A stretch of DNA of 63,968 nucleotides, filler included, from Licmophora abbreviata (Eukaryota): the NCBI GenBank assembly GCA_900291995.1. It is 12 parts of 12 records of this genome, joined end to end, with 100 filler letters (N's around TTAATTAATTAA, not from the genome) between each part and the next. Parts side by side here need not be neighbours in the genome. Positions count along the whole stretch, not along the records: positions 1 to 11,022 come from OLMU01002077.1; positions 11,123 to 23,481 come from OLMU01002078.1; 10 more parts are not named here. One strand, written 5' to 3'. The stretch's first letter is position 1; every line of letters starts with the position of its first letter. Positions 1 through 63,968 of the stretch are shown here, one piece after another. The position numbers and the translations under genes were made by a program. The notes under the pieces were generated by a model. It was not told the origin of the DNA. It worked only from the letters and a program-made list of their open reading frames with translations, and made no database searches.

Positions 1-416
1 TCGATTTCAGAACGTGCACACTTCGTGGGAGCAAAGACTCGAGATGCTCATCGCGTCATATTTCTTTTTCGACTCCGCGGTCGAGATGCTTCGATGGAAG
101 CTCACAGAGATACTTCAGTGACACATCATAGTGGATTCATTGATTGATTTTACAGTCTACGCCTACTATCTTTGGCTGGCAATACGAACGGAGCTACATG
201 GATCGACGACTGCAGACGACGAGTACATCAGAGACGGCATGATTCTTCCGCACCGCGAAGGATTCGTAATGGTGTGACTATAATAGTATAGTAGAGTTGG
301 ACGGCCCCTCCTACATAGTAAGTGTACAGTCAGTAATAATCAGGCGAGGTAATGTTCTTTTGGCATTTACAGTGTTCGTCCCTCCTCCTCATGCATCGCC
401 ATGGCCACAATGCTAG

Positions 417-2240
417 CTACCACTCTAGTTCATAACCATCTTCGACTTCGCTCGCATCCACGTCAAAGTCATGGACGCAGACATATTCAGACATTCCGTC
501 TGTGATGAGCATGTCGTCATTCAAACATAGGCTTGATATAGCGTCCGTAAAGCCATCCATGCGGAACATTTCTTTCCCCGTTGTTGGATTCCAAGCTCGT
601 ACCGTACCGTCGGTACCAGCCGACAGAAACTTGGACGGATCAATAGACGCCAATGCCGTGATCGGTCCTTTGGGGTGGCCTCAAACAAGTGAGCGCGTCG
701 CTGCATCCGTTGTGTCGCTAAGCGGGGCCAATGTTCGAGCTTGAGAGTCGGCTCTGGTGATGACGATGATGCTTCGGTTCGACGAGACAGTATCTCCCTA
801 TTGAACCGAAGAGCGCAGCGGGATTAGAGTGCAAGGCTGCCCACTAGCCATGATCACATCTATCTACAGAAGGTCAACAGAGACGTACCATTGTTTGGCG
901 ACACCATCCTCCCCACCAGTTAGTAAAACAGAACTAGATGTCCCAGGTCTTGACCGGTTCAATGAACCGTCTCCAGGTGTGGCCTGAATCGCCGTCACGG
1001 CTCCCTCGTGGGCCCGAAACCGTCCATTTGGAGCTGGACATATTTGGTCACCAGAACTTGCACACTGTACCATGTCTTGTACAAGAAAAGCGACTACGTA
1101 CCCAGTGGCCGTGCCCAAGTACAGAATGGACCGTTCCGGGTCGACGTCGGCGCACAGGACGGATTGCGGTTCCCCTTTTTCCATCATACGACAATGGAAT
1201 ATCAGATCTCCTGTCGCCATTTCCCATAAGGCGATTGTCCCGTCGGTGCTAGCAGAAAATAAAAGATGGGGATCGTCCTCTGGATGTAAACTCAGTACAT
1301 TGAGAGACACAACAGTATCAGTATGCACCTCCACCAGCGACCGCAAGGGAATCACTTTGTCAGTCTCGTCTTCGGGCAATCCCCAAACGCGAATCTCCCC
1401 ACTACCCTTGGCAGCGGTAAAGAGTAGTCGTTGATGATCATCCTGCTCATATTCAACCTCAGACATGGCCGAAATTTCCTGTTCATGTGCTTGAAACTGG
1501 CGAAGCACCTGAAAGGGTCCCGACGACATGGCGGCTTGCGATGCAGCATCGTCGTCATTCATGAACTCACTACTTTCGGACCGAACTAATTCACTCTCAA
1601 CCCTGATGGTATCATCTTGCTCCTTGGCGGTAAGCGTTGACGTAAACTTGGTCAAATACTCATTGCCATGCTGTACGAGGCATACGCTTCCGTCGGTTCT
1701 TCCCACCACAACCGAGTCTGTACCCGCGTGTGTCAGTTTACAAACATGAATCAGTGAAGACTTTGCTCCCTCTTTTGTAGAAGACTCTCCGATCGTATCT
1801 TCCATTCCTTCCTTCTTGGCATCCCATTTGTCCAACGAAAAGCCTCGCACCTTCCAGTTACCCGTAGACCAATTCCGCGACAGCTGCGAATCCTTACGGA
1901 TCAGTTCCTCTTTGACCTCTCGAATGCGTTCTTGCAGTTGCGATGGTGGTTTCTCAACCGAACCGGGCGTTGACGAATCATCGCCAATGGTAAAATCAAA
2001 ATCATCAAACAAGACTTCCTCTTTGTCGTTCGCGTCGCCGTCATTGCTGTCACTATTTTGTTTCGAAAGCAGCCACGACCATGGCGATCGCCCAGCATGC
2101 CAATTTTGGAAGCCTCGAGTCTTCAGATCTCTAGGAAAATTGAATTTCGGGGAATAATGCAATAGAAAGGCTTCGCTGCTCCAATGCATGAAGCAGAAAC
2201 ACGCCCAGGGGGCAATAAACGACGACGGTATTATCCTCAT
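417..2240 (-). CDS. WD40-repeat protein with probable plastid-targeting presequence (exons 2240-889, 797-417; apparent 1-nt frameshift at ~680)
   Basis: Repeated WD40 motifs (FQAHEQEI, LFSASTDGTIALWE, FRAHEGAVTAI, LLTGGEDGVAKQW, FLSAGTDGTVRAWN). GT-AG intron at 888-798. N-terminus MRIIPSS...SSEA|F fits a signal peptide plus Phe. Confidence 0.8.
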
Positions 2241-2614
2241 GGTAATGATGTCGCAGCAGTCAAATCCAAAGTGAGAACAATTCTTTCTTACCCGGTACGT
2301 ACGTAGGAATCGGTACAATGTCTACGTAGATATTTTGGAATGTGCTTCTTTTCATGGGAGACCCGGAAGTTGCTCACTCTACGCGCGTGGTCGGAGGTCT
2401 TTCGATCTTTAGGTCTCTCGTCATCTCGACGTCATCCACATCGGCGCCGGCGCAGATCAAAAAGATGTGATCCAACATAGCCCTATTCTTAAAAACAGCG
2501 ACACAAATCTCATATCAGAACTTCTTCGCCCATGCGTTAGGCGTTGAGCCGTAAAAACTCCTCTTGTGTTTTCTCCTTTATAGTTCCGAGCTGCTCCATA
2601 TTGCTTTTATTCGA

Positions 2615-4630
2615 ATGAGAATGAATCCTGGCGATCGGAATGATGCGATGGCTGATGCAAGGTTTGAGAAGCGAGCAGCAGCATCGTCCTCGCGGATGAG
2701 CAAGCAGCAGCATGGGCGTCGTGCTGATGGACACACCGGCGGAAGCAGCCGCACCATCAGCAGCAGCAATTATCGTCGCACACCTCAAATTACTGAGAAC
2801 AAAGCAGCTCACCATGGTCATCGCCACCACCGCCATCAACTGCATGACTCGTATGACATCAGGGCAGCGTCGGTCGCTGCCGGACAAGCTCTGCCTCAGT
2901 CAACTGTGTCACATTATTATGCACAACAACAGGCTGCCGCGTCGGCTTTAGCACAACACCAGCATCCCTGGCTTCTTTCGAAGCATGATCGACAACATCA
3001 AGAACAGCAGCAGCAGCTGCACAATCCTATATTCGCGGGTCTGACTACGGGGGGCATTGCAAATGTTATTCTGAAACGCGCCGACCTGGAGAAGGCCGGC
3101 CTACGCCGCAATTGGGCAACTGCTGCGCGGACACCCGAAGTTGTGGACCTTTCCGATGCGGCGACTCTTGAGGTAGGGAAAGATCAATCGCGAGTCGCGT
3201 CATCGACGCGCTCCGGACCCGCGATTGAGGCGGAATTTAATGTACGGCAGGCAGCGCTTCGCGAATTTCAGAATATCAGATACGAACAACAGAAGGGCCG
3301 GAAACTAGAGTATCGACTGTTCAGCGACAGTCAGTGGGAGCCCACGAGAAGTACAAGGCCTGCTTCTATGAAAGGAAAAAGCCGTTCTCGTCAGGACGGT
3401 CAACACAACTCCCTCCAAAAAGGCAAGACGAAGGAAGATTCTAAACGGACGGGCGCAGCGACCTCCCAACCTGCGTCTCATGGGACAATAAAAGACTTGA
3501 TCGCTGCGAGCAACGCGGAACAGAGTCTCCGCAATGCTTCTACTACACAGGCGAGGACGACTGAAAACTCAAGTACATTACCGGCTCAAGATTCCGAGCC
3601 CGCGCCAGCTTCCAAGACGGTTCCAATCTTTCTGTGTGACGTGTGCGGTAAAAAGTTCCGTGACTACGACCAAGCCTGCGTTCATGAAGATCAATGCCGG
3701 AAAGAAATGGAGGCAGCGTCGGCGTCTCCCCAAAAAGGTCAGGCGACCATATTTTCCTGTGACGTTTGTGGGGAAGAGTTTCGTGAATTCAAGGCAGCCT
3801 GGACTCATGAACAAATGTGCCTTGCCGAAAGGAAAGATACGACGGGGAAGTCGTCTCCTTCCAAGATGGTAGTGGCACGCTCCCAAGACGGAAAGGGCGA
3901 GGCGGAAGTGAAAGTTGTCGACGGGGATGACTCTACCTTTGGGGGGCCAAGAACAAACAGTCAGCAACCGTCTCCCCAAACGGAGAGGCGTAAGCAACAA
4001 GCTCCACTCGTACCACCTCAGCGTACACAACAAGGTCCACTTGGACTGCATCCGAAACGAAACATCGAACCCCTCTCTTCGCCACCTCCGAAGAAGCGTC
4101 GGCATACTGCCAAGGCACCACCTCCGCTTCAAGCTGCCGGGATTGAACTGGCTGGTCCGATCGTCCGAAAGGCATTCTCAAGGGCGAGGTCAAACGCCTC
4201 GCAAGTGCAACACGTTGACAACGAAATCGCCAAGATTTATGACCTGGGCGGCTCCCGAAACACTTCCAACGGCATCTCCCTGTCTTCGGAGCAGGTGAAG
4301 CAGTTGTCGGAACGAATTGTAGAGGAGCGATCTAGCTGCGTCCACGAAGCAGTGCGAATTGCTTACAAGGAGCTGAAGTCTCGCCACGAAGAGATTCTTC
4401 GAACGGGTGATTCGGCTCGTAAATCCTCAGCACCGGACCCAGCTGGATCCGACGACAAGAAAAGGTACGAGCGGAAAGTCGAGCAGATTGAGAAGGAGTG
4501 CAAGGCGAAGGTCAAGGATCTTGAGGACGAACTAGCAAACAAGAAACGTGGTCATGAGCGGGCCCTAAAGGCCTTCATGAAGGCAAGCCTTCACTCATTG
4601 CGGGCAGTGCGTCGTAAGCCGAATGAATAA
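2615..4630 (+). CDS. Low-complexity nuclear protein with two C2HC/C2H2-like zinc-finger motifs and a C-terminal coiled coil
   Basis: Long intronless ORF with CDVCGKKFRDYDQACVHEDQC and CDVCGEEFREFKAAWTHEQMC, plus an NLS-like PPPKKRR. Start codon uncertain. Confidence 0.7.
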   Translation: MRMNPGDRNDAMADARFEKRAAASSSRMSKQQHGRRADGHTGGSSRTISSSNYRRTPQITENKAAHHGHRHHRHQLHDSYDIRAASVAAGQALPQSTVSHYYAQQQAAASALAQHQHPWLLSKHDRQHQEQQQQLHNPIFAGLTTGGIANVILKRADLEKAGLRRNWATAARTPEVVDLSDAATLEVGKDQSRVASSTRSGPAIEAEFNVRQAALREFQNIRYEQQKGRKLEYRLFSDSQWEPTRSTRPASMKGKSRSRQDGQHNSLQKGKTKEDSKRTGAATSQPASHGTIKDLIAASNAEQSLRNASTTQARTTENSSTLPAQDSEPAPASKTVPIFLCDVCGKKFRDYDQACVHEDQCRKEMEAASASPQKGQATIFSCDVCGEEFREFKAAWTHEQMCLAERKDTTGKSSPSKMVVARSQDGKGEAEVKVVDGDDSTFGGPRTNSQQPSPQTERRKQQAPLVPPQRTQQGPLGLHPKRNIEPLSSPPPKKRRHTAKAPPPLQAAGIELAGPIVRKAFSRARSNASQVQHVDNEIAKIYDLGGSRNTSNGISLSSEQVKQLSERIVEERSSCVHEAVRIAYKELKSRHEEILRTGDSARKSSAPDPAGSDDKKRYERKVEQIEKECKAKVKDLEDELANKKRGHERALKAFMKASLHSLRAVRRKPNE

Positions 4631-4652
4631 GTTGATGAATGCTTCAGTTAGC

Positions 4653-5650
4653 TTAGAACCCATAGTCATCGTCAGACTCGTCGTCACCCTCCCCGTCGTT
4701 TGGAGCTGCTACTGCAACGGCGGCGACGGGTCCTTGTTGCTGTTGCCGAGAGCCTCGAGTTCGCTTACGAGGACCAACATTGTCTTCCGCATAGCGTTTC
4801 GTAAGGTCCGTCAAAGACAGCCCTGCTTCCTGATGCAATGCAACGAGCTCATCGTATTCGACTCCTTCATCAGCTTCCTCGTCCACGTCATCATCGTCGG
4901 GTACGGATGCGGCGGCAGCTCCCGCAGATGCCTCTGCCGCGGGTAGAGCAACGGCACGTTTCTGACAATCAAACGGAATTGAGTCTTTGCCAGACATCAA
5001 CGTCAGATTACCGCTTAGTTCAAACGGCCCCGAAAGGTCCGTGCCTTTCCCAAATACGCTACAGGATGTCGTTCGCGCGGGTAACGCAGCCGATTTTGAG
5101 GGCATCTTCCCGTCGTCCACATCAGCCGCTGGCAACTTTCCGTCAGGTTCCTCTTCGCCGTACCTACCTTTCGTTCCAGTGGATGAGGGTGGATTTGCAC
5201 TGTCATTCAGGCCTATTGCAATATCAGATGATAAACGTGATGTCAGAGTCAGCTCGATCAGCATGGAGTAGCTTCCCATGTCCCCTCCATGGAAATGGTC
5301 CGCATGCGTGACGGTGCTTGTGTAGAATCCGGCGTTACAGCTGTAGGCCGTTCCAAATCCCAATGAATCGGCTTCTGGCTATGAAAGTCAAATTCCTCCG
5401 CCAGCACATGCCCCTTGTACGACAGCTTCTGGTTGTCTTTGTTGTACGACAGAGTCCCTTTCATCCAAACGAAATTATCATCCTCCTCGTCATCGTCGAG
5501 AAAGCCTTGTTCGTCGTTGAGAACCTCGTCGTCGTCGTCGTCTTCATCTCCAGGTTGAAACTCAGCCTCTTCGTCCTCATCTGCATCGTCGCCCTGTACC
5601 GTAACCAGGTACTCAGCCATGATACGATCGCGCTCTTCCTGAGAAGCCAT
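4653..5650 (-). CDS. Acidic protein of unknown function (two ORFs joined across an apparent 1-nt frameshift at ~5265)
   Basis: MASQEERDRIMAEY...EGTWEATP continues as MLIELTLTSR...DDDYGF if one C is restored (ACT CC- ATG). Asp/Glu-rich ends. Confidence 0.6.
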
Positions 5651-5728
5651 AGTGTAGTGTAGGAGCGACGAGGTGTAGCGTAGAATCGAGGTCAATCATG
5701 AACACAACCGAGTCTCGCCTATCGAGTG

Positions 5729-5770
5729 TTTTTTGTTTTTGGTTTTTGGTTTTTGTTTTTTGGTTTTTGG
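5729..5770. repeat. Degenerate (T5-6G1-2)n simple repeat in a divergent promoter region
   Basis: ttttttgtttttggtttttggtttttgttttttggtttttgg read directly. Confidence 0.8.
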
Positions 5771-5946
5771 TGTGTTGGAATGTCGGCAATTTGAACGCGA
5801 ATTGTATACCAGAAGTACGTAGAAAAAGGAACCTTCGCGGAGGGACGAATCTCGCATTTCTCATCGCGCGAGTCGGCTGGATGCGCGCCGCCCGATTTCG
5901 AGATTCCTTTTCGTTCTCGAGGCGCCGCCGCCGGCGGTACCCCAAC

Positions 5947-6864
5947 ATGACGACGACGAGAGAGCCGCCGATGACCCCGCCGCTGGCGTTTCGGGCTTTT
6001 CTGTCTTTTGTCCTTACCTGCGTACTCCTTGTCTCTGCTGTGACAGTACACGCCAAAGACGCCACAAAGACGTGTGAATCTGCTCCAAATATGTCGTTTT
6101 CTAGACCAAAATTCCTGTTGCTGGGAGATTCCTTGACGCAGCTCGCTTGGGACGGGTGGGCGGGACAGCTTGCCGATGCCTACCAGCGACGCGTCGATGT
6201 CGTGAATCGCGGCATGTCGGGATACAACACCGACTGGTATCTGCGGTATCTGGAACAGAATCGCGACGATGTTCTGCAAGAGAATGTACAGCTCGTCGTA
6301 CTCTTTTTCGGCGCCAACGATGCAAGCGACGCGACTCACAACCCACACCATCACGTGCCCGTGGAACAGTACAAGACGAATCTAGGATCGCTGATCACGA
6401 ATTGCCGCGAAAAATACGGCAAGGACATTGCCATCGTTGTCTTGACTCCTCCTCCGGTGCAGCATGAGCAGCGTCTTGACTTTCAAAAACAAAGGTATCC
6501 GGGATCCGCAACCGGAGTGCTGGAACGGAACCTGGAGCTGTCCGGGCTGTATGCTGTTGCGGCGGAGCAGGTTGCTTCTACGGAGAAGCTTCCCTGTGTC
6601 AATCTTTGGGGAAGGATGCAGCAAGAGACCGACTGGGCTCGCTTCTTTTACGATGGACTGCACTTCACGAAAGAGGGCAACGCGTTCGTCTCTCAGGCGC
6701 TGCTAGAGACGATTAATGCACATTACCCGCACCTGCACGTGACTCCGGATCCCATTACTAAACAGTGGTGTAATTCGGCATCAATGTGTCCTAGTCTACC
6801 GCAAAGTGGGCCATATCACGACGAAATCGATCACAAGAACCCAAGCTTGGCCTTTCAAGACTAA
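5947..6864 (+). CDS. IAH1: SGNH/GDSL hydrolase, isoamyl-acetate-hydrolysing esterase 1-like, with N-terminal signal peptide
   Basis: Blocks GDSLTQ, NRGMSGYNT, FFGANDA and DGLHF. Hydrophobic leader ending VHA|K. Start at 5947 or 5971. Confidence 0.88.
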   Translation: MTTTREPPMTPPLAFRAFLSFVLTCVLLVSAVTVHAKDATKTCESAPNMSFSRPKFLLLGDSLTQLAWDGWAGQLADAYQRRVDVVNRGMSGYNTDWYLRYLEQNRDDVLQENVQLVVLFFGANDASDATHNPHHHVPVEQYKTNLGSLITNCREKYGKDIAIVVLTPPPVQHEQRLDFQKQRYPGSATGVLERNLELSGLYAVAAEQVASTEKLPCVNLWGRMQQETDWARFFYDGLHFTKEGNAFVSQALLETINAHYPHLHVTPDPITKQWCNSASMCPSLPQSGPYHDEIDHKNPSLAFQD

Positions 6865-7131
6865 TCGTAATCCTTTAGCCAGAACCAACTAGAATCTACT
6901 ACTTAGAATCTATCTGTGCGATACAGAAAGACGTGTTAAGTCGGTTTTGTCACTTACACAAAGATACATTGTCACAATATCTCTCTGCCGGACTATCAAT
7001 GATAGTAGAGAGATTGGTATTTTTCCCATGCATACGTCATCATGAGAGGACGCAGAGGCTGATACATAATGCTACTGTAAGAACAGCGAAGGATGCAGCC
7101 AGACAGCAACGCCAATGAAGAATCTTGACTC

Positions 7132-8485
7132 TTACACGATCACCGCACCATCTGGAGCTTCTGTATAGTCCATTCCCGTGTTTTCGATTCTGCGAGGCGG
7201 TCGGGCTGCTGTAGCTGATGATTCTCCAGCAAGTGTTCCGAACAACTTCATTCTGCGCTCCAGACTTCCTGCGAGAGGATGCGATGCTTCCACCACACGT
7301 CTCTGTTGAGAAATGAAAAAGGAGGGTTAAGTTTGCATTTTTAGTGAAATGCTATAAAGTATAACAAGACAAAAGACATCACAACGAACTTACGCGTCGA
7401 AGGGCCATGGCACCAATCGCTGCGCCCGCTACAACTGCGGCTGCGACCAACATTACCATGCCCATTGTTCGGGCAGAGTTACCACTACTGGTGGCGGCTC
7501 TCGACGCGCTACTTCCACCACTGCCGCTAGTTGCACTGCTTGCCGAACTGGTTCCCCCGCTTCCTGCATTGCATGAAAGAAAGACAAAGTGAATCATGTC
7601 AGATAAGAATCATTCTTGTCACGATATTCGAAAGCGGTGTTGTCACCGCTGGGAGTTGCATGCCCATGCACTCACCACTGCCACTACTTCCGCCGCCTGT
7701 AATAAAAAAGATAGAACATGGTGTTAGCATCGTCTGCCTGCGTCTGAATCACTACTCAGCGCACACGAAGTGTAGCTATCCGAATACGTTCTGGTCACCG
7801 TCTCCATGATCGTCATGCACAACACTCACCACTGCCGCTACCGCTGCTGCTTCCCCCGCTGCTGCTTCCTCCACTACTGCTCCCCCCACTGCTGCTTCCC
7901 CCACTGCGCTTCCACCACTACCACTGCTTCCACCACTGCTTCCACCACTGCTTCCACCACTACCACTGCCGCCACCACTACCACTGCTTCCACCACTACT
8001 ACTGCCGCCACCACTACCACTGCTGGATCCTCCTGACACACAATGAAGCAAACACAGAGTGTTAGAAGTCTACAAGACTGAATCTATATCAAACAGGGTG
8101 ATGCTCTCTATTCCGCCACACAACACTCGTCTTCTTTGGAGAGAAAGAGTAGCAATGATTCGATTCTTCCCAAGCGCACGACCGCATCGATACTCCGCGT
8201 TGCGCCTGTTTCAAACTACAATATTTACTTACCACTGCCGCCGCCGTTGGGAGGAGGCTTCGGAAGCGTATATTGAACAGCTACGTTAAGGACAAGAAGA
8301 GAGAGAGAGGCATCATGAGACTCATAATCGCCAATGGTGCCGTTCGCCAGGAATTCCAGGACTGGCTTTTTCATTTGAAACTCACTTTGAAGCTTTCGCT
8401 TCTCTGTCAATTCCGAACTGTCCGCTGCGGTCATTGCTACGGCCACAAAGATTGCCCAGAGGGCCAACAGTCGAGAGGAGATCAT
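7132..8485 (-). CDS. SAP-like type-I membrane protein A, Gly/Ser-rich (exons 8485-8386, 8280-8233, 8032-7830, 7696-7676, 7563-7394, 7302-7132; 1-nt frameshift at ~7908)
   Basis: All five introns are GT-AG with compatible phases. Signal peptide MISSRLLALWAIFVAVAMTAA, RKL motif, poly-G/S, TM MGMVMLVAAAVVAGAAIGAMAL, tail RRRRVVEASHPLAGSLERRMKLF...MDYTEAPDGAVIV. Confidence 0.75.
7830..8032 (-). repeat. Coding Gly/Ser repeat array (GGSSS/GSG units)
   Basis: Tandem ccactgctt / ccactacca / ccgctgctgctt units on the plus strand. Confidence 0.85.
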
Positions 8486-9126
8486 GGTTTGCTATTCTAA
8501 GATTGCTTTCGAGAGTAAGCTTGGGAGCTGTGAGAGAGCCTGCCTCCTTGATGTGCTTTCAGCGACAGGAACACGTGACTTGCCGGGGTCCGTCTTGTCA
8601 CAGCGGTGCATTCAATTTCTATGCCCACTTTTTGAGAATGCAACTCAACGCGCGCGTAATCCCCTAAATGGCGAAGTCCTTGTATAAATGGATTAATAAT
8701 TCAAACTGGGTCAAAATTTTATTCGGTAATTCACTAATGTAGGTTACATTAACATAGATTTTGCGAAGTAAATTGGCTAACTTTATCGTACGGGATTCTT
8801 TACCACATTCATCGTAGCCTTACGGGACTAACTTGGGCAGAGGGCCAGACCTATTGAGGTTCAAACGACTTGAATACTTCATAAATTTGGCGATTCTACG
8901 CTCACAAAATCAAGGCACAAAACATACAATCTCAACGCATCAAACGTTGGTTGTACCGCGTGCTCTACTGCTTGAACGGATTGGAAATAGATAACATAGT
9001 CTGCAGAGACGAATTTGATATTTCAGACTCGCTTCATTGGAGTTGATGAGCTCATGAACAAGTCGGCGACAAGATCACACATTTCATTTGAAACCCACTC
9101 CATTCAACAGACATCAATCCTTAGCC

Positions 9127-10171
9127 ATGTTGATTCCACGCCTGCTTTCCCTCGTCGTTGCTTTCATCTCGGCTACCTCCCTTGCGGCGGCCGATGAGTC
9201 TTCCTTCTTCCTGCGTCGTTCAGATTACGACTCCGAGTTTGATCGCACTGACCGTAGACTCATTGCTTGGAGTTGGAGTAACCCATGGTCCAGTTTGCTT
9301 TGTAAGTTTCGCCTGTGTCACACCTGACGAGTACCAAAGCGCGCAACATTCCGCCTCTTACACTTTTCATCCGCATGTACCTTGCAGATGCTGTACATGC
9401 ATGTCCTTTACTTGGGCCGATTTGCCCAAATCCGGAAGGCCTGTGCGCGGACTGGTGTCACGACCGCCGACCTCCGCCTCACTGGCACTGTCAAAACACT
9501 TGTTACGATGAAGATGATTCTTCTACGGCTGATACAACTGCCTCCGATTCAGGTACGACGGACTCAAGTACCTCAGATTCAAGTACATCGGACACAAGCA
9601 CAACAGACTCAAGTACGTCGGACTCAAGTACATCGGACTCAACTGCTTCAGATTCAACTGCTTCGGATTCAACTGTCTCGGCTGCAGCCGCCGAGGATTC
9701 ATCTACGTCGGACTCAACTACCAGTGAAACTGACATGGATCAAACCTATGATGCGGAGGATACTGCTGATGAGGACAGCGAAGGCTTAGAGAACGCCAAT
9801 GTGACAAGGGCTTCAAGCGTCTTTGATCCATGGATGTTTATTGCTGCAGCAGCAGCCGTGTCGATTGTAGTTGGTGCGATTGGAATTCGACAGAGAGTAA
9901 GTGGTTCTCCATGAGAGTATGCACATGTGGACTTGTTGTTATGGGGACAGTAGTAGCATGGCTAACTGTGCACTGTTGTTGTGTTCTGCAGAACGTTGAG
10001 GACCCAGCGGCGCACGAGCTGAATGGTAGTGTCTCGAAGCGAGTGGGACTGATGTCGAGTGGGAGCGAAGTTCCTCCTCTCGAATCTTCTTCCCCACCAA
10101 CGACCTTCGTTGATGTGCCTACTGATGGGGATACGGATTACATCCAGATGGCTCGAAACGGGTGGGACTGA
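9127..10171 (+). CDS. SAP-like type-I membrane protein B, Asp/Ser/Thr-rich (exons 9127-9301, 9388-9896, 9992-10171)
   Basis: Signal peptide MLIPRLLSLVVAFISATSLAAA, RRL motif, Cys/His/Pro mini-domain, DSSTS repeats, TM WMFIAAAAAVSIVVGAIGI, tail HELNGSVSKRVGLM...TDYIQM. Introns are GT-AG and in phase. Confidence 0.8.
9515..9725 (+). repeat. Coding 15-bp tandem repeat (D-S-S/T-T/A-S pentapeptide, about 12 copies)
   Basis: gactcaagtacatcg-like units translating to DSSTSDSSTSDTSTTDSSTSDSSTSDSTASDSTAS. Confidence 0.85.
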
Positions 10172-10617
10172 TCATGTCGAGTGGGGGCGAAGTAAGTTCT
10201 GCTTCTTGACTCTTCGCCTCCAAGGATCTTCGTTGATGTCCCGGGTCATGCGGACTTTGCTCAAGTGTCACTAAAGATTACTACTAAAATAGAGTGTGTA
10301 AAGCGTGAGCTCGAACGAGGTTATCCCCATCGCTTCACCCTTGTCCCGGAGCGCGCAGACAGATGGCATGACTTTCTGTGTGGTCCCGCGCGCGATCTAT
10401 TTGTGGTCCCCGCGCGTCGCGCAACACTCCTCGCGACCTCAGTCTTTTCACCACACATCATGGCACATGATCGTCTCTGCTGCCAGCAACAATTCACTCG
10501 TGGTCCGCGTGTACGCCCTTGGTATCTTCCGTTGGCGTTTTCTCCTCACTCTCATTCGTCGTCAGAGATCTAGGATTGTTTTTGAAATTTCACACACAAG
10601 CAGAGAAGAACACAGAG

Positions 10618-10989
10618 ATGGAAGGAGTTCAGCAATTGCCTGCTCACCAGCAGCAAGAGTTCATGAAAAATCTCGAACAGATGCAGTTGAAGGATAGTTT
10701 GACGTGAGTCTCCTTTGAATCAATAGGAGCCTGACTCTTGTATCGCTTATGATGACTCACAGTAATCCCATCCTCTCGGTGTTACAGAATGTACAATAAC
10801 TTGACCGAACGTTGCTTTGATGCATGTGTGTACGGATTTCGATCCAAGACGATGGACAAGAAGGAGACTTCATGTGTGGAACATTGTGCCGCTCGATACA
10901 TCAAAATGACTCAAAGAGTCGGACTGCGCTTTGCGGAGCATCAGGCTATGCAACAGAAACGGGCTGCCGATGCCGCGTCGCGCAACTAA
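10618..10989 (+). CDS. TIM9: Mitochondrial small Tim chaperone Tim9 (exons 10618-10703, 10788-10989)
   Basis: Twin CX3C motif (ERCFDAC...TSCVEHC), QLKDSLTMYNNLTERCF and MTQRVGLRFAE. GT-AG intron at 10704-10787. Confidence 0.9.
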
Positions 10990-11022
10990 GAGTAAGAAAT
11001 GAAGTGTTTTCTTTTGCTATTC

Positions 11023-11122
11023 NNNNNNNNNNNNNNNNNNNNNNNNNNNNNNNNNNNNNNNNNNNNTTAATTAATTAANNNNNNNNNNNNNNNNNNNNNN
11101 NNNNNNNNNNNNNNNNNNNNNN
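11023..11122. other. Artificial scaffold linker N44-TTAATTAATTAA-N44 (first of 11)
   Basis: Identical 100-nt linkers at 11023, 23482, 25753, 33563, 37513, 41712, 45081, 49931, 55845, 57352 and 62855. The core places stop codons in all six frames. Confidence 0.97.
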
Positions 11123-11651
11123 GCGCAACTAAGAGTAAGAAATGAAGTGTTTTCTTTTGCTATTCACATTTTTAATGGCGTGAGACAGGAGACTATTGTA
11201 GGAACTGAAGCGCTACTGAAATGAATGTACTTGTTCTTGCTTAGCTCTAAAGTATTGTACATCAGGATGGCAGGATGGCCTGTTGGTGGTCGGTGACACC
11301 GTGCGTTGCTCGCTGTGAACGTACGCTCGGGCGAGCACCTTACGTACACTACTTTTCAAACCACACCCCATTGTGATTTCTTTATGGCTTCCTTCACCAT
11401 CTCGTCCTCTGTCGCATGGGCAACAGAGGAATTGACAAGTGTGTAAGTGCTATGATGAATGTTCGAGTTTTCGTTTCAACTCCGCATTTCGAATTGTATA
11501 TTGAAGATACGGCCATGAGTACCGAAGTATGTTTCATTCTTGTGGAAAATTTGACAATCGCGTCACACCGCCCACCATAAGAACGCGAGATCGAAGCCAC
11601 AGGTGTGACAACGACAAAGTGTCATCCTTGCATTCCATTCCTACGTTTAAA

Positions 11652-12750
11652 ATGAAGATCAGCGCTCTCGTGATCGCCTTGGGAGCTTCAGTGCTTACCA
11701 GCGTGCCTTCGGTTGTCATTGGACAAGAAACAAACGCCATTCAGAGCAGAGACTTTGATGAAGAAATGCTCGACATTCCCGAGACGCAGGATCGTCGTGG
11801 TCTTTTCAGCTTCTGGGGAGTGGTTCTTATGAGTGAGTACAATGTAGAGCGATCGGTTTTCCCTAGTTTGTGGCTGTTCGTACGGCCATTCCAGAGCGGC
11901 CGATGGATCCCCATGGCGTCGATCGTGCAGGCATCGCTCCGCCCTTTTTCTATGCTTCATGCGTTAGAGACGTTACGTCACCTATGTGTAAACCTCCGTT
12001 GTGGTCTATATGACACTTCATTACTTATGAAAGCATCCGAGCGAGCGCATCTACTCTTGAAATTCTGAAACTCGTCCGGTCGGTCGTTTATCGAAAATTC
12101 CCTTCTCACCGTCACTCTACTTTTCTTGCGCTTTTTGTAGTGATTCATCCTAATGAATGCCCCGACTACTTTACAGAAGAGGAATTCGCAGCATGTAAAT
12201 CTTGCGTTCACAAATGTCCTCCGATTGCAAAACCGCATCACGACTGTGTCTCTGAGTGCATTTATGGTATCTCTGCAGATGGTTCTGATACCAGCACAAG
12301 TGTAAATGCCGCCGATGCTAGCTACGTGAACTACGAAGATGTGACAGGACGCGACACCGCCACATCGGGCGTAGCAACGTCCTCGAGAAGCTTTAGCTGG
12401 CTAATGCTGGCTGTCGCCGGTGCTGCCGCAACGGTAGGTTCTGATGCGCTCGGGGCGGATCTATGTGCTTTAATCCACCAGAAAGTGAATCTCACAGCGT
12501 TGTTGAATCTTTGATGTGCTTTGTTCTGTTTTTACAGGCCGCCATGGTAGCCGCCATTATCGGACAGCGTCGAGAACGCTCCGATCGCCATCCCATGGCA
12601 GGCGTCATCAGACGTCGCGTGAATCAGTTCAGCTGCTTTGCGGATAGTGCTGTATGTGCGTCGACGGATCGACCGGAGCGCGTCGTGGAGATGACCATGT
12701 CAAATGAGGATATGGATTATAAGCTTCAGAGCGGGCAGACCGTTGTGTAA
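11652..12750 (+). CDS. SAP-like type-I membrane protein C (exons 11652-11832, 12141-12433, 12538-12750)
   Basis: Signal peptide MKISALVIALGASVLTSVPSVVIG, RGL motif, Cys/His/Pro mini-domain, S/T/D-rich linker, TM WLMLAVAGAAATAAMVAAIIG, tail HPMAGVIRRRVNQF...DMDYKLQ. Introns are GT-AG and in phase. Confidence 0.8.
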
Positions 12751-13022
12751 GGCACGAGGCCGAGTCTGGCGGAATGCCGTAGTACCGCAGTGGAATAGGA
12801 AAGGGTAGAAGCCCCCCTTGTTTGTAAAAATCACAAGTTATGACCAGCGTAAGACTTGCATACGTTGTGGCAGACTTGGACTGTGACTTCGAAATAGTGA
12901 AGCACGATCGCACGTAGTTGCGATCGTGCTTCGCGATAGACGAGGTGGGAGTATCATGATGGGAGAGTAAAGTTACAGTATCGGACATATAAGAACCTAT
13001 GTCCTGTAGCAATACAACTTCT

Positions 13023-14735
13023 TCATGCGGAAAGTAGAGCAGCAATCTTCTCATTGCCGGAGCGCTGGGCGATGTCATGCGGCGTCTGGTTATCTTTATC
13101 GACAAGGTTGGCAGAGGGAAAAACCTCAGACAAGAGCCACCGACAAGTTTCGTGGTGTCCGGCCGCAACTGCCACATGCAAACACGACCTGTCACTGCTG
13201 TCACGGGCCAATGAGACCGAAGCGGATCGAGACAAAGAAAGATCTCGAAGACCTTGCGTGTTTCCCGAAGCGGCGTATTCAATTGCTCTCCTGTGAATTG
13301 CTTCGTTTTGCTTGGGTTTCGAGCCGTCTGCCGACGTTTCCTCAAGGCCGATACCTAGCTGACAAATAACCTGAAGCACAGAGGAGTCCATGTCATTGTC
13401 TATATTGGCACCAATTTGTCGTTCTCGTAGCGCCATAAGCAGGTCCGGAACGGAATCTGGGCGCACACCCGCGAAATCGTAGCTATTCGCTACGCCAGTC
13501 GACGAATGTAGCATTCTCGCAGCTTCCCTGGACGCCAGCACCTTTGGGGACGTTCGCTGAGTCATTTCTCTCATAAAACCTCTTACTGCTGCATCCGCAT
13601 TTGCTCGCTCTAACCACGATGCCAAGAGCGGTCCGTCCATGAATGCTTGATTGGCTCCTTGTCCCTTGAAACAACTCATGGGATGCGCAGCATCGCCAAG
13701 AACCACTACACAGCGAGACAAGGTTGGGTTCTGGTGTTGTAATAAGTGTTTCGGATCTCTATCCATCAGTGGAGTCCCCCAGATGGTCTCCTCGGGGGTA
13801 GCTCGAATCATGTCCATCACGGGCGCATGCCAAGAATGACATCGACGCAAGACTTCCTCGCGAAGACACTCGCCTCCGGCTGCCGCCAATAGTTTCGCTT
13901 CTTCCAAGTCGTCGAATCGATACGACAGCTGCCACATGACGCGCCGTTGCTGTTTTGTACCATCCAGTCTACTGCCTTGGTATGGCATGGTAAAGAGACG
14001 ATGCGTTCCGTCCAGCGTATAGAACCCCCTTTCATCGGTTAGAGGGTGCAAGAAGTCGGCAATGCCCAAAATGAGAAAAACGTTCATGTACTGCAGCTCT
14101 GCAGTATCATCAGCGTCGTTATCACTCTTGGATATAAGTGTCTTAACAACGGAGCTTCGAATACCATCGGCAGCCACGAGCAGGTCCACATGTCGGAGAG
14201 TTGACCCGTCGTCAAAGTGTAGCGTAATTTTCGGTTGTTCTTCGTCCTCGTCCCGCGAAAAGGTCACCAATCGCTTGTCATATTGTATTCTAGTCTCTGA
14301 ACTTTCCAATCGATCCTGCAATATGCCAAGCAGCACACTCCTTGGTACACGAAGATTCCCCCTCTGGCCCTTTCCTCGGTGCGGCACAAACGCATTACCA
14401 TAGTAGCCCATGACTCTTCCGTCCGTATCAAAGACATAGTGCGAACGACTCGGACAGTCACATGCTGCCACCTGTTCTAATATTCCCATGTGTGCCAGGG
14501 GACCTTTGGGGTTGTATGCGAGCGTCATGCCGTAGCCTTTCCGGGGGGTATCACGAGGGTCGCGCTCAAAAATGGACACATTGTGAAACCCCGCTTGGTG
14601 GAGACAAATGGCGGCCCCGAGGCCTCCCAGGCCTCCCCCTATGACAGCGATTTTCGCATCCTTTCCCAAGCGCTCCTTCTTCCGTCTTTTGGGAGTAGAG
14701 CGTTTGTTCATGGTGGCCGCCGCTGTCGTCGCCAT
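13023..14735 (-). CDS. FAD-dependent monooxygenase (FAD_binding_3 type) with C-terminal ankyrin repeats
   Basis: IGGGLGGL, LVAADGIRS and LGDAAHPMSCFKGQGANQA motifs. C-terminal SCLHVAVAAGHHETCRWLL and QTPHDIA. Confidence 0.85.
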   Translation of the reverse strand: MATTAAATMNKRSTPKRRKKERLGKDAKIAVIGGGLGGLGAAICLHQAGFHNVSIFERDPRDTPRKGYGMTLAYNPKGPLAHMGILEQVAACDCPSRSHYVFDTDGRVMGYYGNAFVPHRGKGQRGNLRVPRSVLLGILQDRLESSETRIQYDKRLVTFSRDEDEEQPKITLHFDDGSTLRHVDLLVAADGIRSSVVKTLISKSDNDADDTAELQYMNVFLILGIADFLHPLTDERGFYTLDGTHRLFTMPYQGSRLDGTKQQRRVMWQLSYRFDDLEEAKLLAAAGGECLREEVLRRCHSWHAPVMDMIRATPEETIWGTPLMDRDPKHLLQHQNPTLSRCVVVLGDAAHPMSCFKGQGANQAFMDGPLLASWLERANADAAVRGFMREMTQRTSPKVLASREAARMLHSSTGVANSYDFAGVRPDSVPDLLMALRERQIGANIDNDMDSSVLQVICQLGIGLEETSADGSKPKQNEAIHRRAIEYAASGNTQGLRDLSLSRSASVSLARDSSDRSCLHVAVAAGHHETCRWLLSEVFPSANLVDKDNQTPHDIAQRSGNEKIAALLSA

Positions 14736-15101
14736 GGTCCAGTCGGATGTTGTTATATGATTTCGTGTTTTTGCGCGAAGGTCTGTCCGTCAGATATGAG
14801 GCGTCCGCGCGTCCACTCAATTTTGGAAAAATGGGTCTGGCCTCGCAAGATCGCGTAGACATTAGTACTGATGGTACGGGGTAAAGGTGGTACGTTGACC
14901 AAAATTCAAAGCATTTCGCGATCTTTCGTTCGAAACGCACGACAAAAAAGCACAGCCAACAATAAAAGAGCTGTGCAGCGTATCACAGAACGACGACAAT
15001 CATACTCGCTGTGTTGTCGGTCCTTCTCTTGCTCTGACATCGCCTCGTTGATCGAAACTTTGAAATATCCTCGCTTGTTGCTTGTTTTATCCTCATCAAC
15101 C

Positions 15102-16001
15102 ATGTCTTCCAATTTGAGCGAAGTTCAGAATGCCTCGGTGGGTGCCATGGTCGGTACGATCGAGGTGCTCATGCTGCAGCCCTTCAACTACGCCAAGAAC
15201 ATGGTCCAGCAGCAGCAAGCGCTCTCCATTAATCCGCTCGTCATGTACCGTGGAGTCGGCGCCAACTGCGTTAACATGGGTAGCTGTACCATGATTCAGT
15301 TTGCGGTCGGTGGCAAACTGAAGAATATGGTAGTGGGAGAAGACTCCAACCGCAAGTTGAAACCCCAAGAAGAGATGATGTGCGGTATTGCAGCCGGTAC
15401 CGTCTCTGCAATCGCTGGGAGCCCGTTGGAACTCATCATGATTCAGCAACAACGCAAGGGAAATAGTACTCTCGCTACATTCAATAGTATAGCGTCACCG
15501 TCCAACTTCTTTCGTGGCTTTGCGGGTGCCGCTGTCCGAGAAGCTCTCTGGACATGTGGGTACCTGAGCATTCCCCCGATTGTTAGAAACTACCTCCTGA
15601 CCAACCATTCCGAGACGTTTACTTCTAACGATAAGGCGCGAGTCCCTGCCGCACTGCTCGGAGGACTCTTTGCGTGTTACATGACACATCCCTTCGATAC
15701 AATCAAGGTGAGTAAGCCACTGTGTAATATGTGAGTGAGCGAGTCCAACAGAATAATAGAAGACTTCTCACCTTTATACTTCTCCTCCATTATTCTGCAG
15801 ACTTGCATGCAGGGAGACATTGAACGATCCGTGTATGGATCTTTCACGCAGTCGGCGGCCAAGATCTATGCGGACAGTAACATTCCTGGTTTTTACCGAG
15901 GTGCCACCTACCGCTATGCGCGAATGGCCTGTGCCGTGTTTATCATGGATTCCCTCAAGGAAACTCTCGGGCCGCTGATGTACCCAGCCGCTTTCAAATA
16001 G
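15102..16001 (+). CDS. Mitochondrial carrier (SLC25) family protein (exons 15102-15707, 15801-16001)
   Basis: Three repeats with PFNYAK, PLELIM and PFDTIK, plus YRG/FRG motifs. GT-AG intron at 15708-15800. Confidence 0.88.
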
Positions 16002-16470
16002 CGAGACTGATGATGAGGCAACGCAGAGCGGGGCGACTGATGATGAGTCCAATTTTACGGTATCTACAGGAACATATTTTAATTCTATGGATTACATCAG
16101 TCATCGTGTCGATCCGAAGCATACCGTAGCGTCCTTTACTGTCCCAACTCAAGTCGTCCAATCAGGAAACCGGCATCAAACGGGCGATCAAACTAAACAT
16201 GTTCTCTTGTTGCGTCGTATAGACGGTCGTAATTCCTTGTACATAGTTATCGTAATTGGTGTATTCCAAACAAACCACACATCACGTATCGTTACAAATG
16301 TCCACCTTTTTTTGGGGCATGACCTTGGCAATTCATCATCCATCAACGTGGCGCGGATGACTCGAGAACGATCGGATCAACCCCAGTCAGCAGCATTATC
16401 AATGATGAGCACAAGGGAGGACCTGGGCAGGAATGGAAAGACTTTGCATAGGAATCATGCTTCAATAACA

Positions 16471-18396
16471 ATGCTTTCGCCAATACCAGCTGGGTTCTCG
16501 TCGAGAATTTCGAATACTCTCGCTATGATGGCCATGTTGTGCCTGATGCTCTCACAAATCACCGAAGGCTTTCTCCACATGAGGCTCCCCTTCCGCGGTC
16601 AAAAGAGTTTCGAAACAAAACTCCCTTCCGACATGTATCTTAGTACAAAGGAGGTCAGTGCTCATCGGGCTATCGTGGTCGGAGCAGGACCAGCTGGCTT
16701 GTCGGCCGCTCTTGTTCTGTCCCAGAGACACGGCTACCATGTCACTGTATTAGAATCTGCTTCGGAAGAAGAAGTTTCTTCATATGATCGATCAAGAGCA
16801 TACTTGTACAATGTCAACGCCCGGGGGCAAGTCTTGACGAAACGATTTCCATTCCTACAGGACGGTCTTAAGGAACGCGGTGTTGGGGTATCAAATTTCA
16901 GGCGGCTAACGGTCCCCGGAAACCCCAAGGAGATCTTTTCCACTGAACATTTCTCGCGTCCCATGTCAAAAGAAGAGAAGGAAATGATGGGGGTGCTCTA
17001 TTGGATTCCTCGCCATGAGTTTGTTCGGCTGTATCTAGATGCGGTAGCTGCAGATGAGCGAATCAAAGTGTGCTTTGGCACGGAATTCAGTAGCCTCAAG
17101 CCGGAATTGCACGGAGGCGAGATTGCTGTGACCGCCACCAAAATATCAGATGACTCGACTAGTTCGTATACGGCCAATCTGATTGTGGGAGCCGACGGAG
17201 CCAACTCAAAGGTACGAAGGGTCGTTCGAAAATCGTCTCAGCGTTGTTGCTGCCTCCACTCAGTCTCTTGTCTGCCGTTGTAGGTTCGGGATCTCCTTGC
17301 TGATAAGGCATCACCCTTCTCGACGTGGCGCAATGGCCACCCACGGGGATTTCGTGCAAAAAATTGGAAGTCGCCGTCGGTCGGACTGCGAATTAAGGTG
17401 AGCGGCGTCTGTTCTGTTTGTCCTTACCTCTTGGGGATGTATCAGTCATATCGACCAAGACATTAACTTCTATTTTATTCTTTGAACTTGCAGACTATTC
17501 AATTAAAGCCAAAGTTTTCGATACCTGTCGGGGACGGTACCTCTGTGATGGCTGACAGCTTGACGGCAAGTTATCAGATTCGATCGGTCAATTCAGGAGC
17601 AAGGAATCAAGTGTCGTTGACGCTCTTGCCCGTCCGGAATAGTACAGCCGTTCGTCCTTGTGCCATTTGCACTCTACCCAATCACGAACTCTGGAGTATT
17701 GACAATGGAAAATCAATGAAAGACTGGTTTGCGAAAGCTTTTCCAAGATTCTCGTTCGACGGACAAGAAGGAAGCTTGGTATCAGGGGAGGAGTGGGAGC
17801 GTTTTGCAGCATCTCGAGGAACCAAGTTCCCTCTTTGCCAGTACAGTCCAAGCCTTCATCTGGCATCTGAAAATAATGGTTGTGGAATTGTGCTTATAGG
17901 AGATGCGATTCATTGCTTTCCACCCGACCTAGGCCAGGGTGTCAATGCTGCACTTGGAGACGTTGCGGTGCTCGATGACGTGCTGAAGGGGCACACCACG
18001 CTAGGTGACGCTCTGCGGGAGTACGAGACACAGAGGGGACCAGAGGTGATGGTTGTTCGTCGTTTGATGTTATGAGTGAGTCGTATCTCATACTATGTCT
18101 TTCCCTCTGTCGTATAACAGTGTCGTGCGTTGATTCGCTTGGCACGTCACGGCGCCCCCTACCAGTATCGTCAGTCCTCACCAGCCCTGATTTTCCGGAG
18201 GTATTTATGGACAATGAACATTGGTCTTCGAATGCTTTTACATAAGGCTTCTCGAAGTTTTGTACCGAAACCAGCAGTTCTCCTCATGATGGATCCATGT
18301 CTAAGTTTTCAGACTGTAATGAGAAGGGCCGACACAGTCACGGCAGGGCTTCTCTCCGCTGCAGCGTTATTGGTCTGGAGGGTCTTTCGCAGATGA
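16471..18396 (+). CDS. Plastid-targeted FAD-dependent monooxygenase, kynurenine-3-monooxygenase-like (exons 16471-17211, 17284-17397, 17494-18045, 18121-18396)
   Basis: VVGAGPAGLSAA, IVGADGANS and IGDAIHCFPPDLGQGVNAA motifs. Leader MAMLCLMLSQITEG|F. Three GT-AG phase-0 introns. Start uncertain (16471 or ~16525). Confidence 0.8.
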
Positions 18397-18691
18397 GGGA
18401 TGTGACCAGCGCAGAATATTGCTACTAGATTATGCTACAGAATCAATATCTAGGATGTCTTCATTGGCTCAACGAGCGCAGGTGTAAAACATGGTCCATC
18501 CGATGTGATGGGGCTCCTTCCGTCGACCGTCCGAAATTGAGCAAAGCGCGCGCCCGACACGATGAATGTTTTTATGCTTCGATGCGCACTGACGATGACG
18601 AATGACGAGCGGCGGCGACGAGACTGCAAGAGACGAAAAGGATCAATCACATTCCGTTCTACGTCCCGTACGCCAGTTGTGCCTTAGCCAA

Positions 18692-19737
18692 ATGAAAAAT
18701 CTGGCAGCTCTCGGAAGTGTCGTGCTCATTGGGTCAGTCTCGGCATGGACGCAGCCGACGACCCATGGCGTTCACCGTCATCAATCGGAGACCCGTCTAT
18801 CAGTTGCGACATCGTCGACGTGGTTTGGGCCATCAACCAGCAGCAGTGACGCCGCCACCCTGGACCAAATGAAAGCTCAAATTCTGCAGCTGGGGGCAGC
18901 TCTAGATCGCGGGCAGGCGTACAACCCAACCTCTGGTAGTTATTACAAAGAGACCATGGAGACGGCCAAGGAAAAAGTACTGAATCTTATCCAAGAGTAC
19001 CCTGACAATGTGCCCAAGTCTTTGGAGGACCTAGAAGGAGAGTGGGAACTTGTCCTGACAACAGTACCTCATGGAAACTTTCGATCGAGTCCGTTCTTCC
19101 TTGCTGTCCAGGAAGCTTTCTCGTTTGCCGAAGAGAAAGGTGAGTTGTCTTCGATACTGGCATGGTGTTGGACTTCTTGCCCCTCAACTTTGCCATGCGC
19201 CGACGCAAAAACTACGCTCTATTGTTGTTAGAGGCCTTTGGACAAGATAAAGCCACTCTCTTTTTCAAGCTGCACGAGTTGCAGACGTGCTCGTGGGGAG
19301 TTTCAAAGATTGGTCGCGTCGCGCAACGCATCAACCCCGAACAAAAGTATCTTTACAGCGAATTCGACACAAGCATTTTCTCCTTGACCGTCATTCCAAT
19401 CTTGGGCTGGTTCAAGCTGCTACCAACATTCGGTGGATGTGTCGTAACTGCGTCCAAGTGTGAGTTGAAGGAAGGAGGTAAACTCGAAATGGAAGTCGAT
19501 TATACTACGTCACGACCAGTTCCAGGACTTTCAGGGCTTGGCAAGTGGATCTGGAGTGTAAAAGTACCGGTAGGATCCGTATGGAAACTGCTTCCATGGA
19601 ACAAAGGTAGAAGTCCCTCGTGCAGCGTCGTGGTGAAGTACGTCGACCCTGACTTCAGGATCGTCGAGGATGTTTCCGGCGATCTATTTGTCTATACGCG
19701 GCCTGTGGTTCCTCGGGGTTTAGACCTTGCCGATTAA
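18692..19737 (+). CDS. Plastid lipid-associated protein / fibrillin-like (exons 18692-19139, 19232-19737)
   Basis: Signal peptide ending VSA|W, LEGEWELVLTT, and C-terminal YVDPDFRIV...LFVYTR, typical of PAP/fibrillin. Confidence 0.75.
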
Positions 19738-20192
19738 AGAGTCTCCTTGCTAGGGGGATAGACTTCAGTTCTGACTGGTTACGTTATTCTATGAACAAAG
19801 TCTCTCTTGCGATGGGCGATGAGCGATGGGCTCCAACACCTTGTTCAAAACGATGAGAGCTCGAGCATACCGCGGTAAAAAGAGAGCTCATCCAACTCAA
19901 CGGATGATGATAGTTTGAAGTCTATATAAGGACTATAGCCATTAGAGGAGTATAACATGTACTCTGAATAGTTGACAGAACCCATTCTCGCTCAACGGCT
20001 GACTAAGGATGACTTTTCACACGACCATGCACACGGCGTGTGGCGCCAAACCTCGCACGAACGCTCAAACCCGAAAGAATTGAGAACGTGTGAGGTCACT
20101 CATTGGCATTCATTCGAGCCCGGTTGCCACGATTGCATCCTAGATTCCTCTCTTCCCGTTCAGCACCATCCAAGGACCTTCTATATTCGAAC

Positions 20193-21823
20193 ATGTTAGG
20201 GAGAAGCAGCAGGAAAAATCGGCAGGGTCAGCAGCTGTCTCCCGACGCAGGCAGCATCCATGGAACGGGCTCCCTGATTGGTGGATCGGGTGTTTCGCTC
20301 GACGGGCAAAGTCTCCAGCTTCCCGAGTACACTGATTATGGCGATGAAGTTTCTTCTATCGCCACCTCAAACTATGGCGGACAATACGGATCTTCTCTTC
20401 ATATTGTCGGATCCGCCAACAACTTCGACGACGATACGGACATGGAAGACAATCCGTTTGGAGACGAGAAAACCCCTGCTACTGCTATCATGGGGGCGGT
20501 ACCCGCTGGGACGCCCACCAAAAGTCCCCCATCGGAGGAGAGTGGGGATGACTCAAGAAAAGCGGCTGCTGGTGCTGGTGGTTGTTTTCCGGGGTGGCTC
20601 ACTGGAGCTCCCAATTGGCTGAAAGGCGTGATGATCTTGAGTTTGTTGTTGCTGGTTGCTGCTGCGGCCCTTCTCGCCGTGGGAGCTGCAACCTCAGATG
20701 ACGGCGGCGGCGATTCGTCTAGAGCAAATGATGGAGTCAACCCGCCGTCACCGATCCCTTCGATCGCTCCGGTGACCGGAGCGACTGGAGCTCCTTCCCT
20801 CGCCCCAGTGACTGCAGCGACTGGAGCTCCATCCCTCGCCCCAGTGACCGAGGCTCCATCCATCATGCCGTTTCCCGGCCAAACTGAGTTTCCAACCAGC
20901 GAGCCGTCCACTTCCGAGCCCACGGCGGAGCCCCTCACATCTGAGCCCTCACTGGCTCCCACGACGATGGAGCCGACTGCATTGCCTTCTGCCGCACCAA
21001 CGGATGTGCCCACTAGCGGGCCAGATACGTCCGTAACGTTTTATGCCACGGCTTGGCGCTTTCAGGGTGCTGCCTTGGCGCAAGTAGAAGACGGTCTTCC
21101 GCTCCTCCCCAGAGCTAACAATGAGTTCATGGTCCACTTGGGAGATTGGAACAGCCCGTCGATTACAAGCTGTGACCAGGATTCGTATGTCGCGGTGGCT
21201 GAATTGTATGAGCCTGGACCGCCCACGTTCTTTGTAGTGGGCGACAATGAATACAACGACTGTCCTAACCCCGTGAACGCCCTTGAGCTATGGGAAGAGT
21301 ATTTGGTGGGCTATGAAAACAGCAATGATGTGCCCTTGGCGTTCCCTGTGACGCGGCAAACGCCGAACTACTCGGAAAACTTTGCCTTCGTTTACCAGCA
21401 GGTACTATTTGTTGGAATCAACTTGGTGGGTGGCGACTTCCACGACGCCGCTGAGTGGAGAGCACGTCATTCCGCCAATCTGCAGTGGATCGACGAAAAT
21501 TACAACGAAAACGACGGGGACATTGGCGCGCTCGTGATTTTCGCGCATGCGGGTCCCACCCTGCAAGCAAACGCTCCGTTCTATGACGGTCTTGTCGATT
21601 TTGTTTCTGGTATCGATTACCAACTATTGTGGTGAACCGAAACTTGGTGTTGGAGGAGTGGGGCTCTCAGGAGAACTTTCGTGGTGTCCCTGGCTTCACT
21701 GTCTTGACTGTAGAGGGAGCCTTGTGGCCACCGATGCGAGTGGAGTTAAATGTTGCCACAGGAGAATTCTTGTTCAACCAAGACACATGGCTGGAAGATG
21801 CCCTTGCCGACGGGCAGGTGTGA
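20193..21823 (+). CDS. Type-II membrane protein with Pro/Thr stalk and a calcineurin-like metallophosphoesterase-type domain (1-nt frameshift at ~21605)
   Basis: Single TM GVMILSLLLLVAAAALLAVGA, APSLAPVT repeats, and FMVHLGDWN, VVGDNEYNDC, LFVGINLVGG and VIFAHA blocks. C-terminus continues in the -1 frame (RLPTIVVNRN...GQV). Confidence 0.7.
20755..20860 (+). repeat. Coding 36-bp tandem repeat (APSLAPVTxATG, about 3 copies)
   Basis: PSIAPVTGATGAPSLAPVTAATGAPSLAPVTEAPS. Confidence 0.8.
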
Positions 21824-22407
21824 GCCGGGCGTGAGTGTATTGGCTCAACGGAGCTAGATTCTTATAGATCTAATAGGTCTCGCGTGGTGTTATTATCAAA
21901 CGATTGCGGATTAAAATGAGGATTCCTATATATAATATAAATAGTCGACGTCTTTTTGCTTTAATTTGAGAGGGGGGCGCGTTCCACTAGGCTAGTTGTA
22001 TGCTTGTCGTCACCCAAGGGGTTCTGTTTGTCCCAGCTTGGCGGCATGTCGTTGGAAACTGTTAACATGCGGTCAGTTCTCGTGCAAGGTCAAGGGCGAG
22101 TTCAACTTGAACTATCTACGTAGAACCCAGTAGGATTCCTACTAAGATCTCCCAGAGTTCGTGAGCAAGACAGTCCATCAAGAAATTCTGGACCCGCCTG
22201 TAGATTTCAGTACCCGAGGCAACGTGGCAGTGGAATGTTCGTTGCCAGGCTGGTGGCTGTGGTGGAGAGCTAGCCGATTTTGATGCCCTCGCCCAGCGGC
22301 TACGACGATCGTGTCAAACAAGAGGATGCAGGTCACTGGCCACATGGTGAAGTAAAAACGCCAGACTTTCAGTACTCCGCATCCTTTGCACACCATCTAA
22401 CGACACC

Positions 22408-23481
22408 ATGGTGGCTCCGTATCCAGCAGAAGCTGGTCTCCGCCGCAGAGCGGCTCGACTGGAGGCACAAGGCCAAATCTTTCCCCCGCCTGTGGCCGCA
22501 GGAGACCAGAACACCCCCGAGGCTGGCCCTACTCGTGCTCCGCAGCAGCGTCGTGTCCTACTGGAGCCACTGGATCAGCCTCGTGCATTGCGTCCCCGTG
22601 TGTCGAGAGTGTACTGCTTAATTTCGGCCGTCCTGGCGGTCCTAGCGATCGTCCTTTCGCCGGCGTCGTCTCAAGCGGCGCTACGTGACTCATCGGACCG
22701 GGCTGCACATGGGAACATGGACAAGACGTCGCTTGACTATCACGAACACCAGCATGGATCCAAGCATCAGGATTCGCTTCATGCGGCTGTCGGGGATGCT
22801 CAGGAAGAAGGGTTCTTCTTTTCGAAATTGCACCAGATATTCTCAATCCAGGACACCGAACTGGCTCCGTTGCTCGACGACGCATCGAGGCAATCCCGTG
22901 CGAACGTTCCCTTTTGGAAACGATGGATTCCCGTGAAGCCGGAGTCTCACGACTCTGCATCAGAAGTCAGTGAAGGCGGACGGAATCGTATTTACACTTG
23001 GCGTTTACACCTCTGGAGGAGCCAGTATCCTCTCGTCATGGTCATTCGGTCGTGGGTTGACCCGGCTCTGCTCTCGCCGCAGGCGTCGACTCCGACTGAC
23101 ATTATCGACAAGATCCTTACCAGTACGCCTCGGTTGCTGGCCATTGCGAATTTACTATTGAGCATGACGTACTTGCTCCACACGGCAGTCGCCGACTTGT
23201 TTTTGGGAAGTGGTAGGGACCGCGCGGCTGACGAAACCCGATGGGCGGGACGTGAACGTCTAGGTGGATTTCTCGTGTTCAAGCTGCTCTTGATTTCGGC
23301 TGTCGTGGCCCCTGATACGCTCGATCTGCTGATTCTGCTTAGCTGGTACACCCTCTTATCGTTCTTGCGGTCGCTCACGCACTTGTGTGCTGCGACTACA
23401 GCGCACACCTCACAAAGTGGACAGGCCCCGCGAAATGGCGTCTTCCGATTGTTGCTGGTGGTACTGGTGTGTGACGCTTTT
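22408..23481 (+). CDS. Multi-pass membrane protein resembling the N-terminus of AMFR/gp78/HRD1-type ERAD E3 ligases; 3' end lost in gap
   Basis: ERLGGFLVFKLLLISAVV...LLSWYTLLSFLRSLTHLC resembles the gp78/RIN2 TM region. No RING domain is visible before the gap. Confidence 0.55.
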
Positions 23482-23581
23482 NNNNNNNNNNNNNNNNNNN
23501 NNNNNNNNNNNNNNNNNNNNNNNNNTTAATTAATTAANNNNNNNNNNNNNNNNNNNNNNNNNNNNNNNNNNNNNNNNNNNN

Positions 23582-23950
23582 CTCGTGCCTGGTAGTAGCG
23601 GAAACCGCTCTGGGTGTAGGGGCAGAAAGCAAGGACGGAGTAGGGGGCGGGGGGATGGTGACATCAATGGCGATGTACCGGGAAGGCGTGAGAGAGGTGG
23701 CCGGGAGGTATGTAGGAGAAAGTGTTACGCCGACGTCAGCCGGACGCGAGTTGGAGTCCGGGATGAGGTGGGTTGGTTCGGACACCACACAGTGATGAGA
23801 GGAAGTGTAACCAGCAACTGGACATAGTTTGCGACACAAAAGAGTAAGGGTGTCCCGGAGGGTGTGGTGTAAGGGAGATTTACTGGAGTGGCGGCACTGG
23901 AAGAGGTGGTCCCCAAGCGGGTCCAAACGGGTGCCACAAGTGGTTTCGTG
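23582..23950 (-). mobile_element. Non-LTR retrotransposon fragment: zinc knuckle plus restriction-like endonuclease (CRE/R2-type RLE clade)
   Basis: CGTRLDPLGDHLFQC...HHTLRDTL...EP...RPADV...AIDVT is the C-terminal motif order of RLE-bearing LINEs. The fragment lies at a contig edge. Confidence 0.75.
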
Positions 23951-24266
23951 TGACGACGGCGCGCGGCGGCGGCACACTCGATTTCATGACCGCGCGCCAT
24001 TACGCTACGGCGCGGACTTGCACAAGTTGCCTCGCGCCCGCCAGTCAATGTTTGAAACGGGGAGGATCATTGAGAGCTTGGTACGGCAAAGTGCAATGAC
24101 TATCGTCGGTTACACTACCTAGTATATCATGCAGTTGTATAAATCGACACATACAAAACGAAATCATATATCAACATACCAAATGATATGTTCTTCTGGA
24201 CGAAGAGGAGCATCTTTCCGAGCACTCCTCCTATTGAAGTCGTGAAGGGCAGTCTACTCTCGTCGA

Positions 24267-25385
24267 CTAACTCAACACTGTGCGGAACGGCGTAATCCAA
24301 TCTTCGACCCCGTTCGCCACCGTGCGAAAAGCCAAGCCGGTGGCATTCAGATCATTCAGAAACATCTGGTAGGATGCTCCGACGGTAGACAGTGTCATGC
24401 TTCCAGATTGATCGATGAACAAGCCGACATAGTCAATTCCGCCTACGGCAATGTTGGAAATGCCACAAATGTCGGCCCAGTCGGATGCCGAAGTCGCGAC
24501 ACCATTATCGCGGTTGACGATTGCGAACGTCGTCCTCGGATCTGTTTCGAAACTGGCCGGGCGGTACAGGCGAGAATTGCCTGGGATAGGTGGGTTCTGA
24601 GGCTGAAGAAGGCAGAAAGGACGGCTCGGATACTCTTGGCGGAAGAGGGACCAAAGGCTGTTAATAGTAGAGTCAGCGACGCTGCTTTCGTCGATGACAC
24701 CAATGCAAGGGCGGACATCATTGTTGGATTTGCACAAGCCATCCAGAATGTCGCAGCTCTCGTCTGGGTTTTCACACGAGGCGTCAGCACAAGGATTGGA
24801 GGAATCGCCACCCTGTGCCTCGTTTGTGTTCCACTTGAAGTCGCCTCGATCCAAACAAGTCAAAGCGTGGATAATGTCGCTCTTGTGAGGGTCCGGACCG
24901 CGATTGGTAACGCATCGCCCTTCGGGAGTCTTGAGGTACCCCGTAGTGTCTGCTTCCCACGCAAACTTGTTGATGGGGCTGGAGTCACACATGCCAAGAC
25001 GGATGCGAACGCCTTCAAAGGCATTGCCGCCATATCCTTGTTGAACACAGCGATTGCCATCCTCGATTGAGCTACGAAGAGAACCATCAGCTTCAAGTTT
25101 GAACAGCTGGTTCCTCGGTTTACCGTCCAAATCGCAAGGACGAAACCCAAGACTGGCGTCCTTCCTTGTTTTGGTCACCGTGAGGCACCACTTTGGGTCT
25201 TCGCGAATCTCTGAAATGAGCAAGTTGAAGCCGGTCAAGTCGATATCTTCGTCGTCCTCGTCACTGCTGCTTTCTCCTCCTCCTCCTCCAGTAAGCTCAC
25301 GTGGGTCGTCGCCTCGAAGCGATGCCGTGGTCACTGGAGTCGTCGCGAGGAAAAGAGAGATGGTGATGGCAACGGAGATTTTCAT
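24267..25385 (-). CDS. Secreted protein: signal peptide + RXL, ricin-B-like beta-trefoil, short Cys motif, C-terminal vWA-like domain
   Basis: MKISVAITISLFLATTPVTTA|SLRG..REL. Three WCL/RCV...C...QLF/FAW/FKW subrepeats. C-terminal VGLFIDQSGSM (MIDAS DxSxS). Intronless. Confidence 0.7.
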   Translation of the reverse strand: MKISVAITISLFLATTPVTTASLRGDDPRELTGGGGGESSSDEDDEDIDLTGFNLLISEIREDPKWCLTVTKTRKDASLGFRPCDLDGKPRNQLFKLEADGSLRSSIEDGNRCVQQGYGGNAFEGVRIRLGMCDSSPINKFAWEADTTGYLKTPEGRCVTNRGPDPHKSDIIHALTCLDRGDFKWNTNEAQGGDSSNPCADASCENPDESCDILDGLCKSNNDVRPCIGVIDESSVADSTINSLWSLFRQEYPSRPFCLLQPQNPPIPGNSRLYRPASFETDPRTTFAIVNRDNGVATSASDWADICGISNIAVGGIDYVGLFIDQSGSMTLSTVGASYQMFLNDLNATGLAFRTVANGVEDWITPFRTVLS

Positions 25386-26310
25386 AGTCTTCTTTCTGAA
25401 GAGAATGCCCATGGTGCAAGCAAAGAGAATCGCCGTGAGAGTGTTGTACGGGAGAAATATACTGTATCCATCTTAAACATCACAGTTGTCAATCACAGTT
25501 GTCAGCGAGCAGCCAATACAATCGGCAATGGCATGCACGTTTCACCGGCAACGACGAAGGGGCGACAAGAAGGAGAAAACGTACATTGTTTTTTCTTGGG
25601 TTGAGATCTCGGTCGTCAGAGCAGCTGGATCTTTCACTTTATGAGAACGGCGCTTGTAGTGGGCGGTTGCTCTTTGTTGTGGCTATGCAACCTGCTGGTT
25701 TGATGTTGGATCCGCGTCCTGGTTGTGGCTGGTCTTGGCTCATGTGGCTGCCNNNNNNNNNNNNNNNNNNNNNNNNNNNNNNNNNNNNNNNNNNNNTTAA
25801 TTAATTAANNNNNNNNNNNNNNNNNNNNNNNNNNNNNNNNNNNNNNNNNNNNAATCTTGCTTGGGCATGATTCCTGTCTTGCAAAAGTATATACTATTCA
25901 TACGAATGCAACTGCGTATCAGGCACCGATTACATTATACTATGATTCATGACTATAGGTTCCGCTTGATCCGCGTCATGGCATGGTCTTGCTCGATCCT
26001 ATCTAGATTCCATTCATGTGAGCTTCAAAAACGTCACAACGTCACTTTGAAAATCTACATAGGGCCCGGTTCGACTCTTTCGTCACATTCAGAATTGACC
26101 TCTTTCATCTTTTCCCTCACAGCGCTGAGCACGACGAAGCACGGGACAGGAGCAAAAGGCGACGAGCTGATACTGAAGAGACACTGTGACCATGTTGGAG
26201 AAGCCGTGGCGCCGTTTCTGCTGAGTTTGAGATGGACTAGCATACTACAATGTTCTCTGCCGTAAAATGAGGTCGAAGCGAAGCTAGGAAGATAAAAAAC
26301 ACAGGAGATC

Positions 26311-29265
26311 ATGAGAAGACACATCATGTGGATGTGTCTCGTTGGGCTTTCTTTGGTTGATGTCGCAGCCTTCAGCAAAGCATTCTTGTTGACCAGCTGC
26401 AAAACACGTCGAAATAGACCTCTCAGAGAACATCCAGAGGATAATGTAGATGAGCAGGCTTCTTCCAGGCGACGAAATATCCTCTTTTCGCCAGCCGCAG
26501 CGGCGGCCTTTGCGGCTTCCGGACTCACGCCTGTGGTCCCTGCCGAGGCCACTCCCCCCGCACAGGAACCGCAGTCATCGTCGTTTTTCAAACCAGTCGT
26601 TCCCTTCTCGACTCGATGCCAATACAGACAGATTTCTCTTGCCGGCAATGGCCTTCGCGTTCTGCTTGTGAACGACAGGCAAGCATTTCGTGCCTCTGCG
26701 GCTCTAAGCATTGACAGTGCGGGACAGTTTTCTGAGCCACCGGAAGTACCAGGACTAGCACACTTGCTCGAGCACATGGTGCTCTCTTCATCTACAAAGG
26801 GAAAATCATTTCGTACAGAAGAACGCGACTTTGAAGATTGGCTGTCGGACAACGACGGTGCTTCGAATGCCTTCACAGCGGCTGGCAGCGTGTGCTTTCA
26901 TTTTTCGAGTCCGCCCCAGGTGTTCGCTGACGCTCTAGAACGCTTTGCAACGTTGTTTGAGCAAGAGGCAGTCGAAAAGGTTTGCCAAAATGAAGCTACT
27001 ATCAAGCGAGAGATTCGCCGTGTCGATGCTGAGCTGGATTTCAGCAGCGAAGCTACCCAAGCGTTTTATCTTTCTAAAGACGTCATCAATGCGGAACACC
27101 CATTTTCACGATTCGGGGCGGGCAACCTTGAGTCACTTGAGAAGACACCGAAACGACGAGGTATTAACGTTGGGGAAATGCTGGTTGAGTTCTTCGGGTC
27201 TCACTACCTGCCATCGCGAGCTGTTCTGGTCGTAGTCTGTCCAGTTGATCTTGCAACGCTTGAACGGTGGGTAACTCCATTTGCCTCCACTCTATCTCGT
27301 CGCTTTATCAGCAGGACAGACGAAATATCCGATACCCCGTCATGTCCTGACCCGTTTCCGATTCGTTCGAAGTTGGCACAGATGGTATTATTTCGAACCA
27401 AAGCTGAGTCGCCGCTGATGAAGGATATGGAGAAACTTTCGTTTGAGTGGCCACTACAGATCGACTACGCCGGAAGACGACGTGAAGGTGTGCCCGTCAT
27501 TAGCGCCCCTGCGATAGGGTGTATAATATCGCAGATTCTTGCCAGACGTGGACCGGGGAGTCTCTACCTCTTCTTGTTGAGGCGCGGATGGGTGCCAAAG
27601 AACACTCAGGGTCTGCCTCGAATCACGTTTCCGGTCGATTTGTCTGGGTTTCAAATGATGAAACTCGACATCGGACTTACCCTCGACGGTTTTGCAAATC
27701 GCTCCGCTGTCATCGCAGCCGTGTACGATAGTATTCGCAAGATTTCTCGTGTCGGTCAGCCTGCCAAGTCATTTGTGTTGCCTCGAGAGCTTCTGAATCA
27801 ATACGTTACCGTGGCCAGACTCCATGGATATGTGTTGGCACCACGGCCAGCGGATGCGGTAGAACTTGCAATCGATGCTCAGACGTATGGTCTCAGTGAG
27901 ACGTCGGGAATCGGATCACTTGCGTCTTGGCCGATCCTTCCGTCAACGGAAGAAACCTCAGTGATGAGTGATCTACGGCAAGCCGTTGCCGATACATTGG
28001 AGGTGATGCATGATCCCACCCGAGTCATTATCTTGATCACTGCCTCGAACAACGCGGTCGACAGGTCTAGCTTTGTAGACGAAAGCCTCCCTCCTGTCTC
28101 CTCCTCACGATGGGTGACGGAGCCCTCCACAGGTGGTCGATACTTGGTAGAGTCGGGAACATCCAAGTTTCCGGGCTATGTCGAGGCGTGGGTGACTGCC
28201 AAACTTGACGAAGACGAGTTGCTGCCTCCTATGCTGAACCCTTTGATCCCGCCGGTAATACGTCCTCCTCGACCAGTAACTGAAAGGTCGTCATCTGACG
28301 GCGGTCAACGTGTCTTCTATCGAGAGAGTCCCGGCGACACAATATGGCGAGAGTTTCTTGCTCAAGCTCCAGATCGAGCAGTTGATGGGTCCTCGTGGGA
28401 AGACCGCACACTCGCTTCGTTGATCGCTCCCAACTGGAAGCTGTGGCTCTCACCTGGCATAGCTTCATCGTTTCCGCATCTTGCTTTTCCCGTCGGCCCG
28501 ACTGAGCCTACTCCCAGGTCCGCGTTCGTGTTGCAGCTTCTTTCCGCTCGTCCAGCACGGGCGAACGTGAAGCAGGCGGCGTCTGCGCAGCTTTGGATCA
28601 TGTCGTTTCACAGCGCCGTATCAGACCTTGTAAGTGGGACACAAAATGCCATTTCCCATTATTGCTTGCCACAAGAGAATTAACATTCTGTTGCTACCGT
28701 GCACCAGGCGGAGCTTGGAGCTCCGGCAGGTCTAGCGTACGACTTTGAGTTTAACAAGTTCGGGTTGCGCCTCTGTTTTCTCGGTCTCAGCCAGAATCTT
28801 CCTTCGTATGTGCGGCGTCTTTCTCGTCGCCTTGTCCAGCACCACAGGAGGTTGCTGCAAGCCACATCTAGCGCATACAGTTCATCGGTTGTTGAACTTG
28901 CAGTCGGCGAAGCAAATCGAGCCACCACGCTTTCCCCTTTTCGAAAGCGCCAACTGGTTGGCGCAATTCGAGATACGGCCATAAGCGAGGTAGCCTCTGA
29001 AGGCCTCTCGTTTCTAAGGTCGTCATCCGGCGGCATCTGTCTCGCCCAAGGTGATCTTTTGCCAAAAGAAGCAGTGGGGCTAGTCAACGATGTACAAAGA
29101 ATTTTCGATGACGTAGCGCCAGTCGGTGGATTCGGAGCGGCGGCGGCAGTACCGTCAGTCGACGAAATTATATACAAACCGTTTTGGAGACCACGAGGGG
29201 CATCCCCCTGTCTGCTCCCTGGCATTCCTCTGATATCTAATCCCTGTGGCCGTATTCAGCGTTAG
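26311..29265 (+). CDS. M16 (insulinase/IDE-like) zinc metallopeptidase, plastid-targeted (exons 26311-28629, 28708-29265)
   Basis: NGLRVLLV, GLAHLLEHM (HxxEH), GASNAFT and HPFSRFGAGNLESL. Leader ...VAA|F. GT-AG intron at 28630-28707. Confidence 0.88.
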
Positions 29266-29323
29266 AAAATGCCAGTGTAATAGATAAGTATTGTTTTAGG
29301 TCCTGTTCGAAAACCCTAGAGAA

Positions 29324-31706
29324 CTATTTTGGTTTAGGCCTTGGCTTGATGGGAATGGGGGCTGGAATATTCGCCTTCTTTTTCGATGCAGTACTAGTCA
29401 CGGTCGCAACAGTCACATCAGTCATATCCTGCTTTTCTTGAGCTGTTGTAACGAGGCGTATCCGCTCTGTAGTGAATTCAAGCGTTTTCTGCCGAATGAT
29501 TCCAGTCAATTTCCGAAGAAGGCTAGTGTCTTGAGCACATAGAATCGTCAGCTGTTTCACGGCATAGTCGGACAAAGGCTTTTCGCTGGTGAGTCCAGCG
29601 AGCTCCTCGGTGCAAAGAAGTTGTGCTTTCTCGCCTGATGACAAAATCGATTGCTTTCTATCCTTCTCCGAAGCCGCTTTCTCCTCGTCGCCCCAAGTTC
29701 CGTCGGAATCTTTGGCATCGTTCGTGTCAGCATTTGATTTTGGCTTGTTGTCCAGCCAATCCTTCGCCCTTGTTTCGGCAGTCTTTACTGCATCGACGAG
29801 TTTGTGGAAGTCTGCCAGGCGATTGCGCGTTGCATAATTGGTTCGTGCTTTCGCACAGCGATCCGGTGCATGCCTTCTGATCCCTCCAGGCTCTTTACCA
29901 ATAAGTATCCAGTGCATCGAGTCGAAGGTGGCTTCAAGACGACTAAGCTCCAAACCCCAGTTCCTTTCTAACTCTGTGACGGGGACCACGTATCGACGAA
30001 CCGGAGACTCTTGTTCAGGTCTTCTCGGCTGTCGATGGTACGTCAGTCCCGGTGCAGAGAGCGGTTTTGATGGAATCTCCTGTTCGCCAACTTTCCCAAA
30101 CGCCAGAGCGCCCCAAGGATTTGTTGAGCCGGGAATCTTCATTGGGGTTGCGTACGAGGACGGCGGTAAAAACACGTCGACTCCCTCCGCCGCGGCCTCG
30201 GTGGCCAGAGCCGCAGTAGCTTCTACATTCGGTAGGTCAGTTGGTAATGCAGACGAAACGGGCGCTGGTGTAGGCTTTTTGCCGCCTCCAGCTCCAGCCG
30301 ACACGCGATTCTGATCGCCCATCATTGCCATTCGTCCCATAAGTCGCGACTGCTCTTGTACAGTGGCAGCCGTAGTTGCCTTGGCCTTGGCCTTTCTTCG
30401 TCGTCTCGCCATCAGGCGAGTTCGTTCCGCATTGCCTTCGACGTTTTGGCAATCAAGGCATTTACAACTTACAGTGCAGAGAACAGATGCGTGAAAACAC
30501 TCGCAATACTGAGGGAGGAGAACAAAAGAAATCACCTTGAGGATTAGCGAGCTAGCTGACATTTGGAAGGAAAACAAACAGTCGCAATACGGAACCTGCT
30601 CTCGCCTCACCTTTTTCAAACAACGAGACTTTTTGCAATTGCAACCGTTCTTGGCCGGAGTGCTGGTCAAGAACCTGTATGGGCTAAGGTTGGATGTTCC
30701 CGTGCCAGTACTCAGCATCGAGAGTCGTGGTCGAAAGGCGTTGTGGTTCTTGTGAAGTAGGTATTCTACAGCATGGTTGCGATCCGACGAGTAGTCAATG
30801 TTGTTCTTGCAATCTTGGCATCTACAAACTGATGTACAATAAATGGCCGATTGGAAGCAATCCTACGTTGGGAGGAAATGACAATAGTTGCGAGTATTGA
30901 TGTGAGAGCGCGATGTGTTGGCGCGTGCAACACGGTACTCGAAAATTCACTGATTCAATAATACTTACACAATACAGCTTCAAGCAATTCGATCGTTTGC
31001 AGTTGCACTGCTTGAACTTTTCAATCTGATCGCGCAATCCTCCAATAACATGAGGCCGCAGAGGCATGACGGGGATACTATCCATTTCTCGTTTACGTTG
31101 CAGCAAAAGTTGTGGGGCGTACTCTCCGGCTGGATCCGGTACAGGCGGAGGTGACCGACGAAGTCTCGTTGGTGGCCCTTGTTGCTGTTGTTGCTGCTGC
31201 TTTTGAGACTTGCTTACTTTTCGTTGTGGCTTGGCTTTGGATCGTTTTGGAGGTCCCGTGCGAGGCCCGGGTGCATTCCAGGCGTTCGCACTAGGAGGCC
31301 TACCTCCATGTGGAATCGGGTTCGGAACATAATAGGGAGGCATCATTCTGGGCAAGGGAGTAGGATAGATTTTCTTCGCTGGAGGCGGGGCGCCGGATCC
31401 CTCATTGCCAGTCATTGGAGACCTCGCTCTCTTTTGTGGAATGAGAGTACCGTGCTGTGATGCTGCAGGTGGTGGCGGCGAACCGTAGGGCATTCCGGGC
31501 CCGGGGTTCAAAACTGGGGTCCTTCTCCCCGTGGGCTGCTTGGAAAACTTTTGATACAGAGCACTCACGGGTGAAACTTCAGGCTGACTGTGGGTTGCTG
31601 CTGCTTCCGATCCATACGGTGTCTCCGCCGAAGCAGAAGCACCGTCCTGAGATTCCGGGGCAGGGATCTTCTTGCTGTCATCGGGTGCATGATTGCTGTT
31701 GTCCAT
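29324..31706 (-). CDS. Tesmin/TSO1/LIN54-like CXC (CRC) domain transcription factor (exons 31706-30969, 30862-30611, 30508-29324)
   Basis: Spliced product gives CNCKRSNCLKLYC|DCFQSAIYCTSVCRCQDCKN, linker KNHNAFRPR, and GCNCKKSRCLKK|YCECFHASVLCTVSCKCLDCQN. Confidence 0.9.
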
Positions 31707-31918
31707 TCCAAAGTTCACCCCTTTCGACACTGCACACTCTGGACACACTTCAGAAAGTCAACGACGAGACAAGAACAAGCGCAAGGTAGTGTGGTATACA
31801 CACAAGCGAGATTGACAGCGACGACGACGAGAGGCGTTTGTATGGCTCTTCGCCCGCGCGCCGAGAGATTTAGTACAAACATCGGAAGTGCGTCTGAATT
31901 GCTTTTAGCTTTCGTTGC

Positions 31919-31937
31919 GCGGGAACCAGCGTTTGAA
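31919..31937 (+). promoter_or_regulatory. Candidate E2F site (GCGGGAA) followed by a CHR-like TTTGAA in a divergent promoter
   Basis: gcgggaaccagcgtttgaa. The motifs are short and could be chance matches. Confidence 0.3.
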
Positions 31938-32145
31938 AATCGTAGACAGAGTGACACGGGGAGATCGAAAAAAGCGCGCGCCCAAGATCTTCAACCTGCG
32001 TAGGACGCAGTAGAAAACCTACGCGACGATGTCAGCCGAACCACCATGACACCTGTTTCTTGGCACCCGTTTGCAGTGAGAAAGACAGAACAGCGCGCGC
32101 CACACGTTGAACGTCGGTGTGTGAGTGTTTTGGCGACGCTGGACC

Positions 32146-34073
32146 ATGGCTTGGATGCGGTGTCTCGTGCTTCTGTCACTCTTTCCGTTGGCTGTGGCGT
32201 CATCCCGCAGTGCCACGCCTCCTCGAGGAAGGACACAGAGTAGCTCGAGAAACTACCGACAATGGTCGGCGTCCGGTACAGCCAACGCCGCTCGTCGCGG
32301 GCCCACTCACGACGGCCGAGGTCGTCCATCGAAGCATGACGACGGCCACGGGACTCGTCCACGACGGAAAAAGAAGAAAAAGAAACGCCGTCGACCCAAG
32401 GCCAAGACGGACTACTCCGTTGGCCGAGGAGATCCCATGGACTGGTCCTCGTCCTCCTGTGTCCCGACCTTGGTGTATTCTGACGCTGAGCATGAAGAAA
32501 GCGTGCTTTCAGCATTGGCCAGGGTAGAAGAAAGCGACCAAGAGGAGGAACAGGATGATGACGTTGCGGAAGAAGCTTGGAAAGAGCGGAGTACCAAGAA
32601 AACTCAACATATGGCGTGCATCGAAAAGGAGGCGACTTCGGTGGCCGCCGTACACAAGACTGTCGATACAGAGACAACTGGCGAGGACAACAACATGGCA
32701 CACGACGACATTCCTGAACGGCACAGTATGGACCATACAGCTCTCAGAACAGCTCAGGCTCCGTCGACATCAGGAGTGATCCACCACACAGAACGGGTGG
32801 AGAGCGTTACGAAGCTTGAGGCCAGTTCAATTCAGCGACTCCCCAGGCATCACGATCTGGGAGTCCACAAACCGCCGTTCCTTCCGCGACGCAGCCTGTC
32901 ATACGCCACATTCGACCGTCAGTTTCGCAGGCACCTACTTACGCATCGCCTCATCGACACGCAACGACGAGCTCTCCTCCAGTTGCTTCAATTTCTCAGC
33001 CCCGAGGTGCGATGCCGTCTTTCCCGACTCGAGCCGTTCCTGATAGTGCCTCTTACACGGCAGCAGCGGCGGCTACTACTCCTTGGGCGCGACGCTTCCT
33101 GTCGACACGTCCACGAGATGCACTTCTCCCTGTACCACGCGAATATCTCTCGGATGGGTTCAACTTGGTCCAACTTGCGCCGATTGTCGAGCGCATTGCC
33201 GCCATGGACGCAGGGTACTCCGCATGCCGTGGTCACGAACAACAGCAACACAAAAGGATGGCAGACAGACTATCACTATCCCTTATTCAAAGCAGCACTT
33301 CGATTGATTCTACAAGAAGAAGAACAAGAAGAGCTGTCGCTGGTTCCTGTGACGGTACAGAGAGCTGCGGAAGCCTTGTACTCGCTTGTGCATGCGCGGT
33401 ACATTATTTCGCCACGAGGACTGGATACTGTTCGACGTGCCTTTTTGGGAGGCCTCAACGGGACGGTGGAGCCGGTCTTTGGCAAATGCCCGCGCATTTC
33501 GTGTCGAGGAATGCCATTGATGCCTCTGGGCGACTCGGACAATTACGATTATATGGGTCAGTNNNNNNNNNNNNNNNNNNNNNNNNNNNNNNNNNNNNNN
33601 NNNNNNTTAATTAATTAANNNNNNNNNNNNNNNNNNNNNNNNNNNNNNNNNNNNNNNNNNNNTACGATTATATGGGTCAGTCCAGTACCCGCGCCAAACG
33701 AGTATGTCCGTGCTGTCAAGAGGTATGTTGGGTGGTTGTTGTGAAGCGCTGCTTTTGTTGCGCATGCATGCCGCCGGTTGACTTACGCTACCTCGCCTGC
33801 TGCTCCTCCGTCCTACAGAAATTTTACATGTGGGATAGCCGTAGCGACGAGAGCGCCTGGGGGCGCTCGTTCTGTCACTTGTTCCTCATGACGTATGGGA
33901 GTGAGATATTTCTGGAGCTGCTCAAGGCCCGACGAGATAAGGCTGGTGGTAGCGCGGCAGCTTTCAGGTCGGTTCCACATCGATCCACAGTTTCACCGAG
34001 CATCTTTGGGTTCCAAGTGCATCCTGGATCGAATCTTCGATACCCCGTACCGGTTGAAATAGGCTCGAAATGA
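32146..34073 (+). CDS. Casein kinase II beta-subunit-like protein with long N-terminal extension (frameshifts at ~32915 and ~33220; spans gap; intron 33723-33818)
   Basis: PWARRFL...VPREYLSDGFNLVQL, AAEALYSLVHARYIISPRGL, FGKCPRISC...PLMPLG, CPCCQE, AWGRSFCHLFLMTY and PSIFGFQVH appear in CK2-beta motif order. Confidence 0.75.
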
Positions 34074-34357
34074 AAAAAATCGGCGGCTTTCAGAGGTGGA
34101 TTATGTTTAAATATATACTGGGATTCTATTTTCTAGTGGCGCACTCTTCTTAATGACCTACTCGAGTACGGTCCATCATTCTACAGTTTTAGTGTTAGCG
34201 CCGCCATACTCGAGGTGGATCAGGCAAAGTAGTCGCGCGGGCTCAACGCCGCGATGATTGATGCTGAGAGCTCGCGCAAAAAAAGCGAGAACAGTTTGGA
34301 CGACGAAAGAGTCAACACACACACATTGTGTTGATGACGACCATTCGAAACGAGACG

Positions 34358-35353
34358 ATGGCGACCCACAGCGACACGAATCCTCCTCCGGAGGATCTTG
34401 CGTCTTACTACGTCCCTGCTCCCATGCCGTTGCTGTCAATTTCTAGTGAAGAAACCATTCAGAAGTGTGCCGCCTTGGAACTACGCGCGTCGGACTGCTT
34501 CATCTGCTCGTATCCCAAGAGCGGCACGACATGGACTCAGCACATAGTCCTCTCACTGCTCTTTTGTCATCTATCCAATAAGTTCCCTGACCACGGTATT
34601 CCACCCTACAATCATGTGTCTGACTATGCCCCATTCTTTGAGATTGACGCTCATTGGCAGGGAAATGAGTTGTCATCAAGCATTCTACAGAGACATACTC
34701 GCATTGGACGAAGAATCTTCAATACACACTTGCGATACAATATGCTACCTTCCACAGGGGAGGGAGGAAAGTTCATTTACATAGTAAGATCACCCCTTGA
34801 TGCATGCGTAAGCTTTTTTAATCATTTATCAAACCAAGTTGAGGGCGGATACGACAAGTCGTTCGACGACTTCTTTCTCGCGTGGATGGACGGGACAATA
34901 CCCTTTGGATCATGGACTGACCATGTGATGTCGTACACGCCTGCGTTCTCGATCGGACAGGGAGCTCAGGTGACGCAACTGGATCGTCGACAATTTCTGC
35001 TGCTATCGTATGAAGAAATGCTCGATGGGTTGCCAGCCGTTCTGGACAAAATTGTCGCTTTCTTGGACCTTGACGTGATGGAAGAACAGCGACAAGAACT
35101 GCTACCAACGTTTTCGTTCTCCCACATGAAGGCGAATCTTGAGCGGTTTCAGCCTCAAAGTGTAAATTGGAAGAAAGACTTTTCATTCCTGCGCAGAGGC
35201 GTTTCAGGCGATTCGTTTTCCGTTCTTACGGATGAACAGCGGGCACTCTTCCGGAAGTGGATTGCCGCATCAGGGTTCAGCACCGTCCTCCAAAACAGAC
35301 TACGCAGTTCCAATCCAGAGGTATACAATAGGATAAACAGTCTATTGGAGTGA
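34358..35353 (+). CDS. Cytosolic-type sulfotransferase (Sulfotransfer_1)
   Basis: 5'-PSB SYPKSGTTW, 3'-PB YIVRSPLDACVS, and C-terminal FLRRGVSGD. Confidence 0.9.
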   Translation: MATHSDTNPPPEDLASYYVPAPMPLLSISSEETIQKCAALELRASDCFICSYPKSGTTWTQHIVLSLLFCHLSNKFPDHGIPPYNHVSDYAPFFEIDAHWQGNELSSSILQRHTRIGRRIFNTHLRYNMLPSTGEGGKFIYIVRSPLDACVSFFNHLSNQVEGGYDKSFDDFFLAWMDGTIPFGSWTDHVMSYTPAFSIGQGAQVTQLDRRQFLLLSYEEMLDGLPAVLDKIVAFLDLDVMEEQRQELLPTFSFSHMKANLERFQPQSVNWKKDFSFLRRGVSGDSFSVLTDEQRALFRKWIAASGFSTVLQNRLRSSNPEVYNRINSLLE

Positions 35354-37350
35354 TTTATCTGAGGAAGAGTTGCCTTCATCGTCCGAAGCATCGCTCACGT
35401 GTGATGCCCTCTGCAGCTTGATTCGTTTGGATTGAGGTACCGAAACTGGCCGTCGTCCTCCGATTCAATCGCATCGTCGTAAGCTGAGACTTTGTTCGCG
35501 TGGTGCGTCCCGTCGGCGCTGCTGTCCCGAGATCTTGCTTCTCTGCCGGAGCTTGACTGTCGAACCCTTTTATTACCACCAACTTCAGGGTCATTGGTGG
35601 GTGACACACTCTCGATGAGGGCGACGAGGTTTGGATCGACCCATGCGTTGCAGGATCGCAAGAGAGCCACTACATCTGAGGCAATGGGAGCAAGGTTTCG
35701 GGTGAAGAAACTGTACACAGTAGCTGACGAAGTGGTGGTCGAGGGGTTGCCCGACTCATCAGCCGCTTGGTTGCGGCCCGCCCGCCCACATCTATGAACG
35801 TACTGCGGCCGCGACGCAGCAGAAAGAGGACAGGCAAGGCAGCAATAAGCGTTACGGTGCAACTCAACTCGCGCGAGATCTGTTGCGATTCGTACCTGCT
35901 CCAGTGTGCCGGGAAAGTCATAGTTGATCACGTGCTCGATGTTGTTACAATGAATTCCTCTTGCAGCTATATCAGTCGCCAGCAGCGTCGGAATCTTCCC
36001 CGACCGAAAATTATGCAGTGCAGCTTCACGGACATTCTGTGCCATGTGACTGTGGAACTCTGCGCACTTCACCCCCTCTTTGACAAGCAGCTTGTGAACG
36101 TATTGTAATGTCTTGATTTTGGCGAAAAAGACCAGGCAGAGACTCTTTCGACGCTGATGCCTTTCCTGTTGTCGAATCTTGGACAAGGTAGTTATCAACT
36201 TACGAGGCTTCTTGTGTGCTGCACATACATGCAATGTTTGCGCAATGTGCGATGGAATTTGCGCGAGATCCACCGGTCCGCCCGCATGATGCCGATTCTT
36301 GCCAGCGTCGGTGTCTCCCTTGCCACAGTCGCCTTCTGTGCAAGGCTCACTGGGTCCCAGTGAAGTCTCCGTATCTTTGTGCTCTACCTCAGATGCACTC
36401 TTCTTGGTACTCCCCACAGTAACACTATTGACCTTTATGCAGATGCGACGTCCAGGAACCCATTCCGCCCACTGAGCTCGTATTCTCTCCGGAAATGTAG
36501 CCGAGAATAAGCACATGGTTCTCTCCGCAGCAATTTTGGAGGTAAGATACCGTAGAACCTCGTCGATCTGTTGCGCAATGTCTCTGTTCATGGCCAACCG
36601 ATCAGCTTCGTCCAGCACGACACCCGTTACATTAGAAAGAGCTTTCGACAGGTCGCCATCATTTCTACCGTCTGACGATTCAGAGAGCAAATCCACAAGC
36701 CGTCCGGGAGTAGCAACAACAACCATTCTTCCGCCGTGATTTCTTTTGTTTTGTGATAACTCCATTCGTTGCTCTTGCTTGTCCACCCCGCCGTGAATAA
36801 CTACGATTCGAACAGCATCACCACGACGCATCGATGGAGTCAGCGCCAAACGCAGTTCCCGTCCAACTTGGGACGCCAATTCTCTCGTCGGTACGAGGAT
36901 CAGACCATCTTCTTTGCTGCTACTGCGAGATGCTCTTAGCAGCAGCGGTACTCCATAAGCTAACGTTTTTCCGCCCCCAGTTGGGGCCAAGCCCAAGACA
37001 GAACTTTGACTGCCATGCGGTGCGCCGTCTTCGTTGTTCAAGAGCTCTGGTAGTAAAAGAGACCAAGATTGCCGCTGAATTGGCGTCGGAATCAACTGTT
37101 TCTTTCCCTTGCGCTGTGCCACTTGAAACCAGCAGTCTTGAAGACGCTGGAGCTCCGCATGATCGGTAGGATGGAGAATACTAGACAAGGGAACGGCAGG
37201 AGGAAAGGAGAGCGCTTGTGCGGGTGATTCTGCAATATCCGAAGACCCTTCTTCCACAAAGACTTCCAAACTCTGTCGAGGAGAGGGACTGTCCACGGTC
37301 GGCTCCCCCAACGGTTCTCTTTTTCGTCGTCTGCCGCCGCGTCTTCCCAT
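35342..37350 (-). CDS. DEAD-box RNA helicase (intron 35895-35803; probable 1-nt frameshift at ~35427, uncorrected stop at 35395)
   Basis: Q motif PTPIQ, APTGGGKT, PTRELA, TPGRL, DEAD, SAT, ARGI and YVHRCGRAGR. Confidence 0.9.
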
Positions 37351-37761
37351 GATGGTTGTTGAATGTGAGTATTTTGGTATTTTCTATTTTCAATTTGGTC
37401 AGGGTGTGTGATAAGGGCGACGATCGAGATTTTGGACGGATGGCTGTCGTGGAATGTCGCTGCGACAATCGGAAGACAGCGCCGACCATACACCACTATG
37501 ACTTCGACAGATNNNNNNNNNNNNNNNNNNNNNNNNNNNNNNNNNNNNNNNNNNNNTTAATTAATTAANNNNNNNNNNNNNNNNNNNNNNNNNNNNNNNN
37601 NNNNNNNNNNNNTTTTGGATCTTTTTCGTGTCAATCCAACGCACTCCCACCCGACCTTCTTGTTGATGCTGTTGATATTGTCACGCTGTCACACTGTGCT
37701 CCTCAACTATTTGACTCTTTGTCATATCTAAGCTACAGCTTCTACTCCTGATCCAACGACC

Positions 37762-38452
37762 ATGCCAAACCTGTGAGTCTGCGTGTTCCTGGAGAGTGCA
37801 TCAGTGCATCAGTTACCGGATTAAATTTGGGCTCTCACATCTGTACTACATCCGGTTCTGATCCTTGGCTCGTCGTCTCTCGTCATTTTCCCACAGCAAG
37901 AATGGAATTTGCTGCTTTGGGCCATCCTTCTTTGTGAGCGCGGCGTTCATCATGTCCATCATCTCGTCCTCGTACTGCAATTATTTAAAATTGGACGAAA
38001 ACAATATCAGGCGAGGAGGACCGATCCCATTCAACAAAATTGGCTTTTGGTGCTACGAAATTGAAGGAACCAACGGGCGCTTTGACTACAGCGACGTCGA
38101 TTTTGACGATCAATTCAAGCGCGCCCGTATCTTCGGAACTACGGCCAACTGTCTGGGATTCTGTGTCTGGCTCTTTTATCTCTTTGCATCCTGTTTCCCT
38201 TGTGCAGGTCCGGTCATTTTGCTCAACGGTTTCTTTGCCTTTCTCGCTTGCATCTTTGAGGGCTTCAAGTGGTGGATTCTCAAGTCTACGTTCTTCTGTG
38301 ACGGAGAGAACCTTGGATGCGGAATGGACATTTCTGGGAAAGTTGGCATTTCTGCCGCCTGCTGCTGGTTCGTGGCCAGTCTCATGACGTGCGGACATGG
38401 CAAAGAGCGCATGGACGCGAAGAGGCGTGGCGAGGATGGGGGGTATGAGTAA
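37762..38452 (+). CDS. Four-TM claudin-like membrane protein (exons 37762-37772, 37897-38452)
   Basis: Micro first exon ATGCCAAACCT|gtgagt splices in frame. Four hydrophobic segments, with IGFWCY in the first loop. Confidence 0.65.
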
Positions 38453-38935
38453 CAGAGACATTTAGAGCAAGCGGAACAGCTCGTTGATGTACCTATAGAT
38501 CCCTTGGAACGATGGTCGGAGTAGGTGAACATGAAACTAGAATTTGTGCGTTGACACTTCTAATAGTACTTGATAGGTGGAATTGCCGAGAGGTGCGTTG
38601 TAACTACTGTAGCTTGGAACCCTAGCTCCGAGGAGCGGTGTCGTCTCGATTGCTGGACTGTACTAGTATTTTACTTTGCGACTTCCAATTATTCTGCAAT
38701 CGGGGGCAGCTCCTACCGGTACCATTTTTTGTTATGCAACAACTACTTGAAGTCGTGACCGATGTAGAAGTGACCGGTGCATAAATGATATGGCGACTGA
38801 TGCGATGACGTCATCGCATTGCACGCGAGAAACATCGCGGACAGGATGCATCATGATGCGGCACTCTCTGTGATGCGAACGGCGACGGCATATACATTAT
38901 TTGTTGAATCAGGGATCTTTGTTACGTCGTTTTTC

Positions 38936-40507
38936 ATGACGCTGACAAGGCCGCTTCTGGTGGTCTTCCTCTTGCTTGCGTGGGAAAATTCGAGCTGCTC
39001 CTTGGCGTTTGCACCAGCGAAAACGACGACCAACCCGATTACTTTGCGGTGCTTCCGCTCATTGGGCTTTCGTCCCAGTACACATTCTAGCACTCGACGC
39101 ACTCTCTCCAGGAGGAACATGTCAGCTTCCATCGCGAAGGAGACAGTCGCTATTATCGGTGGTGGAATCGCAGGACTATCGTGTGCCCAGGTACTCGAAG
39201 CGTCGGGAAAGTTTCAGCCGACCGTCTTTGATACGGGACGACTTCGGCCGGGTGGGCGCTGCTCGAGTCGATTCCCCGACGATGACGATTCAACGACCTC
39301 AGCGAGTCACCATGCCACAGAGGACTATTCGATACTCAAGACGTGTATAGCAGATCACGCAGCGCAGATACTGACTGTCCCTCCTCAGCATGCCTATGCG
39401 GCATTCCGAAAGCAAGTAGACCAATGGGTGATGGACGGAGTGCTCCGAGAATTCGAGCATGGAGCTGTTTGTGAGATTGCAAAGGACACTCGGCACACGG
39501 AGGAACCGTTTCGATTGAAACCCGTCAATGAGGGCAACGATAGCTCCATGTATTATGCCAGCAACGGCATGGGGAGTATACCTCTGCACATGATTCAGAC
39601 TTTGTCATCTATTCAGCAAGACGTGTGGGTATCACCGTCGAGCGGAGTCAAGTACCATACATCGAACAAGCAATGGCAAGTGAAAGCCAAGGGACAGGTT
39701 CTAGGATCTTTTGATCGACTGGTCATTGCTCACAATGGTAAATGCGCCGATCGACTCATGTCTCGAACGCCCGCAAAAGACTTGCATTCCTTGTTGCGGG
39801 TCAACTTCTCACCGACGGTTCCCAAGTGGGGTGGAAAGCGCATGACGTTGAATTCGATATACTCCTTGACCTTTGCAGTGAGAGCAGAAGAATCGTCCCT
39901 ATCCCGGGAGCTACCGCCGTCGTTTGTGTGTGGGTTCGTCACCAATGAACCGAACTTGCGCTTTCTCTCGTGTCAGACACGAAAGTACAAGCCGGCACGT
40001 GACGACGTTGAAGTCTGGACGGTCCTGTCGTCCGCCAAGTTTGCAAAACAGTTCAAGGCACCCCAAGAGAACATACCCGACGACGTTGTAGAGGAGGTGA
40101 CGAGCCTCTTGTTGAAATCGCTAGAAAAGTCATTGGGGCTGTCGCGTGGAGCCTTGCGAGGGTCACTCGAGGAGCCCGCTGTAGGTAAGAACGCACGAAT
40201 CTTGGAGAGTCGCCTGCAACTCTGGGGAGCCGCGGTGCCTCTCAATACATGGCGGCTTCGAGAGCATCATGGCGATGGCAGCGAGGAGAATCACGACGGA
40301 TTCTTGTATGACGCTCAGTATGGCGTCGGCGCCTGTGGTGACTGGCTCATGGACCCTTCTCTCGCCGGGGCATGGGAGAGCGGACGCAGACTCGCAAGTT
40401 ATATGGTGACGGATGGATCAGCTTCAGTTGGATTGCCCAAAGATGGAGAGTTTCACTTTTGTGCATCCAATGCGGTCGCAAAAGCCGCAATCGGATCATT
40501 GCAATAG
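38936..40507 (+). CDS. Renalase-like FAD/NAD(P)-dependent oxidoreductase, plastid-targeted
   Basis: Leader ...CSLA|FAP, VAIIGGGIAGLSCA, GGRCSSR, DHAAQ and GACGDW...AWESGRRLA. Confidence 0.85.
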   Translation: MTLTRPLLVVFLLLAWENSSCSLAFAPAKTTTNPITLRCFRSLGFRPSTHSSTRRTLSRRNMSASIAKETVAIIGGGIAGLSCAQVLEASGKFQPTVFDTGRLRPGGRCSSRFPDDDDSTTSASHHATEDYSILKTCIADHAAQILTVPPQHAYAAFRKQVDQWVMDGVLREFEHGAVCEIAKDTRHTEEPFRLKPVNEGNDSSMYYASNGMGSIPLHMIQTLSSIQQDVWVSPSSGVKYHTSNKQWQVKAKGQVLGSFDRLVIAHNGKCADRLMSRTPAKDLHSLLRVNFSPTVPKWGGKRMTLNSIYSLTFAVRAEESSLSRELPPSFVCGFVTNEPNLRFLSCQTRKYKPARDDVEVWTVLSSAKFAKQFKAPQENIPDDVVEEVTSLLLKSLEKSLGLSRGALRGSLEEPAVGKNARILESRLQLWGAAVPLNTWRLREHHGDGSEENHDGFLYDAQYGVGACGDWLMDPSLAGAWESGRRLASYMVTDGSASVGLPKDGEFHFCASNAVAKAAIGSLQ

Positions 40508-40576
40508 CATTCTTGTTGACTTTAGATTCTCAGCGACTACCTACTACGCTACTCCTGCTCTGCTCATCCATACTTA

Positions 40577-41404
40577 CTACTCCCCGATGACACCTTGAAC
40601 TTGCTTCAACCAACGAACGTATTCCACCTCCTCCTTGTAGTCAGCGTACATGGTGATAAAGGTTGCCACGTCGTCCGTCACGCCACATTCATTTTGGAGA
40701 AAGTCGTGAAATCCTGTCTGGACATCCTCCGCCAACTCGGTAATCTCAGGCCCTTGGTACAAGTTGGCGTCGATGCCTTCTTGGGCAATCCCACTTGTAT
40801 CCTCCTGTTTCGTAATACTGACTCGCTCAACAATGGGTCGGGCCATGTCGGACAGGCATGTAAGGACCAGCGTCGTCCCCGCCTTGGTGTAGGTGAGTAC
40901 GAATCGCACGGCCACGGCCGGTTCTTCTTCTTCCTCCGCCAAGTCGTCCTCCTCTTCAGTCTGCGAGTCCAGAGTGTCTTGACAGTGGAAGGAAATGCTC
41001 ACTCCTTTGAGGTTTGTATGGTGCATCCTGACGACGCCAGTAGTATCGCTGTCGACAATGCGCCAGTCGGCCTGGAGCTGTTGATAGAGTTCGTCGAGTT
41101 CGGGTGGCATGGCAGCACTATCATGTTGCTCTTCATTCAACTCTCGTTCCAAGAGATTGGAAAGATCGGAGCGAGACGAAGAGGTCGAGAAGAAACTAGG
41201 ACAAGGACCACCCAAGGCTGAGGACGGCAGTAGCAGTCTACCGCCGTCGGCTACCAGTGCTGGTTTTGAAACAAAAGACAGCGTTCGTGCATTACGAAAT
41301 AACACCGATGGAATACTACTATTGCGAGTAGCAATACCACGTGATGGTGCAAGGCAGGAACGAAGAGCAGTAGCAGCGGAACGGCTCATCATCGTCGTCG
41401 TCAT
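40577..41404 (-). CDS. MAM33: Mitochondrial acidic matrix glycoprotein (MAM33/C1QBP family)
   Basis: Arg/Ser-rich presequence and YQGPEITELAEDVQTGFHDFL...YADYKEEVEYVRWL. Confidence 0.88.
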   Translation of the reverse strand: MTTTMMSRSAATALRSCLAPSRGIATRNSSIPSVLFRNARTLSFVSKPALVADGGRLLLPSSALGGPCPSFFSTSSSRSDLSNLLERELNEEQHDSAAMPPELDELYQQLQADWRIVDSDTTGVVRMHHTNLKGVSISFHCQDTLDSQTEEEDDLAEEEEEPAVAVRFVLTYTKAGTTLVLTCLSDMARPIVERVSITKQEDTSGIAQEGIDANLYQGPEITELAEDVQTGFHDFLQNECGVTDDVATFITMYADYKEEVEYVRWLKQVQGVIGE

Positions 41405-41927
41405 TCGAATGGTGCGCAATGTGCCATGTGGACGACGACGATGCGTGCGATACGGGTGTGAACGGGTGCGCGTGGCGCGAAGATTGTGTGAGAGTGCGAC
41501 ATTTCTGACATCATCCTCATTTACGAAGTCGCGAGCTCTTAAAACCCGGGGTTGAGGCGTCGCCGCCAAACACTGTTTCGACCGTGTGACGAACCAAAAG
41601 CGCGACCACACAAGACACTCACACACACAGCATCACAGAGTTTTGGCACGACCTCTTCCACTACATTGAACTGTATCTCGTTCCTGTTTGAGGTTCTCTT
41701 TCGCCAGTGACNNNNNNNNNNNNNNNNNNNNNNNNNNNNNNNNNNNNNNNNNNNNTTAATTAATTAANNNNNNNNNNNNNNNNNNNNNNNNNNNNNNNNN
41801 NNNNNNNNNNNGCTCTACACACCTTGCGCGAAGCGGTGAACGGGGTGAAGATCGAGTCGCAACACTAAGCAATCACGAAAAAGAAGAAACGATTCGCTGT
41901 TACACGAACACACAAGAGACGACGAGG

Positions 41928-43442
41928 ATGAGAACAGCGAAGAGTTCCTTGTGCCTCGTGCGCTCTCCACCTCGATCTGTAGCTCTTACGAGGCCAGATT
42001 TTGTTTTTGTTTTATGCTGCCTCTTGCTTCTTCCCACTGTAACACTGTCGACGGTGGTGGTGAATGATCGCAGTTTTCCTAGCATGCCAGCGGTGTTTGG
42101 CGCTATACTTCACCCCGATGTCGTCTATCAGGCAAGGCTGCAGACGCCTCGTGATAACCCAACCCTGTGCAGCCCTTCGGACGATCGCAACAGGTATAGG
42201 AGGATGTCCTTGCCATCGAATCGTCAACTGCGCGCGATCCATTCACCACCGCCGATGATGGGTAATAGCAGGGCTCGGGCCGAAAAAGTCCTGAATGGGG
42301 ACGATATTCCCACCTACTTGACTGCTAATTCCACGCAGATCATTCCTCCTTCAGACGGCATATCCGTAGCACTATTGGTGAAACGAGGCGGGTGCAGTTT
42401 TGAAGAAAAGGCCAGAAATGCCATGGCTTTGTCGACCAATATTCAATTCTTGATTGTCTTTGATGATCACGTCAGGGGGCAACTAGTTCCCATGAGTGCA
42501 AGCGATCCTTCCGGAGTTACTGTCGGCTTACTGTTTATTTCACACTTGGCTGGAATGGGTGAGAGAGAGTGAACGAAGTGTCAAAGGCAGAGATGAAACG
42601 CTCGTTTGCGGTGCTTCTCCCTGCTCAAGAGTCTTGCCGTCTTTCATTTTTGGCTAATTTGTGATGTCGTTCTCCTCCGTTTCTTTCGCGTAGAAATCAA
42701 CCAGACTATTACCGAACAATCGACCAATGTCACCGAAGCCGGTGGTACTCTTGCACAGCTAGACTCCCAGCTGCCCTTGTGGCCGGTCGGTCCCAATTAC
42801 CAGGAAGAGCAGCAATGGATGCTGGCTGCGCTTGCGGGATTCTTTACATTCCTAGCATGCTTCGGCTGTCTCATGGTCTGCGTTATGGCTGGATATATTC
42901 CTGCAGATGGTCGCATTGTCTTGGGGGGCCGAACGATTGTTACGGCACCACGTGTCATGATTAGGAGACGACTCTTGACACCCGACCAAGTTGCCTTGTT
43001 TCCTCAAGAGCCATTCACTTGTAGCGAAGTAGAAGGGGAGGAAGGAGTGGATCGGACTTGTGCTATTTGTATTGATGAGTATGAAGAGGGGGAGATGTTG
43101 CGCGTCATGCCGTGTTCCCACATGTTTCACCATGACTGTTTGGTCCCGTGGCTGTGTGAACGACACGCATCGTGTCCTCTTTGTAAACATGAAATTCGCA
43201 GTCCTGACGAAGAAGAAAACGAGGAAGGAACAGAAGAAGAGGAACGAAACGAAAATAGTAGTGACGACAGTTCCGGCAGCGTTGGACACGTCCAACCTCC
43301 CGCAGCCTCTTCGCCTTGGGGGTGGTGGACACGAGTGCATCGTAGTCGGCCTCTACCAACCGAAGAGAATCAGTCACGCGGCAGGCCCTCAACGACTTCT
43401 GCCACTGGCGATATGACTGTGACCCGTGCAGAGTCTGCGTGA
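41928..43442 (+). CDS. PA-TM-RING-H2 E3 ubiquitin ligase (RMR/RNF13-like; exons 41928-42558, 42694-43442)
   Basis: Signal peptide, PA domain ALLVKRGGCSFEEKARNA, one TM, and CAICIDEY...PCSHMFHHDCLVPWL...CPLC. Confidence 0.9.
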
Positions 43443-43574
43443 GATGTATCGTCGATCGTAGGTGACACGTACTGTAAACGATTCATTACGATACATGATA
43501 CACAGCTTTCGTTGGTTTGGGACGATGGTACCTTACAATCACACCCTATGGAGGTGAATGCCAGTTTTAGGTGC

Positions 43575-45050
43575 CTATCGAGGTGCCAGTGGGACGATGA
43601 CTCCGTTCATCAATCGATTGCCCTTCTTGTCCATGCGATTCATGTTCTGCTTCGTCTTATTCTGGAGTCGCTGTCCACGAGCATCGTCGCGACGGGCCTT
43701 CTTTACCACGGCTTTGTAGCGGTATAGGGACATGGCAGTGAATCCACCACCAGCAGACGACACCAGTACGCCTTGTCCCGCTCGACCTCTCGCGGCTCCC
43801 GGGAGCACTCCAGAGCGAGCAAGCGCGAGAGCCGACGATTCTCCTCCGGAATTACGCTGATGGTCTTGTTGAGGACCGACATTGTATACTCGACCACGAT
43901 ACAGACGCTCGCCTGCCGCCTGGCGGGCGGCAATCACTGCAGCTCGGTCGTGATTGGGAGTCAGGCGCTGTTTGTAGTATCGTGCCAAGCCACGGTGGCC
44001 AATAATGCGTCCATCCGGAAAGACAAGTTCGCCAAGCGGTGTGACTTCAAAGCCAAACTTGGCAATCTCATCTTCATAACCGACGTAAAGGTTACCCTCG
44101 TCGCCCTCTTCTTGTTCGCTCGGCTCCTCGTCATCAGACTGATACATCTCTTCGTCATCCGAGACATCTTCCCATTCCCCGTCGTCATCCTCATGGACAT
44201 GCTCGATATCCATGTCCGCTCCCTCGTCGCTATGGTCAGCCTTCTTTGTCATCATGGTGCTCAGGAACTCTGTATCAGCTTCGGAAAAATCAAAGAACGG
44301 ATCAAACTCGTCCAAATCTATCCCGCGTTCATATCTCAGTTTCGTATGGCGTGTACTAATCATGTGTTTCTGACACCCCTGCCAAGTCTTGAACATACGC
44401 TGACAATACAAGCAGTAATGACCAAGCTTGATCTTTTCGTGGCAATATCCTACAAGACCCTCCTTGTCCACAAGATACTCTTGATCGGGTACAAAGAAGC
44501 CGTACTTGCGTTGCATCCGTTCCAGATTGGCGCCGACTGAAGCAGACATGTGCTTGTCGAATAGACATTGACGCGGATCAATCACGGGTGACTCTTCTTC
44601 ATGTTCTTCGGAAGGAGAAGTCTCACTAACTTCCTCGGGAGTCATCAACTCTTCCGCTTCTGGTTCGTCTGTGACTTGGGCTTCATCGGGCTGTTCGTTC
44701 CTTGAAGTCTGTCCTTCCTTGATCCGATCGTACGCCTCTGCCTGTGACTTTCTCGATACCACTCCAGTCGCATCACTTTGCTTCTTTTTATTTTTCTTGC
44801 ATTTTTGCTTTTTCTTCAAATGACCCGTCCCAGTTCGTTCTTCGCGGCCCTGTCGTTCCTTGCGCAGTGCCAAGGCTGCTTCGAGGCGAGCTTGAAAGTC
44901 CTCGTTTCCGAGCAGTGGCAAGCCAGCTTCGCGTCGTTTGAGATTGTACTTGTGCCAGTCAGATTTGTAATGTTCGGCTAGCGCTGAACGGGATTCAAAC
45001 ACAATTCCAGGTGCCGTAGTGGACGTCAACTGTTGGTTGGTAGAAGACAT
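43575..45050 (-). CDS. REI1: Cytoplasmic pre-60S maturation factor REI1/ZNF622
   Basis: HYKSDWHKYNLKRR, CLFD...NLERMQRKYGFFVPD, CLYC...HMISTRH and IGHRGLARYYKQ. Confidence 0.9.
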   Translation of the reverse strand: MSSTNQQLTSTTAPGIVFESRSALAEHYKSDWHKYNLKRREAGLPLLGNEDFQARLEAALALRKERQGREERTGTGHLKKKQKCKKNKKKQSDATGVVSRKSQAEAYDRIKEGQTSRNEQPDEAQVTDEPEAEELMTPEEVSETSPSEEHEEESPVIDPRQCLFDKHMSASVGANLERMQRKYGFFVPDQEYLVDKEGLVGYCHEKIKLGHYCLYCQRMFKTWQGCQKHMISTRHTKLRYERGIDLDEFDPFFDFSEADTEFLSTMMTKKADHSDEGADMDIEHVHEDDDGEWEDVSDDEEMYQSDDEEPSEQEEGDEGNLYVGYEDEIAKFGFEVTPLGELVFPDGRIIGHRGLARYYKQRLTPNHDRAAVIAARQAAGERLYRGRVYNVGPQQDHQRNSGGESSALALARSGVLPGAARGRAGQGVLVSSAGGGFTAMSLYRYKAVVKKARRDDARGQRLQNKTKQNMNRMDKKGNRLMNGVIVPLAPR

Positions 45051-45342
45051 GCTGATGCCTTCTCTTCTGTCCACGTCAAANNNNNNNNNNNNNNNNNNNN
45101 NNNNNNNNNNNNNNNNNNNNNNNNTTAATTAATTAANNNNNNNNNNNNNNNNNNNNNNNNNNNNNNNNNNNNNNNNNNNNCGGAGCGGACGAGATTGTTT
45201 TGGTGGCGTCGGAAGGAGGGAATCTTGCATCGCTCTTCTGCGACTGCATATCATTCACGTCAACATATACGATGAGATTCCCTACTCTAGATTCCTATGT
45301 CAATGCTGGCACTGGAAAAATTCCCTCAGTCAGAACACGACC

Positions 45343-46880
45343 ATGACACCCACGATGCTCCGCTCTCGCCATCTTGTTCGAGTTTCCCGGAGACCCCTGT
45401 CCCTCTGCACCCCCTCTCGATCGCTCGCTTCATCTGCCTCGGCGTTTTCTTCGTTGTTCAATCCGTCCGAAGAGCATCAACAGCTGCGGTCTACGCTGAG
45501 AACCTTTGTGGAGCGCGAGGTGAGTTATAGTCGAAGTAGTCGATCATCGTGGGACTGATCCAATCCCGGGCGCCGGGTGAGCTCACGCGATGACGCGGTG
45601 AAATGAAGTCTTGTCAAAAACTGAACTGTGCACGAGCGCATCTCACGCAAGATCCAGCGGGACTAAATTTTCTCACAAGCAAGATGCGAAAGATCTTTTG
45701 CTGCACGGGCGTCTCACAGTATTGAACATGCCTTCGTTTTACATTTCCTCCTCATCAGGTGGAGCCTCAAGCATTGGACTACAACGAGAAGGAACTGTTC
45801 AACTTGCGTCTGTTCCGAAAGCTCGGTACCAACGAACTTGGAATACTGGGACTGACTGTTGCCGAAGAGTACACTGGGACGAATTTAGACGCGGCCGCCG
45901 TAGCTCTGGTCCACGAAGAACTGAGCTACTCCGATCCTGCTTTCTGTCTTGCTTACTTGGCCCATTCGCTGCTGTTCGTAAACAATATCAGCGTCAATGC
46001 AAATCACGAGCAAAAGACAAGGTTTTTGCCAGGGGCGTGCGCGGGAACGATTATTGGTGGGATGGGAATGTCGGAACCCAACGCCGGGACGGACGTGCTG
46101 GGAATGAAAACGAACGCGTCCTTTGACGAGGGTGCTGGTGGATGGATACTGAATGGGACGAAAATGTGGATTACAAATGGAACTCTCGATGGAACTGACA
46201 CGGGCGATGTCTTCTTAGTCTACGCAAGGACTGGTACAGAACACGCCGACGTTACACAGTTCATCGTCGAAAAGGGAATGGAAGGATTCTCGCTGGGACA
46301 AAAGATTGAAGGCAAGCTCGGTATGCGTGCGAGTATGACGGCTGAGCTTGTCTTTGAGAATGTATATATCCCACAGGACAACGTCGTGGGGGAAGTGAAC
46401 AAGGCCACGCTCTGCATGATGCGAAACCTGGAGATTGAGCGCATTGGACTTGCTGCCATGGCCCTTGGTATTGCGCGTCGCTGCATCAACGAAATGAAAC
46501 AATACGCGACGGAGCGAAGCGCGTTTGGATCGCGAGACTTGTTTGAGTTTGGTCAGATTCAACGGCACGTTGCGGAAAGCTACGCCGAGTATATGGCAGG
46601 GCGCTGTTATGTTTACGGACTAGCCAATAGCCTCGATCTCAAAAGTTACGGGAACGGATTGGACGCTGACGGTGCGAAGTTGTACTGCGCTCCAATGGCA
46701 AAAAATGTATCCGATCGGGCCATCCAAGTCATGGGTGGGTACGGTTACATTGGAGAGTATGTCGTCGAACGACTCTGGAGAGACGCAAAGCTACTGGAAA
46801 TTGGAGGCGGTACTAACGAGAGTCACCACAAAAACATGTCGCGCGACCTCCGAAGGATGGGTTCGACGCCATTAGATTAG
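45343..46880 (+). CDS. IVD: Isovaleryl-CoA dehydrogenase, mitochondrial (exons 45343-45519, 45759-46880)
   Basis: Mitochondrial presequence, GMGMSEPNAGTD, NGTKMWITNG, KLGMRAS, RNLEIER and RDAKLLEIGGGT. Confidence 0.9.
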
Positions 46881-47012
46881 AAACCGTATGCCACGCACGG
46901 TCATGTACATAACATCAATTTGATTACTCGTGGACGAGGCACTCCAACTAGTTGTTGCATCAAGGTGTTAACACTGGCGACGCAATGACAGAGCCTAGCC
47001 ACTATTTCATGC

Positions 47013-50000
47013 TTAGAAAGAAGTGGCCCGAGTTCGAGCGCGACGAGCGTCCGGTTTTTCCATCACACCTCCATGGGTGCGACTCGACGCACCCTTGTTG
47101 AGGTACTCTACCTTGACTGCACTTCCAGAGAGTGAAATAACGTTGTAGACTTGCGATTTGTAGACTCGCCCGCCACTCTCGGCTGGTACCGCACGATAGG
47201 CCAACATAGCGTTGCCACCCAAGGATGCCACGTGCGCTCGTGCAATTGCATTGCATTCTGTGACAAAACGATGAAACTCGGAGGCCTCGCCACCACGCGA
47301 CTCGCGAATGAAGTGCATCGAGATACTTCCCAGGTACTCGGTGACGACCCCTCCGGTGACGTGATGCAGTGGTGTAATTTCGACTGGAACTTCAGTCACC
47401 TTCATCCATGAGTTTGAGTTGATTGGCTTCCCAGTAAGCGATGAGACTGGAGCTCCAATGCTTGTGGTCCGAGTCAGACTTGCGGGCGTCAGCGGCGGGA
47501 TGGGAGTATTCAGCGTAAGTTCATCGCTCCTCATTGAGGCAAGCGCCTTGGCCTGCTCAAGGCTTTGATTTCTCCTCGGCAGCGATTTTGGGGAATACTT
47601 GAACCCAGCTCCGGGCGACATCCGTAGAGTTGAAGGCGACACTGGCGAAGAACTGAGCGACCCAGCCTGGTCTGCAGTTTCGTTTTCGTCCCCTTCTTGA
47701 ATCGGCTGGGACGTTTTGCTCTCCACACCAAAGTGCAGACCCTTCATGTCATCGCTGAGAGTGTCCACAATGACTGTGGATATGTTGACAGGCTGGTCCA
47801 TTTTAAACAGATTGGACACACCTTCTTCGATCTCTGCGAGCAATCGGCGTTGTTCAGAGTCCTCGCGTCGACGAATCTCATATTCTTCTGCGATGGAGCT
47901 GTCAGATTCGTCTTTATTGGCGCCATCTCCCATCCGCGACCACCTGTTGAAATCCTGTTCTAAGATAACATGACCGAAGGCGATCAATTCGATCTGATCG
48001 TCGGGTGTCAAGTTGCACTGTGTCCGAAGTCCGTTCAAGACGGCAGGTGCCATGGGCTTCAAGAGCACACAAAGCTTGGCATATAGCTCTTGGAATAAGG
48101 CCGAGAAGATCTGGTTGCTCCGAGTTCCTCGAGATGCAGGATTCCATCTGAAACGCAGCATGCTCATTATCATGGGTCCACTGCAGGCCTCCATTTCTTT
48201 CCCTCCGTCACCGAGACCGAAATCGGGGATGTGCCGACATGTCGAAAGACGGATTCCTTCAGGTAGTTGAGAATCTAGGAGAACGCTCATGATGTCTTCG
48301 TCAGTTTCGTCGTCGATTCTACGTGTGGTGATAGGATCCGCGTTTAGTATGCGGTCGAGACGGCAAGCCACGTCAGAACACTTCCAGGTACCTGGTACTT
48401 ACTCTAAAACAAACGGGGCCTTGTCATCGCGATACATTCGTCGACGGCTTCGGTGACGAAGACCTTGTCCATCATCAGGAAGCAAGAGCTCTGCATCCAC
48501 GGTCCCTGCTAATTCGTCCAACTCTTCAATATCCGGGCGGCTGCTTCGACTCTCAAAGTCTGTCGATCCGTACATCTCGTTAAACTCAAGCTCAACACCG
48601 GCTGACATTGCGTCCGCACCACTGTCTCGTTCCAGTGCCCCGAAGGATGAATCGGGGCTGATTTGACCGTGTCGTCGATCGTCTGTACGTGTCGCTTCGG
48701 ATTCTTTCTCACTTTCAGTCTCGGAAGAAGAGCTACTGGATGACGTGCTAGCACTCGACGAAGTGCTCTCGTCGGAGCCAGTCGGACTTGACGAAGAACT
48801 GCCCTCCTTTTCGTCGTCGTCGAGCTCCAATGATAGGTTTGAGCTTGTCTCTCGAGCATTTAAGGGCGAATCGTCAGCGCGACGAGTGGCAGGCGTGGTC
48901 TTGGAAAATGCAACATTGAGGTCGCCCTCACTCTTCTGTGCCCTTGGTCGGAACCTCCGTGACTCTTTTCTCCGCCTCGATTCCCTTTTGCGCCTTTTCT
49001 CAGTTTCTTTGATCTTTTTTACAAGTCGCAATCTAGACTTTTCCGCGTGTCTCTGAGCTGCTGCGGCCAGGCGCTGCCGGTTCTTTGCAGATATAGTTTC
49101 GATCTTTTGTTGGAGCTTTACCAATTGATGATCTTCCTCATCCTGAACCTCGATTGTTCGAGAAATTTCGAGGATTCGAGGAGGAGGCATTGCCGTGCAG
49201 TAGACGGCAGTAGCTGTCGCAGTCGAGACGATAAGCTGTCGACCCACATCCACTTCACTCTTCAATGCAAAGGCTGCATTTCTACCGAGTACTTTGAGTT
49301 TAAGCATCAGTTGCCGAGCGAGCTCGTACTCCAGAAACGGGAGAGCCTCACTGACAGCCAAAGCGTCGCTCTCGCCTACAGCTTTCGGGCGCGATCGACA
49401 CACGCGAGCTTGAATGAACATTCCAGAACCACGAATCGGTAACCGATCCGGTGGCTCGATCGTCGCAAGAATCACTTCTGGTACCCATTTCTTGCCGCAG
49501 AGAAGACAAGGTACCAGCTTCATGTTGGTAAACGGCGCCAACTTATGATGGTACGGAACGTGACAGTAGGAGCATGGTTTTGCCCTGCGGGCACGAATGA
49601 GCCGCGTCGACTTCTGTCTGCCCCGGCGTGATCTGACGAAGCTGTTATTTGCTGGCACCAAAGGGAGTTGGTCGTTTTCTGAATCTTCGAATTTGACTTT
49701 CAGCGGCTTATTGCGCCGACGAAAGCTTCTGGAATTGGATCGTTCGCCATGTTCACCCTCGTTGGCATCGTGGTGGCTGTCTAGTTGTAACCTATTCCAG
49801 GTGCGATGTTCCTGTGTCACGTCCGGCAAGCCCCTCACCGTAGCAGCAGTACCGGTGATGGACAGAATACAGACATCGTCATGGATAGTAGAAGCTTCCA
49901 AGTACCCCACCACATGAGAGCAACATAGAANNNNNNNNNNNNNNNNNNNNNNNNNNNNNNNNNNNNNNNNNNNNTTAATTAATTAANNNNNNNNNNNNNN

Positions 50001-51573
50001 NNNNNNNNNNNNNNNNNNNNNNNNNNNNNNCCCAAATACTTGACGCATCGAGCGGTGACTAGACCGCCGATACGCACGCGAACACTCGAATCGAACTCCC
50101 GAACTGTGAGAAGGCTCACTTCGTCCTGCCTGTTCTCGCGATGCCGGGCCGCGGCAGCCCCAGCATCGCTCATGAAGAGAGCCGATCGACTGGAAAGAGA
50201 AGACGGCACGCCCGAGTCTTGTCCGCTACGATGTATCTCGGCCCCCTTCGGAGGAGAGCGATCCCCTGAAGAGTAATCTGCAGGCGCACGGACATTCTCT
50301 TGTTCACTGTCTGTTGCGAGCATAGAATTGATGAGGCTATCCTGTCGGAACGAGGCCGCGGGCTTTTGTACCTCAAGAAGCACGCAGGTTCCATATGTTC
50401 GCGCCACGATACCGGAGTCGCCTTCCACGTCAAAGCTCTGATGATAGGCCAGTACTGCATTCCCGCCCATCTATCTCATGAAAAGACACAAGCATGAGTT
50501 GAAAAAAGAAACCAGTCTTACGCAACAATACAGACGCCGATAATCTTACCTCGAGAACTTTCTTACACATTCGGCGTCGCACAGAAGCATCCAAGAGATA
50601 CAGAAGCGTCTGTCGAGACTCATGCGACGTCCTTGCCTGGCGAAAATTTTCATTCCACTGATACTCTGGATCATCTGCAACGACGAGTTCTTCCACAAAT
50701 CCAAAGATGTGTGCCACGACGTAGCCCGCAGCCGGATCAAGCTTCGAAAAAGGAAACAACTGCACACCCGCGGAGGAGTCACGAAAGGGATTCACGTCGC
50801 CAATGAACTTTAGTTTGATGGATACACACAATTCTCCCCGGACACCGCCCAGTGTATCGTAGATTGGAAACCAGCCATCGATGATTCCACCCGATGAAAG
50901 TCCTCCCTTGACAGCGCTCCGTCCCCCAAACTCCAAACTGCTACTTCCAAAAGTATAACTCCGTGAGCCATCTTCTTCCATCCCCTCCATATCATCCCGT
51001 GCCGACTGCGTCAACAATGGATTCAAATCAATGTAAACAAGTCCAAGCGACTCATCCACTCCCAACAATTCGGAGTCGCATACTTTGAAGATCAATGGCT
51101 CATCTTGCAGTAAGGTATCGTCCGCAACCTCGAATCGAAACTCTTCGTCCCAGACGGGGTTCATACTCCGACGACATACTTTCGTACGAGCCGTATAGCA
51201 CTTTTGATTTTCCCCGGAAGAAGTTGTGTTGTTATTGTTGTTGTTGCTTCCGATACTCGACTGGAATCGCAGGGCCGTCGAGGACGACGAGGATGGCTCT
51301 TCCTCGTACTCGGCGACTAACCCTGCATGTCCCCCAAGAGACACCGTAACGTATGGGTCGGTACAGGGCACACTCGATGTCAGGATATTCGAAGCGGCAG
51401 CAGAGTTGGACGACGATGCAAGAGTGTTGGGGAGATTACGTGCAGCGGCGACTCGAACCTGTGGTAGCAGAGAAGAGATCATCATGTCGAGAATTACGTG
51501 AGTGAAATTTGGATCGAAAGATCCAGTCATTGGAATTATTCATCTCTCAATTTACCTTGACTGTGGACGGCAT
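47013..51573 (-). CDS. C2CD5: C2 domain-containing protein 5-like with YbjQ-like repeats (exons 51573-51556, 51458-50550, 50470-gap-48403, 48318-47013)
   Basis: Spliced start MPSTVK|VRVAAARNLP, C2 domain, LQDEPL, GFVEELVVADDPEYQW, MGGNAVLAY, ALPFLEYELARQL and HVASLGGNA. An internal part is lost in the gap at 49931-50030. Confidence 0.85.
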
Positions 51574-51960
51574 GTCAGCCCAGAGTTAGTCTCGTCCTAT
51601 CTATGAGTGTCTATAAATGAGGAGTTTTCACTCTTTGCGGTACAAGGCGAGTAGCAGTGACAGGCAGCTGCCGTTCGTATCGCCATGGTCGACTTTGTGT
51701 GATCTGATGTGATTGCATGTCGCGCGATTTGAACGCGCGTGCTGGAAAGATCGGCAAACTTAACGGACGAGGGCAGACACACCACGCGATGACAAAGGCT
51801 CAACTTCAGAAATTCTGTCATGGGATCTGAAGCGAAGTACCATGTTAGATCACATCCTCTGTGGAATGTGTGTCTATACATTGAACATTGCACCAACATA
51901 CTAACAAAACAGAAATATTGAACAGATAATGCCTTTGATGCAGATATACCAGGCCAGACT

Positions 51961-54468
51961 ATGAACGACAGCAACCAAGAAGAGGAGCCACCGCTTCCTC
52001 CCATTCGCAAAGGGGGCATTCCGCTTTCAGTCTTTCGCGTGATCCGCTGCTTGCTCGCTCTTTGTCCCTTCGACGCCTACGTCATGTTCCCTTTAATTTT
52101 CATCATGATCATTGCAATCTTGGGCGTCGTTGTGAACTTTCTAAAGGGCGATGGACCCAGAACGGCAACCTTTGTCATAATTACGATCCTGGGCGCCGGA
52201 TGCATGCTCGTTTGGCTGCGGTGGGCACGTCGGAACCCGCAGGTTCCGCAACACGATGATGTCTTGCGAATATCTATCCGCGATGGTCTGGACAGCTGGC
52301 CGCGGGCGCCTGTGGCGCCGGTGCGGGGGGAGCTGGTGGCCAAGGGTGGATCTTGGTTTCGAGACGAACAAGGGCGAAGGGTCTTGTTGCGTGGAATCAA
52401 TCTACAAGCTTCTACAAAATTACCCTACTTTCCAGAGAGCCAGAGATCAACACACCTCGGAAGCGAAGATTTTCTAGAATACAAAGGCGTCAGCTTTGTG
52501 GGTCGTCCATTTCCGCTGGAGGAAACTGACTTTCATCTCGGCAGACTACGAGCCATGGGACTCACGTTTTTACGTCTTCTCATTACTTGGGAAGCCATCG
52601 AGCATGATGGTCCTCGAGAGTATGATCAGGAGTACCTTGACTACTTGAAACAAGTCGTTCAGAAGTGCAGTCAACATGGTATGAGTGTATTCGTAGATTT
52701 CCATCAAGACGTTTGGAGTCGATGGACCGGTGGCGACGGGGCGCCCGCATGGACGCTGGAGAAGGTGGGGTTCGCTCTGGAGCACTTGGATGCCAGTGCG
52801 GCAGCCATAACGCAACAAAAGTGCGGCGATTCGGAATTCCCCAAGATGGTCTGGAACTCGAACAACTCACGCCTGGCGGCAGGAACAATGTGGACTCTCT
52901 TTTTTGCTGGCGACGACTTTGCGCCCAAGACACTGGTTGAAGGTGTTCCTGTACAGCAATACTTGCAGTCTCACTTCCTTTCTGCGATGGAAATGGTCGC
53001 ACAAACTCTGAAAGATGAACCCTGTGTTGTTGGCTTTGATATTTTAAATGAGCCGTCGGTCGGCTTTGTTGGAGTCCAGGACGTACGCGATATTTCTCCG
53101 GTACGTGTCCTATTGTTGTGCGCAATCGATCGTCTTCAAGAAAAGCACACAGCACACTCGCATGCTCACGCTTTGTCTTTTTTCTCGTAATTTGGATGAG
53201 GCCAGAACAATTACTTTGTGGGGTGGCGGGTCGATGCGTGGTCTGCCATGAGAATGGGCGCCGGAGAAACTTGTAGTGTCGATTACTTTTCTAGCTTCAT
53301 GTTCCTCGACGGAGTTCGCGAGCTCAACACGGAGAATGCGTGTGCCTGGCGAGACGGTCCAAGCTCCTGCGTGTGGCTTAAGAATGGTGTATGGAAGCTC
53401 AACGAGCAGACAGGCAAACCACAGTTGCTCAAGCCATTCTGGTTCTCAACCAATCCGCGCACAGGAGCTCCGATCGACTTCCTGGATGACTATGGAATCC
53501 CATTCTGGCTCAAGGCAACGAAAGCGATTCGCACCCACATCCCCGATGCGATAATATTCGTTGAACCGATTCTAGATATGACGAATCCCAGCAAAACAGA
53601 AAAGCCAGTTTTATCCGACGAGAATGTGGGGGCAGGTTTCGTTTGGGCTAGCCACTACTACGATGGGATGACGCTCATGACAAAGTCGTTTAGCAGATAC
53701 ATGGGTATGGATTCAGTCACACAACAGCCGTCGATTGGTATGAACGCCATCCAGAGCTCTTATGGAAAGGGTATTTCGATTTCAAAGCAGGAGGCTTCAC
53801 AAATAGGCACCGGTGGTTGTCCCGTTTTGATTGGCGAATGTGGAATTCCATTCGACATGGGCGCACGGGAGCGGCATCCCTTCTTTTTTAGCTGTGTCAA
53901 ACCGAAAAGTGCCTTTGAAACAGGCGATTTTACCACTTGTACAAACGCGCTCAACCGGACCATGGGGGCTCTGGAAGTGGCGCAGGTATCGTATACCATA
54001 TGGTGCTATCAACCGAACAACACAAACGACCGTGGTGACGGTTGGAATGGCGAGGACCTTTCACTGTTCTCTGTTGATCAGGTGGTGCCTGGAGACGAGG
54101 ACAATCTGTTCGCTGGTGGCAGATCACTGCAAGCGGCGATTCGACCTTATCCTCATCGGGTCGCAGGGAACGTGGTTCGTTTCTCGTTTTCGTTATACCG
54201 CAGAGATCGACGGTTTGATCTCGTTTTCAATGCCGACCATGCGCTTGCTACGAGAGAGACGGAGATTTTCCTTCCCAAATATCAGTATCCGCATGGAGTG
54301 TCTGTTAGTGTGAAGAAAGGCGGTGGGTCCTACTCTGTCGACTGGGACTCGCAGACGCTTATTTATACTCACACGGCATTCAGCACCACAAATCATATTG
54401 TGGTCACAAAGGTTGCAGCTTCCCGGGACACTGGCCCGAATGATATCAAGGTACCACTAGTCGATTAG
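51961..54468 (+). CDS. Glycoside hydrolase family 5, endoglycoceramidase-related/steryl-glucosidase-like, with N-terminal TM helices (exons 51961-53100, 53206-54468)
   Basis: GRRVLLRGINL, WEAIEHDGP, DFHQDVWSRWTGGDGAP, acid/base LNEP, nucleophile IGECGIP and GDGWNGEDLS. Confidence 0.9.
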
Positions 54469-54636
54469 TATTAGCTGTATTCGCCCGCTCATCCTCGAGA
54501 ACAGGACACAGGACGCCATAAATTCCTCCAACCCTTCAACATTTACTCTACTCTTGGGTCAAAAAGACTGTAACTGATTCATTATGCACTTCATCGCTCG
54601 TGTTTTTCTGTGTGATCACGGGGAAAAGGTTCGTCT

Positions 54637-55844
54637 TCACGCTGTCTGCTTGCGTGGTCTGCGATTCAATCGCACACTAAGAATTTCGACGGCATTTTCC
54701 AAGTCATCGTTGCCTTGATTGTTCATAGCCGCTTGGATCCTCTCAAGAGTTCCAAATCCCTGTACGACCTTGCCAAAGGACGGTTCTGTCAAAGCACGGA
54801 CATCGACATTGTCAACCATGTTGATGGCAAACGCCGGTCCAGCCCTCGGATTGCCTGCGAGACTAAACGTGTATTGGACAGGAGGCATCTTTTGAGATTG
54901 TTCCGCGAATGCCAGTGGCGATTCCGCATCGAGACCAAACTTGCGGTAGCGATCCAACAATTTGGTGCCCTGGTGTGTGGACGCGGCGAGATGAGGAGCT
55001 CCGCCTTGCAGCTGACGATCGTCGGCCATGGTAAATCTTGTTCCATCGTAGAGCTGCAAGTCGACCAAGGTGAGGAAGGTCACAATAGTGTGGGGCAAGT
55101 CAGCCACGGGCGACAACTGAACTTCGAAAGCGGCCTGAGTACGTTTGTCGCCCGACGATGATGGCAACAGGACGTGAAACTCGACAAAGTACGGACCCTT
55201 CCCGAATCTAATGTGCGCGAGAATAGCAAGGATTGAACGGCTTTGTTAGTCCACAAAACACGAGAAAGTGCACCGGTCACCTGTACGCACGTCGATTACG
55301 TACTCCATTTGACACGTCTTGAGGTTGCGTTCGACTACGTGGGATTGTAGCCTACGGGCGTCTTCTGCCAGCGCTGGCAAGCGGTAGGTGCACTCTTTCA
55401 CTTGGCTACGGTGAAGTTCCAGCTGACTCTCCATGGTTGTCATGACCTCATGAAGCGTCATCCCGTCCTTTTCCTTCTCTGATATCTGACTCTGCATGAC
55501 ATTGATCGTGTCTTGCATCACTGTGAGTTGCTTCAAGCTCTCCTCTTGCTGAATCATGAGTGCCTCGCGTCGTTCTCGAAGCGCATCCTGTGCCGCCAGA
55601 CGACCCTGCATCGTGAAGAGTTCTTCCTTCGCATGCGTGTCCGCCAGACAAAGCTGCTTATCCTCCCACGCCCTCTCATACTTGCCCTTCCAGTGTTCCT
55701 CCGATGCAGACTGAACTTCCTGTAGAACTTCACTGCACCGACCCATGTAGAGAAAGTAAAACATGCCGAATCCTCCGAGCGTGCCAACGCCCAGCAAGAT
55801 GAGATACAGCAAGATTACATTTATCACCGAAACGGAAGGACTAG
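54637..55844 (-). CDS. Membrane-anchored coiled-coil protein with a divergent cyclophilin-like C-terminal domain; 5' end in gap (intron 55303-55208)
   Basis: TM and coiled coil, then EFGKGPYFVEF...LPHTIVTFL...LYDGTRF...GPAFAIN...FGKVVQGFGTLERI. Confidence 0.65.
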
Positions 55845-56250
55845 NNNNNNNNNNNNNNNNNNNNNNNNNNNNNNNNNNNNNNNNNNNNTTAATTAATTAA
55901 NNNNNNNNNNNNNNNNNNNNNNNNNNNNNNNNNNNNNNNNNNNNAATCACTGATGGTTCCTCCTCTTTGTCGGCCGCAGAATCGCCGGTCAATGCCATGG
56001 TCAAGATGGATTATGTGTGTCGCTATAGAATGACTGCGCTCTTATTCTGTTGGGCCTGTTTGGAATGACTTTTGACTTTTGAGGCTCGCGAGAAATTGAA
56101 AATGAACAGCAACGCTTGCCAGTCTGTACGCGAGCCGCCATGTGGGTCAGGGCATCTGAACCAAACGCGAATGTGGCTTTTTTCATCAGTGTGGTCAGGT
56201 GGATGTGTATGATACAGCATGATGTTGTTGTCTACCACTCACGTTCCGCA

Positions 56251-58802
56251 ATGAAGCAAAGTATCGTCGATTCCAGTGTGCTACATCAGCTCAGGACCGC
56301 TTGTTCAGTAGCCACATTCGAAAGTATCGATTTCGCGCACTTTCGTAGTCACCTATCGCGAACGCTCCGAATGGCCGTCCGAGCAGCAAGCTATTTGAAA
56401 CCGGGGTACTCTGATGGTGTTGTCCAGTACCGAGAGTCGGATCTTCGGTTGCTATTTGGTGGTGCAAGTAGCCGAACAGGAGGAATCCCGTGGCCAGAGC
56501 TGACTGTCAACCACGATAGTAGGGCACACGCTACGACACGATCTACTCATGCTCGGACCCTGGTTGCTACTCCCCTCCAAGCTGTACTGGCGGAACTGCA
56601 AAATCCTCACCTTGTCCCTGTTGCATGTCGAGGACCACTCGTCATGATTCTTATTCAAGTCTCTGTCGATTCTACTAAAGCAGAAAACACAAAGACGCCG
56701 CCGTGGAGAGCTGTTCTGATGGAGACGATTCACGGATTCCTGTCATTTGGCTATCCATCGGTGGAGTCTGCAGTGTCGGAGTGTCTCGAGAAGTTTGTTC
56801 AATCTTGGCAGCACATCGATGGTGCTCATATGCTGCAGTCCTACAGTGTAGACCGCACGAATCGACTAGTGGCTGTACTTCAGGACCTGACCGAGCACTG
56901 CGGTGGAGGTGAGCTCCGAACGAGCATACAGCGTTGTTTGCTGACGCTCCTCCAGAATCTTGACGATATCGATATTCAGCTCCTTGAGTCTGACGACAAA
57001 AAGAGCGAAATCACGCCATCACACCGTGGACGATGCAAACACTGCGAACGAAATGAGTCGCCACGCAAGCGACGAAAAGTCGCGACGTTGCAGCAGCTAC
57101 ACGACGAGACAGATGGGCTGGATGATCAAGACAACGGCGGCGTCAGAGACACCCCTACTTCACCCTCGGTTGGTCTGTTCAATGACACTTCTGATCCTGT
57201 TCGTTACCAATTACCCGTTTGTGGGTACTGTGGAGTGCACTCAGCCTTGTCGCGCGTGGTGGTCTCTCACGCTTCGGAAATCACGCGGCTTTCGCCCGCT
57301 CTTGTCTATTTGAGGTCGCGGTTGTACCAGAAATTGCTTTCGTCGTTTTCTNNNNNNNNNNNNNNNNNNNNNNNNNNNNNNNNNNNNNNNNNNNNTTAAT
57401 TAATTAANNNNNNNNNNNNNNNNNNNNNNNNNNNNNNNNNNNNNNNNNNNNGGTTGTACCAGAAATTGCTTTCGTCGTTTTCTACGCTACCAGGAGCGTC
57501 ATCGCATGCTTCTTTACAATATCCTTTTGTTTCTTCGCGACAAGACTCGGTCATGATTCGATCTGCCGTGAAGTTGGCATGCCAGCATCCGACATCTCCA
57601 TCGATCCGATTGAGCGTAGTTCTGTTGGTCGACTCGCTGGCCTCACGAGGATACCATTTGATGATTCGTACCTTGTGGGATATTTTCAAACGCCAATCTA
57701 CTGTTCCGGAGGAGCGAGCGTTACGAGTTTATGCCGAGCTTGTGGTGGAATGTTCTCAATTCGACGATTCGACTCGTTGTTGGGAGGCACTGCGGCCATT
57801 GACAGCAGAACTGATTGGACCATGCACAGATGCAAAGACGACAGGTGATATTCGGACGCGACTCGTACTTCGTTGTTTTGCTGTGATTCTGTGTAGGAGG
57901 AAGCGGACCATGTTATCATCTGCACCATCATCAAATGCAGTGGTCCAACGAGAGTTTCGCGAAGTCGTTGCCAGGCTGGCTCTCTCCTTTGGTGAGGAGC
58001 ACTGGTGGGTCTACAAGGCCATGAACGTCAAAGAGAGGGACGAAATAGTGTATGCATTGCAAGCCGTCGGGATTATAGGGTTCATTGAGGAGACATATCG
58101 GGCCTTTTCAGTGACGACGGTTTGTCGGAGAATGATGACCGGTGCTTCACTTTGTGGCCATTCCCTGAGACTCGCGGTATCCGAATTGCCGCCCGTCGCG
58201 CTGGCCCTAACGTGGGACGAGCCGGAATTTTCTCCGCTCTGCATCAAACTCAGATTGTTCACGAAATGGAATCAGGTGGTCGATCTGTAATGGGTAACCT
58301 GGACCATGAACTCGGCGGCACGCCGATCATGGAGTACCTCAACGACGATGTACTGCGAGTTATCTTTTCATTTTTCAGCCACAAGCGACTGGTTTGTGCG
58401 ACTGGCGTGTGCAAGCAATGGAACGTACTTGCAAACGAGGACAACGTGTGGCGACAAGCATATGAGTCGCGGTACCGCATCCTTCAAGAGGATTCGATGA
58501 TAGCAAAGTCAGTGTCGACGCGAACGTGCTCTTTACTTGGATCGTGGAAGCAGCTTTTCGTGAACAAATATGAAGCTGAACGAGCATTGCGGTTCCGACG
58601 GAATGCATCAGGATGGAAACACATAACCTGCAATCGGCTTGGTTGCTTGATGGTGCTACGGAGTCGATCCCAATTGAAGCGACACTCTGTCGTCCACAAG
58701 AAAAGGAAAGGAAGAAAGGCAACCAGTTTATCTTGCAAGAAACAGAAGCAAAAGCACAGATGTACAGACACCAGCAGTGCAACGGCAAGCTACGGTAGCT
58801 AG
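56251..58802 (+). CDS. Large protein with C-terminal F-box and C2H2 zinc finger (spans an overlap gap; 1-nt frameshift at ~58090)
   Basis: ORFs join through a 32-bp contig overlap. F-box YLNDDVLRVIFSFF...VCKQWNVLANEDNVWR and finger CNRLGC...LKRHSVVH. The F-box part could be a separate gene. Confidence 0.65.
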
Positions 58803-58902
58803 TACGCGGACACTCTATTGTACCCCATAAGATCGAAACTGCTTATAGACGTTTCGTCATACTACTTCGTCTCTCGTTCTCTCACTTTCAACGGCACCAC
58901 AC

Positions 58903-60801
58903 CTAGAACTTGGCAATTGCGGTTAGCAAGTCACGACTTTCCTTGGCATAGTCGACAGGCTGCATGGCAACGACGCTCGTCTTGACACGCGCTTCTTCTC
59001 CCACCATTTCGTTCTTGACCTTGCACTTGAAGGTCCAGTCCATGTTCGTGGCGCGAATAAAGTAGGAGTCGTACTTGTCTTGATCCGAGTTTTCATCGCT
59101 CATGGTGTGTTGATAGACATCATCGGCAACGGCCCCATCAAAGAGTAGCTCGGCTTGTTCATTGAAGAAAGACACCCACGTCGTGGACGTGTCGTCGTAG
59201 ACCGTACCGGAAAAGATCCAACGACGGACACAAGTCTGATAGGTGCCCTGACACTTGTCGCAATACCAATTGCCATCGGTCGTCTGCGTCGCCTTGTAAC
59301 GATTCTTACACGGCTCTCCGCTGTTGGCGCACGCCGTGTACCATGCTCCACCATCCTTGTCCTTCTTGAGGAAACCAATGGTACCCTTGAAGGAAATGTA
59401 GTCAGGCTTGTCGGGATTCGTGTGGCCCATTTGTTCGCGCTTAATGTCGCCAATGAACTTGCGATTCTCCAAATCCGGAATGGATCCTGCTCCTCCACCT
59501 CCACCGCCCGTGGACAGACTGCGCGTACCTTGCCCGCCCGAGGTCGTCCACCACTTTTGCAAAACCTGCGTTTCGGGAATGTTGGGCTGGACCACCACGG
59601 CGCCATTGGCAGTGGCACTGAGAGACCTGCCTCCGTAGTCGCTCACGCGGGCACGACGAAAGGCCACGATTGGAGTGTTGGCAAAGTCCGCGGGGGCCTT
59701 TTGGGCGCGGTCGCCCCAGACGGTCAAGTTGATTTCCACGCCGCTGTCGTCCAGCAACGTCAAATCGCACTTGGTGAGTTCCTTGCCGGTCTTTTTGGAC
59801 ACGAGCGACGCCGGCTCGCCGACCTGCTTGACAACTCCTAGAATATCGACCGTCTGTCCAGCATCGACCGTTTCGACGGAAGCAATCTTGACAAAGTCGT
59901 AGAGCTGTTGCGGCACTGACGTTGAGTCATTGTCGAGATGAATGACGGCGTTTTGGTCAAAGGTAATTTCAAAGTTGGACTTGCACGTATTGTACTGCAT
60001 ATTGGCCACCTTGAGACGTCCTCCGCTCCACTGATAGACCTTTTCCACTTCGAGCATGTTGTAAAACCTGTCCACAGCTTCCTTGAAGAAGGTGGCACGG
60101 ATATCCATGCCCGAGGCGTCCAAGAGTTCGACACTAAACAAGGAGCCCTCGCCCTTGGCATTGCTCCAAGTGCGAATGTCCGACTTGGAAGTGAGACGCG
60201 CGCGAATCGTCCAACGATTCTGGTACATGTTGAGGGAGGCAATGGGAGTAATGGGTGTACCAGATCCCGAAGGGGCCGAGCGGACAATGGGCGCCGACGA
60301 CGGGTTGGATGGCGCCGCTGCATTGCCTCCGTACGCATTCCCGGCATTGTCTGGCTTGGAATCATGGGAGGGTTCCACCACGTTGGTACGGTTGTACATG
60401 GGCTTTGCAGCAGCGGCGGTCTGCGGCGGAGTGACGGTATTTCCAGCCTTTTCCACGTCGACCGGCTGTCCGATGCGCGATCCAAAGTCCGGATTGGAGA
60501 CCGTGACACGAAGGAGAATAATGACGGTCCTTTGTTGAACTTGATTGTTCATAAAGTCTTCGACTTGCACAATGGTGTTTTCCTTGAGCTGCCCCGCATT
60601 TACTAGATTATTGAGCTGCGAGGCGAGCATACCCTGAACAAAGTGCTGTCCGTCGGAGATGATGGCACGGTAGCGTTCGCCGTTGGCGCTGTTTCCGACG
60701 GCTTTGACGCTAATGAGCTGCACAACGGGCTGGAAGGCAGGATTGGACGTGTGGCCTTGATTCTTGGCCATCAGAGAGACAGCACCATGTGTAAGAGTCA
60801 T
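58903..60801 (-). CDS. RPA1: Replication protein A 70-kDa subunit
   Basis: RYRAIISDG, PIASLNMYQNRWTIRARLTSKSDIRTWSNAKGEG, VSDYGGRSLS and the C4 zinc motif YTAC...CKN...CDKC. Confidence 0.96.
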   Translation of the reverse strand: MTLTHGAVSLMAKNQGHTSNPAFQPVVQLISVKAVGNSANGERYRAIISDGQHFVQGMLASQLNNLVNAGQLKENTIVQVEDFMNNQVQQRTVIILLRVTVSNPDFGSRIGQPVDVEKAGNTVTPPQTAAAAKPMYNRTNVVEPSHDSKPDNAGNAYGGNAAAPSNPSSAPIVRSAPSGSGTPITPIASLNMYQNRWTIRARLTSKSDIRTWSNAKGEGSLFSVELLDASGMDIRATFFKEAVDRFYNMLEVEKVYQWSGGRLKVANMQYNTCKSNFEITFDQNAVIHLDNDSTSVPQQLYDFVKIASVETVDAGQTVDILGVVKQVGEPASLVSKKTGKELTKCDLTLLDDSGVEINLTVWGDRAQKAPADFANTPIVAFRRARVSDYGGRSLSATANGAVVVQPNIPETQVLQKWWTTSGGQGTRSLSTGGGGGGAGSIPDLENRKFIGDIKREQMGHTNPDKPDYISFKGTIGFLKKDKDGGAWYTACANSGEPCKNRYKATQTTDGNWYCDKCQGTYQTCVRRWIFSGTVYDDTSTTWVSFFNEQAELLFDGAVADDVYQHTMSDENSDQDKYDSYFIRATNMDWTFKCKVKNEMVGEEARVKTSVVAMQPVDYAKESRDLLTAIAKF

Positions 60802-61374
60802 GATGGGATGTCAGATGTGCCTAATATTGAGAGTAGACAGAAAAGAGTGAGATACGAGTACCATCAGTATGATACACGATGTGCACGTGCAAAATGTGCA
60901 GCCGACAGGAAGTGTCCGCATTCTCGACCAAAACATGCCCCCTCCTTTACTTCACGTACTAGATTGCGTTCAGGGGTGACTTGGGACGATCTTCTGGGAG
61001 CGTTCTGCGTATGATAACGCAAGAAAGAGGAGAAATGGCAATCACAACACCGCCGTAGACAAGCCTGTTTGTGGCGCTAGATCTGGGATGTACTTCTTGC
61101 TGCCAAGTTTTGGATTGAGGTTTCGCAGCTTTGGTGCGTAGAATGCTACGCGAATTCAGTACTGGGAGGCCTACTCGTCGCGAGCTTCCAAAAATCTGGG
61201 CGCGCCATTTTTTTGCAGACACGAGAGCTCGTCGAGCCATACGCAGTGCACACAGCTTTGAATTTTGAATTCGCGATGAGAGCACGCGATGACGACGACG
61301 ACGGTCGATCACGACACTGCCGTTCGACGCTTATTTTACTTCCTTCTACTCATTCTACATAATCCTGAAGCACA

Positions 61375-62854
61375 ATGGTCCTTCGGGAACTCCAGGTCGA
61401 CATGAACTTATCCATCAATGAGTCATTCGCGAAAGGACCGAACAGATCCAAGAATGACGACTTTGATGTACCGCTCGTACGGGGCAAGAAGTCCTCCGCG
61501 AGTCTGCACAAGCGCCGACGTCGATATGCCATTCTGGACGATGAGGATGAAGAAGACGATGAAAGCAGTAACGTTGGTGGGTCTCCCGCTTTTGAGATCG
61601 AGCTTCCATCCTGCGATGATTCATCCTCGGAGGAAGATCAAGACGACGAATCGATGAGGGACGACGAACACGACGAACAAGGATGGGGAAGTGAATGGGG
61701 CATTGGAAAGGCAGTGGCAAGACAAGAGTTTTCCCTAGACTCTCAGGTTGAGCGAGGCGCATTAGAGAGTGTTGAGGAGAAGGACCCCAGTGGAGAAGAG
61801 GATCTCTTGGAGGCCGCTTTTTTTGCACCTATGCCCTTTCGCGACGATGGCGACGACGACCAGCATCATGGTATCGACTTCGAAGCAGAACAAGGGACGT
61901 CAGTAGCAGCGACTTGCCGTGCGTCTGACAAAGCGTATGATCCGCCTCCGATGCAAGGACGGCAACTTGATGTCGATCAACAGCGGTTTGATGGCAAAGA
62001 CGGAGCAATTCACAATGGTGCTGTTGCTCTGACTGAATCGCAACAGCCCGCATCGCAACCGGAAATCGTAGATCTATGCGACGACGATGATGATGATGAT
62101 GATGATAAAGGAGATGATGGCGCCAGTGAAAGGCGCCAACAACCAGCCCAACGGAAGAACGAGGTTTGTCACCCCTTCTTTGCTCCCAGACGAGGAGGGA
62201 CCTCCAACACTCGACAGGGGGTACGAACGCAGTCGAAAAGTCCTCGCTTCAATGCCAACTCTCGTGCCGCTTGTCTCCAGCGCCAGCCTTTGATCTCCAC
62301 CTGGGATCATGATGTTGCATCGCATCCCACGTCGCCAGCAAGGGTTCCTTCCCTACCCGCGCATCGTCATCATTCTCAAGTTACCGCAGCACTGACCAAT
62401 GATGACATTGTCGATTCTTGGTCCGATGAGGAGACACGAACTGCTCGTGCGAATCCGCGACGCGTAACGAACGTCAGTGACTATCCACGCCCGCAGGCTC
62501 CTTCATTTTCTGGTAAACTGTTTGCAGCAGCGCGACCAACACCGTATTCTACTGCTGCCGGCGCATCAACGTCGGATCCTTATGTGCCTGCGGCGTCTCG
62601 GGCTACACACTCGCAGTCGTTTCAGCAGCAACCGGGTCATAACCCCCGACGTCGTCGCGTGCGCGATGCCACGGCGAGTAATGCTGCGCGAGCGGGGTCC
62701 GTTGTCGTGAGCCGAGCAAAGACACTATCGACGGCAGTAGCGACGACTGCTCCTCCGTCCTCCTTTTTGCAGACATCGCAGAATTTGTGGTACCGGACGC
62801 ATGCGTCACAGCCTTCTATGGCGGCAGAATATCGCAACCAACAACCATTACGCA
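61375..62854 (+). CDS. Acidic, disordered protein of unknown function; 3' end lost in gap
   Basis: Open for about 490 codons, NLS-like KRRRR, SIM-like EIVDLCDDDDD, head-to-head with RPA1. Confidence 0.6.
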
Positions 62855-62954
62855 NNNNNNNNNNNNNNNNNNNNNNNNNNNNNNNNNNNNNNNNNNNNTT
62901 AATTAATTAANNNNNNNNNNNNNNNNNNNNNNNNNNNNNNNNNNNNNNNNNNNN

Positions 62955-63457
62955 TCCTTGGCACCCTTGCCATGGCGGACCTGAAGCACCATCCGATCGC
63001 TGTCGATATCCGCGACCTTCAAGCTAACCGCTTCCGAGGCGCGCAACCCAGCAGCGTAGGCCGTGGTTAGTGCGGCACGCGCCTTCAGGGACGGCACCAC
63101 CTCGAGGAACCGCACAACCTCGTCAGCACTGAGAATGGTTGGCAGCTTGCGCGGTGTTCGCGCATAGGCGATCCGCTCGGGGATCTCCGCACGGTTCAGG
63201 GTGACACCGTAGAAAAACCGCAAGGCGCAGACCGTCTGATTGAGCGCTGGCCAGGAAATGCCCTGTGATACCAGTTAAACTTGAAAAGATCGGACATCCT
63301 CCAGACCCAGTTGATCCGGGGATCGATTGAAGTGGCGGGCAAATTTGATCACAGCATTGAGATATGATCGCTGTGTGGCCGGCGACAGGTTGCGGAGCGT
63401 CATATCGTCGATCATACGGCGGCGCAGCGGGCTTACCGCTGATGTGGCATTGGCCAT
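62955..63457 (-). pseudogene. Bacterial tyrosine recombinase (phage-integrase family, type associated with IS91-like elements), in-frame TAA at 63277-63275, truncated by gap
   Basis: SPLRRRMIDDMTLRNLSPATQRSY...FQV*LVSQGISWPALNQTVCALRFFY...YAAGLRASE...VRHGKGAK, with Shine-Dalgarno AGGAGA 7 nt before the ATG. Confidence 0.88.
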
Positions 63458-63539
63458 GGGATGGTCTCCTGTTCAAAGGTTGGTCTCAGCAACCAAACCT
63501 TCTCATCAGGAGGCCATTCCCGCCAATAGCGGCGCCCAT

Positions 63540-63564
63540 CCCGCGTTAGCGGGTTCGTTCAATC
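63540..63564. mobile_element. Candidate IS91-like element end: GC hairpin next to GTTC tetranucleotides
   Basis: cccgc-gtta-gcggg followed by ttcgttcaatc, about 85 bp upstream of the integrase start. Confidence 0.4.
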
Positions 63565-63594
63565 CTGAATCTGATCAGGGGCGACGTGCTCTAA

Positions 63595-63733
63595 GTCAAG
63601 CATAGAAACTGGAGAAATGGACCTGCAGCATACGGCGCATGGCCTGGACGCCGAACACTGCGCGATGCGTCCGGATGAAGGCTTACTTAATTGGGATACG
63701 CGCGAGAAGTACGCCGTTGCCTTCCTAAGAAAC
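63595..63733 (-). mobile_element. Decayed IS3-family transposase remnant (orfA/orfB junction)
   Basis: FLRKATAYFSR (orfA end) overlaps a -1 frame reading IK*AFIRTHRAVFGVQAMRRMLQVHFSSFYA* (orfB start), which has two stops. Confidence 0.7.
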
Positions 63734-63968
63734 AGTCGCGGCCTCGGGAACGGGCGCCAATGCAAAACCGAGAGTCATCGAGGTGGAGAGTGGCGGCCGG
63801 GACGACCGTCTGGAACTCGACAATGCCCTCAACCTCGCGCGCCTCGCAGGCGCGACGCTGGTCATCGCCAAGCTTGACCGCCTGAGCCGCAACGCGGCCT
63901 TTTTATTAACTCTGCAGTCCAGCGGTGTACAGTTCGTTGCCTGTGATATGCCGGAGGCCAACGATCTG
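63729..63968 (+). pseudogene. Serine recombinase (resolvase) fragment lacking its N-terminal catalytic motif; runs off the window
   Basis: VIEVESGGRDDRLELDNALNLARLAGATLVIAKLDRLSRNAAFLLTLQSSGVQFVACDMPEANDL. Upstream in-frame TAA at 63726 and no YxRVS motif. Confidence 0.85.

Follow-up and report, generated by a model that had tools for sequence, protein, structure and literature searches.

A cluster of three spliced genes in Licmophora abbreviata most likely encodes members of the silicalemma-associated protein family

Results

Three neighbouring genes with one layout

Within 5.6 kb of the window, i.e., the 63,968-nt stretch of joined records analyzed here, we rebuilt from the sequence three neighbouring spliced genes, A, B, and C (Table 1). 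All nine introns are of the GT…AG type (donors GTAAGT, GTGAGT, or GTAGGT), and the tail strings quoted in the first-pass annotation, which had proposed three spliced genes with a common layout, were indeed read in A, B, and C as HPLAGSLERRMKLF, HELNGSVSKRVGLM, and HPMAGVIRRRVNQF, respectively. Each predicted product is a small, single-pass protein. A signal peptide precedes an RXL site (RKL in A, RRL in B, and RGL in C), the lumenal part is rich in Ser, Gly, and Thr, and one Ala-rich transmembrane (TM) helix, with basic residues after it, leads into a tail of 58–62 aa. N-terminal 19-mers with a Kyte-Doolittle value > 1.6 start at residues 1–7 in B and C, and A starts with MISSRLLALWAIFVAVAMTAAD; the single internal hydrophobic segment corresponds to 19-mers starting at residues 202–209 in B and 144–150 in C, and to MVMLVAAAVVAGAAIGAMAL in A. 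The lumenal part carries GGS/GSS repeats in A, which has no lumenal Cys, while a 6-Cys stretch (within ~35 residues) follows the first intron in B and C. A Ser-rich lumenal region had been described for all three genes; this holds for B (17.8% Ser) and for the Gly/Ser repeats of A, but less so for C (10.5% Ser).

The intron pattern is largely as first described, with a phase-1 intron after the RXL site and a phase-0 intron at or in the TM in 3/3 genes, but A has three phase-1 introns besides the one after RXL. The phase-0 intron lies 7 codons upstream of an invariant His in A and B, and 17 codons upstream, inside the TM, in C. In the sequence as joined, the cluster is interrupted only by a TIM9-like gene, as had been noted, which belongs to the Tim10/DDP family (PF02953); however, a linker, flanked on both sides by an identical 43-nt stretch, separates that gene from C.

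Table 1 Features of the A–C cluster (positions along the window).
Feature	Position	Strand	Remarks
Gene A	7132-8485	-	type II ('RPPRR', SAP2-like) member; six exons; based on splice sites and translations
A exon 1	8485-8386	-	signal peptide and RKL
A exon 2	8280-8233	-	TVQYTLPKPPPNGGGSG
A exon 3	8032-7830	-	GGS-coding tandem repeats, 203 nt
A exon 4	7696-7676	-	
A exon 5	7563-7394	-	Ser-rich part and TM
A exon 6	7302-7132	-	tail and stop
Gene B	9127-10171	+	divergent member, 287 aa, pI 4.05
B exon 1	9127-9301	+	signal peptide and RRL
B exon 2	9388-9896	+	6-Cys stretch, (S/T)DS repeats, TM
B exon 3	9992-10171	+	tail HELNGSVSKRVGLM...DTDYIQMARNGWD
Tandem duplication, ~120 nt, at B 3' end	10030-10270	+	copy 1 ~10030-10150, copy 2 ~10149-10270
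Tim10/DDP-family (TIM9-like) small gene	10618-10989	+	two exons, second within ORF 10756-10989; Pfam PF02953 E 2.2e-18
Linker, 100 nt	11023-11122	.	N run, TTAATTAATTAA, N run; between Tim10-family gene and C
Gene C	11652-12750	+	type I ('RPxRVVEM', Cys-bearing tail) member, 228 aa, pI 4.84
C exon 1	11652-11832	+	signal peptide and RRGLFSFW
C exon 2	12141-12433	+	HPNECP...CPPIAKPHHDC, Ser/Thr-rich part, first TM half
C exon 3	12538-12750	+	second TM half and tail

The tails define a large family with old subtypes

Comparison of the tails with shuffled controls, as the first-pass annotation had suggested, supported their likeness: the observed score was reached in 0 of 2000 shuffles for A–C, 3 for A–B, and 4 for B–C. 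BLASTP E values between genes were 7e-9 for A–C, 1e-3 for A–B, and 0.59 for the B–C tails, and the B and C Cys stretches did not rise above shuffles (231/2000 reached the observed score). Searched against 1.84 billion cluster representatives, a profile of the three tails matched 86 proteins at E ≤ 1e-3, with 5 at E ≤ 1e-10. These matches are distinct clusters at 50% identity, with protein lengths of 52–286 aa, and in all but one of them (85/86) the tail match is close to the C-terminus. We then scanned 1876 window ORFs with a family HMM made from 87 database proteins alone, i.e., without window sequences: the tails of C (6.9e-28, 93 bits), A (1.6e-19, 66 bits), and B (1.6e-7, 27.9 bits) were all recovered, and none of the further ORFs scored below 1e-3 save A's own TM exon. 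No Pfam family was found for A, B, or C.

The conserved tail comprises a basic stop-transfer stretch, HPLxGS, a short amphipathic helix (RRMxLFSxFA), RPxR(V)VE, acidic residues, an invariant Tyr, and a C-terminus that is hydrophobic. Run on the tail alignment, AlphaFold2 predicted one confident short helix at residues 21–32 (block pLDDT 89, overall mean 71.8). Full-length matches keep the order of parts, i.e., signal peptide, RXL, Cys/His-Pro motif, Ser/Gly-rich stretch, Ala-rich TM, and tail. In this family, the RXL site lies within a longer conserved motif, RRxL(F/I)xFW..LF, and R-x-L is followed by Trp within 1–4 residues in 14 N-terminally complete relatives (15 RXL segments were picked, that of P0021 falsely, inside the TM). 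Judged by these profiles, A, B, and C are related and are members of a large family defined by its TM-proximal tail.

At least two old subtypes can be told apart with the tail profile, and each has an N-terminal motif, a C-terminal motif, and an intron position of its own. In the tree, A falls inside a 12-row clade with 98% SH-aLRT, and its tail shares 63% identity over 30 aa with database protein P0087 (E 6e-9). C is paired with P0001 at 100% support (79% identity in the tree alignment), and ranked top among 2878 targets with the N-terminal motif profile of the family (16.8 bits), which gave no detection in B. By motif and tree, A and C are different old subtypes; since each is far closer to relatives in other genomes than to the other, the duplication separating them is old, in keeping with the age, at least, of the "old tandem-derived" cluster initially proposed.

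Gene B found no supported placement in the tail tree, where its branch length is 2.61, and its tail is without the RPxR..E and LF positions that are near-invariant in the family. Its stop codon (10169–10171) lies within the second copy of the tandem duplication, which is read there in another frame. On this evidence, B is a degenerate member on a long branch, with a 3' end reshaped by tandem duplication. In A, exon 3 breaks the frame by 1 nt within the GGS repeat: its 203 nt cannot be divided by 3, and under the modelled splicing a stop is met before the TM. The break may stem from an error of assembly, from a true frameshift, or from skipping of the exon.

With the modelled A mRNA stopping short of the TM, and with the missing motif positions, low score, long branch, and rewritten C-terminus of B, C could be the one working gene, and A and/or B decaying SAP-like copies (pseudogenes or nearly so). 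We consider this unlikely, as A and B have intact splice sites throughout and their remaining exons are open. The A tail exon is highly conserved, and a 1-nt error is plausible in its GGS tandem repeat, in an assembly made of contigs of few kb; alternatively, skipping of exon 3 would keep the frame, since the neighbouring exons are symmetric (phase 1 at both ends). B, for its part, is fully open over 287 codons and keeps its signal peptide and TM.

Link to silicalemma-associated proteins

Silicalemma-associated proteins (SAPs) are known as TpSAP1–3 of Thalassiosira pseudonana (Thaps3_25736, 25805, and 25807, the last also listed as 11967) and CcSAP1–3 of Cyclotella cryptica (Tesson et al. 2017, PMC5647440; Wang et al. 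2023, PMC10503012). They are defined by a signal peptide followed by RXL, a Ser-rich part, one TM, and a conserved 23–28 aa segment directly after the TM, with C-terminal parts of 58–68 aa, masses of 17–40 kDa, and Ser contents of 11.9–24.8% (PMC5647440; PMC10503012). The family has been described as mainly centric, and BLASTp found CcSAP homologues in 4/9 diatom genomes and none in the other 5 (PMC5647440; PMC10503012).

Like SAPs, A, B, and C have RXL behind the signal peptide, a lumenal part rich in Ser and Gly, only one TM, and a short conserved cytosolic tail. Their conserved segment, common to the 86 database proteins, also sits directly after the TM and is likened to that of SAPs by this position. 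The two masses computed here, 24.7 and 30.6 kDa, fall inside the published range. They differ from SAPs in that C is less Ser-rich, just under the published range, the B tail is partly eroded, and three genes lie within 5.6 kb; clustering of SAP genes is not mentioned in the published SAP text searched.

We further compared, post hoc, terminal peptides obtained by translating the published cloning primers of TpSAP1–3 and CcSAP2. The primer-encoded ends of TpSAP2 (…MGIAVV) and CcSAP2 (…IAIV) can be set beside those of P0077 (FGIAVV) and P0087 (FGITIV), and that of TpSAP1 (…EQYREMA) beside P0008 (YNRMA) and P0053 (YTTMA). TpSAP3 has HHPPKPK and ends in EYSR, and family matches show HPPH/KPKP motifs and DYVRA ends. 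At the other terminus, CcSAP2 starts with MNTRIRIL and P0087 with MNCRIKII; the latter protein, which matched the tail profile at E 2.2e-7 among 5.8 billion sequences, looks like a CcSAP2 orthologue. An exact TpSAP1–3 start or end was found in none of the 88 retrieved proteins.

We read A, B, and C as type I membrane proteins from a single conserved family, most likely the diatom SAP family, A being the SAP2-like "RPPRR" type, C the "RPxRVVEM" type, to which TpSAP1 probably also belongs, and B a degenerate copy. The SAP assignment made at first reading agrees with the SAP definition in layout and tail length, and its support is indirect, coming from architecture, from primer-encoded peptides, and from the CcSAP2-like P0087. 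Given this basis, and database matches that carry no taxonomic labels, so that "diatom" is itself inferred, the family could instead be a real type I membrane family, with a mucin-like ectodomain and a conserved sorting tail, but outside the SAPs and with no silica role, i.e., general secretory, endosomal, or cell-surface cargo. The detection of SAPs by BLASTp in so few diatom genomes would suit such cargo, as would sub-threshold Pfam matches of 3/17 full-length members to DUF1180/FAM174-like animal type I membrane proteins. We nevertheless find it rather improbable: the layout, tail length, and place of the conserved segment agree with the SAP definition point by point, the four independent primer-encoded termini (TpSAP1, TpSAP2, TpSAP3, and CcSAP2) fit subtype-specific family termini, with P0087 resembling CcSAP2 at both ends, and the DUF1180 scores (16.8–20.5 bits, below the 27.7-bit cut-off) cover low-complexity parts. 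Finally, the notion that the likeness is a chance product of low-complexity or hydrophobic composition, with unreal gene models, can draw on the low-complexity lumenal parts, the B–C tail E value, and the Cys stretches, but is ruled out by the tail shuffles, 86 relatives in which the motif has the same position, the scores from the independent family HMM, and conserved intron positions that are visible in database proteins.

Other small membrane and biosilica proteins

Silicanin-1 (Sin1/SiMat7) and SiMat7-like proteins are, like A, B, and C, type I proteins in which an ER signal peptide is combined with one TM and a cytosolic tail that is short; they are located in the SDV (silica deposition vesicle), and their tail is cleaved. 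Compared by description, the large lumenal domain of Sin1-like proteins bears eight conserved cysteines, whereas A has 0 lumenal Cys and B and C have 6 within ~35 residues, and the conserved part of A, B, and C is, unlike in Sin1-like proteins, the cytosolic tail. We therefore rejected membership in the Silicanin-1/SiMat7-like group, the eight-cysteine lumenal domain being absent from A, B, and C. The soluble silaffins, silacidins, and cingulins share with A, B, and C the signal peptide, the RXL propeptide site, and low-complexity sequence that is acidic, rich in Ser, and probably phosphorylated, and the (S/T)DS repeats of B are silacidin-like in composition; unlike A, B, and C, these proteins are without a TM or conserved cytosolic tail. 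Neither KXXK nor pentalysine clusters were seen in A, B, or C. FAM174-like proteins (Pfam DUF1180, PF06679), i.e., small membrane proteins of type I whose ectodomain is of low complexity, resemble A, B, and C in layout only, and DUF1180 gave no match at E ≤ 1 among the window exons.

Discussion

If A, B, and C are SAPs, as we favor, the signal peptide would bring the protein into the ER, and the RXL site would be cut, as in known biosilica proteins. By analogy with TpSAP3, the disordered, acidic Ser/Gly/Thr-rich part would face the SDV lumen, probably phosphorylated, and contact polyamines and silica, with the single Ala-rich helix spanning the silicalemma. The cytosolic tail of 58–62 aa would serve docking or sorting with cytosolic partners and later be cleaved off, as proposed for TpSAPs. 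A broader and, in our view, doubtful extension is that the tail module serves SDV membrane proteins universally as a cytosolic address or docking signal, well outside the centric species with BLAST-found SAPs, and that the head-to-head A/B pair together with C is an ancient co-regulated unit holding both SAP subtypes. The neighbouring protein ids of TpSAP2 and TpSAP3 (25805 and 25807) may hint at a unit of this kind. A tail module universal in SDV membrane proteins would make it a candidate membrane "receptor" for cytosolic patterning factors (dAnks, cytoskeleton).

The SAP family itself is already known, and A, B, and C are most likely new members of it. SAPs belong to the very small set of proteins that alter diatom silica patterns when knocked down. 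If the SAP link is confirmed, the tail profile would offer a simple annotation route for SAP genes missed by exon-poor gene finders, and a defined short cytosolic motif with which SDV targeting or partner binding could be studied.

Gene structure and assembly context of the cluster

The window is gene-dense eukaryotic nuclear DNA with a GC content of ~50% and short introns of the GT-AG class. Gene models built from it placed four spliced genes within 7132-12750: the three SAP-like (silicalemma-associated protein-like) membrane-protein genes A, B and C and, between B and C, a gene with two exons from the Tim10/DDP zinc-finger family (PF02953, E = 2.2e-18). The first-pass annotation had named the latter TIM9; its family assignment stands, while Pfam cannot tell whether it is Tim9 itself. 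A and B are arranged head to head, with 641 nt between them. All 9 introns of A, B and C start with GT and end with AG, and the rebuilt models bear out three spliced genes with a common architecture. The intron pattern proposed for them also held in outline, i.e., each gene has a phase-1 intron after the RXL site and a phase-0 intron at or in the transmembrane (TM) helix. Specifically, the phase-0 intron lies 7 codons ahead of an invariant His in A and B, and 17 codons ahead of it, within the TM helix, in C; gene A has three additional phase-1 introns.

Coordinates of the cluster genes, linkers and neighboring features (window positions)
Feature	Position	Strand	Description
Gene A	8485-8386, 8280-8233, 8032-7830, 7696-7676, 7563-7394, 7302-7132	minus	six exons
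Gene A, exon 3	7830-8032	minus	203 nt
Gene B	9127-9301, 9388-9896, 9992-10171	plus	287 aa
Duplication over 3' end of B	10030-10270		~120 nt, tandem
Gene C	11652-11832, 12141-12433, 12538-12750	plus	228 aa
Linkers	11023-11122, 23482-23581, 25753-25852, 33563-33662, 37513-37612, 41712-41811, 45081-45180, 49931-50030, 55845-55944, 57352-57451, 62855-62954		11, each 100 nt
ORF adjoining C	13023-14786	minus	587 aa
ORFs with FAD_binding_3 matches	15979-18072	plus	two ORFs

Two of the genes depart from an intact reading frame or 3' end. With splicing as modelled, exon 3 of A brings a one-base frame break within a GGS tandem repeat and a stop before the TM helix. The position of the break in a tandem repeat, in an assembly that strings contigs together with 11 linkers of 100 nt in 64 kb, makes an error of base calling or assembly plausible, yet the break could be a real frameshift or reflect a skipped exon, and skipping exon 3 would likewise preserve the reading frame of A. 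In B, a tandem duplication covers the 3' end, with the stop codon falling inside the diverged second copy, in another frame; this duplication and the loss of tail residues single B out as a remodelled, possibly decaying copy.

The linkers are identical, each an N run, TTAATTAATTAA and a second N run, and the flanks are exactly repeated at three joints (43, 19 and 32 nt), a pattern expected of contig ends that overlap. One of these joints, at 11023-11122, separates the Tim10-family gene from C, and the same 43 nt on either side argues that the two contigs really abut. The ORF adjoining C encodes an FAD-binding monooxygenase domain (PF01494, 1.4e-18) fused to ankyrin repeats at the C terminus (PF12796, 2e-7); in Thalassiosira pseudonana, proteins with ankyrin repeats (dAnks) work at the surface of the silica deposition vesicle (SDV). 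The two further FAD_binding_3 ORFs may be pieces of another monooxygenase gene that is split and lies close to the first.

Shared architecture and tail similarity

All three proteins open with a signal-like hydrophobic stretch, after which comes RKL (A), RRL (B) or RGL (C), and each has a single internal Ala-rich hydrophobic helix, then Arg-rich residues and a cytosolic tail of ~58-62 residues. The lumenal part consists of GGS/GSS repeats in A and (S/T)DS repeats in B (17.8% Ser; whole-protein pI 4.05) and is only moderately Ser/Thr-rich in C (10.5% Ser; pI 4.84), such that the Ser-rich lumenal region first proposed for all three fits A and B well and C more weakly. B and C carry six Cys in ~35 residues directly past the first intron, where A has LPKPPPNGGG instead. 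We rejected this Cys stretch as a sign of B-C kinship: its score was reached in 231 of 2000 shuffles, and a CPPxGP profile gave C only E 0.5 and did not report B. No Pfam family covers A, B, C or their relatives, as judged from nine exon translations (no match at E ≤ 1 apart from a sub-threshold one to an ion-channel TM) and 17 full-length relatives (only sub-threshold DUF1180 and New_glue matches).

The tails, by comparison with shuffled controls, are alike beyond chance. Local alignment scores of the tail exons were 67 (A-C), 40 (A-B) and 38 (B-C), against shuffled means of ~20-22 (sd ~4), and were reached in 0, 3 and 4 of 2000 shuffles, respectively. The corresponding BLASTP E-values were 7e-9, 1e-3 and 0.59.

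A wider family found by the tail profile

We then searched 1.84 billion cluster representatives with HMMER, using a 59-position profile of the three window tail exons, and recovered 86 proteins at E ≤ 1e-3, 5 of them at E ≤ 1e-10. One outlier, P0043, a repeat protein of 677 aa matched over four stretches, was left out of all later steps; in the other 85, of 52-286 aa, the match lies near the C-terminal end. A 33-row alignment of tails has the consensus GQR......HPLxGS..RRMxLFS..A.......RPxR.VEM......Y, with one Arg and the Tyr invariant; H, L, G, L, F, A, R, P and R each occur in 90% or more of the rows.

To avoid circularity, an HMM was built from the C-terminal 80 residues of 87 database proteins (P0001-P0088 without P0043) and no window sequences, and was run on every stop-to-stop ORF of 20 aa or longer in the window (1876 in all). 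It retrieved the tails of C (6.9e-28), A (1.6e-19) and B (1.6e-7), although its 87 proteins had first been picked up by the window-derived profile; the only other ORF below 1e-3 was A's own TM exon (4.5e-4).

A PDB profile search with the tail matched no PDB sequence (best: tropomyosin, E 0.49). Word-index searches gave 0 of 61 candidates at E ≤ 0.01 for the C tail, a weak blank with candidates crowded out; one protein (P0087) from 8000 scored candidates for the 33-tail alignment; and two candidates, P0005 itself and P0088, for residues 167-220 of P0005, crowding again weakening the blanks in both. An ESM Atlas search with P0018 was uninformative, reaching a best score of 0.83, the matched clusters carrying no names or taxa. 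A metagenome scan with an 8-row alignment found one locus of 1476 nt, which contains P0005 (784-1446), a full-length family member without introns, along with an upstream ORF in divergent orientation, and offers no synteny information. Overall, as defined by the tail profile, the family is much wider than BLASTp has shown and comprises two old subtypes.

Subtypes and age

Counted by simple patterns, the 90 tails (87 hits and the three window tails) included 50 RPxR.VEM-like, 25 RPPRR-like, 3 with both patterns and 12 with neither. C is of the first kind, including a Cys common in many such tails, A is RPPRR-like and B fits neither. The subtypes extend beyond the tail: RPxR.VEM-like full-length members mostly carry RRxL(F/I)xFW..LF followed by a CPPGPLG..C-like motif, and RPPRR-like ones carry HPPPP/KPKP followed by Gly/Ser runs, the same as A. 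With a profile of 15 RXL..W segments, one of which (P0021) was a false pick within the TM helix, C ranked top of 2878 targets (16.8 bits, E 1.3e-3); none of 500 C shuffles reached this score, and the runner-up, at 14.6 bits, was one of 500 B shuffles. B itself was not among the best 15 of these targets, and its RRL..W motif went undetected.

A quick maximum-likelihood tree built from 89 tails and 59 columns left many forks unresolved. In it, C paired with P0001 (100% SH-aLRT, 79% identity) and A fell inside a 12-row clade (98%) with P0015, P0024 and P0074; B, with a branch length of 2.61, had no supported place. On this tail evidence, the divergence of A and C long predates the species represented by the hits, and any tandem origin of the cluster must therefore be old.

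Intron positions, read by eye, seem to follow the subtypes. At the A/B intron position, the A-like proteins P0015, P0058, P0073 and P0085 have an insert with Val first and Gln last, which is what read-through phase-0 GT..AG introns would give, and the C-like fragments P0001, P0004 and P0035 start ~14-17 residues before the His, like the last exon of C. P0042 too carries an insert at a window-gene intron position. Together, the five inserts suggest that intron positions are conserved across species.

Probable relationship to published SAPs

Tesson et al. 2017 (PMC5647440) define SAPs as having a signal peptide, an RXL site, a region rich in Ser, and a single TM helix directly followed by a conserved 28-aa segment. 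Wang et al. 2023 (PMC10503012) describe a C-terminal region 58-68 aa long that includes a conserved segment of 23 aa, and report that BLASTp detected CcSAP homologues in just 4 of 9 diatom genomes. The order of parts in A, B and C follows the published definition. We translated by hand the cloning primers listed in the supplements of both papers, which encode short terminal peptides. As post hoc pattern matches, the encoded peptides fit subtype-specific features of the tail family: TpSAP1 (MARLPY.../...EQYREMA) compares with the Y-x-x-M-A ends of P0008 and P0053; TpSAP2 (MSRIRRTT.../...MGIAVV) and CcSAP2 (MNTRIRIL.../...IAIV) with the ends FGIAVV in P0077 and FGITIV in P0087; and TpSAP3 (MMQRFAL.../internal HHPPKPK/...DNSEYSR) with the HPPH/KPKP motifs and DYVRA ends in P0026-P0040. 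P0087 (193 aa) looks like a CcSAP2 orthologue, since it starts MNCRIKII and ends ITIV. The tail profile picked it up at E 2.2e-7 in a set of 5.8 billion sequences. Its E-values against the window tails were 6e-9 for A (63% identity across 30 residues), 2e-5 for C and 0.077 for B.

The original interpretation is partly supported. Given the published descriptions and the post hoc primer-peptide matches, we consider it probable that the tail family is SAP.

Proposed function and implications

By analogy with the SAP literature, the proteins would enter the ER and be cleaved at RXL, and the phosphorylatable, acidic low-complexity part would be exposed in the SDV lumen and become embedded in silica; the tail would bind cytosolic partners and then be cleaved off. 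AlphaFold2, run on the 33-row alignment (mean pLDDT 71.8), predicted a short helix spanning residues 21-32 in the tail exon of C (GVIRRRVNQFS; block 21-30, pLDDT 89) and coil elsewhere. The tails end in V in 35 of 90 cases and in Y-x(1-3)-A in 25 of 90, and the invariant Tyr near the end together with the hydrophobic last residues suggests a short linear sorting or docking signal.

Taken together, A, B and C belong, as a cluster of three new members, to what is most probably the known SAP family. The tail profile, a useful by-product, delimits a much wider family than the one shown by BLASTp.
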